This document shows positions 1-64,000 of a DNA stretch of 64,000 nt, piece by piece (the stretch's first letter is position 1; every line of letters starts with the position of its first letter). The stretch lies in the NCBI GenBank assembly GCA_000002435.2, contig CM018793.1, one strand, 5' to 3'. Under the pieces are notes generated by a model. That model saw only the letters and a list, made by a program, of their open reading frames with translations. It had not been told where the DNA came from and ran no database searches. This DNA is from Giardia intestinalis (Eukaryota). A program made the position numbers and the translations under genes.

Positions 1-106
1 AACTCAGCGAGTTGTCCACGAGATTATGAGGGAGAAGTATCCATTCATGACTGAGCTTCATGTTCAATCCAAGCTCCAAAAGCTCAGACAGATAAAAAAG
101 CAGTGA
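1..106 (+). CDS. 3' end (last ~34 codons) of a gene that begins upstream of the window
   Basis: Frame 2 is open from the window edge (..TQRVVHEIMREKYPFMTELHVQSKLQKLRQIKKQ) to TGA at 104-106. No family recognised. Confidence 0.3.
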   Translation, partial: TQRVVHEIMREKYPFMTELHVQSKLQKLRQIKKQ

Positions 107-640
107 TAGCTCTCGAAGAGGACCCTCGCGACTCATCCTACCTCACTTTGCTCCGTTTGAAGCGTTAGATATTTCAGATCGCTAATTTGAGGGATGCCCC
201 TGCTAGTGTCGGTATTCTGTTACTAGCGTAAACGATTTGCTTTTTTCTGTGCGCTGGCCTGTTGACTTGGGTAATGGAGCTTGTTGAAGGTATCATTTCT
301 AATTACTGACTACAGAATTAGAGGCATTTTGTACAGAGTTAATGTTGATCTATAAGTTTGCATGGGAGTGTTCCAGGGCGATTGACCCAAGAATTTGTTG
401 GCTGTGACTATTGCTGCAGCCAGTTCACTTGCTGTGCCTTCGCTCCCCTCCTTGAGGCAGGCAAAAAGACGAGCTTCTGTTCCCCTTGGCCTGAAAAATA
501 AGTGTGCGTTTGTTTCGATCATGGCTGTAGCCTGTAGCACCAGTGCTTTACCCAGTTACTGTTCAAAAGCACTCATTTGATCATCGAATTTACACCTCAA
601 AAACTTTTAAAAAGGCCGTGCAACCTTCATATTAGGCCAG

Positions 641-1975
641 ATGATAACAAGTGAGGAGTCGCCTCCCAAGGCAGCTGTTCACGAAGTAGATGGAATCTGC
701 TCACCAGGGTTGCACGTCTTGGGCTCTAAGGAAGCCGTGACTCAACCGAATGGCGCACTGCTTTCCCCCAAAGTACCCCCACTACTTCACGAGCCATCCC
801 ATCAACCTTTGAGCACCACGCTTGCAGACTCATCGCCTCTAAAAATAAACAAACTGAGTGCTGCACCGACGGTAACCGGGACAGAACCAACACGTCTAGA
901 CTCTAAAAATCTTCACACGCAAAGTAATTTAACCACATGCATGCTTCAGTTGCTGAAGGACGACAGCAGTTCACCAGATAATCACGGACTCAAGTACATG
1001 CTCTGCCAGGGAAGCGAGCCAAACACACACATGGCGAACAGTGAGATATTGATATCTGATACTCTCCCCTCCTGTATTTCACCATCTATGCTTGGTCTGG
1101 GGATTACTGCAGGTCTGAGTCTCCCCCTGCTCGCTGATAGGGATAGTCTACCGACCTCTTCCTTGAGCATGCATCACTGTCAATCTCAGCCGCAGAACAT
1201 AAACTCTACTAATCTATACCCTCAACTCCCAGGATCTCACACTCTAACTCTTTTCTACGATTTATCTAACATAGCTTCTAATTCTAACGATTTATTATAT
1301 TCAAATGGAAAGCGAGCAGGAGCAGATCACTGTTCTCCATTCGTCGCTTTCACGGACATTATGCACAACACGAGTCAGGTATCATTGCTTCCGCAAACTT
1401 CCCAAGTTGCTGACTGGCAAAGTCTGAAAGATCAGGGCGTCTTCAATTCAGCTATTGCACCTCTCCCGCCCATCACCCCATCTCCTCCAAACACTGCCCT
1501 TCCAGAGTATTCTGAGAGATTTACCGCCGGCTCGATTAGTTCAGCTGCTGGGATAAAAAAGTGGAATACTGATGATGAGCTAACCTTCTTCCGCCTTATA
1601 TTGTGCTACAATGGCACAAAGTATACTAAATTTGCTAAGAATTTCCCGAACAAGCCGATAAAAAGCTTAAATAATAAATGGCAGATTGAGAAGAAGAGGG
1701 CGCAGAAAAATATGTATTTGGATTGGAAGACTGTGATAGTCTCTATGCTATGCAGGTACCTCAACCTTCTAGAGCAATCTCGAGGGAAAAACATTCTGAG
1801 GATTCGAAGCGCACTCACTACGGTTCTGAGCAGTATCGATACCACGGCCTTTTGTTCTTTTGATAAGAGCAATCACGCGCAGTACTCACGAATTCTCTTT
1901 AAAAGCATCTGCGAGATGCTTGGAGACGAGCAACTTAAGTTTCTCGATATTGACCTTGCAACCCCTTCTGTCTAA
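641..1975 (+). CDS. hypothetical protein with C-terminal Myb/SANT-like repeat
   Basis: 444-aa ATG ORF. The C-terminal segment WNTDDELTFFRLILCYNGTKYTKFAKNFPNKPIKSLNNKWQ has the W-x19-21-W spacing and the G..Y/W..IA-like core of Myb/SANT repeats. The rest is Ser/Pro-rich low complexity. Confidence 0.5.
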   Translation: MITSEESPPKAAVHEVDGICSPGLHVLGSKEAVTQPNGALLSPKVPPLLHEPSHQPLSTTLADSSPLKINKLSAAPTVTGTEPTRLDSKNLHTQSNLTTCMLQLLKDDSSSPDNHGLKYMLCQGSEPNTHMANSEILISDTLPSCISPSMLGLGITAGLSLPLLADRDSLPTSSLSMHHCQSQPQNINSTNLYPQLPGSHTLTLFYDLSNIASNSNDLLYSNGKRAGADHCSPFVAFTDIMHNTSQVSLLPQTSQVADWQSLKDQGVFNSAIAPLPPITPSPPNTALPEYSERFTAGSISSAAGIKKWNTDDELTFFRLILCYNGTKYTKFAKNFPNKPIKSLNNKWQIEKKRAQKNMYLDWKTVIVSMLCRYLNLLEQSRGKNILRIRSALTTVLSSIDTTAFCSFDKSNHAQYSRILFKSICEMLGDEQLKFLDIDLATPSV

Positions 1976-2034
1976 CTGTTGTGCTTATGAAATCACGTAA
2001 ATCACTTCTCTTTGGTTCGCCTTCCATTTGTAGG

Positions 2035-2994
2035 CTATTCTCTGGAGTGTTTGATCCACTGTGAAAGGTGGTACTTAGCATAGAGGAATGCCTTCTTAAA
2101 TGTCAAGTTTAGTGAAAACGAACTTTCGGCGCAGGCAGCGAAACGATCGTATGTAAACGATCTTGCGTCTTGATTGAGGCTATCAGTTGAGACACCTTGA
2201 TCTGCGGAGCTGCTCACAGCTTGCTCTATGTTGGCCTGGCTAGCTCTAGACCCCGCTCTGCTATGCGGGAACAGCTCTAATTTATTCCTCAATACTGCCT
2301 GCTTACTCGTGCTTCTCCCCTTGACACTACTAGTTTGTGACAGGGTGCATTCAAGATTAACAGTGTCACTATGGACATCATCATTTTCTATGTAGTTAGG
2401 CACATGCTCATCTGGACAGTCATAGCTGGATTTGGGTGCAGATACAGAGGTGTAAGGCTTGTTAGCTGCATTGGTCTTGCGTGGAAGACAGTAATCATTC
2501 TCCATCTCTTTTTCATATCTTTCCTTAGCTAAATAGATAAGGGCGCGGGTCTCTCCTCTTTGCAACGGTCGAGCGTTTGCAGATATTTCAACAAAAAGCC
2601 TCTTCACAGACTCTGTCATGCGCGTGGCACGATAGCTCACCGTGCTTATCTCTTCTTGAATGTCTTCACACCACAGCGACTCGCCTCCATAGTACTCCTC
2701 TTTGCCATTCAATACCGCTGCGTTAGCCTTCGGTCGAGATTGGGAGGCCTTTTGCTGTCGCTTGTGGCCTACCGTATTACAAACCTTGTGGCTGCTACCA
2801 CTACGCTGCTGACTCCGTTGTGTACATGTGCCTGCTGAGGATCCTCGCCTCTGAGATTGTAGAGTTTGAGGTGTGACTGATATTACAAGATTGGAGTCAG
2901 GAGCCATCCTCATCCGCCACAGCTCTCTAGCGCGGTCTGCTGTGCTGAGGACGGAGGGAGCGGCCTGTGTGGCCGAGGCCCGGCTTCGTTCCAT
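2035..2994 (-). CDS. hypothetical protein (319 aa, Ser/Gln-rich)
   Basis: Long ATG-initiated ORF convergent with the previous gene. No recognisable domain. Confidence 0.45.
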   Translation of the reverse strand: MERSRASATQAAPSVLSTADRARELWRMRMAPDSNLVISVTPQTLQSQRRGSSAGTCTQRSQQRSGSSHKVCNTVGHKRQQKASQSRPKANAAVLNGKEEYYGGESLWCEDIQEEISTVSYRATRMTESVKRLFVEISANARPLQRGETRALIYLAKERYEKEMENDYCLPRKTNAANKPYTSVSAPKSSYDCPDEHVPNYIENDDVHSDTVNLECTLSQTSSVKGRSTSKQAVLRNKLELFPHSRAGSRASQANIEQAVSSSADQGVSTDSLNQDARSFTYDRFAACAESSFSLNLTFKKAFLYAKYHLSQWIKHSRE

Positions 2995-3006
2995 CGCTAC
3001 AGATCA

Positions 3007-3354
3007 ATGCCGCGTAAAAATTTAATGTTGAAAGTATCACTGTATCCCAGATTTATTGCTCAGTATGGAGAAGACCGCCTGTCTACGCTCTTGGCTGAAG
3101 CTAAAGAAGAGCTCGATAAGCTGGATTTAAAGTGCGGGCTGCCCAGGGACTATAAACATACCCCCATTATTAACAGATTTAGCAAAGACGAAATAGTAGC
3201 AGAGTCGATGCTTAAATCTTATCTCTGCACCGTTTCGAGCCTTCCAGAAGATGCTATTGAAAGGCTCAAGCATCAGCTTCTCCCTGGTAACAGCGATGAC
3301 AACGATGTCAAAGACACTGAGCCTTTCAAGGAGCCTTATCTCAAGCAGAAGTAA
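3007..3354 (+). CDS. small hypothetical protein (115 aa)
   Basis: ATG ORF filling the gap between two minus-strand genes. It starts only 12 bp from the divergent start at 2994, so the true start may be a downstream Met. No homology recognised. Confidence 0.3.
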   Translation: MPRKNLMLKVSLYPRFIAQYGEDRLSTLLAEAKEELDKLDLKCGLPRDYKHTPIINRFSKDEIVAESMLKSYLCTVSSLPEDAIERLKHQLLPGNSDDNDVKDTEPFKEPYLKQK

Positions 3355-3370
3355 ATTTATTGGAAGGGAA

Positions 3371-4696
3371 TTAGGAAGGCATAAGGTAATCTGCCGATGG
3401 CCACCAGAACTGGAGGCTATTGTCCTCGGCAGCGCTTCCAATTAAGTTGGGTATGAGTGGATGCCAAGCTACAGCAGTGATGAAGGTGGTGTGACCACCA
3501 TGAATGAAAAGGACTTCTGGGGGTAAGTCAGGATATTGATCGTCTAGCACATTGCGGCGTGTCTGCTGCGCAAGGTCCCAGAGGACAACGCGACTATCTT
3601 CAGAGCCAGAAAGGATATAGCTAGGATAGAAGGGGGACCAGTCCAGCTGGTACACGGCGCCTGTATGATAACTCATTGATTTAAGAGGCCCACTCTCTAG
3701 GGAGCATAGATTAAAAAGGTGAAGCGTCCCACTACTATCTGCAATGATTGCACTGAACTCGTCGTGTGGAGACAGGGCAATTGCCGTCGGAATTAGAGGT
3801 GGTTCTGTATCTTTCCGCTTGAGTAAGATGTTAAATTGGTAAGATTTTAAGACTTTGCTGACCCTAGTATCTATCAGAACTATTTCGCCACCATCTGTAA
3901 CAACTATAATTAAGACTGGACAGTGATTGTGGATAGCAAGACCATTAATATCTGATTGCAGTTTGATCTTTCCAAGAAGCTTACATGCACTACAATCCCA
4001 CCAACACACGTTTCCATTACGGTCAGCTCCTGCCAGGAAGAATGGGCAGGTAGTGCTAAACTTTAAAGAGAATCCTTCTGTCTCTAAACCCTCCAGCATG
4101 GCTACCGGTGTACTATCCTCTGGCTCATTACTGCACCGCTTCAGATTAACAAGATCATAGAGATAGACAGAGTCGTTTGAAAGAGCTGCTATGAGGTTCT
4201 TGTCGTGGGGACAGCATGCAATAGCGTTGGCTTCGGATGGAAAGGTTATCCAGTGGAGATCGTGAAAAGACCCCAGCTTGTCTACGGGAGACGATCCGTA
4301 CCCACCAACGATGACCCCGGTGTCCCGCTTGATTATGGAGTCACTATCTATGGTTTGATTGGCACATGGCAGTGCAAGCTCCTTGACATACAGGTAGTTT
4401 TGCTCTCGGTCGCTTCCAGTGGTGGGAGTGTTAGTTCCGATAATGAAGCCAATGCTTGCGTAAGAGTTACTGGAAGGATTGTTGGTCGCGCCTGTATTCT
4501 TCTTCTTTTCAGTAGTACTAAGAGAACGTGTGATAAACGTTTCAGACACATATGGCTGAAACCCCAAGGTAAGGGTGGGGAAAACAAGGATATGAGATAT
4601 GCAGAGATCATAAAGGATTATGCAATTACGCTTCCAGATCCTGTAAGTATCATAGCTAACCTCTTCCTGTTGCACTCCTTGGCTCACGGCATCCAT
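3371..4696 (-). CDS. WD40 histone-binding protein of the RbAp46/48 (RBBP4/7, Msi1, CAF-1 p48) family
   Basis: N-terminus YRIWKRNCIILYDLCISHILVFPTLTLGFQP matches the RbAp48 N-terminal helix ([26 protein letters not shown]). The C-terminus HGGHTTFITAVAWHPLIPNLIGSAAEDNSLQFW matches HGGHTAKISDFSWNP..EDNIMQVW. WD repeats lie in between. Confidence 0.85.
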   Translation of the reverse strand: MDAVSQGVQQEEVSYDTYRIWKRNCIILYDLCISHILVFPTLTLGFQPYVSETFITRSLSTTEKKKNTGATNNPSSNSYASIGFIIGTNTPTTGSDREQNYLYVKELALPCANQTIDSDSIIKRDTGVIVGGYGSSPVDKLGSFHDLHWITFPSEANAIACCPHDKNLIAALSNDSVYLYDLVNLKRCSNEPEDSTPVAMLEGLETEGFSLKFSTTCPFFLAGADRNGNVCWWDCSACKLLGKIKLQSDINGLAIHNHCPVLIIVVTDGGEIVLIDTRVSKVLKSYQFNILLKRKDTEPPLIPTAIALSPHDEFSAIIADSSGTLHLFNLCSLESGPLKSMSYHTGAVYQLDWSPFYPSYILSGSEDSRVVLWDLAQQTRRNVLDDQYPDLPPEVLFIHGGHTTFITAVAWHPLIPNLIGSAAEDNSLQFWWPSADYLMPS

Positions 4697-4747
4697 CGTG
4701 CGGATCTAAAAATCCTGTGTGCCAATTTTTTAAACTCCAGAAAAGCA

Positions 4748-5341
4748 ATGGGAATAAGCGCGTCTTGCAACCTTGACGATGGTGTGCTCAAACAAAGCCT
4801 CCCAAGAACACCTGTAATTGCTGATCCTGACGATCCCAATGCGTCGTTAAGCATACCAAACTTTGCTGAAGACGAAAGTACCGGGGAGCCAAATGAGAAC
4901 CGGTCTTCAGTATGGGCCACGGTACATTCAAAACTTCCCAAGTCGGGAACTCGGTTTTCGGATCTAAAGCCTGTAAACTCAGGTCTTGCTAAAATGGCCA
5001 GCTCTTTGAGTGCAGAAGAACGACAAGACCTAGAGGACCTTCAGAGGGGTGTAATGATGGAGGATATGGACTATTCTATCCCAAATAGCAATGCAGCAAA
5101 AGCGAATACTAGTCAGCCGGTAGACTCAATTCCAGAGCCAACCCCAGGATTGGTTTCGCCCCCCTCTTTAGTCGGAAGCTCTCCTACAAGGACTAAAGCC
5201 AGTAACATCACAGCTCTTGACTCACATCAGATAGCTGTCTGTTTGTCCAAGAATTTGTCTAGTGCTAGCCGTAAGTCAAGCCTCAGCTCTGATGATCTAA
5301 ATGACTTCAATGCAGCTCGTTTTCGCGAAGCAAACCTTTGA
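4748..5341 (+). CDS. possible small Ser-rich hypothetical protein
   Basis: ATG at 4748 inside a longer ORF whose 5' part overlaps the WD40 gene antisense. It occupies an otherwise 670-bp gap and is low complexity. It may be non-coding. Confidence 0.22.
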   Translation: MGISASCNLDDGVLKQSLPRTPVIADPDDPNASLSIPNFAEDESTGEPNENRSSVWATVHSKLPKSGTRFSDLKPVNSGLAKMASSLSAEERQDLEDLQRGVMMEDMDYSIPNSNAAKANTSQPVDSIPEPTPGLVSPPSLVGSSPTRTKASNITALDSHQIAVCLSKNLSSASRKSSLSSDDLNDFNAARFREANL

Positions 5342-5368
5342 GAACGCGGCCATTATATGCTATCATAT

Positions 5369-7843
5369 TTAACTGAAGCGTCTATATCTTAACAGAAAAT
5401 AGCTGATTACAAAACAAACCAATGTCCACCCCGTTAGGAAGCCATATGCTAGGAATAATGCACCAACGAGAGAATAGTCTCCTAATCCATAATAAGCTAT
5501 CGCATCTTTATCTGTCTGAACAGGACACGAAGCTTCTGGAACCCCGTCGTCACATGTAAAAGACAGCCCAATAATTTCATTATAAAAGAACCCCTTGAAC
5601 GCATATGCAAAGTACGAAACCCAAGGTGCCCAGATATAGTATACAGGAATGGTCTTTGTGTTTATGTAGGGTCCTGCAAAGACGATAATGACTGAGATAA
5701 CCACCATAAGGATGATCTGCGCGACTCTATAACTGCCAAACATGGTTATGAATATATGGGAAAAGCTAACGCTGGCGATAAGTGTCATGAAGCAGAGCCC
5801 CATGAAGTAGAACCATCTCCCGATGTTTGTTGTGTTGAAGCCGATCATGAAGTATGTTATGGCCCCATATACGAGTACTAGAATAATGTATATGGGTATG
5901 TCTGTGAGGATCATTGCCACATAAAATGGCAGTGTGGCATATGTACCGCTTGCATGCTCTCTGTGATACGTTTGACGACACTGAAAGACCCTTAGTGCAG
6001 ACTCACTGGCTGGTGCGAAGGCCATACATGTCTGTACAAAGAACAGAGCGCCAACGCGGTTATTCAGCTCACTCATTGTGGTACCGAGTCGCCAGAATAG
6101 GCTTCCTGCAAATAGTGCGAAGAAGACATACTGAAAGACAAATGCGAGGAGCCTCGATGGCTCTCGTATGCAAAATCGAAGAAAGCGCAGATATATTGTG
6201 ATGAATTGAAAGTAGTATGGTTGAGCATATTTGGTTCTATAGTCTAAGATCTCAAACAGGCTGTCAGAAAAGAGTGTAAGTGGGCTGGTCACGCCTCCCT
6301 CTCGTCTCTTCATATATGCCTCCAGGCGTGTCTGCTTCAACACTTTAGTGAAGTATTGCTGAACTTCAACGCTGCCTTCGATAGGTCCCACTTTTAAGTT
6401 GGGAAAAGAGCGAACCCTAGCAGGATTTTGCATATGGCCTTCCTTCTTTATAGAACTAGCGTCATCGGTGAACATCTCCTGCTTCCAGATGCTCTCAGTC
6501 ATCTCTAGGCTTTCAGTGCGGGTACTGGCAATGGTTGTTCCTGTGATCATAACTTCGCTTCCGCTGATTGACAAGGTTCTGGTGCCAAAATCGTGTCTTA
6601 TTGAAGAGCCGGGGGACTGCCTACTGGATGGTGTCCTGCATCCACTGCCTATCTTTAAGGAGTCTTCGGAGATGAGAATGCCTTCTGTAACATCAGCGCG
6701 CATGTTATGCACACTCACAGTGTTCAATGCTGGTACACCGGTCAACGCAGTACCAGCCCTTTCTTTTGCACTATTGTTAGCCTGCTCAATGATGAAGTTG
6801 GTTATGTTTTGATCTACATCGAACGTTTGCGAAATGGCACGGATTAGGTCTAACCTGTCCTCGTAGCAATGTGGAAACTTATTCTCATCTTTGCTAACAA
6901 CCTCAATAAGATAGTCTGCTGGATTGTAACTGGGTGGAACCTGATAACCTATGGAATGCATCGCTGTCCAGAAGTGCTCTGGTCGTCCGTAAAATATTGT
7001 ACGCCCTGCTGCTAGTACAAGGATTTTATCGAACAGATTCCACATGAAGGAGCTTGGTTGATGGAGGGTGGCCATCACCGTAATGTTGTCCCCCCTCTTG
7101 CTGGGGTCCTTGTCTGTATTACTCTCTAGAAACCGTGATACATCCTTGCTATATCTACTGTCAGCAATTTTTCGCAAAGTTGAGACAACGGTTGTGGCAG
7201 TGGATGTGTCAAGGCCACTTGTGCACTCATCAAGCAGTAGAAGGCGTGGGGAGCTGATTATTTCATTTGCTATGCTCACTCGTCTGCGCTCGCCTCCAGA
7301 CAGACCAGTTTTAACATTTGATGCATCAAACCCTTGACCTGCAGCGGCGCCCATAAGCTGATCTGCAACATGAGAGAGGTTCAGGCTGTTAATGATGGAG
7401 TCTATAATGCTCTTTTTCATTTGACTGTCCCCTTTAAGCTTAAGGTTAGCTGTAAACTGAAGCGTCTCTCGTGCAGTGTCTGTGGCGTAAAGCGTGTCTT
7501 CCTGCTGAACATAGCCAAGATATGGTTTTATCCATGGGCCAAGCTGCTTGCCCTTAAGCTTCACTTCTCCACAATACGTCTCAGTGATAACTCTGTTTGC
7601 AAGTATGTTAATTAGACTAGTTTTTCCAGAGCCCGAGGGACCTATGATGGCGACAAACTCTCCAGGATAGATCTTAAAGTTAATATCGCGCAGAATCCGC
7701 TTATAGCCAGGCATCTGATCCCAGTCCCTTGGCTTGCGCAGGAGCCGATGATGCAAGTATGCATGGAATTTAGCCTTTATAGTTATTGGGACGTCGTAGT
7801 AAAGATGCGAGACAGATAGTGTAGGTTGCATTTTGTTTTTCAT
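5369..7843 (-). CDS. ABC transporter, ABCG (White) half-transporter type (NBD-TMD)
   Basis: Walker A GPSGSGKTSL, ABC signature LSGGERRRVSIA, Walker B LLLLDECTSGLD, and a C-terminal 6-helix membrane domain. The ORF-track start at 7966 is an upstream extension. The start is placed at the ATG of MKNKMQPTL (7843). Confidence 0.85.
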   Translation of the reverse strand: MKNKMQPTLSVSHLYYDVPITIKAKFHAYLHHRLLRKPRDWDQMPGYKRILRDINFKIYPGEFVAIIGPSGSGKTSLINILANRVITETYCGEVKLKGKQLGPWIKPYLGYVQQEDTLYATDTARETLQFTANLKLKGDSQMKKSIIDSIINSLNLSHVADQLMGAAAGQGFDASNVKTGLSGGERRRVSIANEIISSPRLLLLDECTSGLDTSTATTVVSTLRKIADSRYSKDVSRFLESNTDKDPSKRGDNITVMATLHQPSSFMWNLFDKILVLAAGRTIFYGRPEHFWTAMHSIGYQVPPSYNPADYLIEVVSKDENKFPHCYEDRLDLIRAISQTFDVDQNITNFIIEQANNSAKERAGTALTGVPALNTVSVHNMRADVTEGILISEDSLKIGSGCRTPSSRQSPGSSIRHDFGTRTLSISGSEVMITGTTIASTRTESLEMTESIWKQEMFTDDASSIKKEGHMQNPARVRSFPNLKVGPIEGSVEVQQYFTKVLKQTRLEAYMKRREGGVTSPLTLFSDSLFEILDYRTKYAQPYYFQFITIYLRFLRFCIREPSRLLAFVFQYVFFALFAGSLFWRLGTTMSELNNRVGALFFVQTCMAFAPASESALRVFQCRQTYHREHASGTYATLPFYVAMILTDIPIYIILVLVYGAITYFMIGFNTTNIGRWFYFMGLCFMTLIASVSFSHIFITMFGSYRVAQIILMVVISVIIVFAGPYINTKTIPVYYIWAPWVSYFAYAFKGFFYNEIIGLSFTCDDGVPEASCPVQTDKDAIAYYGLGDYSLVGALFLAYGFLTGWTLVCFVISYFLLRYRRFS

Positions 7844-7904
7844 AGGGTGAACTTGGCGAAGGTTAGGTTGTACTTTTGGGTCGCATTCGCACAGCTCGTA
7901 AAAA

Positions 7905-8618
7905 ATGCAATGGAGAGGTCGTGCAGATGCCCCAAATACTACGCAGTGGCAAGATATATTTGACAAGAAGGCCTACGGAAAGACTGCACTGGAGGTCTAC
8001 GAAGAAGTCAACACTTTACAATTACAGGCGGAGGAATATGCGCGACACCAAGCAATACGAAAGGAAGCTGTAGAGCACTTTGTAGCGAATCCGTCATCGT
8101 CTGACAGCCTAGACTTGTCGGAGGAGGATAGAGCCTTCATGGAGGATTACAAGGCAAGGTTGGTAAGCAAACTAACGGCAGCTCAAAATGAATGCCTGGA
8201 GCAATTCACTGGGTTCAGGGAAATCACTGCAGAGGAATACACGTCGTGGATTGCTGATGGAGCCAGTATCGTGCTGCTCCACAATGACTCTACTCGCGCC
8301 AGTGTGCGGACTCTCGAGATGCTGCGAAGACTTTCAGAGCGGTACATATGCCTGCGCACGGCATGGATCAAGGCGACCGATGCTTGTAAGGGGTACCCGA
8401 AAGAGCTGTGTCCGACAATAGTCGTCTACTTAGATGGAAAACCTGTGCATAATTTCGTTGGTCAGGAGGCATGTGGCGGGTCAAACACTACAATGGAGTA
8501 TCTGGAAACCTTAATAGGCGCCTACCTTCCTCTTCGCAACTATACGTCCAGGCCAGCGTGTGATGTAGAAGACGAGACAAAAGAGGTGGTAGTTGCAAAA
8601 TTAAGAATAGGCAAATAG
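7905..8618 (+). CDS. phosducin-like / thioredoxin-fold protein (PhLP, TXNDC9-like)
   Basis: EITAEEY..GASIVLLHNDSTRASV..L..LSERYICLRTAWIKATD....CPTIVVYLDGKPVHNFVGQEACGG follows the phosducin-like thioredoxin-fold pattern. An A-rich initiator (aaaaaATG) lies upstream. Confidence 0.55.
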   Translation: MQWRGRADAPNTTQWQDIFDKKAYGKTALEVYEEVNTLQLQAEEYARHQAIRKEAVEHFVANPSSSDSLDLSEEDRAFMEDYKARLVSKLTAAQNECLEQFTGFREITAEEYTSWIADGASIVLLHNDSTRASVRTLEMLRRLSERYICLRTAWIKATDACKGYPKELCPTIVVYLDGKPVHNFVGQEACGGSNTTMEYLETLIGAYLPLRNYTSRPACDVEDETKEVVVAKLRIGK

Positions 8619-8707
8619 GAAATACTCGATAACCAGGTTCAGGGTTACATTCCCAGAGTTACGTTCAGCCGGCGCTCCACCCATTTTATATATCCATAAA
8701 ATCGCAG

Positions 8708-10603
8708 ATGACAAGGAGTAACAAGGAGCCCATTACCGTCATGTATGCCTCCGCAACAGGCACAATACAGCGACTAGCCGACCAATTGGTTGGAGACTTG
8801 TGTGCCCGCGAAGCTAGCGTCTCCAGTATCAATATGAAGGCGTTTGCAAAGCCGTATAATATACCTCGTGGGACGATCATTTATATGACGTGCACCTTTT
8901 TTGCTGGGGAGCACCCTCCGGCCTCCAAGGAGTTCATTGCGTGGTTACAGACCGTGAATCCGAGCTTGAGACCGTTCCGAGACATCAGATTTGCAGTATT
9001 TGGCATGGGATCGAAGAATTACACTACCTTCTGTGCAGCGTCGAAGAATGCTGATAAAAGCATCGAGATATTTGGAGGCACTCGGATACTTGATGCACTA
9101 CACCTTGACCGGGACGAGTTCAAAAGTGATGACAGCGCGTACATTCACTGGAAGAAGGATCTTTTCAAAGTGCTAGGCCTTTCTGAACAACCGGTCATTT
9201 CCACCAACAAGATCATAGTCACAAAGAACACCTCTCTTCCAGACAAGTGGGTTTGCGACGTGTCTCCTCTTGGCTATAAAAGAGGTATAATGTCCAAGGT
9301 AAAGGTGCTCAGCGACGGAAAAGTCGACGGCGTTGTTCACCTCTATGAGATCACGTGTCCGTGCATGAAGTACGAGGCCGGCGGACACTGTGCCATTCTC
9401 CCACGAAATCGAGCAGAGGACATCAAGGCCCTGCTTGCCAAGGGACATATATCACTAGATCATGGGTGTAAGGTGGTAGCAGAGGCATCAGATATTGTGG
9501 TTGTCGAACACGCAAGCTGGGTCCGCTCTGCAGTCAACGCTGTTCTACCGCTAGGTAGACCGATCTATGTATTAGATCTCCTCTCTCAATACTTAGACTT
9601 TTCAACGGTAATAGATTTCACCAGCTTCAAAGAGCTGGTTCCTTACGTTACCGACGGAGCTCAATACAGACAGGCTCTCCATATGTTGGAAGATCCTACT
9701 CTCTTTAAAACCGTGTTCCTAGATACAAGGCTGAACATGATAGATATATTTACCAAGTTCTCCTCCCTCAAGGTCCCCATTCATACACTCATCGAACACA
9801 TGCCAGCTATGACCCATCGCATGTACTCTATAGCATCTGCTCCAAGCTATGTCGGAGAAACTAGATTGCAATTTATTGTCTCGGATGTCGACTTCGAATG
9901 CGAAACTCTCAGCAAGACTATCGAGAAGAGACCTGGTCTCTCTACTGGATATCTTTCCCGTTTGCAAGAGGGAAGCGCCGTCTTCTTCCAGACATTCAGT
10001 TCACCTGTGAGGTGTGGGGATGAGTTCAGAGGCGTTCCATCTATTACAGTTGGTCTGGGGACTGGGCTAGCTCCGTGCCGATCTCGATTACAGCATCGCT
10101 TAGCTTTGCGGCTAGAGCAGCTCAAGCGGGCCGCTCCTGGCGAGTTTATTCAGCCACTTGACCCATACATGACATTCATAGGACTGCGTCGTGAATCAGA
10201 TCTTAAGGAGCTCATCGACGAGTTGAGGGATTTTGTTCGTAAAGGGATTGCAACCATCTTCGTAGCCTTTTCTCGCGAAGAAAAAAGCCGAGAGTGGTTT
10301 GAGATCATACCCAATGATGCTGATGGGCACGCTCTTGCAGATGTGGATAAGACAGCATTTTGTGCGGAGTATAAGTGCTATGTAACGCGTCTAATGGGTG
10401 AATATGCAAATAATATACGGAACTTTGTAACAAGCAAAGACACGTGCGTTATAACGTATTGTGGTAAGGCTGGGAATGTACCACAGGAAATTGAAGGGGT
10501 TATCCTACGATCTCTTGTTAGTAGCGGAATGACAGAAAAGGATGCTAAGGCTCGCTGGGAGAAATTGCGTGCAGACCAGAACCTTATCTTTGAGGCTTGG
10601 TAG
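8708..10603 (+). CDS. diflavin oxidoreductase (NADPH-cytochrome P450 reductase / Tah18-NDOR1-like; flavodoxin + FAD/NADPH domains)
   Basis: N-terminal flavodoxin-like domain (ITVMYASATGT.., FAVFGMGSKNY). FAD motif RMYSIASAP (RxYSIAS). NADPH motif GLGTGLAPCRS. Confidence 0.8.
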   Translation: MTRSNKEPITVMYASATGTIQRLADQLVGDLCAREASVSSINMKAFAKPYNIPRGTIIYMTCTFFAGEHPPASKEFIAWLQTVNPSLRPFRDIRFAVFGMGSKNYTTFCAASKNADKSIEIFGGTRILDALHLDRDEFKSDDSAYIHWKKDLFKVLGLSEQPVISTNKIIVTKNTSLPDKWVCDVSPLGYKRGIMSKVKVLSDGKVDGVVHLYEITCPCMKYEAGGHCAILPRNRAEDIKALLAKGHISLDHGCKVVAEASDIVVVEHASWVRSAVNAVLPLGRPIYVLDLLSQYLDFSTVIDFTSFKELVPYVTDGAQYRQALHMLEDPTLFKTVFLDTRLNMIDIFTKFSSLKVPIHTLIEHMPAMTHRMYSIASAPSYVGETRLQFIVSDVDFECETLSKTIEKRPGLSTGYLSRLQEGSAVFFQTFSSPVRCGDEFRGVPSITVGLGTGLAPCRSRLQHRLALRLEQLKRAAPGEFIQPLDPYMTFIGLRRESDLKELIDELRDFVRKGIATIFVAFSREEKSREWFEIIPNDADGHALADVDKTAFCAEYKCYVTRLMGEYANNIRNFVTSKDTCVITYCGKAGNVPQEIEGVILRSLVSSGMTEKDAKARWEKLRADQNLIFEAW

Positions 10604-10630
10604 CCATCAAATCTAGCGAAGTGAACACTT

Positions 10631-12265
10631 CTATAGTTGACTACAGATGCACTTGCTATCATCCAGCGCGGCACCGCAAAGGGGACAAGGCACCTCTCCT
10701 GACTGCGCTCGCCATTCTAGTTTCTTTGACAGCCCGCAGACAGCCTCTGGAGACGGTACTAATTCACGAAGAAGTGGCATAAGGTACTGTTTTTCCTCAG
10801 AAAGAGGGACAAGACTTAGCATTTTGGATGAGTTAGTATTAGTTAGAAGAGGGTCTGCATAGCATTTGAGCACATGCTCAGGAATAGAAAGGAAAGGTCG
10901 AAACAATGAAACATGCCCTAGCTGCCGCTTTGGCTTATAAAGCTGAGTAGCATCAGATAGATATCGCTTGTATGCGATTGTAGGGTCCACTTGAAGATTA
11001 GGAAACTCAAGAAACTCTTCTGCGGAAGCAATACCAGGGCTCAGATCACCTAGAACAGCAGAGTGCATGATTGTGCTAGCCACAGAGTTTGAGTCACGAA
11101 TATCGAACACCAGTGGGATATTTTCTGCTTGAGCATGATGTAGGGCTGAGTGGAGAATAGAAAAGTAACCAGCACCTTCATCGTTGTGTTGTCTAAGACT
11201 GTAAGGTAGCATCACATCATCCAATGCACTGACGGAAGAGCCTAAGTAGTCACGCATGTAATTCCGAAAGGCAGTGAAACAGAGATTTGAGAAGGATAGT
11301 ACGAGGAATCTGCCACCCGGAAAGAACACAGGACACCGCGCAAGGGTTTTGGTGAGTGCTCGTTTAAGCTCCTCTCGAAGACAGACTACGCATCCCTTTG
11401 AGCCTTTGAATATAATGCCTTCAGCAGAGCTTCCGCAGCGAGGGCAGCAACCAACTGATCCGCTCTGTACTGAAGATTGGGGGGCTACAGATACATCAAT
11501 GCCCCACCGTCTTTTGAAGAGTTCACCTATCTCCTTATAATGAGCGTCAACCTGCTTATTAACCCAGGGGCTCCTCTTATAGATTAGGACTGCCTGGGCA
11601 AGGAAGAAGGTCAGGATATTGTCAAGATTGCGCGTGACCAACCCTTGCTGGTTCAGCTCTGAAAGTAAGTAGTAAAGCGCCTCTGCACTGGAAAGACAGC
11701 CGCTATTCTTCTGCTTGTGCTGTCTCCAAAAGATTGTTGTGTAGGGCTCCAACTCCACAAGTTGAACGCTGGGTGTGCACTTCTGTGCATCAGACGCAGT
11801 GGTTATGTTAGAAGAAGGGGAGTACAGTCCCAGTTGACGCAAGCACTTGTTAACCTGGTTCCATGTGCAGTCTAAAATGTAGATTCGACGAATCGCGCTC
11901 CACTGTACCTCAGAGACTTTCTTTGCACCTCTCCCAGTCATAAGGAGAACTGATCCATTCTCCAGAGTGTCTCTGAGATCTTCTTCAGCCTCCCCGGAAA
12001 AGTACCTTACCGTTACATTTTCTGAAGAAGTCACCACACCGTGAACCGATGACTTGGAGTTCTTCTCCCCACGGTAGCAAAGGAAGCTCACTGGTATCGG
12101 AGGCCTTGCAGGGCTAAAGCTGGGGGCATTGGTTAAAAGGTGACAAAAGTAGCAGTACCACTGCTGCATTGAGCCACATTTTGGACACTTTGCACGTGTT
12201 CTAATAGACAGCAACGTTGAAGGACTCACTTCGGGCACAATTGTCTCTAAAATCGTTGACATCAT
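10631..12265 (-). CDS. DTW-domain protein (tRNA-uridine aminocarboxypropyltransferase-like) with long Cys-rich C-terminal extension
   Basis: N-terminal CPKCG..C..C cysteine cluster followed by the ILDCTWNQV (DTW) motif. The C-terminal half carries further CxxC pairs (CCPRCG, CVVC). Confidence 0.6.
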   Translation of the reverse strand: MMSTILETIVPEVSPSTLLSIRTRAKCPKCGSMQQWYCYFCHLLTNAPSFSPARPPIPVSFLCYRGEKNSKSSVHGVVTSSENVTVRYFSGEAEEDLRDTLENGSVLLMTGRGAKKVSEVQWSAIRRIYILDCTWNQVNKCLRQLGLYSPSSNITTASDAQKCTPSVQLVELEPYTTIFWRQHKQKNSGCLSSAEALYYLLSELNQQGLVTRNLDNILTFFLAQAVLIYKRSPWVNKQVDAHYKEIGELFKRRWGIDVSVAPQSSVQSGSVGCCPRCGSSAEGIIFKGSKGCVVCLREELKRALTKTLARCPVFFPGGRFLVLSFSNLCFTAFRNYMRDYLGSSVSALDDVMLPYSLRQHNDEGAGYFSILHSALHHAQAENIPLVFDIRDSNSVASTIMHSAVLGDLSPGIASAEEFLEFPNLQVDPTIAYKRYLSDATQLYKPKRQLGHVSLFRPFLSIPEHVLKCYADPLLTNTNSSKMLSLVPLSEEKQYLMPLLRELVPSPEAVCGLSKKLEWRAQSGEVPCPLCGAALDDSKCICSQL

Positions 12266-12316
12266 GCTCTTCGTCTGAAAATAAAAACAGGCTCCCTAGT
12301 ATTCTTAGCCCGCGGA

Positions 12317-14164
12317 ATGAATCTGGAGGAGCTGCTGAAACCCTTTAAAGATGCGTCAGCAGCGTGGGAAATAGATATAGCACAAATTCTAGACGAATAC
12401 ATTGAGGAATCAGACCTCCACAGCGAATTTATAGACTTCCGTAGTATAGCTACATTGCTTAAGGGAAGCACAAATGTCTTTGCACGGAAAGTGGATTATA
12501 TCCACGACTTTGCTACAAGAATGTTTTCAAACTGCAGCGCACACATCCAGATAAGACCCAAGGGAGCGCGTCGGGCCCAGCCAAGCAGAGACGGGCTTTC
12601 CGCACAGATCGTTGACTGCTCTGAGCTACCAGATTTACAGTCGTATGTTACTAGTCTTTGTGGACCAATCCCGCCCCAGATTGCCGAAGATTTTCTGTCA
12701 CGAAAGCTATTCGTTTCAGACGTATGTACAGACATAGCAAACATTGATTACAAAATTATTCCCAAGCAGCCTGCTACTGTTCTACTCGCAGGGGAGACTG
12801 ATAATGCAGTGCCAACGGCCACACCATTTTACCGAGCCCATAGGGACATGTTGACGGGAGCTCTTTTGCTTGAAACATGGAACGCTGGAGCCCTTATTTG
12901 TGCACTGGGGAGTTCACTCAAGGATTGTTCTAACAGTCAGATGGATGTGCACTTAACTGAAAACCTTTCTGAACCAAATCAACCAGAACGTTCATCTGTA
13001 GCTCTAGTGGATAGATTTGTGGACCCTGTTCCTGTCTGCATGGTTACTCCTATTGCCCTTTCCTCGGTGAACATGGGTGGGTTGAGCACACCACATAACA
13101 GTAGGGTCGACCTCCTGCACGGAGCAACAGGTATAGACATTCCCGAAGATAGGCATGACGCTCACACTGTCGTAGATGAGGACTTATCAAGAGTACCAAT
13201 GGTAGATGCGATAACACATGACAGTTCAACCGAATCTACTCTGAATCAAGCTCCAGTTGGTTTAGAACACGCTAGAAATGACCATAATAATTCAGGACCT
13301 AAAGTACCAGCTACTTCTACCCATACACTTACAAATCAACGCAAGTTATTTGATCTGTCTATCAACTCAACATATCGAGACTTGATAGACAAACTTACAG
13401 TAGCAATTACAAAAGACACCAACACACATAAGCATCACGCAAAATCGCGACGCACTTATCTTAATCCACGCGCCCTTCAAGTAGCAAGAGATGCTCGGCT
13501 CAAAGAGATTGAGGCGCACCCAGACGGATTTCGGCAATGTGTAATCAAGGAGAGTCTACTCGGGGTCTGTAGCAACATTATTTCTTTAGGTGACAGCACC
13601 ACCACCAACACTAAGCGGCAATCTGGACAGCAAGTGAAGAGAACAGCAGCACCAAACCAACCGTCACCCGATGCAATACTCGTTACAAATATTGATCCTA
13701 ATAATCCCAACGAGCCCGATGATCTAGCTTCTGGAGCCATCAGCGATGGAACTTATGATCCACCTGTATCTATTGGACAGGCACACGACACCTCAGAGTC
13801 CACTTTAGTAAGAAGAGACGGCACAGCCGAACGTACCAGTTTTGAATCTGTCATCCAAAAAAAGATCTTAGAAATCCAAAGAGAGGCGGCTATTTATAGT
13901 ACTTCTAAACCTATTTTAAAATGGAGTACGTACGTTGAGAATGTACTTTCTGATGAAGAAAGCCGACCACTGTTCAATATAGAATTGCTTTTGGAGAAGT
14001 ACAGGTGCGAACTTACAACATCTAGGACACAGCTATCAACCTTATGCAAATCAACACACAGTAGGTATGACATAGTGCGATCGTTTGCTGCTATTCTCCA
14101 TATTGCTAGTGAAAAGGAATGCGTGCTATCCAGTACAGAAGACGGCGACGTTATTATAAATTAG
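12317..14164 (+). CDS. kleisin, condensin-II CAP-H2 (NCAPH2)-like
   Basis: N-terminus LEELLKPFKDASAAWEIDIAQILDEYIEE..FIDFRSIATLLKGSTNVFARKVDYIHDFATRMF parallels CAP-H2 [54 protein letters not shown]. The C-terminal YDIVRSFAAILHIASEKECVL resembles the kleisin winged-helix EVCRSMLASLQLANDYTVEI. Confidence 0.6.
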   Translation: MNLEELLKPFKDASAAWEIDIAQILDEYIEESDLHSEFIDFRSIATLLKGSTNVFARKVDYIHDFATRMFSNCSAHIQIRPKGARRAQPSRDGLSAQIVDCSELPDLQSYVTSLCGPIPPQIAEDFLSRKLFVSDVCTDIANIDYKIIPKQPATVLLAGETDNAVPTATPFYRAHRDMLTGALLLETWNAGALICALGSSLKDCSNSQMDVHLTENLSEPNQPERSSVALVDRFVDPVPVCMVTPIALSSVNMGGLSTPHNSRVDLLHGATGIDIPEDRHDAHTVVDEDLSRVPMVDAITHDSSTESTLNQAPVGLEHARNDHNNSGPKVPATSTHTLTNQRKLFDLSINSTYRDLIDKLTVAITKDTNTHKHHAKSRRTYLNPRALQVARDARLKEIEAHPDGFRQCVIKESLLGVCSNIISLGDSTTTNTKRQSGQQVKRTAAPNQPSPDAILVTNIDPNNPNEPDDLASGAISDGTYDPPVSIGQAHDTSESTLVRRDGTAERTSFESVIQKKILEIQREAAIYSTSKPILKWSTYVENVLSDEESRPLFNIELLLEKYRCELTTSRTQLSTLCKSTHSRYDIVRSFAAILHIASEKECVLSSTEDGDVIIN

Positions 14165-17100
14165 GTCCTTTCTGTGCGCGTGCGTGTGCAAGTAGGAGTC
14201 TATCATCTCCCGGTATTACCTCTGAAAACTTATGCTGGAGCCTGCAAGTCCATATTTCTACTTTCTCACACACCTTATCTTTGCTATTGGTATCGCTTAT
14301 GATTGAATGTTCGGTCTTAAACAGCATCGTGCCAGTCATATTTTGCGAGGCTAGCAACAGCTCGTCTTGAAAGGTAGAGTATATGTTTTGGGGCGCCCAG
14401 AGCAGCCTTGCGTGGGGATTATATCCATTTAGTGTCACCTGCATGTTAGGAGAGCGCTTACTAGTGGCGAGAAACAAGCTAGCATATTCATGAGAAACAC
14501 GCAGAGCGCTAATAACTGCCTCAGGATCTTCTCTATCAATAGTGAGGACCTGTCCGATCCCAGTGTATCCTTCAGTTTCAGTTTTATAATATAATATTGT
14601 GTTAGGACGCTTTTCACATACATCACATCTCAGAATACCATTTATATTTATGGGATTGCCTCGCACGGTCAGCAGAGACAGGCTCAGATCCTCCAAGAAT
14701 GAGCATATACACCCGTTGACATCTGCAAGAGACAGTATGTATGTGTATTCGTGACGCTCCTGGTAATGAAATAGGGCGTAGAGAAAGTCGCGCAGTTGAG
14801 CCATTAACATTTTTATATTCTGCCACCCTTGTTCTCTGGGCATCGGCATAATGAGGTCTGCCATCGGAAGGTTGTGCACTACAAGAAGAACTCTTACTGG
14901 ACGAACGGAGGCTATGCGTGAGTAGAGGACTCTAGAGAAAGCATACTTTAACCGAATGGTCCTTGCATCTACACAGGGTTCACTACTCGCATGTGGGCCG
15001 ATATATGATTGCCGAGTTTGCTGTGCTCCTGGTCCAAAGCAAAATCTTTTTCTCAGGCTGGTAGGAGACAACGAAAAGATACCGCTGTCTAACAGTTTTG
15101 AGGGATCGGCTTTTTTTGGTAGTATATCTTCTATCGTAGTAAGTCCCCGCTGTACTGGATTTACAAAAAGCTGATTTGTCGACACACAACTACGCTCGTT
15201 AATGGTGAACAATCCAATCATTCGCAAAACATCTGATTTTCCTTGGAAGTCAATAGATCTTGCGCGAGATGATTCAGACAAAAATGCTACGTGTTCATCA
15301 GCTGGAGTTGAGACCTTTTCGTGTATGTACGCGTCATGCTTGTATATGTTCAACGCACAACTTTCTCCTCGAAGGCACTCTGGAAGATCAATCTGGAGAA
15401 AGTCAATAACTTCTTTAAAATTAATTGTGGCAACACAGATTTTAGTACCATACTCAATTATCCGTACAAGCGGTTGCTCTACAATCTTCGTGTACAGATC
15501 ATGCGAAATCTCTTCCAAGGTACACTTTGGAGACACCATTACTTTTATCGACGGAAAAAGATCTGAGCAGGGTGTTACCTCAAGAGTATAGTGTGTGGAC
15601 GGATACTTATTAACATATTCTAAATATAGAGGAATCTGTTGAACTACCGCGCGTGACAGAGGCATCATGAACAGACCTGCTAACTTGAGAGCATGCATTC
15701 CTACGGGGGGACATGTTTCCAGCTCAAGTGGTTCTAAGCTCAGTTCTACCCTGTCGTTAACTTCATAGATAAACTCTTTAAAGGAAGGTGCTCGGTCTAT
15801 GCATGATCCAGATGCTTCTGATACCGGATTGCTCGGGTCTAGACCCAAATAGAGCATTCCAGAGGCTACTGGCTCTGTCTGTCGTTCTATGGGAGAGAGC
15901 TGGTGGTCCTGTGATCTTTTATAATAGAGACGAAAGTCAAGTTCGGCCATCAGTTTTTCATTAGAAGAATCTGGTGAGCTCTGATGGCACGCTTCGAGAA
16001 CATATCTTATAAAAGTACGCTTCGCCAACGATGCAACATTTGTCTTTGTAGCCTGGTCAGTTATAAGCTCTCCTAAAAGTGTGCATCCACTAGCTAGAAC
16101 AGAACATGAAGGAAGAGAAAGGTCCGGTGACACTGTTGCTATGAGTCTGCGAATCAGAACAATGTCCTCCTTTGTTAGGTATAATATTAAGAAGAAGAGC
16201 TGCGAATTATAACTTGCTTTTTGCGTTGTGAAGTACCACAGCGTCTGTTCTCCGTGACAACTAGAAGAACTAGTTTTCTGCTCTATATCTACTATAGGCC
16301 ACGTAATATTACAAGAATAATTAAGAGGCTTTTGAATGCAAAGGATCTTATTATTTTTAACAAAGAGGGGGTAAATTGAGACTGCAGACCAATCCGGTGC
16401 GCATCCCCGATTGCGAAGAAACTCCAACCCAGCGAAACAAGGAAGTTCATAGGTAGTGGGTGTGATAGTGATAATACCGTCAGGAGAGACACCAGTTAGC
16501 CTTTGTGATAGGACTGAGACTCTCCTCGTATGTTGTTTGGTCGACAACGTAGTTAGCTGCTTCAAAGTGGACCTGTGCTTCTGTACTTGCTGCCAATAAA
16601 TCTTCTCAATCGGATACTTATTTGATCTACATATGTGCTGGAATGCAGAGACCCTCATATAGAACAGCATATATATTGTCTCTTTCTTCTGGTTGTCAAT
16701 TGACAGTACTCTTGTTATATCAACTAACGATATATGAGAGTCACTAATTCTATAGCAGCGTACATCGGAAAGGGATAAGTTACATGAGGGACCAACCAGA
16801 GTCTCATCTGTCAACAAATCTGACTCCATGTCTGAGGCACGTGCGACAGACAGTGGCTGATCCGAAGGAACATATAGATAGGGAAGCACATATGCAAGAT
16901 AATGTCCGTGGCCGCTTGTTCCCTGATGAGTTATGACTGAGACTAATATGTACTTGCTATCCGCGTCACTTAGAAACTCCGTAGCGCCTTGGACCTTTGA
17001 TAAATCCAGGCGCTCAGATAGCCTAATTGGTGACATATCTTTTTCAACAGCTGCTTTCTTTGGATTGTAGATTGATCTCTGAAGCGAAATGATAAGAACA

Positions 17101-18095
17101 TCCGGCAACCTCTTGATTGTATAAGTGACTGCTGTCTGAGAAACATTGTTATGCATCAGATTTTCCTTTTCAAAAAGCGTGCGGAGGCTATCATCCAGCT
17201 TTCCGGTTAATGGCGCTGGAACATTTATAAAAAGGTCATGCTGGGGCACTATATCTTTTGAAGTGGAGTCTGTGGAAACACCCGGCTTCTTTCCCCTTTC
17301 TATGAGCTTATAGCCCTCTATCAAGAAGAGCTTGTGAATATCTGATTCTATCGGAGTGTTCCGCAACTGATCAAACATAAACAAGATGAATTCCTGAGCG
17401 TCTCCTTGAGCATTTATATCAGGCAACAGTGTACTGAGAAAAGAGATAAACTTCTGTGTATCAAGGGCTTGAAAAGTAGTACTTATACTGGGAATGATAG
17501 CTTCACTACAGAGCGCAGTCTTCAGGGCAAGCGCGTTGACCAGCATTTCAGTAAATAGAGTTTGCAACTCCGTCAGAAAGTTTTGTGCTCCTTCACGTGA
17601 TGTAATAACTAAATACCGGAATTTAGGAAGTGAGAACAACGCCTGTAAGGTAACGTTAATATAGCACGTCATCCCTTGGTTGGTGAGCCCCGGCATATAC
17701 ATGGAGGGAGAGAGAAGCTGCGACGCTTCAGACGAAGATATCGGATCTGGGCTATAGTGAATGTCTACCACAAAAGACACGTCGTTGTTTAGAAGGTCGG
17801 AGGAACATATTTCATAAAAGGTGCTACTCAGGAGCAAACCATTGTATAGAAACTCGTGCGTCTGCTTTACACTGCCGGAAGACTGTGTAGAAGGGGGTAT
17901 CTGTATATCAAGCTTACAAGAAAGCTGCTTGACCCATATGCAAGGTCCAAAGGTGCGAAGCAAGAGCCTCTTCTCTTCCCAGCAAATGTGGCAATAAACA
18001 CCTCTAACTATGAAAGAGGGGGAATAGAGGGTAGTACCACAGCCACAGCAATGCCATAGCACGTGAGTATCTGCAAGTTGTTCTATGTCATTCAT
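14154..18095 (-). CDS. ubiquitin carboxyl-terminal hydrolase (USP / peptidase C19 family) with large C-terminal extension
   Basis: Cys box GLTNQGMTCYINVTLQALF and His box GHGHYLAYV. The ORF-track start (18203) is a TTG. The first ATG is at 18095 (MNDIEQL..). The 3' end overlaps the convergent kleisin gene by ~11 bp. Confidence 0.85.
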   Translation of the reverse strand: MNDIEQLADTHVLWHCCGCGTTLYSPSFIVRGVYCHICWEEKRLLLRTFGPCIWVKQLSCKLDIQIPPSTQSSGSVKQTHEFLYNGLLLSSTFYEICSSDLLNNDVSFVVDIHYSPDPISSSEASQLLSPSMYMPGLTNQGMTCYINVTLQALFSLPKFRYLVITSREGAQNFLTELQTLFTEMLVNALALKTALCSEAIIPSISTTFQALDTQKFISFLSTLLPDINAQGDAQEFILFMFDQLRNTPIESDIHKLFLIEGYKLIERGKKPGVSTDSTSKDIVPQHDLFINVPAPLTGKLDDSLRTLFEKENLMHNNVSQTAVTYTIKRLPDVLIISLQRSIYNPKKAAVEKDMSPIRLSERLDLSKVQGATEFLSDADSKYILVSVITHQGTSGHGHYLAYVLPYLYVPSDQPLSVARASDMESDLLTDETLVGPSCNLSLSDVRCYRISDSHISLVDITRVLSIDNQKKETIYMLFYMRVSAFQHICRSNKYPIEKIYWQQVQKHRSTLKQLTTLSTKQHTRRVSVLSQRLTGVSPDGIITITPTTYELPCFAGLEFLRNRGCAPDWSAVSIYPLFVKNNKILCIQKPLNYSCNITWPIVDIEQKTSSSSCHGEQTLWYFTTQKASYNSQLFFLILYLTKEDIVLIRRLIATVSPDLSLPSCSVLASGCTLLGELITDQATKTNVASLAKRTFIRYVLEACHQSSPDSSNEKLMAELDFRLYYKRSQDHQLSPIERQTEPVASGMLYLGLDPSNPVSEASGSCIDRAPSFKEFIYEVNDRVELSLEPLELETCPPVGMHALKLAGLFMMPLSRAVVQQIPLYLEYVNKYPSTHYTLEVTPCSDLFPSIKVMVSPKCTLEEISHDLYTKIVEQPLVRIIEYGTKICVATINFKEVIDFLQIDLPECLRGESCALNIYKHDAYIHEKVSTPADEHVAFLSESSRARSIDFQGKSDVLRMIGLFTINERSCVSTNQLFVNPVQRGLTTIEDILPKKADPSKLLDSGIFSLSPTSLRKRFCFGPGAQQTRQSYIGPHASSEPCVDARTIRLKYAFSRVLYSRIASVRPVRVLLVVHNLPMADLIMPMPREQGWQNIKMLMAQLRDFLYALFHYQERHEYTYILSLADVNGCICSFLEDLSLSLLTVRGNPININGILRCDVCEKRPNTILYYKTETEGYTGIGQVLTIDREDPEAVISALRVSHEYASLFLATSKRSPNMQVTLNGYNPHARLLWAPQNIYSTFQDELLLASQNMTGTMLFKTEHSIISDTNSKDKVCEKVEIWTCRLQHKFSEVIPGDDRLLLAHARAQKGPNL

Positions 18096-18253
18096 GAAAG
18101 TGGGCAAACAAGAAATGGACAAGGCCTTGGTTCGCTTCTTGAAATGCCGAAGTCTCCAGAATAAAAATATGAAGGACTTTAATTTACAGTACAGGCAGCC
18201 CAATTGGTCAAATTCCTTCCTCCTAAAAATATACAGAGCGACGCCAATCCATG

Positions 18254-21200
18254 CTATTTATTCTTTAAACGAATAAAAGAAAGAAGCTCAACGTTTAATA
18301 CTTGCTGCCTCTTAAACCGAGGAAAGTCTTCTCCAGAAAATAAGAAGTCATTTCCATATGTCTCCGACTGACCTGTCTGAGCATAATACATGTCTCCATA
18401 AAGAACTACAGCGCTTCCACCCCCAGCACCAAAGGTCAGCATTTCCTCTTGTCTAACTTGGAATATGGTGTTTTTTCCAGTCGTATGATAGACCTTTGTT
18501 GCTTGACTCGAGTCTTCTACAGAGCCTCGCGTCTCGTGGGAAAACACAAAGTTATCAGAGGTCCCGTTAGGGATTCCAATCATGCCTACAGGCTGTGTCA
18601 TGAAGACACCGCATACCTGCATATTAGTAGTCTGGATAAGGAGAAGGGATGCAGTGTCATAAACCAATCTCTGCGTGGAGCTGGGAGAACCGACGTGAAT
18701 ATCTCCTCGAGCACACTTGTTCATTGCTGCATAGAGATGTGAGAGGTGCCTTCCGTCGAAGTTCATACTATATATGACTGCCACTTTGTACTTGCTGATT
18801 GAGGTACCCATCGAATGGTACTCAGGAGGTAAGTGCACCAGAAGTTCTTTTATCAAAGGCGTTGTTAAGAGCTTAGACCTACGATCCAGTTGGAAGACTC
18901 CATCGCCTGTCTTGGTTGTTGAATTGGTTATATTACAGGTCATGCCATGTGAGGTCAGATTAGAACAGGCACTTGCTGCGGCCAGCTGGCGAATACAAAG
19001 AGACTTAGATGTTGTATCCACATCTCGTTCTGGATCAAAGTAAAGCATTGCGAGGGAAAAGCCTCCCACGACACGGGTATTAACAGCCGAGTCATTGTCG
19101 CTATCGTCAATACGAGAACTACTGCTCTCCACAACGAGGTTACCATCTGATACGTACTCCAGGGAGCCTCGGCGCATACGCTCAATCTCCAAGCTCTTTC
19201 GGATATCGCTGTTCGTTATTTGAAGGCAGATAGCGTCCATGCATTCTTTTATTACGTCTGCAAGACCCCTTTCAAGGGTCTGGCGCTCTATTGAGAGGAT
19301 CCCGTGGGCACCTCGATTTGTTGGTATGATTGGTGCCCCCTTTCTTGTCTTGTGTGTGTTATAAACTGTCTGCATGATACTGGATCCCACCACAATACTG
19401 TCGTGCTTCAGCATATCGTTAAGCGATTCTATCCCCTGCTGAAGACTCTCAATATTTTCACGCGAAAAGGACTTGCGCATATGTTTCGATGGTCTTACTT
19501 GAAGCAGCGACATTACTGGAAGATCAATGGCCAGGTCGGAGTCACTGAGATCCTTGTTCTTATGGCGCTGCTTTGCTATACTGTCTTCAGGCGTTTTCCA
19601 TAACTTTGAGTCTATCGATTTGAAAAACTGTTTCTCTCTGGTCTTAGACGATGCACAGAATTGCTTTAAACTGATATATACCGAATCTGAGGTACCAGGC
19701 CACAGAGGTTTGGAGGAGCTACTGTACTTCTTATCATATATGTTTCGCTTAGCCTCCTTTTCTGTCTTGCTGGTCATATAGGAAAGAATACTATTGCTAT
19801 CTGCTTGGATAATAGCCTTTTCTCTTGCTGTCATGGTAACGAGCTTCTTGCTTCTAAATTTACGACACCTGCGGCGGAGAATCTCCGAATCGACATCAAG
19901 GCATGGTTCGTAGACATACATTGTAAAGTCTTCTGTTCCGGACGAACTTAAATAATTTGTTGGCCCCCTTACGTTGTCCTGGTTGCTGTCCTCTGTGATG
20001 GTGTCCGAAGACTGTGATTCCTGCACAGATGAGACATGACTTGATCCTTCTGTTGGAAAGTGTTTTCCCGAGAAAGAAGCCTGTTTACCGTGCTTAGTCC
20101 CAAAGCCTTGACTTATGGGGTCAAGATTGGGTTGCGAGAGAAATCCTATGTTGAACCTATCTGGCTCTGCCTTCACCATAGATGTCTCCACGGGACTTTG
20201 AAACTTGACTGTTCTAGGTCCTATACTGGCACTGCGTGCGGATACAAAGGAGGGGATGTGGCTCATTGAAGATGCACCGTGTGTCATCTCGGTCTCTGCA
20301 TGCGATACCTCGTGCTCTCCTGTGTACTCGAGACTGGTGGAGATGGCAATTTGAGATGCAGACCTTATTATAGGCAGGGACGGATCTCGCCTATTTGTTA
20401 CAATAGAAAAGTTACTTCCTAAATCGTGATTGCTTTCGCCTTTATTGTGACCACCATCTTTGGAAGTATGTTGGGTTTCAGTATTTTGAGAGGGAACCAC
20501 CTCCGTGGCGTTTGGAAAATAGGCTGTCAACGAAGTTTTTCGGGGCTCCCACGTTGAAATCTTTTTACCAACCTGTAGGGTATGTGAACTAAGTAAAGTT
20601 TTATTAAGTTGGTTCATTAGGGCATCTATCTTGCGAGGCAGACCAAAAAAGATTAACACTGATTCGTCATATAATCGAATTTTCAGGTATCTGTGTACAC
20701 CGCTTCGAGCTGTCACCAGTTGTGAAAACCGATCAATCAAGATTGGCGAGCTAAGAAAACTGTTGGACTTAACCTTGCAGTTGTCTGAAAGTAGGTAGCT
20801 AGATCGGTAGCTGATTATTTTACGTAGAAAGGAGAGATTGAGCACTCTGTACTTGGTTTTCTTGGAGCGGCAGGGGTTGATAGCCCCAAAGCAGTGATAG
20901 AAGTTTAGCGGGCAAGACTCGTCTTTAACCCGGCCTTTATGAGCCTTAAACTCAGCATTAATCGCTGAAAGAGTCGTATCATCAGGGGCTACACCTAAGG
21001 CTCGCAGAATGATAAGCTCGTCATGCTGAAATCTGGGTTCTTCTAAGCATGAATGAACGGTTACACAATCTATGCAGTAGAGGTTTAAGAGGGATGTATG
21101 GCTAGAGTTAGAGCAGAAGTTGGTTGAATAGCTGTAAGATTGGGTTTCCATGGCCAAAAAGGCGAGGGAGTTGCCCCCAATAGTGGCCTTGCCTGGGATC

Positions 21201-21307
21201 AGTCGTCCAGTGGGAAGCACCAGGAACACATATGTTGAGAAATCATCAATACGTGGTGGCACAATCCATCCGCACGCTGGTTGCTTCGAGGTTGACGGTG
21301 TACACAT
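18254..21307 (-). CDS. TLDc-domain protein (OXR1/NCOA7/TBC1D24-type C-terminal domain)
   Basis: The C-terminal ~170 aa (..VAVIYSMNFDGRHLSHLY..MLTFGAGGGSAVVLYGDMYYAQTGQSETYGNDFL..VELLSF) fits the TLDc pattern. The ORF-track start at 21418 is GTG. The first ATG is at 21307, preceded by atcaaaaaATG. Confidence 0.65.
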   Translation of the reverse strand: MCTPSTSKQPACGWIVPPRIDDFSTYVFLVLPTGRLIPGKATIGGNSLAFLAMETQSYSYSTNFCSNSSHTSLLNLYCIDCVTVHSCLEEPRFQHDELIILRALGVAPDDTTLSAINAEFKAHKGRVKDESCPLNFYHCFGAINPCRSKKTKYRVLNLSFLRKIISYRSSYLLSDNCKVKSNSFLSSPILIDRFSQLVTARSGVHRYLKIRLYDESVLIFFGLPRKIDALMNQLNKTLLSSHTLQVGKKISTWEPRKTSLTAYFPNATEVVPSQNTETQHTSKDGGHNKGESNHDLGSNFSIVTNRRDPSLPIIRSASQIAISTSLEYTGEHEVSHAETEMTHGASSMSHIPSFVSARSASIGPRTVKFQSPVETSMVKAEPDRFNIGFLSQPNLDPISQGFGTKHGKQASFSGKHFPTEGSSHVSSVQESQSSDTITEDSNQDNVRGPTNYLSSSGTEDFTMYVYEPCLDVDSEILRRRCRKFRSKKLVTMTAREKAIIQADSNSILSYMTSKTEKEAKRNIYDKKYSSSSKPLWPGTSDSVYISLKQFCASSKTREKQFFKSIDSKLWKTPEDSIAKQRHKNKDLSDSDLAIDLPVMSLLQVRPSKHMRKSFSRENIESLQQGIESLNDMLKHDSIVVGSSIMQTVYNTHKTRKGAPIIPTNRGAHGILSIERQTLERGLADVIKECMDAICLQITNSDIRKSLEIERMRRGSLEYVSDGNLVVESSSSRIDDSDNDSAVNTRVVGGFSLAMLYFDPERDVDTTSKSLCIRQLAAASACSNLTSHGMTCNITNSTTKTGDGVFQLDRRSKLLTTPLIKELLVHLPPEYHSMGTSISKYKVAVIYSMNFDGRHLSHLYAAMNKCARGDIHVGSPSSTQRLVYDTASLLLIQTTNMQVCGVFMTQPVGMIGIPNGTSDNFVFSHETRGSVEDSSQATKVYHTTGKNTIFQVRQEEMLTFGAGGGSAVVLYGDMYYAQTGQSETYGNDFLFSGEDFPRFKRQQVLNVELLSFIRLKNK

Positions 21308-21495
21308 TTTTTGATGTTCAAAGCTATTATTGAAGTCGCAATCCAAACTTCCCTCTGATGAGCACCTGAGATGGATGAGTTTAAACCTTGCAAGCACGAT
21401 AGCTATATACAGAATCACAGATTTACATGAAAGATCTTAACTTCTGGTGGCACATTCTGGTAGAAAGGAGGTACACATGATAGAGATGAATTAAA

Positions 21496-22101
21496 ATGCC
21501 CGTCCCCATCCCCGGCACGCCCTGCCCCGACTTCGAGGTCGACGTCGTCACCCCTGAGCTTAAGTTCGCCAAGCGTAAGCTCTCTGACTACAAGGGCAAG
21601 TACCTGATTGTCTTCTTCTATCCGCTCGACTTCACCTTCGTCTGCCCCTCGGAGATCATCCACTTCTCGAACCTGGCTGAGCAGCTGAAGAAGAAGTGCA
21701 ACGCGGAGATCATCATCGGCTCGACGGACTCCGTCTACAGCCACTACGCCTGGTGCCTCCAGGGCCAGAACGAGGGCGGCATCGGGACGTGCAAGTGCGA
21801 CCTCTTCGCCGACACGAACCACAAGATGGCCCGCGACTTCGGCGTTCTGGTCGAGGACGCCGGCATTGCGCTCCGCGGGATGTTCATCGTCTCTGACAAG
21901 GGCGTCGTTCGCCACGTCACGATCAACGATCTTCCAGTGGGTCGCTCGGTGGAGGAGGCCATGCGCCTGGTCCAGGCCTTCCAGTACGCTGATAAAACCG
22001 GCGGCGACATCCCGTGCGGCTGGACCCCCGAGAAGAATGACACTATCATCCCCGACCCCGAGAAGAAGAAGGAGTACTTCTCCAAGACGTTCAAAGAGTG
22101 A
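21496..22101 (+). CDS. 2-Cys peroxiredoxin (thioredoxin peroxidase)
   Basis: Peroxidatic motif FTFVCPSEI, resolving-Cys region GGDIPCGWTPEKNDTI, full-length 201 aa. Strong GC3 codon bias. AGTAAAT poly(A) signal at the stop. A/T-rich initiator ttaaaATG. Confidence 0.95.
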   Translation: MPVPIPGTPCPDFEVDVVTPELKFAKRKLSDYKGKYLIVFFYPLDFTFVCPSEIIHFSNLAEQLKKKCNAEIIIGSTDSVYSHYAWCLQGQNEGGIGTCKCDLFADTNHKMARDFGVLVEDAGIALRGMFIVSDKGVVRHVTINDLPVGRSVEEAMRLVQAFQYADKTGGDIPCGWTPEKNDTIIPDPEKKKEYFSKTFKE

Positions 22102-22167
22102 GTAAATAAGGGACCAGTATCTTGCGCGATTTCTACTTATCTACTTAAAATCAAAAACTCAGGAGGG

Positions 22168-23016
22168 ATGTATTCAAATCCCGCATGGGAGTGGTTCCAC
22201 ACAAGGGGCATGTGCGCTCGAAGCAGCGACTATGAGATCTTCTCGTTCTACAGCAGTTTGTATGACATGCTTGATTTGAAGATGTGTGTCTGGGCATTGT
22301 GGGTACTAATATATACGCTTCCTCTGTTTACGTTCATAGAAGTATGCTCCATCACCCTTGCAACGCTAAATGCATATATTGCAGGACTTCTAGTGCCTAT
22401 TCCGGCTCCGTGTTTGTATTCTGTATATATATCGGTAAGAGTTTTTTCGGCTGATGAGTTCATCCTCTTTCCCGCTGTACTCATGCTCCTTCTGCGAGCA
22501 GTCTTTACGCCTTTGAAGAAGGAGCTATCGACGCTATTTTTCTGGACCAACTTCATATGTGTTTTAATCTGTACCGGATGTGTCTCTTTAATTACAGGTA
22601 GATCGAACCTTCAAATGGTTGCTTTCACTGGTATCTTAGCGGTTCTTTGTTACATATATGCCACTTGGACACCATTTTGCATGCGCATTGCAGAGGGAGT
22701 TGTCCTTTTAATATTGCTTTGCATATATACAGATAGATCTGCAAGCTTCGAGTACGCCTTCCAGCTCTGTCTCATGGGTGCCATTACAGGCATCTTGGTC
22801 CCCCTTGTATTTTTGACCATGGACCGAACAACCGTTAGGTCAGCATTCCCTATTCTTTTTAAGCCAATTGCAATCATAAAGAAAGCTAGGAAGAAAGATG
22901 CGGCGGTGCTGCCCATTGCTTTGAGCTTTTCTTTCCTCTATAGCGCCTATCAGATTACTCTTCTTGTACCCTTGCTGTTGGGGATATACTATTACAAAAA
23001 GTACACGCAAAGCTAA
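22168..23016 (+). CDS. polytopic membrane protein, hypothetical
   Basis: 282-aa ORF with 6-7 hydrophobic helices. No family recognised. Confidence 0.45.
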   Translation: MYSNPAWEWFHTRGMCARSSDYEIFSFYSSLYDMLDLKMCVWALWVLIYTLPLFTFIEVCSITLATLNAYIAGLLVPIPAPCLYSVYISVRVFSADEFILFPAVLMLLLRAVFTPLKKELSTLFFWTNFICVLICTGCVSLITGRSNLQMVAFTGILAVLCYIYATWTPFCMRIAEGVVLLILLCIYTDRSASFEYAFQLCLMGAITGILVPLVFLTMDRTTVRSAFPILFKPIAIIKKARKKDAAVLPIALSFSFLYSAYQITLLVPLLLGIYYYKKYTQS

Positions 23017-23030
23017 AGGTGCTCTAGATT

Positions 23031-24221
23031 CTAGCGTCCGTTATTGTAATAAATATCCGCTAGGTATCGTGCATCAGAATTGATGGGCTCCAGTATATAC
23101 AGACCAGTGTGGTAGTCTAGATACGATGACAGGCTCGGCCTTCCACAGCTGTGTCCTACACTCTCATACGTTCTACACAGAGTCGTCAATTGAGGAAGCG
23201 TTCGGAGAAAGCTGGCAGGATCTGTGGCCACAGCCTCCTTCAACGGTGCTACGCTAACGTCAAAGTGGGGCCTTATTTCTTTAGAAAGCTCAAGAAACTT
23301 ATCCCATTGCTCTATAAGGGTGTATTCGCTAGTTGTGGTGGCTACCACATTAATTATATCTACAAGGGCACTGAGTACTACTGCATATGTCAAGGTTCTG
23401 CCTTCGTTGATGATTTGGAGGATGGTGCTTGTAACCCCCAGGTTAACGTAGAGCTCTGGACGAAATGCCCAGTGAGCCAGTGACTCCTCTGGAAGGGCTA
23501 TGCCTTCAAGGCTTATGCCAGCCGGGCGGAGAATAGACTGGGCTAACTGGTATGCTTCCAGGGAGTATGCATAGGCTTCTGGTTGTGTAGGGCTTATCTT
23601 GAGCGAGACAGAGTCTATGCCTTGAGAGCCTAGATTTTTATTCATAGCAACAATTGCTGTAGATAACTTTTCAATAGATGCGTAGTTAGTCATGTTGTTG
23701 GCATCATCGTTCAAATATGCCACCAGGTTTACGGTATAACCTTTAAGTTTGGCCTTTTTAATGGCATTCTCTAACGATGATGAAAATGGAAGGGTACCCT
23801 TAGCCCACGTATCGCTGTCCCACTGTGCACAACCACCATATAAGTATATCGTTTTGATTGTGTGTCTATCAGTGAAGTTTAGTAGATAGTCAAACGCATT
23901 ATCAGCATTTGATAGGAGGGAGCTGTAGGCAGGTAGCCCATCGAGCTTCGACTGAGACGTATGAGACCATGCATATATAGCTTTCTCAGTTTGGAGATAG
24001 TCGCTGAATAATTCATCAGAGATAGTCTGACCCGACGGCGGGGGGATCAACTGTGGCTTTCTAGTGACGAAGTAGACAATAAGAAACACCACAACACCCC
24101 CAATAACCAACGATGATAGCAGCAGTATAATACGGAGTATGTTTGTGCGTTTCATGCTAGGCTGGGGATCATAGTATCTTTTTGTTTTACGGGCTACTTG
24201 GGGGTCCGCCGGAATGTTCAT
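23031..24221 (-). CDS. type II (signal-anchor) membrane protein, hypothetical; possibly glycosidase-like
   Basis: N-terminal cytosolic stretch, then TM helix ILRIILLLSSLVIGGVVVFLIVYFV, then a ~340-aa lumenal/extracellular domain. Function not recognisable. Confidence 0.5.
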   Translation of the reverse strand: MNIPADPQVARKTKRYYDPQPSMKRTNILRIILLLSSLVIGGVVVFLIVYFVTRKPQLIPPPSGQTISDELFSDYLQTEKAIYAWSHTSQSKLDGLPAYSSLLSNADNAFDYLLNFTDRHTIKTIYLYGGCAQWDSDTWAKGTLPFSSSLENAIKKAKLKGYTVNLVAYLNDDANNMTNYASIEKLSTAIVAMNKNLGSQGIDSVSLKISPTQPEAYAYSLEAYQLAQSILRPAGISLEGIALPEESLAHWAFRPELYVNLGVTSTILQIINEGRTLTYAVVLSALVDIINVVATTTSEYTLIEQWDKFLELSKEIRPHFDVSVAPLKEAVATDPASFLRTLPQLTTLCRTYESVGHSCGRPSLSSYLDYHTGLYILEPINSDARYLADIYYNNGR

Positions 24222-24424
24222 TTTATCTTTGTAACTGTATAATCAGTTGTATAGGTAAATGCTCCCTGTAGTCTCAACCTTTGAATTGTACAGAAACTAT
24301 TCATCGCCCCAATGGCAGATGACTTGAGTGGTAGCTGATTCAGAGATCTGATTTAGAGCCAGAAGTATGAAAGTTAGGGTAAACATGTCTTCCAGTAGCA
24401 ATTTACAGCATATCTGCTGACTGC

Positions 24425-24988
24425 TTATTCCCGGTCATCGTCAGTGACAGGAAGGCCGTCTAGCTTCTTAAGACCCGGAAGCCTGCGAACAACTTCTCTG
24501 CGCCAGTTTCCAGTAGATGCGTGCTGCTGGTGAAGTGGATTGCCGATAAGAACCAATTCCTGAAGATCGGGCAACTCGGCCAGCCGCTCAACTTCACCAA
24601 ACGAAGCTATGAGGTTGTTTCCGATAAACAAGCAGCGGAGCCTCTTAAGAGATATAAGGGGAGCTAGCTTTTCTATCATATTATAAGAAATCCAGAGCTG
24701 CTCCAGGGTGTCCTTCACGCCATCCAAGCCCTCTATCCTCTTGATGAGGTTGCGTCCCAACGAGAGTATTTTAAGATTCGGAAGGCTATTGAGCCCGGCA
24801 ATACGGTCTATGTTGTTAGAGCTTAAGGAAAGATGAACACAGCCCTTAAGGGTTGAGAGGGACGCGTCCATTCGCTCAATAGGGGGGAACTGGTAGAAGA
24901 GCTTGATAACCTCGGCCTCCTCTGGCTTTTGACCAGTCTTAGCAGCCCATGCCTTAATAGCATCTTTGCAACTAGTGGCTTTACTCAT
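24425..24988 (-). CDS. LC1: axonemal outer-arm dynein light chain 1 (leucine-rich repeat protein, DNAL1/LC1 orthologue)
   Basis: Collinear match to DNAL1 over its whole length: IKAWAAKTGQKPEEAEVIKLFYQFPPIERMDASLSTL..LSLSSNNIDRIAGLNSLPNLKILSLGRNLIKRIEGLDGVKDTLEQLWISYNMIEKL...LPGLKKLDG. Confidence 0.9.
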   Translation of the reverse strand: MSKATSCKDAIKAWAAKTGQKPEEAEVIKLFYQFPPIERMDASLSTLKGCVHLSLSSNNIDRIAGLNSLPNLKILSLGRNLIKRIEGLDGVKDTLEQLWISYNMIEKLAPLISLKRLRCLFIGNNLIASFGEVERLAELPDLQELVLIGNPLHQQHASTGNWRREVVRRLPGLKKLDGLPVTDDDRE

Positions 24989-25213
24989 TTTTAGATCTTA
25001 GCTTATGTTAAAATTGCCAACACTGCTTGCTCAATCCATGAAGTATCTAATGCTGCTACTGAGGTATAAGACTGAGCTAGACCTTTCTCTGCTGACTTTT
25101 AAGTACCTCAATCAAAATGTTCCTATTTTTCCTTTCCAAGTATTCAATGGAGTTAGTGGCCTACTAAAGCAGTTATTATATAGTCTACCTCTGCTATCAT
25201 GATCGATAGTGTG

Positions 25214-26100
25214 CTAGGCTGCGGCAGAGCAGAAGGCCACGCCGGGCGCCGTGATGTCGTTGGCAGCATTCTGCTTTGCAGCGAGTGCCATTGTGGCGAC
25301 TGAGCCTCTGTTTGCAACCAGAGCAGCCAGGCTATCTGGAGCGATACATGCAGAAAAAAGCCTCACCAATGTCGTTGCGCCACGTAGTTCCGCCGCAGCC
25401 ACACCGTTAATCCTGTCGGTTACGGCCTGCACAGCAGAGAGTCGGCGCCGGTCAACTTGCGCGCCCGCCTGCATGTGAGAAGCACCTGGAAAGTGTCGCT
25501 CGCTGTAAGAAGCCTGGGGAAGGCCGCCGGGCCAGCGGGGGCAGCCACGGATTGACCGACGAAGCGGCTCGATGGGCTGCGAACGCGCATGCGTCAGCCC
25601 TCAGATTCTCCAGCAGCGGAAGGCAAGCGCCGAAAGGCTCTCCGCAGCCCTTGCCAAAGCCCAGCAGCATGCACAGCAGCGCTGTACCACACGCATAAAC
25701 GCTCAGAAACGGAGCTGCGTCAGTGCCCAGGGGAGCGGTCAAGACGTCCCGCACAGTGTCTACGCCCCCGGTGACACAGAGCTCCGCAAGGGCTGCTCCG
25801 AATGCGGTGGCGTCGAGTAAATGCGCGCACACAAGGCACAGCAGCAGCCTCGTTGTAGGCCAGTTGAGGACGCACTCGCTGCTCCACCCCGAGCTGTAGG
25901 TCTGACAGCAGGACGATCCGCTCCAGCCTCTCGGGCCCCTCCCCTGCTGTGCGCGTTGCAAGGCTCGCTGCGAAGGCACACGAGGCAGGGCCGCGCCGTG
26001 CATCCTCGAGCAGGCCGTCACTCAGCGCCAGCAGCTCCGCGTCCTGCACGACGCCGCCGGTGGCGTGGTAGTTCGCCATCAGGGAGCGCAACGAAGACGC
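25214..26100 (-). other. GC-rich (~68% GC) segment with three staggered minus-strand ORFs (147, 189, 86 aa) in different frames; possible decayed gene
   Basis: ORFs 25720..26163, 25452..26021 and 25214..25474 abut in successive frames. The reading switches frame near 25.75 kb (..VPCVRAFT / LLDATAFGAALAEL..). Open frames on both strands are expected at this GC content, so coding status is unproven. Confidence 0.2.
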
Positions 26101-26710
26101 AAGCATGAGCCCTCCTCGGCAGCCTCTCCGGTTGTCCGCCTGTCCGGGAATTATTCTTGCCAAATTGCATACGATTGCATTTTGAGATTTCGTCTCCTTC
26201 CCTGATGGACTGGAGCTTCAGCGTAGCGTCGTGTCTCCCAGGCCCGTCCACGCAGTGGCAGGCTACAGAGCCCGTTTGGCTGTCGCACAATGCACTGGCC
26301 TACCGGGCACGCTGGGCAGCATCTTAGCGCCTCCGACGACGAGGAGCCACTGGCCCTGGACTGCACCACTAGGTCGCCTATCGGGCACGCGCATGCTTCT
26401 TTCCGGGCCCCGTCCATCCAGCTGCCAGCCCCGGAGGCGGAGCAAGTCGGGAGACACCCCTCTGGCGAGAGCACGACAGGCAGCAAGGGCCAGCAGCCTT
26501 GCCATGGTCGCCCTCCTCGGCAGAGAGCCCGGCCCATCGCCCACTCACCGCGGTCTCCGAAGAGCCCTCGCCTCCTGGTCCACCGGTCCGCATGCGTATC
26601 TACTTGCCACGTTATAGTAGCGAAGCCCCTCACCTGTCTGGCTATTCTTCACTCGACGTGGAAGGTGTTTACATGCGTAATGCACCGGCCGTGGACCAAA
26701 TCTTAAGTTT

Positions 26711-28039
26711 ATGGCGCCCAGGGCGTCGTCGCCGGCGGAGGCTCCCTCCTTCCCGTCTGTGTCCTCTGCGCTGCAGATGCTTGTGCGGCCGCCTGTTCCA
26801 GCGTCAACCGGCGGGCATGACCCCGGTGGGGCGAGTCGTCTCCGAGAGGGACGCAGAGCCTGCGACCTGCGTTCTAGGCTGGGCCTTCTTCTGGGCCAGG
26901 CTGACGCGATGTCGGGGAGAAGCCGAGTGGGCCCGGAGACGCACTGCGCAAGGCTCCACCAGCTTCTAGCGCGGCTCGCAAGGCTGCAGGAAACAGACCG
27001 CTTGCTGGACGCCATTGAGTGTTCGAGTGCCTGCATGGCACAGATCAGCGACCCGGCCTGCCTCCGGTGCCTTCTTCGCGCACACTCCGCCCTAAGCATA
27101 TCCCCGCCTCCGGCTGGCCGTGGCGTCTCTCTAGAGAGGCAGCGGCAGTGCATAGCGTCGTCCATCTGTGAGCACTTTTCAGCAGGAATCCGAGGGGCGC
27201 TGGACAGGATCCTTGCTTCGCGCCTCCGCGCCTGCCACGAGACGCGCGCTCAAGCGCATCTTACGAAGCCAGAGGCCTCCGACCAGCTGGCTAGCCTCCT
27301 GTCCGGCCTCCGTGTGGAGGATGCTGCCCCCATTTCGGCGCACTGGAGCGACCAGCTCTTCTACACGGCTCTCTGCCGCGAAGCAGCCGTTGTCTGCGAG
27401 TCCCTGTCTTCACTCGCCCTTTCGGTGTCGGAACAGGTTAGGCGCCGTATGCACCTGGGCGACAGCGGACCCTTGACTGCGCTGCTCCACGCCGCGAGGT
27501 CTTTCGTTTCTGCGTGCGAGCACGCCTTTTCTGTGTCCTTCCCGACTGGGCTGATGAGTGAGAGCGGAGAGGCAGGCCTTTTGCTGGGCGGGATCGAAGA
27601 GACGGGGCCCTACTTTTCTGCGCGATTGAAGCTGGCCCGGGCAAGGGGGCGGCCTCGTGTAATCGGGCGGCTGTTCGGTCGGTCCGCTGCGTCCCCCATC
27701 GAGGCATATGTAGAGCGTATTCGTCAAAACTTCAGCGGCCCTGCAGCATGGGCTCCCCCCTACCCAGAGCCGGGCCAGAGCCTTATGTCTGACAGCTCTG
27801 CTGCGAGGCGGTGGCACACTACCGGCGCAGGCCAGCTCTTCGTCGACTTCCTTGTTTTGTTTCTGGGGTCAATCTTTGATGCATTTACTCTCGGGGATCA
27901 GATTGCAACCTTCCCCTCTATAGGCCTGTATCTCAGCAACAATCCAGTGGCGGAGGAAGGCGGGCTATTCGCACGGGTCTTCGCTACATACTCAGGAATG
28001 GTTGCCAGTGAAGCAGGGAGTCTAAGGGCTATCGAGTAG
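26711..28039 (+). CDS. hypothetical protein (442 aa), GC-rich gene
   Basis: ATG preceded by an A/T-rich initiator (aaatcttaagtttATGG). The 3' third has normal Giardia-like composition. No domain recognised. The length could partly reflect GC-driven stop depletion. Confidence 0.4.
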   Translation: MAPRASSPAEAPSFPSVSSALQMLVRPPVPASTGGHDPGGASRLREGRRACDLRSRLGLLLGQADAMSGRSRVGPETHCARLHQLLARLARLQETDRLLDAIECSSACMAQISDPACLRCLLRAHSALSISPPPAGRGVSLERQRQCIASSICEHFSAGIRGALDRILASRLRACHETRAQAHLTKPEASDQLASLLSGLRVEDAAPISAHWSDQLFYTALCREAAVVCESLSSLALSVSEQVRRRMHLGDSGPLTALLHAARSFVSACEHAFSVSFPTGLMSESGEAGLLLGGIEETGPYFSARLKLARARGRPRVIGRLFGRSAASPIEAYVERIRQNFSGPAAWAPPYPEPGQSLMSDSSAARRWHTTGAGQLFVDFLVLFLGSIFDAFTLGDQIATFPSIGLYLSNNPVAEEGGLFARVFATYSGMVASEAGSLRAIE

Positions 28040-28229
28040 AGCCATTACTCTGTCCCGACGAGCCGATCCCGCCTGCCACTCGTCGCCCGTGCAGCACTGT
28101 CCCTCCGGGCACACGACAAGGCGCCTCGTGTGCGACCAGGCCAGCGGGCTCCCCCCTGGGGCAGCCCTCGGAGTGGGAGTCTCAGAGAGGAGGCCGCCGG
28201 GGCACCCCCACCCGCTGCGCGCAATCCGG

Positions 28230-30227
28230 TCCACACCACAGCCTCTCTACTGATACCCCTGTTCGTGGTGAGCGCGCTTGCAGTAACCTGCCAGGCCGAT
28301 AAGTGCGAGACGGTCGGTAACACAGAGATCTGCACCCAGTGCAGGGCCGGGGCGTCCCGGTCGACGGCTTCTGCTGGCCCCCCGGCTTCCCCCAGGCCGC
28401 GGCAGCCGGGTGCACCGAGGAAGACGGGGTACCCTCGACAAGACGGCAGCCACCTGCGGGAAGTGCGGCGACGGGTACCTCCTCTTCATGGGCGGATGCT
28501 ACAAGACAGAGAGTCAGCCCGGCAGTGACATATGCACAGCAGCCAGTAACGGAGTATGCACTGAGTGTAATACAAAGAACGGCCTGTTCAAGAACCCTGC
28601 TACAGCACCAGAGAAAGGAAGGGAGTGCATACTCTGTCATGATGCCACGGGAGCAGATGGATATATGGGAGTCGAGGGCTGCGCTACATGTACAGCACCA
28701 ACTAATAATAAGGGGGCAGCCACGTGCACAGAGTGTCAAGATGGGTACTACAACGATGGTGGCGCATGTAAGAAGTGCGTTGATGGATGCATAGACTGCA
28801 CCGGTGCAAATCAATGCACAACATGTGAGGACGGGAAATACCTGAAGAATAATCAATGTGTAGATGCTGGTCAATGTGATCAAGGCACCTATGCAGACCC
28901 GACAACAGGCCAATGCAAGCCATGTGGAATAACTGACTGTGCCACCTGTGAGTACAATGCAACTATTAGTCAACCACAGTGTAAGACCTGCAGTACTAGT
29001 AGTAACAAGATGGTGAAGACAGCGGCAGACGGGACGACCACTTGTGTCGATGATGGTGGATGTACAAATGGCAATACGCACTTTGTTGAAGGTACTAACC
29101 AAAAGCTTTGTGTCCCATGTGGTGATACTACAAATGGTGGGGTTCTAGGTTGTAGTACTTGCTCCTCTAAAACTACATGTACAAAGTGCCTCGACGGATA
29201 CTACGATAGTGGTAGTGGTACGGTTACATGCACCGCTTGTCCAGGTGCTAACTGTGCCACCTGTGTTAAAGATACAAAAGACCAATGCACGACCTGTAAG
29301 CCTGGGTTCTTCTTGAAGGATAGCTCCTCTGGTGAGTGCATCTCATGTAGTGACAAAAACAATGGGGGCCACGAAGGGTGCAGTGCATGCTCTAGCAACG
29401 GTGCTTTCAAGTGCACTGACTGTAAGCCTAACTACAAAAAAGAGGGAACTTCAGACAACTATACATGTGTGAAGACTTGTGAGGACGAGACGGCTTGTGG
29501 TGGTACTTCTGGGGCCTGTGATGCAATAGTAATTGACGAGAATGGCAACACAAAGCATTATTGTTCATTCTGTGGGGAGAGTGGTAAGTTCCCTATAGAT
29601 GGTCTCTGTGCTAGTGACAAGGCTAATAATAATGGATGTGCCAATGGTGTCTGTACATCATGTACTGCTGCTAACTACTTCCTCTATATGGGTGGTTGTT
29701 ATAAGGTTAATACAGTACCAGGTAGTCATATGTGCAAGACAGCTAACAACGGTGTCTGTACAGCTGTTAGTGAGAACAATAAGTACTTCATAGTCCCAGG
29801 GGCATCCAATCAGAATCAGTCTGTACTAGCATGTGGTAACCCCCTAGGCACACTAGTAGATACTAAGGCATACGTGGGGGTCGAGGGCTGCTCTCAGTGT
29901 ACAGCCCCGACAGCTCTAACAACAGCTGGCATGACCGCTGCTGTGTGTACCTCCTGTGACAGTGATAGGAAGCCCAACAAGGATGGTACTGGGTGTGTGC
30001 TGTGCTCTGACACCAACTGCAAGAGCTGTGTGATGGACGGTGTGTGTGAGGAGTGCAACAGTGGCTTCAGCCTAGACAGCAGTGGGGCCTCCTGTGTGTC
30101 CTCTGGCGCCAACAGGAGCGGGCTCTCCACGGGGGCCATCGCGGGGATCTCCGTCGCCGTGGTCGTCGTCGTGGGGGGCCTCGTGGGCTTCTTGTGTTGG
30201 TGGTTTGTGTGTAGAGGGAAGGCGTAG
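28230..30227 (+). pseudogene. VSP family, array unit 1: full-length VSP body ending ..WWFVCRGKA, but the 5' end is degraded (no ATG before the signal-peptide-like segment, two frame shifts)
   Basis: A signal-peptide-like hydrophobic segment TASLLIPLFVVSALAVTCQADKCET.. lies in frame 2 (~28235-28320) with no ATG in front. The nearest upstream ATG (28130) would add a 37-aa GC-rich leader. Reading continues in frame 1 (GVPVDGFCWPPGFPQAAAAGCTEEDGV, from ~28345) and then in frame 0 from ~28430. Frame 0 holds the 605-codon body ORF 28410..30227 with CxxC repeats, GGCY, TM helix and CRGKA. Confidence 0.6.
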
Positions 30228-30237
30228 GTACTTAGGT

Positions 30238-30244
30238 AGTGAAT
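30238..30244 (+). promoter_or_regulatory. Giardia-type poly(A) signal AGTGAAT (AGTRAAY) ~11 nt after the VSP stop codon; recurs in every unit
   Basis: Sequence gcgTAGgtacttaggtAGTGAATgc. The same motif sits at +1835 steps (32073, 33908, 35743, 37578, 39413). AGTAAAT after the peroxiredoxin stop and AGTAAAC after the HCMP stop (44303) fit the same consensus. Confidence 0.55.
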
Positions 30245-30295
30245 GCTATGAGTGATGATAATGGGTGATAGTGGGTGATAGTATGATAGTGGAGT

Positions 30296-32062
30296 GTGAT
30301 ATGCACAACAGCCAGTAACGGAGTATGCACTGCTTGTAATACAGCTAACGGCCTGTTCAAGAACCCAGCTACAGCACCGAAGTCTGGTAGTGAGTGCATC
30401 CTGTGCTGGGATACCAAGGGAGCAGATGGATATACGGGGGTGGCTAACTGCGCCACATGTACGGCACCAGCTAGTAGTCCAGGACCTGCCACGTGTACTG
30501 AGTGCAAGGCTGGGTACGTTACGAAGGACAGTGCATGTGAGAAGTGCCAAGGGAACTGTGCCACCTGTGAGACTGAGGCGACCCACTGTACCTCTTGTAA
30601 GGGAAATACGTTCCTGAAGACTGATACTAACACTTGCGTAGAGGCTGGTCAATGCACTGGAAATAAGTACCCCGACCCAAGCACCGGCAAGTGCACAGCT
30701 TGTAACGCTCAAGAAGTGGGGATAGATGGATGCGACACATGTGAGTATGATACGACGCTGCAGAAGCCGAAGTGCCTGACCTGTACTGGTAAGATAGTCA
30801 AGGAAGAGGCCGACGGGACGACCACCTGCATTGCTGAGGGGGCTTGTACCCAAAACGGGAACGATGGTCCGAACTTTCTAACTGAACCGAACAAAAAGTG
30901 CATTCTCTGCAATAACACTGCAGATTCAACCCCTGGCAATACAGGTGTTCTTGGTTGTAGCACATGCTCTAAAGCTAATTCTGGTACAAATCCTCAGTGC
31001 AAGACATGCCTCGACGGATACTACAATAGCGCAAATAGTGGTAGTGGTACCGCTACATGCACAGTCTGTGGCGAGAATTGCGCCACCTGCACTCAAGCTG
31101 GCAATAATCAGTGTACTAAATGCAAGCCTGGATTCTTCATGAAAGGCAGTGGTCCTACTGGTGAGTGCCTTCCTTGTGATAATGCACAGGAGGGCATCGA
31201 TGGGTGTGCTGAGTGCACTGGTCCTGCAGGGTCCCTCAAGTGTACTAAGTGCAAGCCTAACAGGAAGCCCGTTGGAACCTCAGACAACTATACATGCACA
31301 GAGAAGACCTGCGAGGATACAACGGCTTGTGGGGGTACCTCTGGTGCCTGTGATGCCATGATAATAGATGATAAGGGCAATGCAAAGCACTACTGTTCCT
31401 ACTGTGGGGATAGTACTAAGTTCCCCATTGATGGACTATGTGTCAGTACTGGTAGCAATGCAAATGGTAATACTTGTACCAGTCATACATGTACATCATG
31501 TGCTGCTAACTACTTCCTCTATATGAACGGCTGTTATAGTGTATCAGCTCAACCTGGCAACTACATGTGCAAGAAAGCAGATAATAATGGGATATGCACA
31601 GAGGCGGCCAACAATAAGTACTTCATAGTCCCAGGGGCATCCAATCAGAATCAGTCTGTACTAGCATGTGGTAACCCCCTAGGCACACTAGTAGATACTA
31701 AGGCATACGTGGGGGTCGAGGGCTGCTCTCAGTGTACAGCCCCGACAGCTCTAACAACAGCTGGCATGACCGCTGCTGTGTGTACCTCCTGTGACAGTGA
31801 TAGGAAGCCCAACAAGGATGGTACTGGGTGTGTGCTGTGCTCTGACACCAACTGCAAGAGCTGTGTGATGGACGGTGTGTGTGAGGAGTGCAACAGTGGC
31901 TTCAGCCTAGACAGCAGTGGGGCCTCCTGTGTGTCCTCTGGCGCCAACAGGAGCGGGCTCTCCACGGGGGCCATCGCGGGGATCTCCGTCGCCGTGGTCG
32001 TCGTCGTGGGGGGCCTCGTGGGCTTCTTGTGTTGGTGGTTTGTGTGTAGAGGGAAGGCGTAG
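30296..32062 (+). CDS. VSP-family cassette, array unit 2 (588 codons; ectodomain+TM+CRGKA; lacks start codon context and signal peptide)
   Basis: The ORF begins MICTTASNGVCTACNT, about 100 codons into a VSP, directly after the 68-bp spacer. Many CxxC pairs, YFLYMNGCY. Ends GISVAVVVVVGGLVGFLCWWFVCRGKA, then TAG and AGTGAAT. Unique variants: CEDTT, NNTAD. Confidence 0.8.
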   Translation: MICTTASNGVCTACNTANGLFKNPATAPKSGSECILCWDTKGADGYTGVANCATCTAPASSPGPATCTECKAGYVTKDSACEKCQGNCATCETEATHCTSCKGNTFLKTDTNTCVEAGQCTGNKYPDPSTGKCTACNAQEVGIDGCDTCEYDTTLQKPKCLTCTGKIVKEEADGTTTCIAEGACTQNGNDGPNFLTEPNKKCILCNNTADSTPGNTGVLGCSTCSKANSGTNPQCKTCLDGYYNSANSGSGTATCTVCGENCATCTQAGNNQCTKCKPGFFMKGSGPTGECLPCDNAQEGIDGCAECTGPAGSLKCTKCKPNRKPVGTSDNYTCTEKTCEDTTACGGTSGACDAMIIDDKGNAKHYCSYCGDSTKFPIDGLCVSTGSNANGNTCTSHTCTSCAANYFLYMNGCYSVSAQPGNYMCKKADNNGICTEAANNKYFIVPGASNQNQSVLACGNPLGTLVDTKAYVGVEGCSQCTAPTALTTAGMTAAVCTSCDSDRKPNKDGTGCVLCSDTNCKSCVMDGVCEECNSGFSLDSSGASCVSSGANRSGLSTGAIAGISVAVVVVVGGLVGFLCWWFVCRGKA

Positions 32063-32130
32063 GTACTTAGGTAGTGAATGCTATGAGTGATGATAATGGG
32101 TGATAGTGGGTGATAGTATGATAGTGGAGT

Positions 32131-33897
32131 GTGATATGCACAACAGCCAGTAACGGAGTATGCACTGCTTGTAATACAGCTAACGGCCTGTTCAAGAACC
32201 CAGCTACAGCACCGAAGTCTGGTAGTGAGTGCATCCTGTGCTGGGATACCAAGGGAGCAGATGGATATACGGGGGTGGCTAACTGCGCCACATGTACGGC
32301 ACCAGCTAGTAGTCCAGGACCTGCCACGTGTACTGAGTGCAAGGCTGGGTACGTTACGAAGGACAGTGCATGTGAGAAGTGCCAAGGGAACTGTGCCACC
32401 TGTGAGACTGAGGCGACCCACTGTACCTCTTGTAAGGGAAATACGTTCCTGAAGACTGATACTAACACTTGCGTAGAGGCTGGTCAATGCACTGGAAATA
32501 AGTACCCCGACCCAAGCACCGGCAAGTGCACAGCTTGTAACGCTCAAGAAGTGGGGATAGATGGATGCGACACATGTGAGTATGATACGACGCTGCAGAA
32601 GCCGAAGTGCCTGACCTGTACTGGTAAGATAGTCAAGGAAGAGGCCGACGGGACGACCACCTGCATTGCTGAGGGGGCTTGTACCCAAAACGGGAACGAT
32701 GGTCCGAACTTTCTAACTGAACCGAACAAAAAGTGCATTCTCTGCAGTAATAATGTAGATTCAACCCCTGGCAATACAGGTGTTCTTGGTTGTAGCACAT
32801 GCTCTAAAGCTAATTCTGGTACAAATCCTCAGTGCAAGACATGCCTCGACGGATACTACAATAGCGCAAATAGTGGTAGTGGTACCGCTACATGCACAGT
32901 CTGTGGCGAGAATTGCGCCACCTGCACTCAAGCTGGCAATAATCAGTGTACTAAATGCAAGCCTGGATTCTTCATGAAAGGCAGTGGTCCTACTGGTGAG
33001 TGCCTTCCTTGTGATAATGCACAGGAGGGCATCGATGGGTGTGCTGAGTGCACTGGTCCTGCAGGGTCCCTCAAGTGTACTAAGTGCAAGCCTAACAGGA
33101 AGCCCGTTGGAACCTCAGACAACTATACATGCACAGAGAAGACCTGCGAGGATGAGACTGCGTGTGGGGGTACCTCTGGTGCCTGTGATGCCATGATAAT
33201 AGATGATAAGGGCAATGCAAAGCACTACTGTTCCTACTGTGGGGATAGTACTAAGTTCCCCATTGATGGACTATGTGTCAGTACTGGTAGCAATGCAAAT
33301 GGTAATACTTGTACCAGTCATACATGTACATCATGTGCTGCTAACTACTTCCTCTATATGAACGGCTGTTATAGTGTATCAGCTCAACCTGGCAACTACA
33401 TGTGCAAGAAAGCAGATAATAATGGGATATGCACAGAGGCGGCCAACAATAAGTACTTCATAGTCCCAGGGGCATCCAATCAGAATCAGTCTGTACTAGC
33501 ATGTGGTAACCCCCTAGGCACACTAGTAGATACTAAGGCATACGTGGGGGTCGAGGGCTGCTCTCAGTGTACAGCCCCGACAGCTCTAACAACAGCTGGC
33601 ATGACCGCTGCTGTGTGTACCTCCTGTGACAGTGATAGGAAGCCCAACAAGGATGGTACTGGGTGTGTGCTGTGCTCTGACACCAACTGCAAGAGCTGTG
33701 TGATGGACGGTGTGTGTGAGGAGTGCAACAGTGGCTTCAGCCTAGACAGCAGTGGGGCCTCCTGTGTGTCCTCTGGCGCCAACAGGAGCGGGCTCTCCAC
33801 GGGGGCCATCGCGGGGATCTCCGTCGCCGTGGTCGTCGTCGTGGGGGGCCTCGTGGGCTTCTTGTGTTGGTGGTTTGTGTGTAGAGGGAAGGCGTAG
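32131..33897 (+). CDS. VSP-family cassette, array unit 3 (signal-peptide-less)
   Basis: Over 99% identical to unit 2. Carries the SNNVD patch and CEDET. Same TM+CRGKA end. Confidence 0.8.
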   Translation: MICTTASNGVCTACNTANGLFKNPATAPKSGSECILCWDTKGADGYTGVANCATCTAPASSPGPATCTECKAGYVTKDSACEKCQGNCATCETEATHCTSCKGNTFLKTDTNTCVEAGQCTGNKYPDPSTGKCTACNAQEVGIDGCDTCEYDTTLQKPKCLTCTGKIVKEEADGTTTCIAEGACTQNGNDGPNFLTEPNKKCILCSNNVDSTPGNTGVLGCSTCSKANSGTNPQCKTCLDGYYNSANSGSGTATCTVCGENCATCTQAGNNQCTKCKPGFFMKGSGPTGECLPCDNAQEGIDGCAECTGPAGSLKCTKCKPNRKPVGTSDNYTCTEKTCEDETACGGTSGACDAMIIDDKGNAKHYCSYCGDSTKFPIDGLCVSTGSNANGNTCTSHTCTSCAANYFLYMNGCYSVSAQPGNYMCKKADNNGICTEAANNKYFIVPGASNQNQSVLACGNPLGTLVDTKAYVGVEGCSQCTAPTALTTAGMTAAVCTSCDSDRKPNKDGTGCVLCSDTNCKSCVMDGVCEECNSGFSLDSSGASCVSSGANRSGLSTGAIAGISVAVVVVVGGLVGFLCWWFVCRGKA

Positions 33898-33965
33898 GTA
33901 CTTAGGTAGTGAATGCTATGAGTGATGATAATGGGTGATAGTGGGTGATAGTATGATAGTGGAGT

Positions 33966-35732
33966 GTGATATGCACAACAGCCAGTAACGGAGTATGCAC
34001 TGCTTGTAATACAGCTAACGGCCTGTTCAAGAACCCAGCTACAGCACCGAAGTCTGGTAGTGAGTGCATCCTGTGCTGGGATACCAAGGGAGCAGATGGA
34101 TATACGGGGGTGGCTAACTGCGCCACATGTACGGCACCAGCTAGTAGTCCAGGACCTGCCACGTGTACTGAGTGCAAGGCTGGGTACGTTACGAAGGACA
34201 GTGCATGTGAGAAGTGCCAAGGGAACTGTGCCACCTGTGAGACTGAGGCGACCCACTGTACCTCTTGTAAGGGAAATACGTTCCTGAAGACTGATACTAA
34301 CACTTGCGTAGAGGCTGGTCAATGCACTGGAAATAAGTACCCCGACCCAAGCACCGGCAAGTGCACAGCTTGTAACGCTCAAGAAGTGGGGATAGATGGA
34401 TGCGACACATGTGAGTATGATACGACGCTGCAGAAGCCGAAGTGCCTGACCTGTACTGGTAAGATAGTCAAGGAAGAGGCCGACGGGACGACCACCTGCA
34501 TTGCTGAGGGGGCTTGTACCCAAAACGGGAACGATGGTCCGAACTTTCTAACTGAACCGAACAAAAAGTGCATTCTCTGCAATAACACTGCAGATTCAAC
34601 CCCTGGCAATACAGGTGTTCTTGGTTGTAGCACATGCTCTAAAGCTAATTCTGGTACAAATCCTCAGTGCAAGACATGCCTCGACGGATACTACAATAGC
34701 GCAAATAGTGGTAGTGGTACCGCTACATGCACAGTCTGTGGCGAGAATTGCGCCACCTGCACTCAAGCTGGCAATAATCAGTGTACTAAATGCAAGCCTG
34801 GATTCTTCATGAAAGGCAGTGGTCCTACTGGTGAGTGCCTTCCTTGTGATAATGCACAGGAGGGCATCGATGGATGTGCTGAGTGCACTGGTCCTGCAGG
34901 ATCCCTCAAGTGTACAAAGTGCAAGCCTAACAGGAAGCCCGTTGGAACCTCAGACAACTATACATGCACAGAGAAGACCTGCGAGGATGAGACTGCGTGT
35001 GGGGGTACCTCTGGTGCCTGTGATGCCATGATAATAGATGATAAGGGCAATGCAAAGCACTACTGTTCCTACTGTGGGGATAGTACTAAGTTCCCCATTG
35101 ATGGACTATGTGTCAGTACTGGTAGCAATGCAAATGGTAATACTTGTACCAGTCATACATGTACATCATGTGCTGCTAACTACTTCCTCTATATGAACGG
35201 CTGTTATAGTGTATCAGCTCAACCTGGCAACTACATGTGCAAGAAAGCAGATAATAATGGGATATGCACAGAGGCGGCCAACAATAAGTACTTCATAGTC
35301 CCAGGGGCATCCAATCAGAATCAGTCTGTACTAGCATGTGGTAACCCCCTAGGCACACTAGTAGATACTAAGGCATACGTGGGGGTCGAGGGCTGCTCTC
35401 AGTGTACAGCCCCGACAGCTCTAACAACAGCTGGCATGACCGCTGCTGTGTGTACCTCCTGTGACAGTGATAGGAAGCCCAACAAGGATGGTACTGGGTG
35501 TGTGCTGTGCTCTGACACCAACTGCAAGAGCTGTGTGATGGACGGTGTGTGTGAGGAGTGCAACAGTGGCTTCAGCCTAGACAGCAGTGGGGCCTCCTGT
35601 GTGTCCTCTGGCGCCAACAGGAGCGGGCTCTCCACGGGGGCCATCGCGGGGATCTCCGTCGCCGTGGTCGTCGTCGTGGGGGGCCTCGTGGGCTTCTTGT
35701 GTTGGTGGTTTGTGTGTAGAGGGAAGGCGTAG
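33966..35732 (+). CDS. VSP-family cassette, array unit 4 (signal-peptide-less)
   Basis: Near-identical unit: NNTAD patch, CEDET, and the second synonymous-SNP haplotype around unit position ~920. Confidence 0.8.
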   Translation: MICTTASNGVCTACNTANGLFKNPATAPKSGSECILCWDTKGADGYTGVANCATCTAPASSPGPATCTECKAGYVTKDSACEKCQGNCATCETEATHCTSCKGNTFLKTDTNTCVEAGQCTGNKYPDPSTGKCTACNAQEVGIDGCDTCEYDTTLQKPKCLTCTGKIVKEEADGTTTCIAEGACTQNGNDGPNFLTEPNKKCILCNNTADSTPGNTGVLGCSTCSKANSGTNPQCKTCLDGYYNSANSGSGTATCTVCGENCATCTQAGNNQCTKCKPGFFMKGSGPTGECLPCDNAQEGIDGCAECTGPAGSLKCTKCKPNRKPVGTSDNYTCTEKTCEDETACGGTSGACDAMIIDDKGNAKHYCSYCGDSTKFPIDGLCVSTGSNANGNTCTSHTCTSCAANYFLYMNGCYSVSAQPGNYMCKKADNNGICTEAANNKYFIVPGASNQNQSVLACGNPLGTLVDTKAYVGVEGCSQCTAPTALTTAGMTAAVCTSCDSDRKPNKDGTGCVLCSDTNCKSCVMDGVCEECNSGFSLDSSGASCVSSGANRSGLSTGAIAGISVAVVVVVGGLVGFLCWWFVCRGKA

Positions 35733-35800
35733 GTACTTAGGTAGTGAATGCTATGAGTGATGATAATGGGTGATAGTGGGTGATAGTATGATAGTGGAGT

Positions 35801-37567
35801 GTGATATGCACAACAGCCAGTAACGGAGTATGCACTGCTTGTAATACAGCTAACGGCCTGTTCAAGAACCCAGCTACAGCACCGAAGTCTGGTAGTGAGT
35901 GCATCCTGTGCTGGGATACCAAGGGAGCAGATGGATATACGGGGGTGGCTAACTGCGCCACATGTACGGCACCAGCTAGTAGTCCAGGACCTGCCACGTG
36001 TACTGAGTGCAAGGCTGGGTACGTTACGAAGGACAGTGCATGTGAGAAGTGCCAAGGGAACTGTGCCACCTGTGAGACTGAGGCGACCCACTGTACCTCT
36101 TGTAAGGGAAATACGTTCCTGAAGACTGATACTAACACTTGCGTAGAGGCTGGTCAATGCACTGGAAATAAGTACCCCGACCCAAGCACCGGCAAGTGCA
36201 CAGCTTGTAACGCTCAAGAAGTGGGGATAGATGGATGCGACACATGTGAGTATGATACGACGCTGCAGAAGCCGAAGTGCCTGACCTGTACTGGTAAGAT
36301 AGTCAAGGAAGAGGCCGACGGGACGACCACCTGCATTGCTGAGGGGGCTTGTACCCAAAACGGGAACGATGGTCCGAACTTTCTAACTGAACCGAACAAA
36401 AAGTGCATTCTCTGCAATAACACTGCAGATTCAACCCCTGGCAATACAGGTGTTCTTGGTTGTAGCACATGCTCTAAAGCTAATTCTGGTACAAATCCTC
36501 AGTGCAAGACATGCCTCGACGGATACTACAATAGCGCAAATAGTGGTAGTGGTACCGCTACATGCACAGTCTGTGGCGAGAATTGCGCCACCTGCACTCA
36601 AGCTGGCAATAATCAGTGTACTAAATGCAAGCCTGGATTCTTCATGAAAGGCAGTGGTCCTACTGGTGAGTGCCTTCCTTGTGATAATGCACAGGAGGGC
36701 ATCGATGGATGTGCTGAGTGCACTGGTCCTGCAGGATCCCTCAAGTGTACAAAGTGCAAGCCTAACAGGAAGCCCGTTGGAACCTCAGACAACTATACAT
36801 GCACAGAGAAGACCTGCGAGGATGAGACTGCGTGTGGGGGTACCTCTGGTGCCTGTGATGCCATGATAATAGATGATAAGGGCAATGCAAAGCACTACTG
36901 TTCCTACTGTGGGGATAGTACTAAGTTCCCCATTGATGGACTATGTGTCAGTACTGGTAGCAATGCAAATGGTAATACTTGTACCAGTCATACATGTACA
37001 TCATGTGCTGCTAACTACTTCCTCTATATGAACGGCTGTTATAGTGTATCAGCTCAACCTGGCAACTACATGTGCAAGAAAGCAGATAATAATGGGATAT
37101 GCACAGAGGCGGCCAACAATAAGTACTTCATAGTCCCAGGGGCATCCAATCAGAATCAGTCTGTACTAGCATGTGGTAACCCCCTAGGCACACTAGTAGA
37201 TACTAAGGCATACGTGGGGGTCGAGGGCTGCTCTCAGTGTACAGCCCCGACAGCTCTAACAACAGCTGGCATGACCGCTGCTGTGTGTACCTCCTGTGAC
37301 AGTGATAGGAAGCCCAACAAGGATGGTACTGGGTGTGTGCTGTGCTCTGACACCAACTGCAAGAGCTGTGTGATGGACGGTGTGTGTGAGGAGTGCAACA
37401 GTGGCTTCAGCCTAGACAGCAGTGGGGCCTCCTGTGTGTCCTCTGGCGCCAACAGGAGCGGGCTCTCCACGGGGGCCATCGCGGGGATCTCCGTCGCCGT
37501 GGTCGTCGTCGTGGGGGGCCTCGTGGGCTTCTTGTGTTGGTGGTTTGTGTGTAGAGGGAAGGCGTAG
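35801..37567 (+). CDS. VSP-family cassette, array unit 5 (signal-peptide-less)
   Basis: Indistinguishable from unit 4 at the protein level. Confidence 0.8.
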   Translation: MICTTASNGVCTACNTANGLFKNPATAPKSGSECILCWDTKGADGYTGVANCATCTAPASSPGPATCTECKAGYVTKDSACEKCQGNCATCETEATHCTSCKGNTFLKTDTNTCVEAGQCTGNKYPDPSTGKCTACNAQEVGIDGCDTCEYDTTLQKPKCLTCTGKIVKEEADGTTTCIAEGACTQNGNDGPNFLTEPNKKCILCNNTADSTPGNTGVLGCSTCSKANSGTNPQCKTCLDGYYNSANSGSGTATCTVCGENCATCTQAGNNQCTKCKPGFFMKGSGPTGECLPCDNAQEGIDGCAECTGPAGSLKCTKCKPNRKPVGTSDNYTCTEKTCEDETACGGTSGACDAMIIDDKGNAKHYCSYCGDSTKFPIDGLCVSTGSNANGNTCTSHTCTSCAANYFLYMNGCYSVSAQPGNYMCKKADNNGICTEAANNKYFIVPGASNQNQSVLACGNPLGTLVDTKAYVGVEGCSQCTAPTALTTAGMTAAVCTSCDSDRKPNKDGTGCVLCSDTNCKSCVMDGVCEECNSGFSLDSSGASCVSSGANRSGLSTGAIAGISVAVVVVVGGLVGFLCWWFVCRGKA

Positions 37568-37635
37568 GTACTTAGGTAGTGAATGCTATGAGTGATGATA
37601 ATGGGTGATAGTGGGTGATAGTATGATAGTGGAGT

Positions 37636-39402
37636 GTGATATGCACAACAGCCAGTAACGGAGTATGCACTGCTTGTAATACAGCTAACGGCCTGTTCAA
37701 GAACCCAGCTACAGCACCGAAGTCTGGTAGTGAGTGCATCCTGTGCTGGGATACCAAGGGAGCAGATGGATATACGGGGGTGGCTAACTGCGCCACATGT
37801 ACGGCACCAGCTAGTAGTCCAGGACCTGCCACGTGTACTGAGTGCAAGGCTGGGTACGTTACGAAGGACAGTGCATGTGAGAAGTGCCAAGGGAACTGTG
37901 CCACCTGTGAGACTGAGGCGACCCACTGTACCTCTTGTAAGGGAAATACGTTCCTGAAGACTGATACTAACACTTGCGTAGAGGCTGGTCAATGCACTGG
38001 AAATAAGTACCCCGACCCAAGCACCGGCAAGTGCACAGCTTGTAACGCTCAAGAAGTGGGGATAGATGGATGCGACACATGTGAGTATGATACGACGCTG
38101 CAGAAGCCGAAGTGCCTGACCTGTACTGGTAAGATAGTCAAGGAAGAGGCCGACGGGACGACCACCTGCATTGCTGAGGGGGCTTGTACCCAAAACGGGA
38201 ACGATGGTCCGAACTTTCTAACTGAACCGAACAAAAAGTGCATTCTCTGCAGTAATAATGTAGATTCAACCCCTGGCAATACAGGTGTTCTTGGTTGTAG
38301 CACATGCTCTAAAGCTAATTCTGGTACAAATCCTCAGTGCAAGACATGCCTCGACGGATACTACAATAGCGCAAATAGTGGTAGTGGTACCGCTACATGC
38401 ACAGTCTGTGGCGAGAATTGCGCCACCTGCACTCAAGCTGGCAATAATCAGTGTACTAAATGCAAGCCTGGATTCTTCATGAAAGGCAGTGGTCCTACTG
38501 GTGAGTGCCTTCCTTGTGATAATGCACAGGAGGGCATCGATGGATGTGCTGAGTGCACTGGTCCTGCAGGATCCCTCAAGTGTACAAAGTGCAAGCCTAA
38601 CAGGAAGCCCGTTGGAACCTCAGACAACTATACATGCACAGAGAAGACCTGCGAGGATGAGACTGCGTGTGGGGGTACCTCTGGTGCCTGTGATGCCATG
38701 ATAATAGATGATAAGGGCAATGCAAAGCACTACTGTTCCTACTGTGGGGATAGTACTAAGTTCCCCATTGATGGACTATGTGTCAGTACTGGTAGCAATG
38801 CAAATGGTAATACTTGTACCAGTCATACATGTACATCATGTGCTGCTAACTACTTCCTCTATATGAACGGCTGTTATAGTGTATCAGCTCAACCTGGCAA
38901 CTACATGTGCAAGAAAGCAGATAATAATGGGATATGCACAGAGGCGGCCAACAATAAGTACTTCATAGTCCCAGGGGCATCCAATCAGAATCAGTCTGTA
39001 CTAGCATGTGGTAACCCCCTAGGCACACTAGTAGATACTAAGGCATACGTGGGGGTCGAGGGCTGCTCTCAGTGTACAGCCCCGACAGCTCTAACAACAG
39101 CTGGCATGACCGCTGCTGTGTGTACCTCCTGTGACAGTGATAGGAAGCCCAACAAGGATGGTACTGGGTGTGTGCTGTGCTCTGACACCAACTGCAAGAG
39201 CTGTGTGATGGACGGTGTGTGTGAGGAGTGCAACAGTGGCTTCAGCCTAGACAGCAGTGGGGCCTCCTGTGTGTCCTCTGGCGCCAACAGGAGCGGGCTC
39301 TCCACGGGGGCCATCGCGGGGATCTCCGTCGCCGTGGTCGTCGTCGTGGGGGGCCTCGTGGGCTTCTTGTGTTGGTGGTTTGTGTGTAGAGGGAAGGCGT
39401 AG
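37636..39402 (+). CDS. VSP-family cassette, array unit 6 (signal-peptide-less)
   Basis: Unit-4-type background but carrying the SNNVD patch seen in unit 3. Confidence 0.8.
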   Translation: MICTTASNGVCTACNTANGLFKNPATAPKSGSECILCWDTKGADGYTGVANCATCTAPASSPGPATCTECKAGYVTKDSACEKCQGNCATCETEATHCTSCKGNTFLKTDTNTCVEAGQCTGNKYPDPSTGKCTACNAQEVGIDGCDTCEYDTTLQKPKCLTCTGKIVKEEADGTTTCIAEGACTQNGNDGPNFLTEPNKKCILCSNNVDSTPGNTGVLGCSTCSKANSGTNPQCKTCLDGYYNSANSGSGTATCTVCGENCATCTQAGNNQCTKCKPGFFMKGSGPTGECLPCDNAQEGIDGCAECTGPAGSLKCTKCKPNRKPVGTSDNYTCTEKTCEDETACGGTSGACDAMIIDDKGNAKHYCSYCGDSTKFPIDGLCVSTGSNANGNTCTSHTCTSCAANYFLYMNGCYSVSAQPGNYMCKKADNNGICTEAANNKYFIVPGASNQNQSVLACGNPLGTLVDTKAYVGVEGCSQCTAPTALTTAGMTAAVCTSCDSDRKPNKDGTGCVLCSDTNCKSCVMDGVCEECNSGFSLDSSGASCVSSGANRSGLSTGAIAGISVAVVVVVGGLVGFLCWWFVCRGKA

Positions 39403-39470
39403 GTACTTAGGTAGTGAATGCTATGAGTGATGATAATGGGTGATAGTGGGTGATAGTATGATAGTGGAGT

Positions 39471-41186
39471 GTGATATGCACAACAGCCAGTAACGGAGTA
39501 TGCACTGCTTGTAATACAGCTAACGGCCTGTTCAAGAACCCAGCTACAGCACCGAAGTCTGGTAGTGAGTGCATCCTGTGCTGGGATACCAAGGGAGCAG
39601 ATGGATATACGGGGGTGGCTAACTGCGCCACATGTACGGCACCAGCTAGTAGTCCAGGACCTGCCACGTGTACTGAGTGCAAGGCTGGGTACGTTACGAA
39701 GGACAGTGCATGTGAGAAGTGCCAAGGGAACTGTGCCACCTGTGAGACTGAGGCGACCCACTGTACCTCTTGTAAGGGAAATACGTTCCTGAAGACTGAT
39801 ACTAACACTTGCGTAGAGGCTGGTCAATGCACTGGAAATAAGTACCCCGACCCAAGCACCGGCAAGTGCACAGCTTGTAACGCTCAAGAAGTGGGGATAG
39901 ATGGATGCGACACATGTGAGTATGATACGACGCTGCAGAAGCCGAAGTGCCTGACCTGTACTGGTAAGATAGTCAAGGAAGAGGCCGACGGGACGACCAC
40001 CTGCATTGCTGAGGGGGCTTGTACCCAAAACGGGAACGATGGTCCGAACTTTCTAACTGAACCGAACAAAAAGTGCATTCTCTGCAATAACACTGCAGAT
40101 TCAACCCCTGGCAATACAGGTGTTCTTGGTTGTAGCACATGCTCTAAAGCTAATTCTGGTACAAATCCTCAGTGCAAGACATGCCTCGACGGATACTACA
40201 ATAGCGCAAATAGTGGTAGTGGTACCGCTACATGCACAGTCTGTGGCGAGAATTGCGCCACCTGCACTCAAGCTGGCAATAATCAGTGTACTAAATGCAA
40301 GCCTGGATTCTTCATGAAAGGCAGTGGTCCTACTGGTGAGTGCCTTCCTTGTGATAATGCACAGGAGGGCATCGATGGATGTGCTGAGTGCACTGGTCCT
40401 GCAGGATCCCTCAAGTGTACAAAGTGCAAGCCTAACAGGAAGCCCGTTGGAACCTCAGACAACTATACATGCACAGAGAAGACCTGCGAGGATGAGACTG
40501 CGTGTGGGGGTACCTCTGGTGCCTGTGATGCCATGATAATAGATGATAAGGGCAATGCAAAGCACTACTGTTCCTACTGTGGGGATAGTACTAAGTTCCC
40601 CATTGATGGACTATGTGTCAGTACTGGTAGCAATGCAAATGGTAATACTTGTACCAGTCATACATGTACATCATGTGCTGCTAACTACTTCCTCTATATG
40701 AACGGCTGTTATAGTGTATCAGCTCAACCTGGCAACTACATGTGCAAGAAAGCAGATAATAATGGGATATGCACAGAGGCGGCCAACAATAAGTACTTCA
40801 TAGTCCCAGGGGCATCCAATCAGAATCAGTCTGTACTAGCATGTGGTAACCCCCTAGGCACACTAGTAGATACTAAGGCATACGTGGGGGTCGAGGGCTG
40901 CTCTCAGTGTACAGCCCCGACAGCTCTAACAACAGCTGGCATGACCGCTGCTGTGTGTACCTCTTGTGGTGAGAGTAAGAAGCCCAACAAGGATGGCACT
41001 GGGTGTGTGCTGTGCTCTGTGGGTGATTGCAAGAGCTGTGTGATGGATAATATATGTGGGGAGTGCAACAGTGGCTTCAGCATAGACAATGGTAAGTGCG
41101 TGTCCTCTGGCAGTAATAGGAGCGGGCTCTCCACGGGGGCCATCGCGGGGATCTCCGTGGCTGGTCTCGTTGGGCTTCTGTGTTAG
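39471..41186 (+). CDS. VSP-family cassette, array unit 7: divergent 3' end, truncated TM segment, no CRGKA tail
   Basis: Identical to unit 4 until ~40950. It then diverges (CTSCGESKKPNKDGTGCVLCSVGDCKSCVMDNICGECNSGFSIDNGKCVSSGSNRSGLSTGAIAGISVAGLVGLLC*). The array ends here and runs into GC-rich DNA. Confidence 0.7.
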   Translation: MICTTASNGVCTACNTANGLFKNPATAPKSGSECILCWDTKGADGYTGVANCATCTAPASSPGPATCTECKAGYVTKDSACEKCQGNCATCETEATHCTSCKGNTFLKTDTNTCVEAGQCTGNKYPDPSTGKCTACNAQEVGIDGCDTCEYDTTLQKPKCLTCTGKIVKEEADGTTTCIAEGACTQNGNDGPNFLTEPNKKCILCNNTADSTPGNTGVLGCSTCSKANSGTNPQCKTCLDGYYNSANSGSGTATCTVCGENCATCTQAGNNQCTKCKPGFFMKGSGPTGECLPCDNAQEGIDGCAECTGPAGSLKCTKCKPNRKPVGTSDNYTCTEKTCEDETACGGTSGACDAMIIDDKGNAKHYCSYCGDSTKFPIDGLCVSTGSNANGNTCTSHTCTSCAANYFLYMNGCYSVSAQPGNYMCKKADNNGICTEAANNKYFIVPGASNQNQSVLACGNPLGTLVDTKAYVGVEGCSQCTAPTALTTAGMTAAVCTSCGESKKPNKDGTGCVLCSVGDCKSCVMDNICGECNSGFSIDNGKCVSSGSNRSGLSTGAIAGISVAGLVGLLC

Positions 41187-41804
41187 TGATGACTACTGGC
41201 CCGGGGTGGGCATCCGCTGTCCATCCGCCCGGTGCTGCTACGTGCCCGTGGAGGTCTGGACGCCCGCTGCAACCAGGGTGGAGAGAGTCGGCGCTGCGGC
41301 ACCCCCGCTGGGTCTCGCCGTGAGTGAGGGCAGAAGCTCTCGGGGGCCCCGGGGGCAATGCCTGATGTGCAGAGCAGTGGACAGCTCAGCCGTGGATTTA
41401 AAATAGCGCGTCGCTCGATGGCGCTCCCCGGCCTGCCGAAGCAGCGGGTGCTCGACTGCGTAGCATAGGCGCCGAACCACGCCTGCAGCCGTGGGAGGCC
41501 GGCGCAGCATGGGCGGTCCCTGCACAGGGTGGCTCGGACCCGCCACCCGGCCGTTGCGTGCAGGCACCGCCCACTCGGTCCGCTCGGCTGGCCTCTGCAA
41601 AAGACCGGCACACGGAGTGGCAGGACCTGTGCACCCCCGAGGGACAGGGGCTCGACTCGCCCTCTGAGGATCGCTCCGTGCCGACTCCGGGCCCGCCGTT
41701 CGACCACGCGGAGGCCGGGCATCCGGGAGCCTCCACAGCAGAGGTAGTGTGGCGGATCCTTGCTGATTCGGACACATTAAAAACTTGTATCCTCAAGGAT
41801 TCAC

Positions 41805-44303
41805 ATGAGGGTTCTCATCCTTCTTCTTCTGCACGGTATTTTCTCAGAGTGCACCCAGGACAGCGACTGCGGGGGTGCGACCGGCGTCTGCAACGTCACG
41901 ATCGGCGGCAAGAAGTACTGCTCCAAGTGCGACGGAGCGCGGGTCCCCGTCAACGGAGACTGCAGGCTGCTGAGCCTCTCGCGGGGTATATGCATAGTGC
42001 CCACGGGCAGCAACCCCACTCCGGGCTCCTGCTCGGGCTGCATCCGGGACTTCCTCTTCTACAGGGGCGGGTGCTACCGCACGGCATCCCTGATCAACGC
42101 CATATGCAAGGAGAAGCACGTCGTCGAGGAGGGGATGTACTGCGGGGCGTGCGCCATCGAGGGCGACGTCCCGATCGACGGGGTGTGCGTGCCGGCTGGG
42201 AGTGCTGCAGGAAACACGTGCGACAAGGGCGTGTGCACAACATGCACAGGCGGCTACTTCCTCCACTACGGGTCGTGCTACAAGTTTGATAGTTCTCCCG
42301 GCAGCATTGTGTGTCCTAATCAAGCTGACACCACTGGCTCTGTCTGCGGCTCTTGCGGATCGAAGTTCGTCAAGAACCCCAGTGCGAGCTCGTCTGCCAC
42401 CTCCTGCCTCGCGTGCTACGGGCTGGACGGGACCCTCTTCTGCGAGCGCTGCCGGATGAACGTGCTCACGGGCGCAGATGTGAAGCCTACCCTCTGCACG
42501 CAGTGCAAAATAGGCTACGTGCCCGTCGACGGCCGGTGCCTCTCCAACTACTCCGCCCTGGCCGCGCTCGCCGGGTGCTCCGACCCCCGGGGCAACGGGC
42601 TCTGCGACGCGTGCTCCTCCGGCTTCATGCTCTTCTACGGGAGCTGCTACTCCGTCGACGGCCCCCTCGCCCAGGCCATCTGCGCGGCCGAGGACCAGAT
42701 CTACGTCAACGGCCGGGTGCTCTGCAAGAGGTGCGCCCAGCCCGACCACTACCCCCTGAACGGCGTCTGCATCGGCCAGAGCTCGGACGGGACCGACGGA
42801 CACACGTGCAGCGGCGGGTCGTGCACGGTCTGCAGCACCAAACAGACCGCAGACAATACCCCCGAGTTCTTCCTGTTCTACAGCGGCTGCTACGACATCA
42901 CCCACCCCATCGGGAAGTCGATCTGCTCCGCTGTAGCTGATGGCGCCTGCACAGCATGCGCGTCCTCGGACTCCTCGAGTGTGATAACCATCACTGCAGA
43001 TGGCCAGTCATCCAAGTGCCTCGCCTGCTGGGACGACACGGTGGGGGGAGTAGCCAACTGCGGGGGCTGCTCGCTCGCCAGTGATGGCCCCGCCAAGGTT
43101 GTGTGCACCAGGTGCTCGGACTCGACGGAGCCCGGCGAGGATGGCGCGTGCCCCCGAGCCCTCCCGCCCGCAACGCCCGAAGGGTGCGCCGTCCAGGGCT
43201 GCCAGGCGTGCTCGAAGGACTCTGCCACGACGTGCGACGCCTGCTTCGAGCCTCTCATCATGAAGGAGGACAAGACGAAGTGCTTCGGGAGCTGCCTGGC
43301 GCTGGGCCCGGGCTACTACAACGCCAGCGGGGCCTGTGCGCGCTGCGTGGAGAACTGTCTCTCCTGCGTAGACGGGACCTCGTGCTCCCGGTGCGCAGAC
43401 GGGTACTACCTCGAGGTGTCCGGCAGCGACTCCTCAACGGGGGCGTGCAGGCCGTGTGCCGCCGGGTGCTCAACGTGTAATGACGGCAGTAGCGCAGGTT
43501 GCACGACGTGTCTCCTCGGATACTACATCGCGGCCGAGGGAAAAAGGCAACCTGGGCAGTGTGTGAAGTGTGACTCTAGTATAGGCGGTTACATGGGCGT
43601 CCAACACTGCATTGTCTGCCGCAGCACCGTGGGGGACGGGGGAGCCAAGAACGTCGTCTGCCAGAAGTGCGAGGACGGGTATCTCAAGGAGACGGACCAG
43701 GGCAAGACCGTCTGCGAGGCGCCCCCGCCCACATGCACCGTGGAGCTGTGCGCTCTGTGCGTGGCCGACGACCCCAATAGATGCGAGCACTGCACGGCCG
43801 GCGCGTACCTCTGCCCGCGGACGGCGACGTGCACGAAGGACTGCGCCAGCTGCGGCGGCTCGATGTACCCCGACGAGGACCTCGGGGAGTGCCAGCCGTG
43901 CGACATCGCGAACTGCCGGGTCTGCGCGACGGGGCTCAAGTGCGAGAGCTGCGCGGAGAGCGCCGTCCCCATCTCCCCGGACGTCTACCACACGGCGTGC
44001 ATGGGCTGCAGCGACACCGGGGGCATGGACGGCTGGGTGGGCCTCGCGGGGTGCACGACCTGCGAGCTGACCGACAAGGGCGGCGGGAGCGTCAACTGCC
44101 TCGACCCTGGCTACTACCGGCGGGGCGGGCTCGGCGGGGGAGCAATCGCCGCCATCGTCATCGTCGTCCTCCTCGTCCTGGCCGTCGCCGGCTTCCTCGT
44201 CTGGTGGTTCGTCTTCAGGAGGGGCGGCCGGCCCAAGCGCGGGGCGAAGTACACGTCGCTCACGCGGGGCGAGTCCTACGACTACCGCCAGTCCCTGATA
44301 TGA
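41805..44303 (+). CDS. high-cysteine membrane protein (HCMP; VSP-like ectodomain, non-VSP cytoplasmic tail)
   Basis: ATG followed by signal peptide MRVLILLLLHGIFSEC. 832 aa with abundant CxxC and GGCY-type motifs (FYRGGCYRT, LHYGSCYKF, LFYGSCYSV, FYSGCYDI). TM helix AIAAIVIVVLLVLAVAGFLVWWFVF. ~30-aa basic tail (RRGGRPKRGAKYTSLTRGESYDYRQSLI) instead of CRGKA. GC-rich codon usage. Confidence 0.85.
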   Translation: MRVLILLLLHGIFSECTQDSDCGGATGVCNVTIGGKKYCSKCDGARVPVNGDCRLLSLSRGICIVPTGSNPTPGSCSGCIRDFLFYRGGCYRTASLINAICKEKHVVEEGMYCGACAIEGDVPIDGVCVPAGSAAGNTCDKGVCTTCTGGYFLHYGSCYKFDSSPGSIVCPNQADTTGSVCGSCGSKFVKNPSASSSATSCLACYGLDGTLFCERCRMNVLTGADVKPTLCTQCKIGYVPVDGRCLSNYSALAALAGCSDPRGNGLCDACSSGFMLFYGSCYSVDGPLAQAICAAEDQIYVNGRVLCKRCAQPDHYPLNGVCIGQSSDGTDGHTCSGGSCTVCSTKQTADNTPEFFLFYSGCYDITHPIGKSICSAVADGACTACASSDSSSVITITADGQSSKCLACWDDTVGGVANCGGCSLASDGPAKVVCTRCSDSTEPGEDGACPRALPPATPEGCAVQGCQACSKDSATTCDACFEPLIMKEDKTKCFGSCLALGPGYYNASGACARCVENCLSCVDGTSCSRCADGYYLEVSGSDSSTGACRPCAAGCSTCNDGSSAGCTTCLLGYYIAAEGKRQPGQCVKCDSSIGGYMGVQHCIVCRSTVGDGGAKNVVCQKCEDGYLKETDQGKTVCEAPPPTCTVELCALCVADDPNRCEHCTAGAYLCPRTATCTKDCASCGGSMYPDEDLGECQPCDIANCRVCATGLKCESCAESAVPISPDVYHTACMGCSDTGGMDGWVGLAGCTTCELTDKGGGSVNCLDPGYYRRGGLGGGAIAAIVIVVLLVLAVAGFLVWWFVFRRGGRPKRGAKYTSLTRGESYDYRQSLI

Positions 44304-44334
44304 CCCAGTAAACGGAGCCGTCAGAGCGGACGGC

Positions 44335-46352
44335 TTGCTCTGCAGCGACTTACAGGGGGCAGGCCAGGCAGCCGTGTCCAGGATGGGCGCGCCCGGCTGT
44401 CCCGGCAGAAGGAGGCGCCGGAAGTGCTCGGAGACGGTGTCCTCCGTGTGCTGCATGCAATCAGGAGGCAAGCACACTCTATTCTACGGCAGCTGCTACA
44501 CGAGCACACCAGCACGGGACGGAAGCTTAGGTAGCCCTCTGTGCTCCGACACAGTCGGGTCCGGTGGATACAGGGGCGCCTCTGGTGTCCAAGCCGCGTG
44601 TCCCCCGTACGTGGCAAAACGGCATCGCCCTGTGTGCTAGGTGCTGCCACACAACAGAGAACAGAAGCGTTTATCCAACCGACCATCATGCCAGCTAAGG
44701 GACCCCGTACTTGTGTCAACGGATACTCACATCCTGCCACAAGACACGCCGCCCTACAGGTGTGGATACTAGGGCCGGCACAGCTCGACCGGGCTTGCTA
44801 TAGGTGCAGAGCAGGCCAGTACGAACTGGAGCATGCGACCATCTGCACAGAGTGTGCGAACAACTCCTGCGCCTGGGAGCGGTGCATGCGCCCTTGCTAG
44901 GGAGAGCTCGTCCCTCGAAGAGATCGCTTTGAGCGCACAAAGGACCAACCAAGGGGCGTGCACAGCCTGCTCCAACTCTGTAAAGCCCTTCCTGCTCTAC
45001 GGCGGCTGCTCCGAGGACAGGCTCTACATCTGCTCAAGACCCTGCTCAGAAAGCGGGTCGAATGCTTGCGAACAGTGGAGCAGTGCTTCCGGGTGGATCT
45101 TCTCTAAGAATGCGGGAGCAATGGAGACCGATATCTGTGCGATGACGCTCCAAATGGGGGCATTTCTGGCTGTGCCACGTGTAGGTACAATAACGGTGTG
45201 ACGTGTACGCGGTGCTCGGCGAGGCACCTCGGGGTGGATGGGAAGTCCTGCAGTGAGAGCTGCAGTGGAGACACTCAAGGAGTGTGCACAAAGGTAGCAG
45301 AGGGGAGCGAGTCAACTGAAGTGTCGTGCCGGTGCGTCTGCAGGATGGGCCTCTACAACAGCTCCGGAACCTGCACACCATGTACGGACTCGTGCGCTGT
45401 CTGCAAGGATGGCAAGTCAACCGGCTGCCAGCAGTGCAGCCCCGGCAAAGTCCTGGAGCCGTCAGTCGTCGCAAACGGTAATGCAAAATGTGTAGATGAG
45501 TGCGCTGTTGGTGACGACTGTGCAGAGTGCGGCATCACCATCGACGGCAGCAGGTACTGCACGCGCTGCAAGGACTCGAATATGTACCCTCTCAACGGGG
45601 TGTGTATTCCGAACACACAAAAAGACGCGTACTGCACCAACAAGGCAAATGGTGCTTGTACTACATGCTCAGGAGCGGCCTTCCTGATGAACGGGGGCTG
45701 CTACACAACGGAGCACTATCCAGGAAGCACTATCTGTGACAAACAGGCAGGCGGGAAGTGTGAGAAGACCAAGAAGGAGTACGGGATATCGGACGATGGA
45801 AAGCTGCTGGAGTGCGACCCGACATGTCTGGGGTGCACCGCCCCTGGCCCCGGCCGCTGCACCAGGTGCCCCTCTGACAAGCTCCTGAAGAGGGCCTCAG
45901 GTGCCGCCACCGGGAGCTGCATTGACCCCAACGCCTGTGTAGACGGGTACTATGCAGACGGAGACGCGTGCCTGCCCTGCGCCACTCCGGGGTGCAAGAC
46001 CTGCGGGCATGCCTCCTTCTGCACAGAGTGCGCGGGGGAGCTCTTCGTGAGCCTGGACGGGCAGTCGTGCCTGGGGGAGTGCACCGGGGACAAGGTGGTG
46101 GGAGAGGTGCCCGGTGGCGTGCGGAGGTGCTGGTGCGAGCGGGGTTTCCTGCCGGCGCTGGACAGATCCGAGTGTGTGCTCCCAACCGAGTGTCCCCCTG
46201 ACATGCCATCGTGTGCTGCCTGCGATACGTCGGGTAGGTGCCTCTTGTGTGCCGCCTCGAATCATAACATCCAGACAGATCAGCGGACATGTGCAGAAGG
46301 GTGCGGTGCCAGGGCCTCATCGAACCAGGGGGTGTGTCACAAAAACTCTTAG
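44335..46352 (+). pseudogene. HCMP/VSP-like cysteine-rich pseudogene (frame-shifted, no signal peptide, no TM/tail)
   Basis: Cys-rich coding signal hops between frames. Frame 1 44335-44640 has GKHTLFYGSCYTS. Frame 0 44541-44900 has ICTECANNSCA. Frame 1 44833-45201 has ACTACSNSVKPFLLYGGCSED. Frame 0 from ~45108 has ECGSNGDRYLCDDAPNGGISGCATC and runs to 46352 (..NGGCYTTEHYPGSTICD..). The final 384-codon ORF ends without TM or tail. Confidence 0.55.
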
Positions 46353-46554
46353 CAGGTTCCTCGAGTGGCATGAATAGGAAGACAGGCTATTGTGAGGCCA
46401 CTCGGATCACATCACCAGATGTTTAGTTGCTCGATAACATTGATATTTTCTGCAGACATGCAAGCGAATCGTTAGTGGCTGCTAATAAATGTAGGACTTA
46501 GTGGTGGTAAAAGATCGTCAGTTGAATAGAATACGTCAATAGCATTGGTACATG

Positions 46555-49281
46555 TTACGGACGAACACGGCGCTTCAGTTGAGCAGGAGCTCGCTTTGGC
46601 TTGGAAATCGCGACTGGACAATCATCTTCTGTAAGGACCTCGTTGCTACTAGTCACACAACTATTTTCAGAAGACTCTAATGTAAGGTTGCCTCGAGTAG
46701 AGTAAGACGGCACTTGATAGCAACTCTTAAAAAGCTCAGCATGTGCAATAAAATTGGTCAGTATCTTATTACGTTCCAAATAAGTAGGAGGATCTTTTTC
46801 GCAAATAATTTCAAAGAGGTCAACCGGTTGGATAATGGATAAAATGTGCAACATAATCAAGCGCTCGTATCGATAAAATGCAGGGTCGAATACCAATCGC
46901 GGGTCATCATAGTCTTCTGGCAAGTCTGGCAGTAGTTCTTCTTTAAAGTTGCAAGACATCATGTAACATAGTTCTTCGATGTACTCATAAAACCTTCCAA
47001 ATAAGAAGCCTCCTGCGCGAGAATATATGGTCAGCTGCTCAGAAATAGCATCCAGAGAGGGTGGAGCGGCACTGCATACACTTGTAAGGTGTGCGCTTTC
47101 AAGAGGATTAATAGAGGCGAGACTTACATCCAGCTGCACAAAATCAGACGTCCAATTCTTGACCCTATAATAGTGTCCATCGTGCTTCACCATTTGCTGG
47201 ATGAACTCCTTGGACAGACAAGCCTTAAATACGCTATCAAATATAGGATGGGTCATCATCCGCAACGGGTTGTTAGTTGCCGATATGGTGTTGGTAGGAA
47301 CGGGCACCAATTCAAGCTTACTCAGTACGTGAGACACTTGCTGTGACGCTTCGGGAAAGTCATAGGGGGATAGGGTGATAGGACTTGTTATGCTCACGGT
47401 AAGCATATCTGAAAATTCAGAGCTTCTATATGCAATCAGTTGAGTAAGTGAAGTTGTGAGATAGTCGTACTTGGGACGGTTATCCAAAAACGTAGACGGG
47501 TGCCGAAGAAATAGAGAAACATCAAATAAACTCACAGAGCGGAGTGCAAAAATAAAAAACTGATCATCAGCAATCTGCTTGGGGGTCACAATATTGTCAC
47601 ACAAAAAATCCGCGCGTATAAAGCGGGACATGTCTGAACAGTTATCAAAGTCTACAGGCAGTCGAGCTGCTCTGTTCTTAGTTTCGATGCTCAATAGAAT
47701 GTCTTCAGTGGTTGTATCATTGAAGTAGTCATGAAAGTTATTAAGGAGTTGGGCTTCAATAGGAATAAATTGAATGGATGCATACCTAGCCAATAACATA
47801 GTGTATGCGTGGTTTTTGGGATAAAGCAATCTTGTGAAATCAATAGTCTGTAAATGAGCAGTATCATGAGTATTATTCGTAATAAAAAATCTTTTAAGAA
47901 GAAGATATTTTCCGAGCAGATTTGCATAGTTGATATGCAAAGATATGAAAGCGTTATTATCATGCGCCTCTTCGCTGTCCTCAAGCACCTGGGGGAAAGT
48001 GTCAGTGTCGAAACTATACTTTGTAGAATGGCACCTATTTTTAACAATTCTAGTGTACAGATTTTCAAAATCACATCTTACATATGTGGGCGTCTTTGAA
48101 AAGAGATCGGCAAATTCTGATTCGAGAGCCTTGATCTTCGTTGTTAAGGTTGCTATTTGCAAATGATAGTTGTCTCTAAGGGTTTTAAAATAGATCTTTT
48201 TATAAAGATTTCCTGCAACTTTATAAATGCGAGACATCTTAAATCCGCGGAAGTCTTGCTTAAAGTAATGCTTAGCAAGATACTCTACATCATTGAGTTG
48301 GGATTTTCTAAAGTCGATTAACTTCTGAGTTGCTTCGTCTACAAATTCATACTTCTTATTCTCAGTGTTCACCAAACGTTTAATTGCTGGCCTCCGGACG
48401 CCAACTCCGCTAGTATTAGACTTCTTAGTTAGCCGCTGAGTCACCTTACGGGGTTTTCTTTGGGGCGGCGGAGTCTGCACGTCTGTCAACTGACTCTTTT
48501 GGCTGCTCTTCTGCTGGCTTTGATCAGTGTCGAGGCTCGGAAGACTACTCCTGCCAGTTTCTGTATCCGAGGATATCTGTGAGGGTCGAAATTCATCAGA
48601 AGAAGACACGCTCGGCTCTGAAATGGCACTGCTAGTGTCAGAGGTGATAGCATGGTTGAGGTTTCGGGAAGGTGCATGCTTCTCATTCAGTGATTCTCTG
48701 CTAGGTGCCATTGCAGGTCGTATTTTTTGCTCTTTACCCTTGTCTGATTTAAGCACTGATTCCAGCTGATCCTTCTTGGTGAACGGGGGGCGTTCCTGCA
48801 GTGAAGCATCACCTGGCTCTAACTTAACTCTTCTACGTGCGCCCTCCGGCTTCTTCCTCACTAGAGCAGGAGGATGGAGCGTTTCAGAGCTGTTTATAAG
48901 CTCTATCAGTGTGTTGAATAAGGTTCTGCATTGAGACTCATCGTACTGACGAGCCCGAGAGAGCTTCCGACGACAAGCAGGGCAGTGGTACTTGAACAAA
49001 GCCAACTTTCCCACGTGGCTTACAGTGACATTCTCCATGGATCGGCGAGTCTCAGGATCCTTACTGATTCTAAATTCGAGCGCCCTAGTGGACGCGAGAC
49101 TTGCAAGGCGTGGATGTCCCTTAAGGTCAGTACAGCCTAGGTGACAATACCTGTGACACATCACGCACATAACATTTTCTGGAGCATCCTCCAAAGCTTT
49201 TTTGCACAGAAAGCAGACGCCTTCATCATACACCTCGGACTCCTCAGTGGTAGATCCGCTTTCTAGGTTCCCTCTCGGCAT
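46555..49281 (-). CDS. PHD-type zinc-finger protein, large hypothetical (908 aa)
   Basis: N-terminal C4HC3-like cluster CFLCKK..x11..CVMCHRYCHLGC .. YHCPAC. The remainder has no recognised domain. Confidence 0.65.
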   Translation of the reverse strand: MPRGNLESGSTTEESEVYDEGVCFLCKKALEDAPENVMCVMCHRYCHLGCTDLKGHPRLASLASTRALEFRISKDPETRRSMENVTVSHVGKLALFKYHCPACRRKLSRARQYDESQCRTLFNTLIELINSSETLHPPALVRKKPEGARRRVKLEPGDASLQERPPFTKKDQLESVLKSDKGKEQKIRPAMAPSRESLNEKHAPSRNLNHAITSDTSSAISEPSVSSSDEFRPSQISSDTETGRSSLPSLDTDQSQQKSSQKSQLTDVQTPPPQRKPRKVTQRLTKKSNTSGVGVRRPAIKRLVNTENKKYEFVDEATQKLIDFRKSQLNDVEYLAKHYFKQDFRGFKMSRIYKVAGNLYKKIYFKTLRDNYHLQIATLTTKIKALESEFADLFSKTPTYVRCDFENLYTRIVKNRCHSTKYSFDTDTFPQVLEDSEEAHDNNAFISLHINYANLLGKYLLLKRFFITNNTHDTAHLQTIDFTRLLYPKNHAYTMLLARYASIQFIPIEAQLLNNFHDYFNDTTTEDILLSIETKNRAARLPVDFDNCSDMSRFIRADFLCDNIVTPKQIADDQFFIFALRSVSLFDVSLFLRHPSTFLDNRPKYDYLTTSLTQLIAYRSSEFSDMLTVSITSPITLSPYDFPEASQQVSHVLSKLELVPVPTNTISATNNPLRMMTHPIFDSVFKACLSKEFIQQMVKHDGHYYRVKNWTSDFVQLDVSLASINPLESAHLTSVCSAAPPSLDAISEQLTIYSRAGGFLFGRFYEYIEELCYMMSCNFKEELLPDLPEDYDDPRLVFDPAFYRYERLIMLHILSIIQPVDLFEIICEKDPPTYLERNKILTNFIAHAELFKSCYQVPSYSTRGNLTLESSENSCVTSSNEVLTEDDCPVAISKPKRAPAQLKRRVRP

Positions 49282-49450
49282 TTCGGAGACTTATTATCAC
49301 GTCCCAAATGTTGATTGTAAAGAACCGTAAAGTCTACTCCTGTAGAGGATATCAGGAGTAGCTCGTCTACAAACATCCGCAGCACATGGGCATCTGTGAG
49401 GGCTGACTAGAGCTAGATAGAAATTCCCAAGGATTTTTTTGATTTGCTCG

Positions 49451-50143
49451 ATGGAGGCAGACTTGCAGCGTACGCGACTGGTTATCTTCGATTTAGATGG
49501 GACCCTGAGTGACACGTTGGAGAGCATTGGGAAGGCTGTCAATGATACTATGGTGCACTGTGGCATGGATCCGCACCCTCTTGATTCTATCCGAACGTTT
49601 ATTGGCAGCGGCATGATGGTTCTCTTTAAGCGTGCAGCCCCCGGTGTATCTGAGCAGATGCTACAAGATATGTGCACGTTTTATCAAGAAAGAGTCACAC
49701 TTTACGCCAAAGAAGACAGGCTCTACGATGGTATCGAAGAACTTTTAGAAGGTCTTCATAAGAGAGGCACCAAGCTGGCAATTGTCTCGAATAAGCCGCA
49801 GGTAAGTATGGAATCGTGTTTACGGTCCCTTTTCAGAAACCGGCCTGAAATGCGTGAATGGTTTTGCGCTGTGTACGGGCTGTCAGATCTTTCTTTAGCA
49901 AAGCCGAATCCTACGTTCACCCGGCGTGTTCTTGAAGATGAGGGTGTTCATCCGGAAGATGCTATCTACGTTGGAGACAGTATTGTCGACGTTCAAACCG
50001 CTCAGGCTGCGGGACTGCGGTGCATCGGCTGCGCCTGGGGCCTGGGAGAACGAGCAGACGTGGAGAAGGCAGATATGGTGGCTGAGACTACGTTCGATTT
50101 ACTCCACATGCTGTTAGGAGATGCAAGGGCCTCGGGTCTGTAA
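49451..50143 (+). CDS. HAD-superfamily hydrolase, subfamily IA (phosphoglycolate phosphatase-like)
   Basis: Motif I VIFDLDGTLSD, motif II IVSNK, motif III/IV K..P....YVGDSIVDVQTAQAAG. The ORF-track start at 49439 is TTG. The first ATG is at 49451 (MEADLQ). Confidence 0.8.
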   Translation: MEADLQRTRLVIFDLDGTLSDTLESIGKAVNDTMVHCGMDPHPLDSIRTFIGSGMMVLFKRAAPGVSEQMLQDMCTFYQERVTLYAKEDRLYDGIEELLEGLHKRGTKLAIVSNKPQVSMESCLRSLFRNRPEMREWFCAVYGLSDLSLAKPNPTFTRRVLEDEGVHPEDAIYVGDSIVDVQTAQAAGLRCIGCAWGLGERADVEKADMVAETTFDLLHMLLGDARASGL

Positions 50144-50155
50144 ACCTGGACAACA

Positions 50156-51148
50156 TCAAACATTCTTAGAGTCGGCCATGGACAAAATCAGGTTTGTTCG
50201 CTCGCCGGTCTCAAGGAGCATTTCAGCATCGGTGAGTCTAGCCTTATAATCCTCTAGCTCGCAAGTCAGATGATCCAGCTCTGACTTGCCCCTGGTAAGA
50301 GCCTCCTCTAGCTGCGTGATCCTTGCACGCATTGCAGCACTCTCCGCAATCACAAGGTCAGCATGGCTGTTTGCGGCATTGAGCATGTCACTATACTTCT
50401 CTAACTTCCTCTCAAGCTCACACTCGTAGCTAGTCTTCATCACCTTGGTCGCCTCAGATCCGAAGTTCTCCATCCCCTTACGAGAAATGTCGATGGCCTT
50501 GATCATGGCACAGATGTCGTACGACTGAGCAACCCCCTGGCTTTGGGCAAGGCTAAGATTCGTGAGAGACTGAGAAACCGTCTCATCGTCGTCCTTCGCA
50601 AACTGGGCCAAGACAGCAGCAACCTCGGCGTGGCCATTCTCAGCAGCGTACTTCAGGGGAGAGCCCGGTCCCATATCCTCGTGACTCTCGCGGGACATCA
50701 GAAACTTGACGCAGTCTAAGTTTCCGCGCTCCGCTGCGTAGGACAGCGCGTTCCTGTTAATCTTGGAGTATTTGTCCTTGAGATACGGCGACAGCACCAT
50801 GACGGCCTCATACGACCCAGACATGGCTGCTATCATGAGGGCGGTGAAATCGTCGCTGCCCCCGGTGAGGTCACCCTCGAAGTGAACGAGGCGGCGGCAA
50901 AGCTTGGATTTGTTGAGCTCGGCAGCGATCATGAGGGCAGTGTAGCCCCTGGCGTCCCGCTTACCGTACTCATTCTGAACAAGAATACGCGCCATGTCGT
51001 CGTCATTCATAATGACAGCCCTCATAAGGCCCGTATGTCCCTCTTCGTTGACACTCCCAGCGTATTGCTCAAGGTTGGCACGCACGTGGTCGTACTCACG
51101 CTTCTCGATGGCCGAGAACCAGGAGTTCTTGCCCTTAAGTTCTAGCAT
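50156..51148 (-). CDS. ankyrin-repeat protein (Giardia Protein 21.1-like) with C-terminal coiled coil
   Basis: Repeated GHTGLMRAV / GYTALMIAA / FTALMIAA / ALSYAAERGNLDCVKFL / PLKYAAENGHAEVAAVL ankyrin cores, followed by a heptad-rich C-terminus. Confidence 0.75.
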   Translation of the reverse strand: MLELKGKNSWFSAIEKREYDHVRANLEQYAGSVNEEGHTGLMRAVIMNDDDMARILVQNEYGKRDARGYTALMIAAELNKSKLCRRLVHFEGDLTGGSDDFTALMIAAMSGSYEAVMVLSPYLKDKYSKINRNALSYAAERGNLDCVKFLMSRESHEDMGPGSPLKYAAENGHAEVAAVLAQFAKDDDETVSQSLTNLSLAQSQGVAQSYDICAMIKAIDISRKGMENFGSEATKVMKTSYECELERKLEKYSDMLNAANSHADLVIAESAAMRARITQLEEALTRGKSELDHLTCELEDYKARLTDAEMLLETGERTNLILSMADSKNV

Positions 51149-51362
51149 AGCTTTTTAAGTTAATGTGTTTTATTTTTTTAACTTTTTTTGAATTTCTTAT
51201 GTATTCTTGTATGACCGAAGGATTCGTGGACACGGCTGAGCGGGCCTAGGCGTCTCTCTACTATAGAACCTGTCCACCGCAATGATAGTCCTTAGCCAAA
51301 ATTGCCAAGACCCATACAGCTTCGAAAATTGCAATTAATTCTTGGCAATTGTCGCCCGACCG

Positions 51363-52313
51363 ATGCAAGGCTTTGAGTTGACCAAGCAGCACGGTCAGCA
51401 CTTACTGGCTAATCCGTTGGTCATAAAGTCCATTGTGGAGAAAGCAGAGATTCGAAGCACTGACACTGTTCTTGAGATAGGCCCAGGAACAGGAAACCTC
51501 ACTCTGGCCCTTCTTGAGAAGGCAAGGCACGTAATAGCCATTGAGATAGACCCACGGATGGTCTCAGAACTCAAGAAGCGGATCGCAGCTATCCCGGAAT
51601 ATCGTGGAAAATTCACTATCATACACAAGGACTTCACTAAGATGCCGCCGAGTGAGATTCCCCCTTTTGACTTGTGCGTTAGTAACTGCCCGTACAACAT
51701 CTCGTCAGGAATAGTGTTTCGATTACTCGAGATCCAACCCCTCCCTCGAAAGTTCGTCCTGATGTTTCAGCTCGAGTTTGCGCAGCGCCTTGCTGCTGAG
51801 CCTGGTCAGGATCAGTACAGCAGATTGACAGTTAACACTAAGTTACTCTCTAAGACTAAAATTATAATACGGGTGAGTAGGAATAGCTTTAAGCCACCGC
51901 CAAATGTTGACTCAGCTGTTGTAGAGATGTATCCTGTTGGCCCTCCGCCTGGGCTGGACCTAGATGAGTTTAATGGGTTAACCCGGATTTTGTTTTCAAA
52001 GAAGAACAAAACGCTCGGGGCCATATTTAAGACTAAGAGCCTCCTAGATGATCTTGCAAATAATATAGCGCGATTGGATGAGATCAGCCGGCTCCATAAG
52101 CCTGCTCAGCACGAGGGCTCTAACCCTAGCCATTCAGCTTCCTCAATTGGAGCTAAGCCCTCAGTATTGACCGGCGTACAGCTTCGTGAACGAATAGCAG
52201 AGGCCCTTGCAGAGGCCAATCTTACAGATACCCGGCCAAATCACATGGCAATCCCCGATCTGTTGAGCCTCATGTGTGCACTCGCTGCCAAGGGGGTTCG
52301 ATTTACAAACTGA
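51363..52313 (+). CDS. DIM1: 18S rRNA (adenine1779-N6/adenine1780-N6)-dimethyltransferase Dim1/KsgA
   Basis: GQHLLANPLVIKSIVEKAEIRSTDTVLEIGPGTGNLT (SAM motif), IAIEIDPRMV, and catalytic NCPYNISS (N-L/C-PY). The ORF-track start at 51342 is TTG. The first ATG is at 51363 (MQGFEL). Confidence 0.9.
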   Translation: MQGFELTKQHGQHLLANPLVIKSIVEKAEIRSTDTVLEIGPGTGNLTLALLEKARHVIAIEIDPRMVSELKKRIAAIPEYRGKFTIIHKDFTKMPPSEIPPFDLCVSNCPYNISSGIVFRLLEIQPLPRKFVLMFQLEFAQRLAAEPGQDQYSRLTVNTKLLSKTKIIIRVSRNSFKPPPNVDSAVVEMYPVGPPPGLDLDEFNGLTRILFSKKNKTLGAIFKTKSLLDDLANNIARLDEISRLHKPAQHEGSNPSHSASSIGAKPSVLTGVQLRERIAEALAEANLTDTRPNHMAIPDLLSLMCALAAKGVRFTN

Positions 52314-52403
52314 GAGCGTCTAAGTCTGTAGATAAGGAGTAAATGTCGTCTTCTAACGTCATTTTTATCTTAAAAACAACTCATAATTCACTGCCCTCCG
52401 CTG

Positions 52404-54116
52404 ATGCTTTGGACTCTCCTCCCTGTCCTGCTGCCTGGTGCAGTCTGGGCCGTGCAAGCTGCAACTGATGATCCCGCTGCGCGGGCATCTGCTGCGTTTA
52501 AGGAGGGCCGGTATCGTGACGCGTCTGACCTGTATACAAATCTTATTGACGCGGCACAACGCCCACCTGCCGCGTATTATTTTCTTCGTGCCGCATCTTA
52601 TGAGGCCCAGCGCGAGATAGCTAGGGCAGTTGACGACTATCACAAGGTACTCGTGTTGTCGCAAAAACAGGATGTCAAGGCTTATGCTGAGAAGGCCAAG
52701 CTTAAAATGGGACGTCTCTGCTTAACAGGGTGCAGTCTCCAGTGCTCAAAGAAGTACTCCCTGGCCCTGCTGGATTCAGCTACGCGCACAGCTATAGCCA
52801 AAACGGATGAACAGTATCGGCGGGCACCGAGCATGACACTCGCAAAGCTGTCTGAGTTGGCAGAGACATGCTCAGCAGATCCTGAGCTAAGTAAGATCAT
52901 ATTAGTTTCTCAGTTTCGCGCCGGAGCAGACATCAGTGACATAAAGAAGACCATAGAGCGCCTGGTTAAAACGACAACAGCTGCCCCATTCACCCTGCGC
53001 TCTGTGCTTGAGATCTATGAGATAGTCTATTTGCTTCAGGAGGGCAACTTCTCCAGTGTGACAAAACGCGCCAAAGCAGCGTTACAGATGGATCCTGATG
53101 ATCAGTTTCTGGGGTCAGCCTACAAGATTGCCAGAGCCCTTTCAGAGGGTGTTGCTAGCTTTAGCAACGCAACCCCGCTGTCTCACAAGCCCAATCGGAC
53201 CGTCATTGCGAAGATCTTTGGGGATGTTGACAAGGCAGTCGGTCAGATAGATAAGTTCTTTGCCAAGGCAGAAAGCAGTGCGGCCTTCCTTCTAAAAGAT
53301 GCCTTCAAGACAAGTTTCAGACCAACCTTATCAGGTGCAAAGACCCAGCTTATGGGTGCGCTGAACAACTTCCGCTGTATATCTGATCTATACTTCCAGA
53401 AGTATACAGAGGAGTATTGCAGCTTTAGTGATGCCATGCTCGTCGACACTAGCAAAGATCTGCGAATTTCGTCTTTTAACAAGCACCTCTTAGCGCTCAT
53501 ATACGCTCTCCGCTCGAACATCCTGTTGGTATCTATAAATAACAAATATAGTAGGGGCCAGGACATAGAAGACGATGTGAATCTGGCCGAGAAAATTATT
53601 AACTATGCACACACTCTGGCCATCGAGGCCAATAGCCCCACTCAAGGCGACATTGAGACAATCAGCGACCAAGTCTTTACATATGTGCGCAAGGTCATTG
53701 TTCCTGACTTTTATAAGGTCCTGGGAGTGTCCCGCTCAACTCCGATAGCAGAGATCAAAAGGAAATATTATCGCCTTGCAAAGGAATATCATCCCGACTA
53801 CACTCCAGCTGATGCGACAGAGGAGGAGAAGGCTGTACGGCAGCGAAAGTTCCAACGAATTGCAGAAGCTTGGTCTGTTCTTAGCGACGAGACTAAGCGG
53901 AAGGAGTATGATTCTGGCCAATATCGCCGTGAGGAGTTGGAGAGCCGCGAACAGGCGCACCAGAGACGCAAGATGGGCAAAGCAAACCAGGGCCAGCAGC
54001 AGGAAACCTTCCACTTCCACACCGGAGGTGACGGGAACCAACACTTTTTCCGGTTCAATGGCGATGATCATCAGTTTTTCCGGTTCATGAATGGACAACA
54101 ATTCTTCCGCATGTGA
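52404..54116 (+). CDS. DnaJ subfamily C member 3-like co-chaperone (P58IPK/ERdj6-like: signal peptide, TPR repeats, C-terminal J domain)
   Basis: N-terminal signal peptide MLWTLLPVLLPGAVWAVQA. TPR-like helical repeats. C-terminal J domain DFYKVLGVSRSTPIAEIKRKYYRLAKEYHPDYT..AEAWSVLSDETKRKEYD with an HPD motif. Confidence 0.8.
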   Translation: MLWTLLPVLLPGAVWAVQAATDDPAARASAAFKEGRYRDASDLYTNLIDAAQRPPAAYYFLRAASYEAQREIARAVDDYHKVLVLSQKQDVKAYAEKAKLKMGRLCLTGCSLQCSKKYSLALLDSATRTAIAKTDEQYRRAPSMTLAKLSELAETCSADPELSKIILVSQFRAGADISDIKKTIERLVKTTTAAPFTLRSVLEIYEIVYLLQEGNFSSVTKRAKAALQMDPDDQFLGSAYKIARALSEGVASFSNATPLSHKPNRTVIAKIFGDVDKAVGQIDKFFAKAESSAAFLLKDAFKTSFRPTLSGAKTQLMGALNNFRCISDLYFQKYTEEYCSFSDAMLVDTSKDLRISSFNKHLLALIYALRSNILLVSINNKYSRGQDIEDDVNLAEKIINYAHTLAIEANSPTQGDIETISDQVFTYVRKVIVPDFYKVLGVSRSTPIAEIKRKYYRLAKEYHPDYTPADATEEEKAVRQRKFQRIAEAWSVLSDETKRKEYDSGQYRREELESREQAHQRRKMGKANQGQQQETFHFHTGGDGNQHFFRFNGDDHQFFRFMNGQQFFRM

Positions 54117-54223
54117 TGCGTCTTCTTTGGCCTGCGATGACCTTTTTTGGCCGCGGCGAGCTTTGTACATATTTAAGTAAATAGACAATTGAAAATAACA
54201 GAACCAATTAATTTTCACAAAAG

Positions 54224-55381
54224 ATGCCCCTAGCGGATCGCTTTCTTAATGTGGCACTCTCGTCTGGCATGCTCACGACAGGGTCCATTAATACCATCTC
54301 AAAGAAGTTATTGTATCAAAGCACAGGCATAGGTATCGACGGGTCAACGGAACTGTTCGTCAAGCCGTGGTTTCAGACGTCTTCCATGTTTGCTGGGGAG
54401 TGCATGTCGCTACTTGCATATTATATAGTTCAGTGCGCACGGAAAAGAGGCCCTACGGGCAAGATATACATGGATCCGACGAACGGGATTGGATATCACC
54501 GCCTCTTGCCCAGAATTATGGCCCTAGCTCTATGTGATCTTTGTGCCACCACATTGACTGGGATTGCCTTAGTATATTGTTCCGCCTCGATAACTCAGAT
54601 TCTGCGCGGGTTTGTCATGGTCTTCGTGCTACTCTTTTCATATCTATTCCTCAAGCGAAAGCCGACCAAATGGCAGGTGGTTGGTGTTGTTTTTAGTGTA
54701 ATTGGTTTGCTATTCGTAGGACTTTCGGCCCTCTTAGGTGATCTCGAAAGTGGTAGCACACTGAGTATGCTGCTGGGAATTGGCCTTGCTCTTTCGGCTC
54801 AGGTCATCTCCGCTATCCAGTTCGTCCTCGAAGAAAAGTTTGTTAAAGGGAAGGACCTTTCGCCCCTTGTCCTGATAGGCTGGGAAGGTGTATTTGGTTT
54901 GTTCTTAACCGTGGGTGTAGCGTTTCCAATTGCCTGGGCCATTCCAGGCGATGATCACGGAAGCTACGAAAATTATCTTAATTCGTTTTACATGCTGCGG
55001 AATAATGTGCAGCTCATCGCCCTTGTTCTTCTTAACTTCATCTCTATCTCATTCTTTAACTTCTTCTCAATAACCATGAGCAAGAAGCTATCTGCCACAC
55101 ACAGAACTTTAATTGATGCAATGCGTACATCCATCGTTTGGATCTGCATGGTAGTTGTTTACTATTGTACATATAAGTCCAGCAATGTCTATGGGGAGCC
55201 ACTGAATGTTTATAGCATTTTCGAGCTCTTAGGTTTTGGCTTTATGATCCTCGGCACGGTGACACACAACGATGTCAAGGGATTTGGAAGGAAAGTTGTT
55301 TGTCATCGCGAGCTTATGGTCCCAGAAGAAAAGGAAAAAGTTGCTCGGAATGACTCGAGAGTCTCATCCGATGACTTGTAG
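54224..55381 (+). CDS. drug/metabolite-transporter superfamily membrane protein, SLC35F6-like
   Basis: ~10 TM helices. The N-terminal VKPWFQTSSMFAGE region and overall layout resemble SLC35F/nucleotide-sugar-transporter-like proteins. Family assignment is tentative. Confidence 0.55.
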   Translation: MPLADRFLNVALSSGMLTTGSINTISKKLLYQSTGIGIDGSTELFVKPWFQTSSMFAGECMSLLAYYIVQCARKRGPTGKIYMDPTNGIGYHRLLPRIMALALCDLCATTLTGIALVYCSASITQILRGFVMVFVLLFSYLFLKRKPTKWQVVGVVFSVIGLLFVGLSALLGDLESGSTLSMLLGIGLALSAQVISAIQFVLEEKFVKGKDLSPLVLIGWEGVFGLFLTVGVAFPIAWAIPGDDHGSYENYLNSFYMLRNNVQLIALVLLNFISISFFNFFSITMSKKLSATHRTLIDAMRTSIVWICMVVVYYCTYKSSNVYGEPLNVYSIFELLGFGFMILGTVTHNDVKGFGRKVVCHRELMVPEEKEKVARNDSRVSSDDL

Positions 55382-55543
55382 CGCGGTGCTGTCTTTGATG
55401 CCCTGCGGCAAGCAGCCGTGAGCTCCAATATTTTCATTAGTGTCTCATGAATCGTAAATTTACACTTTCTAATTCCTTTTTCGGTGGGATGAGATTGATA
55501 AGGCTGGGCTCCGTTGGAGTAGCGGGTTTCAAGTAATTAAAAA

Positions 55544-56536
55544 ATGGCAGACCAAGAGAATCTTTTCGACCCATCTGCATTTGAACCAAAGCGCCCCAAG
55601 AAGACCAAGCGTAAGGAGAACAAGACTGCAGAAGTTGATCTGACCAACTATACCGTAGAAAAGCACGGCAAGCTAGAGGTCTATATTCCCATCGATACCA
55701 ACTTGGAGCTGCCCCCAGAAGTAACTTTCGAGGCCACACGAAGGGCATCCGTCGCATATCAGACCAATCAAGCACAAGCTGCCGAGTCTCTTCTCAGGTT
55801 AGATAGAAAGGCCGACAAGGGTGCGGAGAAGCCTGTGGAGGAGACAGAGGCTCGAACTGCAACTAGTACAGCAAAGCAGTCATCGCCCGCGGATGACGCA
55901 AAGGCAAGTGGAGCAAGTGGGACAGTCGTGCCCGAGAGGAAGGACGGGGATGTTTTCGATAGTGCTGGAACCACGGTCAGACGCCGCAGAAGACGCGTGG
56001 CAGATACCACTGAGCTTGGTAAGCTATTTGAGAATTCGGCGAAGTCGGCAGATGACACTGGTCAGCCGAATCAGCCAACCGAAAGTTCATCCATCAAGGA
56101 GCTCACCTACGATGAGATGCTCACCATAATATTCACTATTCTCAACAAGAGAAGGGAGGACTCCGATAACGCACGCACCTTGAATGTGGACCTTAAGGTC
56201 GATTACCACGGCACCAAAAAGACTTTGTTCTACAACTTTGAGGAGATTTGCAGTCAGATGCACCGCTCTATGGACCATGTCGTTGCTTACCTTTCATCTG
56301 AGCTCAGGCAGCAGACGACGATTGATCACGATAACGTCCTTTCGTTTAAGGCTAGAATCTCAGCAACTCAGCTTCGAGGAGTTATCAGAACATACTTACG
56401 TGATTATGTGCAATGCAACGCGTGCCTCAGCTATAACACGCTCCTCTCTAGGGATGGGAGGATGTATCTAGTGCACTGTGAAGATTGTTCAGCTAGCCGT
56501 ACGGTCCCGGCTATATCCAAGTTCTCTGACGAGTAG
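55544..56536 (+). CDS. eIF2beta: eukaryotic translation initiation factor 2 beta subunit
   Basis: Basic N-terminus. C-terminal core LTYDEMLTIIFTILNKRRE..VDYHGTKKTLFYNFEEICSQMHRSMDHVVAYLSSEL..RTYLRDYVQCNACLSYNTLLSRDGRMYLVHCEDCSAS (eIF2beta/eIF5 C2-C2 zinc ribbon). Initiator aattaaaaaATG. Confidence 0.9.
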   Translation: MADQENLFDPSAFEPKRPKKTKRKENKTAEVDLTNYTVEKHGKLEVYIPIDTNLELPPEVTFEATRRASVAYQTNQAQAAESLLRLDRKADKGAEKPVEETEARTATSTAKQSSPADDAKASGASGTVVPERKDGDVFDSAGTTVRRRRRRVADTTELGKLFENSAKSADDTGQPNQPTESSSIKELTYDEMLTIIFTILNKRREDSDNARTLNVDLKVDYHGTKKTLFYNFEEICSQMHRSMDHVVAYLSSELRQQTTIDHDNVLSFKARISATQLRGVIRTYLRDYVQCNACLSYNTLLSRDGRMYLVHCEDCSASRTVPAISKFSDE

Positions 56537-56625
56537 CCTCACGGACGTCCAGTTAATCTTCTCCGTACCACCTGGGCCCCTTCGCCACGTACCCTTTAAA
56601 CTTCCTGGCGCTTGTTTACTTGTCT

Positions 56626-58482
56626 TTATTCGATAACCTTTAACGTGTAGTTTGCCTGAACTACATCCTTAAACAGATTACTCATGCGCTTAGTAAGGCT
56701 GATTTTGTATGGTGTCGGGGCTGTGGCGCGTATGTGGTCTGGACGCATGGTCAGAAGCTGCTCCACTACATATCGTTGAATGTCCAGTACTTGCGGGTGC
56801 TTCAGCTTAATGACTTCTCGCCGCTCACGGTCTACAGACGTCTCGTGGGGGTAGTTAATTTCTCCTGTCTTTAGAATGCAAGTGTGTACCGCTTCAACCT
56901 TGGATGGATACATCATGAGCTGGCGCGTTGGTGTGTGTGGATGTAAACAGTGGACTGGTTGCCGCTCTTTTATTTCCTCGTCTGGGCGTGCAATGAGGTC
57001 TACAAAGGGCGTGTGAGTGCTCGTGTAGAGGCGATAGAGTATCTTTTGCCCAGGAATGGTCACTTTTCCAATCTCATCACTGAACTTAATTCTTGGGATT
57101 CCATCCAGTTCTACAAGCTTGTACACGCCCCCAAGGCTAGGCTGAGAGTTGCATGTCACTAGGTGTGTCCCTATGCCAAACATATCGATACACGCACCTT
57201 CTTTGACCAAATTGTAAAGTATCTCCTCATCGAGGTCATTAGACGCAATCACAAGACAATCTGCAATAGACCCATCCTTCCCACAAAGAAGTGGGTGTGT
57301 GCGTATAGCAGCATCCAACGTAGAAAACGCTCTCTTAATCTCTATACTAAGAAATGAAAGGTCTCCACTATCCAGACGCACACCGCGTGGCTGCACACTA
57401 CATTCAATAAGCCCACACGCCACTATGAGGAAGTTATAAAGACCTGAGTTAAGTGAGTCATACGTATCTATGAGCGCTACAAATGAATTGGGATGTGTGT
57501 AAGCATAGATCATGAATGCACTTAGCTCGGTCAAATTAGCCCTGTAGACCGGATAGATAGGAAGCCTTTCATTAGTAGGACTCTCTGTGGCCTTATAGAC
57601 CTCGGGCTCTTTGGACTCAGCAGGATCCTGGGCGAACAAGCGGGCTTTCCAGTCCATGCACTTTTGTACAAAACTCTCAAAGGATAATGGCAAGTGGGCC
57701 AACGCGACTGAGTCCTTAGAACGAAGCAAAGACATAGAATCAGAGTTTTGGAGAGATGCTAAGAGTGCTTCGGGGGTATCGACAACGGAGAGCACAAATG
57801 AATGTGCCATAGTGCCAACGGGAAGAATGCCTAACTTTCTGGCAGCATACATATTGCTTGTTCCGTTACAGCCTCCCATGATAGCGTATTCAGAGGCACA
57901 TATGCCCCCATTCACCCCCTGCGCCCGACGAAGCCCAAACTCCGATAACACAGGGTTGCTGCAGATTGACTGTACATACGCGTTTCTCTGGTCATATGGT
58001 ATGGTAGAATAAATCTCCATAATCTTTTCGTAGTTGCATGCAACACGTAGGCGGCAAGCTTTCGTGCAAACCAGAGTCGGATAATTGATTAGTACCAAAA
58101 GAGTACTCTCCAGAAGTTGACAGAGCAAGAGGGGGCCGCGGACTATAATCACAGGCTCCCCAGCAAACACAATTGTTCCCTCCTTCGGGGCATAAAGCTC
58201 CAGCTGCCTCCATGAAAGGGTTTTGAGATAGTCAAAGAAGCCCGGGTCAAGGTCTGGTAGACAAAGCTTTAAATAGCTAATGTCATCGTCACTGAAGCGG
58301 AAGTCAAGGATAAAGTCCAGCAGATCTCGCAGACCAGCAAAGACGGCGTACTGTCCGTTAAATGGGTTCTGCCGGAAGAACATTTCGAAGGTTGCCTGCC
58401 GGTTTGCGAATCCTGCTTGGTAGTAGGAGTATGCCATAGTATACTGATAGAAGTCATTCAGCAGAGGAGTCGGGCTGTACAT
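56626..58482 (-). CDS. NAPRT: nicotinate phosphoribosyltransferase (NAPRT)
   Basis: LLNDFYQYTMAYSYYQAG..ATFEMFFRQNPFNGQYAVFAGL..ISYL..EGTIVFAGEPVIIVRGPLLLCQLLESTLLVLINYPTLVCTKACRLR is collinear with the NAPRT N-terminal and catalytic regions. Confidence 0.9.
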   Translation of the reverse strand: MYSPTPLLNDFYQYTMAYSYYQAGFANRQATFEMFFRQNPFNGQYAVFAGLRDLLDFILDFRFSDDDISYLKLCLPDLDPGFFDYLKTLSWRQLELYAPKEGTIVFAGEPVIIVRGPLLLCQLLESTLLVLINYPTLVCTKACRLRVACNYEKIMEIYSTIPYDQRNAYVQSICSNPVLSEFGLRRAQGVNGGICASEYAIMGGCNGTSNMYAARKLGILPVGTMAHSFVLSVVDTPEALLASLQNSDSMSLLRSKDSVALAHLPLSFESFVQKCMDWKARLFAQDPAESKEPEVYKATESPTNERLPIYPVYRANLTELSAFMIYAYTHPNSFVALIDTYDSLNSGLYNFLIVACGLIECSVQPRGVRLDSGDLSFLSIEIKRAFSTLDAAIRTHPLLCGKDGSIADCLVIASNDLDEEILYNLVKEGACIDMFGIGTHLVTCNSQPSLGGVYKLVELDGIPRIKFSDEIGKVTIPGQKILYRLYTSTHTPFVDLIARPDEEIKERQPVHCLHPHTPTRQLMMYPSKVEAVHTCILKTGEINYPHETSVDRERREVIKLKHPQVLDIQRYVVEQLLTMRPDHIRATAPTPYKISLTKRMSNLFKDVVQANYTLKVIE

Positions 58483-58547
58483 GCTTTTGAGCAGTTTAAT
58501 ATGGTTATTTATTTCAAAATCACATCGGTATCACCGTCCACTATAAG

Positions 58548-59048
58548 CTACAGCCTCTCAATAGCAAATTGCGAGCGGAGCCTCCTAGGTTTTGGCCGTT
58601 TCTGCACTGCGGTTTCGTGTTCCACGACAGCTGCGTGAGGATCATTTTCGAAAACGAAGGGCGGAAGCTCGTATCTGACAGAAGCTTCTGGTGCTCTAGC
58701 TTTCTGCTGCAGATCCGAGGGCACAGCAGCATATGCTAAGTTCCCTTCTTCCAAATTCTGGGGATCGTCGCGCAGGTTTTTATCGAACTTTTCCTTCTGG
58801 CTCTTTATGCTGTCCAAGACACTCTTCACCCTTGCCTTGACAGCGCAGTCAGACCTTTCCACAAAAATGCCACAGCCGAGGTGAACCACAAGAGGCTCTC
58901 GGCTGGGGTGCTTAGTGGATATGAGGGCCACGTTTCCTAAGCGCATATAGGGCCGTGGCTCGCCCCTCTCGCGAATGCCCATATGGCGCTGGAGGTTGCA
59001 GAGCTCGCTGTGCACCGCCGCCAGTGCGTCCGGGGCCCGGGGGTTCAT
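58548..59048 (-). CDS. prefoldin alpha-type subunit-like protein (PFD/UXT-like), tentative
   Basis: PYMRLGNVALISTKHPSREPLVVHLGCGIFVERSDCAVKARV fits the alpha-prefoldin beta-hairpin region, and the flanks are coiled-coil-prone. The ORF-track N-terminal extension (to 59186) runs through the tRNA gene and is rejected. The first ATG is at 59048. Confidence 0.45.
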   Translation of the reverse strand: MNPRAPDALAAVHSELCNLQRHMGIRERGEPRPYMRLGNVALISTKHPSREPLVVHLGCGIFVERSDCAVKARVKSVLDSIKSQKEKFDKNLRDDPQNLEEGNLAYAAVPSDLQQKARAPEASVRYELPPFVFENDPHAAVVEHETAVQKRPKPRRLRSQFAIERL

Positions 59049-59111
59049 CGTCCGTTTTACACTGAATAGATCGCTAAGACATAGGCATTTTCCGGTCTGC
59101 GCGCCCGCCGC

Positions 59112-59185
59112 GGTCCGATAGTGTAGCTGGTTAGCACGTTCGCTTGACGTGCGAGAGGTCCGGAGTTCGAGTCTCCGTCGGATCA
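59112..59185 (+). tRNA. tRNA-Val, anticodon read as GAC
   Basis: GGTCCGATAGTGTAGCTGGTTAGCACGTTCGCTTGACGTGCGAGAGGTCCGGAGTTCGAGTCTCCGTCGGATCA folds as a cloverleaf. Acceptor GGTCCGA/TCGGATC (one G-U pair). D loop with GG. Anticodon stem TTCGC/GCGAG, loop TTGACGT (U33, GAC, G37). 5-nt variable loop. T stem CGGAG/CTCCG with loop TTCGAGT. Discriminator A. Near-identical in architecture to metazoan tRNA-Val(AAC). Coordinates are accurate to +/-1. Confidence 0.85.
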
Positions 59186-60142
59186 CTTTCCGTTCACTGC
59201 GCGCGGGCCGCTGAGGTCGAGGGCCCGCACGGCCCCCACGACGCCCGCCGTGCTGCCGAGCCGGGGGAGCTCCGGCAGGGGCGGTGCTGACCGCCCGGTG
59301 CAGCCAGAAAGAGCTCCCAGCCTCCGGGAAAGCAGGGAAACGAGTCTTTTCGCCTCGGCGAGGAAGGAAAGCGGCTCCTGCTGCGCTACATGCTTCTCCG
59401 AGCTAGAGACAGACTCCATCACCAAACGCACCTGCTGCGTGAGGTCATTGATTTCTCTGGTAAGCGCCTCCCGATGCACGCCTGCGAGTCGAGTGAGTGC
59501 CCGTTCTAGAGTCACAAATCTCTCTGTAATTACATTAATGATTTCCACCTTTCGGTTGTTTAGATTACTAACTGCTTCCTCCAGCTGTAGATCCAGGTCG
59601 TGCTGCTGGCGTCTGAGCCTCCAGACATGCTTGCGAATCTCTGCAACTGCTAGGCGGATTGCAGTGGTCTTGTTGTGGATCGTGTTTCCAAAGTGCTCCG
59701 CCGCCTCTGTTATAGTGAGCAAGGCCTTCTCAGTGTACAAGGCTGACGACGCGCAGGATGTACAAATAAGCTCACCGGTTTGTACACAAAAGTAGTGGAC
59801 AGAGGTGTTTTTTGTATCTTTGTGGCTTAGTGCCTGACATGTGACAGGAATCAAAGCTGGTAGCTCCGGCGTTATCTTAGAATCTATTGAGGTGAGATGC
59901 GGCGAGATGGCCAAGCAAAAAGGGCACTCCATAGTATCAGGCGGGAGAGATTTGTTTCCCTCCACCAGTACCACAATGCAACGATCGCAGAACGTGTGTC
60001 CACAACCGAGCATAAATGCTTTGCTGAGCGAGAGACAGCATAGGTCGCAGTACCCTCTCTCCCAGTTGGCCGGGGCATCTTCTATGGCATGTATCACTGA
60101 CTTGTGGACGCCCTGTTGGCTATTCCGTAGTCCACGAATCAT
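59183..60142 (-). CDS. RING-finger / B-box-like / coiled-coil (RBCC, TRIM-like) protein, probable E3 ubiquitin ligase
   Basis: C3HC4 RING CDLCCLSLSKAFMLGCGHTFCDRCI..x..CPFC. A second Cys/His cluster HYFCVQTGELICTSCAS (B-box-like). Long heptad-rich C-terminus. The stop codon overlaps the last 3 nt of the tRNA on the opposite strand. Confidence 0.65.
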   Translation of the reverse strand: MIRGLRNSQQGVHKSVIHAIEDAPANWERGYCDLCCLSLSKAFMLGCGHTFCDRCIVVLVEGNKSLPPDTMECPFCLAISPHLTSIDSKITPELPALIPVTCQALSHKDTKNTSVHYFCVQTGELICTSCASSALYTEKALLTITEAAEHFGNTIHNKTTAIRLAVAEIRKHVWRLRRQQHDLDLQLEEAVSNLNNRKVEIINVITERFVTLERALTRLAGVHREALTREINDLTQQVRLVMESVSSSEKHVAQQEPLSFLAEAKRLVSLLSRRLGALSGCTGRSAPPLPELPRLGSTAGVVGAVRALDLSGPRAVNGK

Positions 60143-60216
60143 ACTTTAATTCATTACACTATGGCATAATAACCGTTTCCACTCTTCAGTCCCTACCTCA
60201 AGTGGCCTAGCACTAA

Positions 60217-61704
60217 ATGGCGGCCTTTGCAGATTGGCTCCAGAAGGCGCAGAGTCTCGCAGTTCAGGAGAAAAACGCTGTTACTGCCCTTCATTCCTCG
60301 TTGGAGCAATCCTCAACGCGTGGCCTAAACGTAGAGTTGAGGACTCTCAGGCAAGCTGATGTATTGGCCATTGCAGAACGCATCTCAGAGTCTCGAAAGG
60401 TCAAACAACATTTGGACCGGCTTCAATTCCTAGTTCAGCAGCTAGGGCTCCAGCTGACATCGAATGCATCTATTGAGGACATCAAGGAGCATGTACAATT
60501 GTTAGATAAACAATTGTATGGTGCACGGCAGGGCTGGGAGCAAGCAAACGACAACCTCCTTTCGCGTGAAGAGGAGCTTCGTGGAGCTGTTACTCAGGCT
60601 GAAGTGCGCTTTGCTACTCTCGAAAAGCTTTCAGCTGACTCCGTAGCAGCCGGTGCTCCTCGGCTACCTGTAAAGCGTACTTCTTCTGCTCCTGCATCAT
60701 CTTCACAACGGCCGTTTGCACGCGATGTCCGTCCAAGAGCGCTGCAACTGATAGAGGAGGAGATGGAGCGTCTGGGCGGTCGGACTGGTGGATGGGATCC
60801 AGCAGACCACGATAAGTTCTACAGCTACTGGAAGATGTCGGGGCAGCAGACAGATAAGCACAGATTTGTCAAGGACATACAGAAGCACTTCCCCCTCTAT
60901 ACGTTGGCTGCTCTTGTAGCACACAATGAGTTTATGGTACGATACGACGAGCTTAACAACCAGAGAAAGCGCTATATTGAGCGTTGGAGAGCCAATCAGG
61001 CTACAAATCTGGATATTCTCATGCAAGGCATTCAAGATCCTGCCACACTGACGCATAGTAAGGCTATGCAAGCCCGGAAAACTACGCAAGAAAAAATACT
61101 AGTCAAGGAACGCCTTCGAGCCCTTCAAGAGCGGAAGAATATGGACTTTGAAAATAACCTCGCAATTGGTCTCCGACGGAAAAGGCGACTTCAGCGAGAG
61201 GCCAGTAACGCTAGACGTGCACTACGAAAGCGTGCCCTCACAGCGAGGGCTAAGAAAACCACCTTGATCGAGGACCAGCCTTCTGAGCCTGTCGAGGACC
61301 TACTATGCACTAGCGCAGAACAGCAACGCAAGATTCAGGAGCTTCGACGACAACGACGCGCAGAGCTAGAACTACTTAAGAAGCGTCACGAGGACCAAAT
61401 TCAAGCTGCCGCACAAAGACGAAAACAGCAGGAAGAGGCTCATCGCCGGCGCTCCTTGGCTTCGAGGGACACAGAACTAGCAGAACACGCGAAACGTGTT
61501 CAGCCATTAAGCATTCAGCAAATCAAGCGGGATCCTGCACGAATCATGCAGCAGACAGCGGCAATGGAGGCCAACAAGAAAGTGTTAGAGGAGGCCAAAA
61601 AAAGACGAGAATCGGGAGAAAACTACCTCGTCAATGTAACTCAGGGCTTTGATCCCTTCAATCCTTTTCTCGGTGGACTTGCACAGCCACTGTGGATGCA
61701 CTAG
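60217..61704 (+). CDS. coiled-coil protein, hypothetical (495 aa)
   Basis: ATG ORF dominated by charged heptad repeats (Q/E/R/K-rich). No catalytic motif. Confidence 0.55.
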   Translation: MAAFADWLQKAQSLAVQEKNAVTALHSSLEQSSTRGLNVELRTLRQADVLAIAERISESRKVKQHLDRLQFLVQQLGLQLTSNASIEDIKEHVQLLDKQLYGARQGWEQANDNLLSREEELRGAVTQAEVRFATLEKLSADSVAAGAPRLPVKRTSSAPASSSQRPFARDVRPRALQLIEEEMERLGGRTGGWDPADHDKFYSYWKMSGQQTDKHRFVKDIQKHFPLYTLAALVAHNEFMVRYDELNNQRKRYIERWRANQATNLDILMQGIQDPATLTHSKAMQARKTTQEKILVKERLRALQERKNMDFENNLAIGLRRKRRLQREASNARRALRKRALTARAKKTTLIEDQPSEPVEDLLCTSAEQQRKIQELRRQRRAELELLKKRHEDQIQAAAQRRKQQEEAHRRRSLASRDTELAEHAKRVQPLSIQQIKRDPARIMQQTAAMEANKKVLEEAKKRRESGENYLVNVTQGFDPFNPFLGGLAQPLWMH

Positions 61705-61779
61705 CTTTTATTAATTCAAGAGACTACGAATATACTAATGAACTTCCCAACCCTTTGTTTGCAGATCACTTAAATTAAA

Positions 61780-62931
61780 ATGACTACCCTTGCAGAAAAA
61801 GCTGACGGGAGGAATATTTTGTTCTGGATAGGATGTGGCACTGTTCTGATATCTACTACTTGCCAGAATGTAGGGATGTTCATTCAGAAAAAATCTCATT
61901 TACGGCAGCAAATGCGTGACAAAACAGCCTCGCCACGGTATTGGCGAAGCGTTGGCTGGTGGGTGGGCATTGTTGTCTTTGTCTTCGGGGTAATAATGGA
62001 TTTTGTGTCACTTTCTCTACTCCCCACAACTGTGACACTTCCGCTGGGGTCAGTGGGCCTGGTCATCTCTCTCCTCTGCTCCCACTTTGGACTACACGAA
62101 CGTCTATCCTGTTATGACATCATCGGTCTTGTGTTTGTAATTACTGGCGCGTGCATCACCATGATCTTTATACCAAAGGAGCGCTCTCTCTTGACAGTCC
62201 CCGTTCTGCGCGACATGCTCCGGGTCAAGAACATAGAGCTGTGGTATTTTCTTGCATTCTTCTTGCTGACTCCCGCAGTAGTCGGAGTATCATTTGCACT
62301 GCCGTGTGCGTTAACGTATGGAATCTGTCCTGGAGTTAACGGGACTATCACGATGATCTGTGGGAAGATAATTGGCGAGCTAACGCTCCAAACTTTGTTC
62401 TATAATAGCAATCAAATGAAATACATCGAATACTATGCTTTTGTTCTTTGCATTGTGCCCTCCGTGCTGTGCCAGAACCACATGCTGCAACGAGCCTTAG
62501 CTCACTATGATAATATGATTATCGTCCCGGTCTACTATGTTTCTCTGACCATCCTTAATTGTTTGACGGGCTTGCTTTTCTTTAAAGATTTCTCCAATAT
62601 TACTGTCGGCTCCAGCCTTGCATTTGCCGCGGGGATTTTGATTGTGTGCATTGGTTGTGTTTTCCTTAGCATTACACATATTAATAGTCCAAACCGTCTA
62701 GAATCATTCCGAACAAAGAATACCTGTCCCGATGGACCCGTAATTCACATGCATACCACATGCTTACAGACTATCTGCCCGCTCAGCGACCTGGACAATA
62801 TAGTTGATAAACCTGAAGTCAAGCGAAGGGTTTGTAGCTTTCGGAAACACCAACGGCCGCAGGTCTATGAGCAATCTCCGTGTAAAATAGTGACGGGGCA
62901 AAAGTGCCCCCCTGTATGCAGCCAGCAATGA
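61780..62931 (+). CDS. NIPA-like magnesium transporter (DUF803 family)
   Basis: IGCGTVLISTTCQNVGMFIQKKS parallels NIPA IGLxLAISSSxFIGSSFIxKKKG. LPLGSVGLVISLLCSHFGLHERLS..IGLVFVITGACITMIFIPKE parallels the NIPA TM3-4 region. ~9 TM helices. Initiator taaattaaaATG. Confidence 0.65.
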   Translation: MTTLAEKADGRNILFWIGCGTVLISTTCQNVGMFIQKKSHLRQQMRDKTASPRYWRSVGWWVGIVVFVFGVIMDFVSLSLLPTTVTLPLGSVGLVISLLCSHFGLHERLSCYDIIGLVFVITGACITMIFIPKERSLLTVPVLRDMLRVKNIELWYFLAFFLLTPAVVGVSFALPCALTYGICPGVNGTITMICGKIIGELTLQTLFYNSNQMKYIEYYAFVLCIVPSVLCQNHMLQRALAHYDNMIIVPVYYVSLTILNCLTGLLFFKDFSNITVGSSLAFAAGILIVCIGCVFLSITHINSPNRLESFRTKNTCPDGPVIHMHTTCLQTICPLSDLDNIVDKPEVKRRVCSFRKHQRPQVYEQSPCKIVTGQKCPPVCSQQ

Positions 62932-62984
62932 TTACAGAGCAAGAAAGCAAGCAAGCGATTCTATCTATTAGTTACTTTAGTTCT

Positions 62985-63959
62985 TTACTCAAAGTCTTTA
63001 AGGTTATGTTCCAACTTTTCAATACGGCGCTCCAGGTCATCCATTTGCTTGACCGTACGCCTAATATTCGGTTTCATGGGCCATTCCTTAGGCCTTCCCT
63101 TCTTATCGTAAGCATTCTTTCCAACTTCTTCATAATATTCACTACTGAAGATCTCTTTGCTTTTTTCCGCCCACTCTTTTCTTCGAGCCTCCTTTCTCTC
63201 CTCTTTGAGCTCATTAATTACCCACGAGCCAATGTTGCTTGTTGTGTACGTTCCATTAAAGTTAGTGAAGACGTCGTCTGCTAGTAGCAGAAGATGAGGA
63301 AACTTGCGCATCAATATACGACTGCAGTAATTGTTCTCATCGAGGGTTCCGTCGCAGTTAACTGTCATTGTGGTTACGTTATCCTTTAGAGAGGTTGCCA
63401 ATCGCTGGATGGAGATCATGTTTGCCGCACACGTCTTGCACATCTTACTGGTAAAGAACAACAGCACCGGCTTTCGATCAGTTTCTTCGTAAAAATCAAG
63501 AAGATCCTCCTCAGAGACGAAGGAATACATATCTTCCGGGTCTCCTCTCTGTATTCTATCTAACACAAAGGCTGCTACGTTGGGTACATTGAATGACTCC
63601 TCCATTAACTCTGTTACGTTCTCCTCGCCAAGATGCATCATGAGACGGGGGAGCTTTTTGAAATAAGACAGGTTGAATGCGTCATTATTGGCCTTATTCT
63701 GCTTGTCAATAAGAAATATCGGGTGAAGCCCCTGCACGACCATCGCTTGGGATATGTTATGTAGATCTTGAAGGGTCTCTTTTTGCTGATCCGTTGCTGC
63801 AGCTGAATCCCAGTAAATCGCTATCAGGTCACCGCCCAATTTAAGCATTTCATTATGTGTGATGGAACGCAGACCCTCAGCGGATGCGTCTTGTTGGGGC
63901 GGAGTTGTGTCTGTTGTGAGGTAGAGTGCGAACAAAAACAGGAAGGAAACTATTCTCAT
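62985..63959 (-). CDS. secreted thioredoxin-fold protein (PDI-related?), hypothetical
   Basis: Signal peptide MRIVSFLFLFALYLTT. Thioredoxin-like segment PVLLFFTSKMCKTCAANMISIQRLA with CKTC in place of CGHC. Lys/Glu-rich coiled C-terminus. Family placement is tentative. Confidence 0.5.
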   Translation of the reverse strand: MRIVSFLFLFALYLTTDTTPPQQDASAEGLRSITHNEMLKLGGDLIAIYWDSAAATDQQKETLQDLHNISQAMVVQGLHPIFLIDKQNKANNDAFNLSYFKKLPRLMMHLGEENVTELMEESFNVPNVAAFVLDRIQRGDPEDMYSFVSEEDLLDFYEETDRKPVLLFFTSKMCKTCAANMISIQRLATSLKDNVTTMTVNCDGTLDENNYCSRILMRKFPHLLLLADDVFTNFNGTYTTSNIGSWVINELKEERKEARRKEWAEKSKEIFSSEYYEEVGKNAYDKKGRPKEWPMKPNIRRTVKQMDDLERRIEKLEHNLKDFE

Positions 63960-64000
63960 TCTTATTTTTCATTATGAAGGAATTTACTCTGAGCCCAGAG

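Follow-up and report, generated by a model that had tools for sequence, protein, structure and literature searches.

A VSP array of Giardia intestinalis WB appears to be headed by a start-less pseudogene, whether or not its two frame shifts are real

The first unit of a seven-unit VSP array in the genome of Giardia intestinalis WB C6 lacks both a start codon and an initiator element, and judging from its sequence it would be a pseudogene even if the two frame shifts that interrupt it were repaired. The array lies in a stretch of 64,000 nucleotides (the window) on the largest chromosome (4.02-Mb) of the 2020 PacBio reference (GCA_000002435.2; PMC7000408), where its units run head-to-tail from 28241 to 41186, a span of ~12.9 kb. 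A preliminary description of this DNA had left two possibilities for unit 1: either this unit is a pseudogene as well, which would leave the array without a directly expressible member, or errors in base calling disguise the single live gene of the array. Because a repaired unit 1 would still be without an ATG or an initiator (Inr), the second possibility fails, and the non-expressibility of unit 1 is unchanged whether the shifts are real or errors. We think it likely that an old VSP pseudogene survives in unit 1 as a 5' shell and was dead before isolates WB and DH diverged, with the history that we propose below.

The lesion that matters most is at the start. No ATG occurs in any frame of the plus strand between 28040 and 28487, and in the leader's own frame there is none back to the stop at 28037-28039. 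The earlier observation that no ATG precedes the leader is thus correct; position 28130, which had been taken for the nearest in-frame ATG, turns out to be a GTG. The first in-frame ATG of the unit 1 body is at 28488 (MGGCYK...), and no signal peptide follows it. The leader begins ...TASLLIPLF in WB where intact relatives read MFQLIPLF, and the ATG followed by a signal peptide that characterizes a functional Giardia VSP is absent from unit 1. So is the initiator element of a functional VSP: PyAATGTT has no plus-strand match from 24000 to 47000, whereas the intact paralogue (L002) has TAATGTT in its start region, CCCTCTAATGTTCCAACTGATACCCC, which combines this Inr with MFQLIPLF. The corresponding regions are CACAGCCTCTCTACTGATACCCC in WB, CACAGCCATTCTACTGATACCCC in DH and CACAGCCTTTCTACTGATACCCC in a contig from another isolate (L003), and at the ATG/Inr site itself WB has GCCTCTCTA in place of the intact paralogue's CTAATGTTCCAA. 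The ATG and Inr have thus been replaced by unrelated GC-rich sequence. The stretch upstream of the leader (28040..28240, plus strand) is 74% GC and is open in the leader's frame without an ATG or an AT-rich initiator, and from ~28069 it is conserved both with the DH contig (L001) and with the other locus, L003. The same loss of ATG and Inr is therefore seen in the two assemblage-A strains compared here and in a third isolate, in the latter case at a different locus, between kinase and ankyrin genes. Given that WB, DH and L003 have this lesion in common, it cannot be a sequencing artefact of the WB assembly. Together with the lack of any plus-strand PyAATGTT from 24000 to 47000 and of any annotated protein in 28040-41186, the absence of ATG and Inr from the DH orthologue and L003 supports the pseudogene possibility, and no member of the array should be able to make a signal-peptide-bearing VSP directly.

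Downstream of the missing start, unit 1 is recognizably a VSP read in three frames of the plus strand. VSP homology begins near 28241, and the first segment of the 5' remnant (28241..28352, frame of 28001) carries the VSP-like leader TASLLIPLFVVSALAVTCQADKCETVGNTEICTQCRAG, with the signal-peptide-like ASLLIPLFVVSALAVTC and the first Cys motifs. The second segment (28351..28429, frame of 28000) reads GVPVDGFCWPPGFPQAAAAGCTEEDG, and the body and 3' end (28431..30227, frame of 28002) read TLDKTAATCGKCGDGYLLFMGGCYK / TLDKTAATCGKCGDGY... and stay open, TM domain and CRGKA included, up to the stop at 30227. With the N-terminus of the intact WB VSP P0013 as query, tblastn returned three linked matches in three frames (E = 1.6e-39), so that the succession of a leader in one frame and two further frames, as originally described, is confirmed and is not due to chance. 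The 624 residues from 28351 onward include 27 CXXC motifs and are 12% Cys, and unit 1 matches Pfam PF03302 with E = 4.5e-45. Its C-terminus, ...GGLVGFLCWWFVCRGKA* at 30227, is followed by the extended VSP polyadenylation signal ACTTAGGTAGTGAATGC (30230..30246, plus strand; motif from bioRxiv 10.1101/2022.03.07.483299). The TM domain, CRGKA tail and polyadenylation signal of a functional VSP are all present; the continuous ORF of a functional VSP is not, the frame being broken at 28349-52 and 28429/30. Repairing both shifts by inserting two bases yields ...CRAGGVPVDGFCWPPGFPQAAAAGCTEEDGATLDKTAATCGKCGDGY..., in which EEDGATLDK is a motif present in the intact WB paralogue P0013.

The two breaks differ in kind. 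The first, as had been proposed, falls within a G-run: at 28349..28352 (plus strand) WB has GGGG, in the context GCC-GGGG-CGTC, where GGGGG is present in DH, in both the orthologue and a paralogue, and in a relative assembled from Illumina reads. The second (28429..28430, plus strand) had been placed in a C-run, and here the proposal does not hold: the relatives all agree with WB in the length of the CCC at 28432-28434. What is missing is one base, the C of GGGG-C-T in the relatives (WB GACGGGG^TACCCTC, DH orthologue GACGGGGCTGCCCTC), and the shift adjoins the G-run 28426-28429 without being a homopolymer contraction itself. The un-shifted reading at both sites is that of the DH orthologue (L001), the DH paralogue (L002, protein P0007) and L003 (protein P0004).

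The comparison with DH separates what is old at this locus from what is particular to WB. The best N-terminal match to the repaired unit 1 is P0001 (ESU34700; 86% over 100 residues), encoded on a 3417-bp contig of isolate DH, assemblage A2 (L001, AHGT01000182.1), that represents the syntenic locus. Positions 1-1269 of this contig are 94.8% identical to window 27314-28580 in an alignment that has exactly two gaps, each of one base, at 28349-52 and 28429/30; positions 2905-3417 align with 41097-41611 at 93%. Between these flanks DH has a single 749-aa ORF, unshifted and continuous, that is still without an ATG before its hydrophobic leader, and hence the conclusion that base-call errors hide a live gene is not sustained. 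At their 3' ends the last WB unit and the DH ORF have the same lesion: 18 nt of the TM domain are deleted, the sequence then reads TAG TGA TGA, and the same GC-rich flank comes next (tail-less VSP 3' end, 41097..41190, plus strand). Since the start and 3' lesions are common to the two isolates, the start-less, tail-less VSP shell is likely to predate the split between WB (A1) and DH (A2). The number of VSP bodies within it is one in DH (~75% identical to the WB units) and seven in WB, with the proviso that the DH contig is short (3.4 kb) and may represent a collapsed array.

Two further observations come from these alignments. WB/DH divergence over 27314-28580 is 2.4% in the ORF named 114445, 7.5% in the leader and ~10% in the VSP 5' remnant, and in the upstream part (114445 plus leader) many of the differences are G/C in WB and A/T in DH. 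The L003 contig (ENA ERZ28528424, NODE_39; another isolate, assembled from Illumina reads with SPAdes) contains, at 9787-11974, the start-less 5' module with ~170 bp of its upstream sequence. There, at an unrelated locus, the module heads a fully open VSP ORF that ends in CRGKA and for which the gene caller resorted to a GTG start.

We consider the two one-base deletions to be probably real rather than PacBio errors, because there are about as many of them as neutral decay would produce. Over the 340 bp of the 5' remnant WB and DH differ by 2 indels and 32 substitutions, and over 515 bp of the right flank by 2 one-base indels and 33 substitutions. At the flank's ratio of indels to substitutions ~1 indel is expected in the 5' remnant, and the 2 that are seen are unremarkable. 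The alternative, that the shifts are leftover errors of the PacBio consensus and that the true WB sequence is a continuous ORF like that of DH (still a start-less pseudo-VSP), strikes us as rather unlikely. PacBio RS II reads were assembled with a Quiver consensus, homopolymer frameshifts were reported by the authors, and these were corrected only at sites with a minimum of 10 mapped Illumina reads, 50% or more of them in support of the change (PMC7000408). A GC-rich, paralogue-like segment could have escaped such correction, the region being 67-74% GC with long stretches identical to paralogues, which would hamper the mapping of 75-bp reads. All three relatives have the un-shifted reading, and the positions of the shifts are also suggestive: the first is a 5-to-4 contraction of a G-run and the second abuts GGGG, both at the run's 3' edge. 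However, the second would be a homopolymer contraction only if an additional C-to-G substitution is assumed, and it is unlikely that two errors no more than 80 bp apart both went uncorrected at ~290x PacBio coverage (derived from 3.6 Gb of reads and a 12.6-Mb genome; PMC7000408) and with 85 indels corrected genome-wide. The indel load is moreover equal to that of the verified right flank, and a nearby GC-rich stretch agrees perfectly with an independent assembly: a Logan contig (run SRR14213831) is 100% identical to window 41172-42077, a stretch of 906 bp in which there are 13 G/C runs of 4 or more.

Searches of other sequence collections yielded neither reads nor an independent WB contig for 28349-28430. 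Protein searches gave no match above 61% identity for the repaired unit and none above 62% for its actual long-ORF frame, and with the other five reading frames, joined into one query, the matches were limited to paralogues and to an antisense ORF that the old assembly has in a paralogue (P0241). The window ORFs 28488-30227, 28410-30227 and 28182-28640 (minus strand) had no exact match on record, and a DNA pattern allowing 4 or 5 G had 0 matches in the JGI metagenomes. Codon-position bias was considered as a sign of constraint on the 5' remnant and set aside, as the WB/DH differences are even across codon positions and such evenness is uninformative for a diversifying family.

A more radical alternative is that unit 1 is the live expression copy of the array, read from a non-AUG or distant upstream start or by programmed frame recovery. 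In its favour, unit 1 keeps its leader and cysteine motifs as well as the TM-CRGKA tail and extended poly(A) signal, and in DH the annotated start is an ATG 60 codons upstream of the leader that opens the continuous 749-aa ORF. Nevertheless, WB has ACG at the position of this ATG (28058-28060), L003 has an in-frame stop within the stretch that matches the 60-codon extension of DH, and an extension of 60 residues would bury the signal peptide. In WB, 450 nt pass without an ATG in any frame and the Inr is missing too, two breaks interrupt the ORF, and the reference annotation gives no protein there. To our knowledge, there is no non-AUG initiation in Giardia, and we regard expression of unit 1 by any of these routes as highly improbable. 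The more probable reading, that of an old pseudogene shell, has one awkward aspect: in DH and L003 the start-less module is followed by intact ORFs, which is somewhat unexpected and counts against genes that are long dead. Repeated gene conversion could explain it.

The remainder of the array consists of units 2-7 (30296..41186, plus strand), six 5'-truncated pseudo-VSPs with a period of 1835 bp. Each opens with ICTTASNGVCT after a 68-bp spacer with stops in all frames, and none has an in-frame ATG upstream of its ICTTASNG start. Given this truncation, unit 1 is the sole 5'-complete unit, and the initial picture of a 13-kb array with one such member was accurate. Compared in register, units 2-6 differ at 0-12 positions per 1835 bp. 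The 1835-bp repeat identity starts within the 3' end of unit 1, at ~29650-29800, such that its last ~430 nt are identical to the repeat units and the body before them is diverged and its own. The polyadenylation signal found after unit 1 is kept after units 1-6 and is absent after unit 7, which is without the end of the TM domain and CRGKA. In all seven units we therefore find what defines a linear pseudo-VSP array, namely VSP homology that lacks a proper start or signal peptide, arranged head-to-tail with short spacers. The longest period that Tandem Repeats Finder considers is 500, and for that reason the program missed the array.

Differences between the units (30296-41186) are concentrated in three tight patches, at relative positions 616-625, 908-950 and 1023-1031 of the 1835-bp unit. 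The patches are common to units in varying combinations (NNTADS versus SNNVDS, for example), with units 4 and 5 identical, a pattern that resembles a mosaic of short conversion tracts and not the outcome of independent point mutation. Long antisense ORFs of 306-319 aa run through every VSP unit (28182-29102 and 29894-30853, both minus strand, and equivalent positions elsewhere). In the old WB annotation an antisense ORF of this kind, from a paralogue, was listed as a 'hypothetical protein' (GL50803_20672, P0241) and is probably spurious.

The array is bordered by GC-rich islands (25200-28500 and 41100-46400) of 60-75% GC versus ~46-50% elsewhere, and of ten long ORFs of the window compared for exact identity, nine, those of the flanks among them, are WB clone C6 proteins of the KAE83047xx series. 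On the left is the GC-rich multi-copy hypothetical ORF GL50803_00114445 (KAE8304796; 26711..28039, plus strand), with its stop in the leader's frame, and on the right are the hypothetical GL50803_0060176 (KAE8304797; 41238-41777, minus strand) and the High cysteine membrane protein Group 3 (KAE8304798; 41805-44303, plus strand). Because KAE8304796 and KAE8304797 are consecutive accessions that bracket the array, no protein is annotated inside it (28040-41186), and the bracketing thus shows the lack of coding annotation that is typical of pseudo-VSPs. No VSP relics were found in the left flank upstream of 28241. The two flanks have no similarity to one another and are not mutual repeats, and an rDNA origin of these GC-rich sequences was likewise rejected, the sole Rfam match in the window being a tRNA-Val (GAC) at 59112-59186 (plus strand).

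Several features of the neighbourhood are recorded here for completeness. The GC-rich islands carry the multi-copy 'hypothetical' ORFs 114445, 60176 and 116574. The gene order d114445, d60176, HCMP group 3, 116575 occurs again on this chromosome at a distance of ~70 genes, suggestive of a segmental duplication, and more 114445 paralogues are found on the 2.76-Mb chromosome. A second cysteine-rich pseudogene occupies 44300-46352 (plus strand), with VSP/HCMP homology (PF03302, E = 5e-32 for 45198-46352), no ATG start, and homology that extends upstream in another frame; the annotated hypothetical 116574 (44833-45201) lies inside it. Farther away, the 544-aa ORF at 10631-12265 (minus strand) has an exact match in Logan assemblies only. 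The reference protein there, KAE8304786 (DTW domain), has 512 aa, which suggests a different choice of start in the annotation.

We suggest the following history for the locus. An ancestral VSP of the MFQLIPLF... subfamily would have been cut back at its 5' end as far as the fourth codon, so that ATG and PyAATGTT were gone and unrelated GC-rich DNA stood in place of the lost sequence. Its 3' end would likewise have been shortened, by the last part of the TM domain together with the CRGKA tail. Both lesions would precede the split of WB (A1) and DH (A2). In the WB lineage the interior may then have been replaced and amplified to seven head-to-tail units, with the conserved VSP 3' ends as the probable sites of unequal crossing-over or gene conversion. 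Finally, the start-less 5' module would have acquired its two one-base deletions, as expected of unconstrained DNA. Of these elements, the missing start and Inr, the 3' lesion common to WB and DH, the indels particular to the WB sequence and the expansion to seven units are seen directly in the comparison, while the biological origin of the indels and the mechanism of amplification are our interpretation.

In most respects the array is an ordinary instance of an already described class. Linear VSP arrays have ~60 bp spacers and downstream members without Inr, which are proposed to serve as cassettes in recombination or to be genes that have been discarded (Adam et al. 2010, PMC2996952); VSPs that lack a proper signal peptide are annotated as pseudo-VSPs (Xu et al. 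2020, PMC7000408). Like the published Giardia psiVSP/pVSP arrays (PMC2996952; PMC7000408; bioRxiv 10.1101/2022.03.07.483299), the one described here is head-to-tail with spacers close to 60 bp (68 bp), its downstream members have no start codon, signal peptide or Inr, and the extended poly(A) signal is kept. Long subtelomeric arrays of VSP pseudogenes without signal peptides are also described for Giardia muris, where they are proposed as reservoirs for gene conversion (Xu et al. 2020, PMC7641422). The G. muris arrays are telomeric and diverse, whereas the WB array is apparently chromosome-internal, with ordinary genes on both sides, and nearly homogeneous. Unlike about half of the published Giardia arrays, in which the first member has a normal Inr and start, this one has a first member that is dead. 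It also differs in the unusual uniformity of its units (0-12 differences per 1835 bp), a sign of very recent amplification, and in that strain DH appears to have only one unit at the locus.

Silent archives of cassettes for recombinational antigenic variation are familiar from the VSG pseudogene arrays of Trypanosoma brucei, from Borrelia vls and from Neisseria pilS. The WB array resembles them, in layout only, as a set of promoter-less, 5'-truncated tandem copies between conserved blocks that could guide conversion. For Giardia we know of neither an expression site nor a demonstrated conversion into an expressed VSP. Switching between VSPs is considered to be epigenetic or post-transcriptional (PMC2996952). 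The signs of conversion seen here are indirect ones, in the form of the identical 430-nt 3' end of unit 1 and the repeats, the clustered substitution patches, and the differing content of the locus in WB and DH. The array is probably inert, transcriptionally and translationally, as a source of VSP, and it may at most serve as a cassette reservoir for recombination with expressible VSPs.

For curation, unit 1 should stay annotated as a pseudo-VSP whatever the true homopolymer lengths, and beyond this the absence of a directly expressible member from a 13-kb array of the WB reference has little importance in itself. A bolder reading, of which we are quite doubtful, is that the start-less GC-rich 5' module (~28069-28500) is a conserved mobile recombination adaptor that feeds cassettes into expressible VSPs. 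The module is present at at least 2 different loci in three isolates, on a fully open VSP frame in two of them, and the array units begin ~30 nt downstream of its end, such that cassettes bounded by the module junction and the conserved 3' end could move by gene conversion. If true, this would give Giardia a recombinational form of antigen diversification, and the one unit of DH versus the seven of WB would represent turnover. More broadly, the comparison of WB and DH suggests a start-less, tail-less shell that is older than the A1/A2 split around an interior that was replaced and amplified recently, and an old shell with a recent interior is the pattern expected if pseudo-VSP arrays are, as has been published though not yet demonstrated, dynamic reservoirs.

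Follow-up and report, generated by a model that had tools for sequence, protein, structure and literature searches.

Clustered patch variation and four-gamete incompatibility among near-identical units of a putatively silent psiVSP array in Giardia intestinalis

On chromosome 5 of Giardia intestinalis WB, in the PacBio reference assembly, a tandem series of VSP-like units is almost uniform in sequence, and the few differences among its members are distributed in a way that raises the question of how neighbouring copies came to share them. We analysed the series within a window of 64 kb, the whole stretch of DNA under study, in which the ORFs flanking the array were exact matches to WB C6 proteins. 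A repeat search and direct comparison revealed a unit period of exactly 1835 bp and 7 in-register copies. The seven units all lie on the plus strand, head to tail, with 68-bp spacers between them, and the features of the locus are as follows.

26711-28039, plus strand: left flank, GC-rich ORF GL50803_00114445 (KAE8304796.1), multicopy in WB
28243-30227, plus strand: unit 1, head VSP pseudogene (Pfam PF03302, E 4.5e-45)
29775-40963, plus strand: the tandem repeat itself, 6.1 copies in 11.2 kb (6 x 1835 bp and an overhang of 179 bp)
30228-30295, plus strand: spacer of 68 bp, recurring at +1835 steps to 39403-39470
30296-32062, plus strand: unit 2, psiVSP ORF of 588 codons with 26 CXXC motifs, a TM segment and a CRGKA tail
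32131-33897, plus strand: unit 3, psiVSP
33966-35732, plus strand: unit 4, psiVSP
35801-37567, plus strand: unit 5, psiVSP, identical to unit 4
37636-39402, plus strand: unit 6, psiVSP
39471-41186, plus strand: unit 7, terminal psiVSP, same as unit 4 up to 40963
41805-44303, plus strand: right flank, high cysteine membrane protein group 3 (KAE8304798.1), multicopy in WB

Both edges of the repeat, at 29775 and 40963, were sharp. In the identity profile, unit 1 matched the other units at roughly 50-80% up to 29774 and at 100% from 29775, while unit 7 beyond 40963 has its own tail, roughly 80% identical, in which 18 nt of the TM segment are deleted, TGG has become a TAG stop at 41184-41186, and both CRGKA and the poly(A) signal are missing. 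The 179-bp overhang (29775-29953) is identical to 40785-40963, and together with the sharp edges of the array it points to unequal crossing-over between two neighbouring paralogues as the origin of the array. Tandem Repeats Finder made no call on the array, since its longest period was 500, and Rfam and tRNA scans detected no RNA genes within it.

The units carry the hallmarks of VSPs: a cysteine-rich ectodomain (26-27 CXXC motifs, 12% Cys), matches to PF03302 at E values from 1.8e-34 to 4.5e-45, and, with the exception of unit 7, a TM segment followed by CRGKA, units 1-6 ending in ...GGLVGFLCWWFVCRGKA*. A functional VSP starts at an ATG within a PyAatgTT initiator and has an N-terminal signal peptide, and neither feature was found intact. 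The initiator did not occur anywhere from 28 to 46 kb. In units 2-7, which contain no signal peptide and no initiator motif, the ORF begins right after a TAG (30287-30289, in frame and immediately 5' of the unit ORF), and the earliest in-frame ATG is codon 282. The 68-bp spacer in which this TAG lies has no in-frame ATG; it contains the Giardia poly(A) signal AGTGAAT (30238-30244) and GGGTGATAGT-like repeats, and it is homologous to the spacer of contig L003. Unit 1 retains a signal-peptide remnant from near 28243 and a long ORF (28410-30227) ending in CRGKA, and alignment with the DH and L002 relatives revealed that it has lost the ATG and initiator and carries two 1-nt deletions, near 28349 and 28430. 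With no initiator, no early ATG and a dead head gene with two frameshifts, every unit is therefore a VSP pseudogene and not a functional VSP.

By its sequence organization the locus is thus a putatively silent psiVSP linear array, with head-to-tail members, very short spacers, and downstream members lacking the Inr, a proper start codon and a signal peptide. Linear vsp arrays with head-to-tail members and spacers of about 60 bp, whose downstream members lack the Inr and often a usable ATG, have been described (PMC2996952). The psiVSP linear arrays reported from the same genome (PMC2996952; PMC7000408; 10.1101/2022.03.07.483299) resemble the present one in that downstream members lack the initiator, the signal peptide and often the start codon, in the retained CRGKA tail and poly(A) signal, and in a duplication origin with recombination among members. 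They differ in that the published G. intestinalis examples are diverged neighbours, the closest cited pair being 94% identical, whereas the present array has five and a half units at 99.2-100% identity, and in that here the head gene is also dead.

Units 2-7 were then compared base by base over 1561 positions, up to the divergence of the unit 7 tail. Only 12 of the 1561 positions varied, and all fell into three clusters (5+4+3); isolated point differences were absent from these positions. Pairwise identities ranged from 99.2 to 100%, in agreement with the original prediction of cassettes more than 99% identical, and units 4, 5 and 7 were identical over the 1561 positions. Of the 11 intervals separating neighbouring variant positions, nine measure at most 27 nt, and when 12 sites were placed uniformly in 200,000 simulations, clustering as tight was never seen (P < 5e-6). 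The clustering of the variants is far beyond chance, and the three patches are as follows.

30912-30921, plus strand: site 1, 4 substitutions in 10 nt, codons 206-209, with equivalents at +1835 steps
31204-31246, plus strand: site 2, 3 synonymous third-position changes in 43 nt
31319-31327, plus strand: site 3, 5 changes within 9 nt of the conserved motif CED-x-TACGG

At site 1 (30912, 30916, 30918 and 30921), units 2, 4, 5 and 7 read A,C,C,C (NNTA; hereafter allele A), and units 3 and 6 read G,T,A,T (SNNV; allele B), at 32747-32756 in unit 3 and 38252-38261 in unit 6. The base-by-base comparison thus reproduced the peptides and the sorting of units proposed originally, the patch itself being slightly smaller than the 11 nt given for it. 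At site 2 (31204, 31231 and 31246), units 2 and 3 have G,G,T (at 33039, 33066 and 33081 in unit 3) and units 4-7 have A,A,A; synonymous changes with this division of units had been expected within 31215-31245, a span that proved too narrow. At site 3 (31319-31321, 31324 and 31327), unit 2 alone reads ACA ACG GCT (TTA), and units 3-7 share GAG ACT GCG (ETA), so that CEDTTACGG occurs in unit 2 and CEDETACGG in units 3-7, just as predicted.

The four-gamete test on the aligned units gave a clear result for one pair of sites. Writing the site 2 states as G and a, all four combinations of sites 1 and 2 are present, in unit 2 (A,G), unit 3 (B,G), unit 4 (A,a) and unit 6 (B,a), the last being the recombinant combination. 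Site 1 against site 3 and site 2 against site 3 yielded three haplotypes each. The original statement that the three sites sort independently therefore applies to sites 1 and 2, the other two pairs being nested, and the variation as a whole is not strictly nested. As had been noticed, the SNNV patch sits on both backgrounds, G,G,T in unit 3 and A,A,A in unit 6, and this distribution cannot be explained by whole-unit duplications with mutations of single origin. Since sites 1 and 2 occur in all four combinations, at least one inter-unit exchange is needed, and the minimum number of recombination events is one. Taken as assembled, the units require exchange between them by gene conversion or unequal crossing-over; the proposal of repeated events goes further than the data, as one event suffices. 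With only one incompatible pair, the case for exchange depends on where a single patch lies in two units, and conversion and unequal crossing-over are indistinguishable from a single array.

The placement of that patch depends on the assembly. The assignment of patches to units comes from a single PacBio RS II HGAP3/Quiver assembly (3.6 Gb, 411,835 reads), in which the array received no short-read polishing and the mean read, about 8.7 kb, is shorter than the 11.2-kb repeat. The differences themselves do not look like consensus noise, in line with the original view of them as real: several bases are substituted at a time, the reading frame is kept, and each allele of sites 1 and 2 occurs in at least two units. 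Typical PacBio consensus errors are homopolymer indels. An artefact would consist of real variants with a wrong unit assignment or copy number. It could have arisen if reads wholly inside the 11.2-kb repeat were mis-registered, or, as the organism is binucleate and tetraploid, if slightly different arrays on its four genome copies were blended in the consensus; both would create an apparent recombinant present on no single chromosome. In keeping with such an artefact, the authors of the assembly report raised allelic variation in reads near VSPs, the DH short-read assembly is broken at both flanks, and none of the searched collections contained an independent copy of the unit. Exact look-ups with eight ORF versions found no protein from any unit in a collection of 15 billion proteins; protein searches with the whole unit, residues 185-360 and residues 1-205 returned nothing above 67% identity; metagenome DNA scans for the unit were empty; and look-up of the flank genes retrieved only a 3.7-kb Logan contig that ends before the array. 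Against an artefact, coverage was 200x, the unique flanks would serve as anchors for the longer reads, register is given by the variants, optical maps are consistent with the assembly, and the alleles of sites 1 and 2 were each cleanly called in two units or more. On balance, we regard misassembly as quite unlikely.

If the array is as assembled, the SNNV distribution would be explained most economically if units 3 and 6 had undergone one short gene conversion without crossover, its tract measuring between 10 nt and about 1.7 kb and ending before site 2, 283 nt downstream. An alternative route would be a series of two to four unequal crossovers. In that case, crossing-over between misaligned sister chromatids alone would have produced the array, including the (B,a) unit, with one breakpoint within the 283 nt between sites 1 and 2. 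The 179-bp overhang, which indicates that the array was built by unequal exchange, favours this possibility, as does the order of site 1 alleles, A-B-A-A-B-A, whose 3-unit period is what a block duplication would leave. However, duplication of a 3-unit block predicts G,G,a,G,G,a at site 2, and the observed order is G-G-a-a-a-a. The periodicity is also not significant, because 3 of the 15 possible arrangements place the B units three apart, and a higher-order repeat was rejected on both grounds. Since crossovers alone would in addition need at least two to four events with specific breakpoints compared with one conversion, we consider this history unlikely, though a serious contender.

The same patch could also have reached units 3 and 6 in two separate copying events, with a diverged VSP paralogue elsewhere in the genome as donor. 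Two such ectopic conversions would fit the form of the differences, each of which is a multi-base patch as left by short-tract conversion from a diverged donor, and recombination among vsp genes is documented. The DH paralogue carries a related intermediate at site 1 (SNNA; G,C,A,C, mixing both alleles) in a 94%-identical stretch. Yet the same tract must then land twice, and no donor was found in the window, among 120 related proteins or in four related loci. The only site 1-like peptide among the 120 proteins was SNNADS, in the DH protein P0001, and its gene was rejected as the site 1 donor since its DNA is an intermediate. Two separate ectopic events are therefore very improbable in our judgement. 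Recurrent mutation at a hypermutable spot, for which one could cite the location of sites 1 and 3 at family-variable positions, would have to make the same four substitutions in 10 nt twice, with no isolated change in the more than 9,000 other aligned bases, and can practically be dismissed.

The polarity of the other two patches was judged with unit 1 and a DH paralogue as outgroups. At site 2, G,G,T of units 2 and 3 agrees with the DH paralogue at 3 of 3 positions and with unit 1 at 2 of 3, and A,A,A of units 4-7 is therefore probably the derived state. At site 3, unit 2 appears to retain the outgroup state at 31324 and 31327 (ACG GCT), with the derived ACT GCG common to units 3-7; ACA at codon 342 is found in unit 2 alone, and position x of CED-x-TACGG varies across the family. 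Because the outgroups are distant (the DH paralogue is 77% identical overall, and outgroup identity around site 2 is 47-59%), the polarity of sites 2 and 3 is tentative. Conversion of unit 2 by unit 1 at site 3 was also considered and set aside, as the run they have in common is only 11 nt and a shared ancestral state fits better. The P15 gene with CEDTTACGG was rejected as a site 3 donor because its codons differ. The WB gene P0023 also encodes CEDTTACGG.

Returning to the reading with a single conversion between units 3 and 6, the history of the array may have run as follows. Two adjacent paralogous psiVSPs sharing about 179 bp in their 3' halves would have undergone unequal homologous exchange within this segment, which would yield a hybrid unit in which the 3' tail of gene A is followed by the spacer and the 5' body of gene B. 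This unit would then have been expanded to 6.1 copies by more rounds of unequal exchange. The amplification would be recent, as there is no isolated point substitution between copies, and each patch may go back to one or two events, or clusters of events, that copied a template at spots variable throughout the family, rather than to accumulated point mutations. Sites 2 and 3 would form a gradient inward from the array edge, with outgroup-like states most numerous in unit 2, fewer in unit 3 and absent in units 4-7, which could be the usual edge effect of concerted evolution. The comparisons above show the layout of the locus, the pseudogene status of its units, the clustering of the variants and the four-gamete incompatibility. 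The order of these events, the preference for conversion over a crossover and the templating by paralogues are what we infer; because neither the window (allowing up to 3 mismatches) nor four related loci yielded a donor for any of the patches, such templating is unproven. Overall, we assign a probability of about 0.7 to the full account, i.e., a silent psiVSP array of unequal-exchange origin, varying in patches, with the unit 3/6 conversion as its most economical complement.

This account places the locus among known systems of concerted evolution. As in tandem arrays of rDNA, histone and snRNA genes, unequal exchange, together with conversion, keeps the units nearly identical, homogenisation is weaker in the units at the edge, and variants occur in non-adjacent units, here with a positive four-gamete result for sites 1 and 2; identity is 99.2-100% within the array against at most 77% to the closest relative found. 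The difference is that the units here are non-functional pseudogenes, and no dosage selection is therefore expected on the array. The psiVSP arrays of G. muris, tandem VSP pseudogenes without signal peptides, likewise originated by duplication, and their phylogeny suggests recombination or segmental gene conversion (PMC7641422). They mostly adjoin telomeres, have a GCRGK tail and are essentially untranscribed, the only psiVSP arrays reported silent (PMC7641422); the present array has ordinary genes on either side in the 64-kb window. In assemblage A, gene-conversion tracts are enriched in VSPs (PMC12669663), and GENECONV finds recombination among vsp genes (PMC2996952). Both this kind of array and recombination among vsp genes are thus already published, and the finding is real but ordinary; it supports, without changing, the published view of psiVSP arrays as recombinationally active. 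A unit-by-unit patch map of this array was not found in the cited accounts of psiVSP arrays, and the locus offers a clean, small example of how surface-antigen pseudogene arrays evolve in Giardia.

Silent-cassette archives are known from Borrelia vls, the VSG arrays and mosaic VSGs of Trypanosoma brucei, Pneumocystis MSG and the msp2 pseudogenes of Anaplasma. The Giardia array resembles these archives in its promoterless, 5'-truncated, open-reading antigen copies, which lie in tandem and swap short patches. An archive of the vls, VSG or MSG type would feed a defined, expressed gene by moving cassette segments into it in one direction during infection. No expression site is linked to the array here. 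The window contains no defined expressed recipient with flanking homology, the head unit 1 is dead, and the nearest protein to the units in the collection is only 67% identical. Switching in Giardia is attributed to epigenetic or post-transcriptional control. It is improbable that the array is a working donor archive that copies short segments into expressed VSP genes and not inert debris. If it were one, the machinery that moved SNNV would add a mosaic-forming layer at the DNA level to antigenic variation in Giardia, and the patch-only variation would be the trace of frequent micro-conversion throughout the VSP family. The donor-archive idea has been floated as a hypothesis before (Adam et al. 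2010, PMC2996952; Xu et al. 2020), and silent-cassette archives are also compared in the discussion of PMC7641422.

Assemblage AI, to which this array belongs, is reported to be asexual. With long reads, the array would make a good marker of mitotic conversion and copy-number change between WB clones. On the minus strand, each unit also contains an antisense ORF of 319 aa, and two neighbouring minus-strand ORFs were present; none of these matched a Pfam family, and composition probably accounts for them.

We compared units 2 to 7 of the head-to-tail VSP pseudogene (psiVSP) array base by base, in register. The units were 99.2 to 100% identical in pairs, with units 4, 5, and 7 identical to one another, and 12 of the 1561 positions compared were variable. 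None of these was an isolated point difference; 9 of the 11 gaps separating neighbouring variants were 27 nt or shorter. When 12 sites were placed at random 200,000 times, this degree of clustering was never reached. The variants formed three patches, for which the peptide strings and unit assignments of the original prediction were all correct.

Variant patches among units 2 to 7 (coordinates of unit 2)
Site 1: 30912, 30916, 30918, 30921; A,C,C,C in units 2, 4, 5, and 7 (allele A, NNTA); G,T,A,T in units 3 and 6 (allele B, SNNV)
Site 2: 31204, 31231, 31246; G,G,T in units 2 and 3 (state G); A,A,A in units 4-7 (state a); all synonymous
Site 3: 31319-31321, 31324, 31327; ACA ACG GCT in unit 2 only (TTA); GAG ACT GCG in units 3-7 (ETA)

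Sites 1 and 2 together occurred in all four haplotypes, represented by unit 2 (A,G), unit 3 (B,G), unit 4 (A,a), and unit 6 (B,a), so that the SNNV patch does sit on both site 2 backgrounds, as proposed. The pairings of site 1 with site 3 and of site 2 with site 3 gave three haplotypes each and are both compatible with a tree; thus, the claim that the three sites sort independently was too strong, holding for one pairing of the three. Whole-unit duplication with a single origin for each patch cannot yield the four site 1/site 2 haplotypes, and a double origin would mean the same four substitutions arising twice; at least one exchange between units is therefore needed. Exchange had been predicted to be repeated, which these data did not demonstrate.

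One short conversion without crossover, involving units 3 and 6, would explain the SNNV distribution most economically. It would have spread the patch in a tract of at least 10 nt and at most about 1.7 kb, limited on the downstream side by site 2 and on the upstream side by site 3 in the unit before. Unequal crossing-over without conversion can yield the observed order too, but this route would require several events with specific breakpoints. Duplication of a three-unit block, with site 1 reading A-B-A/A-B-A, was rejected, as it mispredicts site 2.

To polarize the patches, we used two outgroups, unit 1 and a DH-isolate paralogue (77% identical overall). At site 2, the state of units 2 and 3 agreed with the DH paralogue at 3 of 3 positions and with unit 1 at 2 of 3; the A,A,A of units 4-7 is probably the derived state. 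Unit 2 has kept ACG GCT, as in the outgroups, at 31324 and 31327, where units 3-7 have a derived state in common; codon 342 was ACA in unit 2 alone. The polarized states of sites 2 and 3 thus describe a gradient running inward from the proximal edge (unit 2, unit 3, units 4-7), as is usual at the edges of arrays that evolve in concert, and this nesting was broken by the SNNV patch only. At site 1, the DH paralogue read G,C,A,C, two steps from either allele, and site 3 is position x of a conserved CED-x-TACGG motif, which among the relatives scanned was E in 37, P in 31, D in 27 (all CEDD… variants counted), S in 4, and T in 2. The patches therefore fall at spots that vary across the family. 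Because they are multi-base and lie at variable spots, we infer that they were templated by diverged paralogues; a search of the window and of related proteins and loci found no donor.

The assembly was built with HGAP3 and Quiver from PacBio RS II reads (SRP191500) at a depth of 200x. Reads average ~8.7 kb, versus 11.2 kb for the repeat, and the assembly's authors note elevated allelic variation around VSPs. The variants look real: all are substitutions that leave the reading frame intact, and at sites 1 and 2 each allele occurs in two or more units. Read mis-registration or blending of homologues could still have affected the assignment of patches to units. The gene-exchange interpretation was right in substance, its footing being one incompatible site pair and one assembly. 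Unit proteins, fragments included, were absent from a large protein collection (none above 67% identity), and DNA scans and flank look-ups for an independent copy of the array returned nothing useful; the DH short-read assembly is broken at both array flanks. More than 100 Logan contigs carried the single-copy genes of the flanks, identical in sequence to those of WB. Array proteins may be missing despite these flank genes because short-read assembly collapsed the repeat or because the samples have no such array.

The array period is exactly 1835 bp. When each base was compared with the base 1835 further on, identity was unbroken over 29775-40963 except at a handful of positions, giving a repeat extent of 6 × 1835 + 179 bp, in which 29775-29953 (unit 1) is identical to 40785-40963 (unit 7). 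Left of 29775, unit 1 showed low identity to the other units (roughly 50-80% in 100-nt windows), and right of 40963, unit 7 departs from them. These boundaries appear to have been left when two neighbouring paralogues underwent unequal homologous exchange within a segment that they shared; this would have produced a hybrid unit (tail of the one, spacer, body of the other) that would then have been amplified into the array. The 68-bp spacer (30228-30295, recurring at +1835 steps) contains the AGTGAAT poly(A) signal and GGGTGATAGT-like repeats and is clearly homologous to the spacer in L003 (positions 1-100), an ENA-assembly fragment of an unrelated Giardia linear array; linear-array junctions therefore seem to have a common ancestral architecture. 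Compared with L003, ~66 nt are missing from the window units, among them the ATG of 'MGLLFIGGCYK...'. An antisense ORF spans the spacer at each unit:

29894-30853 and +1835 steps, - strand, 319-aa ORF with a TTG start

These antisense ORFs had no Pfam match and are probably a compositional by-product.

Between the flanking genes lie seven ORFs, all on the + strand and head-to-tail, that match the Giardia variant-specific surface protein family (Pfam PF03302), with 26-27 CXXC motifs and 12% cysteine; CILCSNNVDSTPG is an example of an array-specific string. Units 1-6 end in a canonical transmembrane segment and CRGKA tail, with AGTGAAT 11 nt further on. In units 2-7, an in-frame TAG (30287-30289 for unit 2) stands immediately 5′ of each ORF, the first in-frame ATG is codon 282, and no signal peptide was found; the VSP initiator PyAatgTT (Adam 2010, PMC2996952) was absent from both strands at 28-46 kb. 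Units 2-7 are not genes. Unit 1 retains a recognizable signal-peptide remnant (LLIPLFVVSALAVTCQADKCE), its ATG/initiator being replaced where the DH relative has TAatgTT, and two deletions of 1 nt each, one near 28349 and the other near 28430, shift its frame versus intact relatives. An ENA isolate locus (L002) likewise has this 5′ flank without an ATG. Unit 7 has a tail of its own, ~80% identical to the other units, with an 18-nt deletion in the transmembrane segment (tail region 41100-41186) and a TGG-to-TAG stop within the CWW motif, where VSP homology ends; other Giardia Cys-rich pseudogenes show the same type of truncation. The locus does not qualify as a functional VSP, and every tested feature of a psiVSP linear array was present.

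Object type and process are both already published for G. intestinalis, whose WB assembly contains 133 VSP and 208 psiVSP sequences. Adam et al. (2010, PMC2996952) described vsp linear arrays with spacers of ~60 bp, whose downstream members lack Inr and sometimes ATG and were proposed as possible cassettes or discarded genes, and showed recombination among vsp genes by GENECONV. The G. muris genome paper (PMC7641422) reported untranscribed psiVSP arrays arising from duplication, one very recent, with recombination or gene conversion. In a 2025 population study (PMC12669663), gene-conversion tracts in assemblage A were enriched for VSPs, and AI, the lineage of WB, is regarded as asexual, which fits mitotic conversion or sister-chromatid exchange at the array. 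The likeness to silent-cassette archives is one of architecture only, as no recipient expression site is evident. What is new is a matter of detail (the map of patches by unit and the clean trace of unequal crossing-over), not a new phenomenon.

Eight ORFs spread over the window matched Giardia intestinalis WB clone C6 proteins exactly, on a contig of 4,018,654 bp in the PacBio reference assembly, the largest among the hits, that is taken to be chromosome 5. Two of them adjoin the array:

26711-28039, left flank, GL50803_00114445
41805-44303, right flank, high cysteine membrane protein (HCMP) group 3

GL50803_00114445 is hypothetical and GC-rich (63% GC), and in the stretch 28040-28430 its frame stays open beyond its TAG (28037-28039), reaching into the signal-peptide remnant of unit 1. 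Both flanking ORFs recur in WB as several near-identical copies, located on this large contig and on two further ones (1.49 and 2.76 Mb); the array therefore lies inside a segmentally duplicated GC-rich frame. Two further features lie downstream of the HCMP gene:

45198-46352, + strand, VSP-like ORF of 384 aa with a GTG start (Pfam VSP, E 5e-32)
59112-59186, + strand, tRNA-Val (GAC) gene

No protein in the collection matched the VSP-like ORF exactly; this ORF is probably one more Cys-rich pseudogene. The tRNA gene was the sole Rfam/ARAGORN match in the window.
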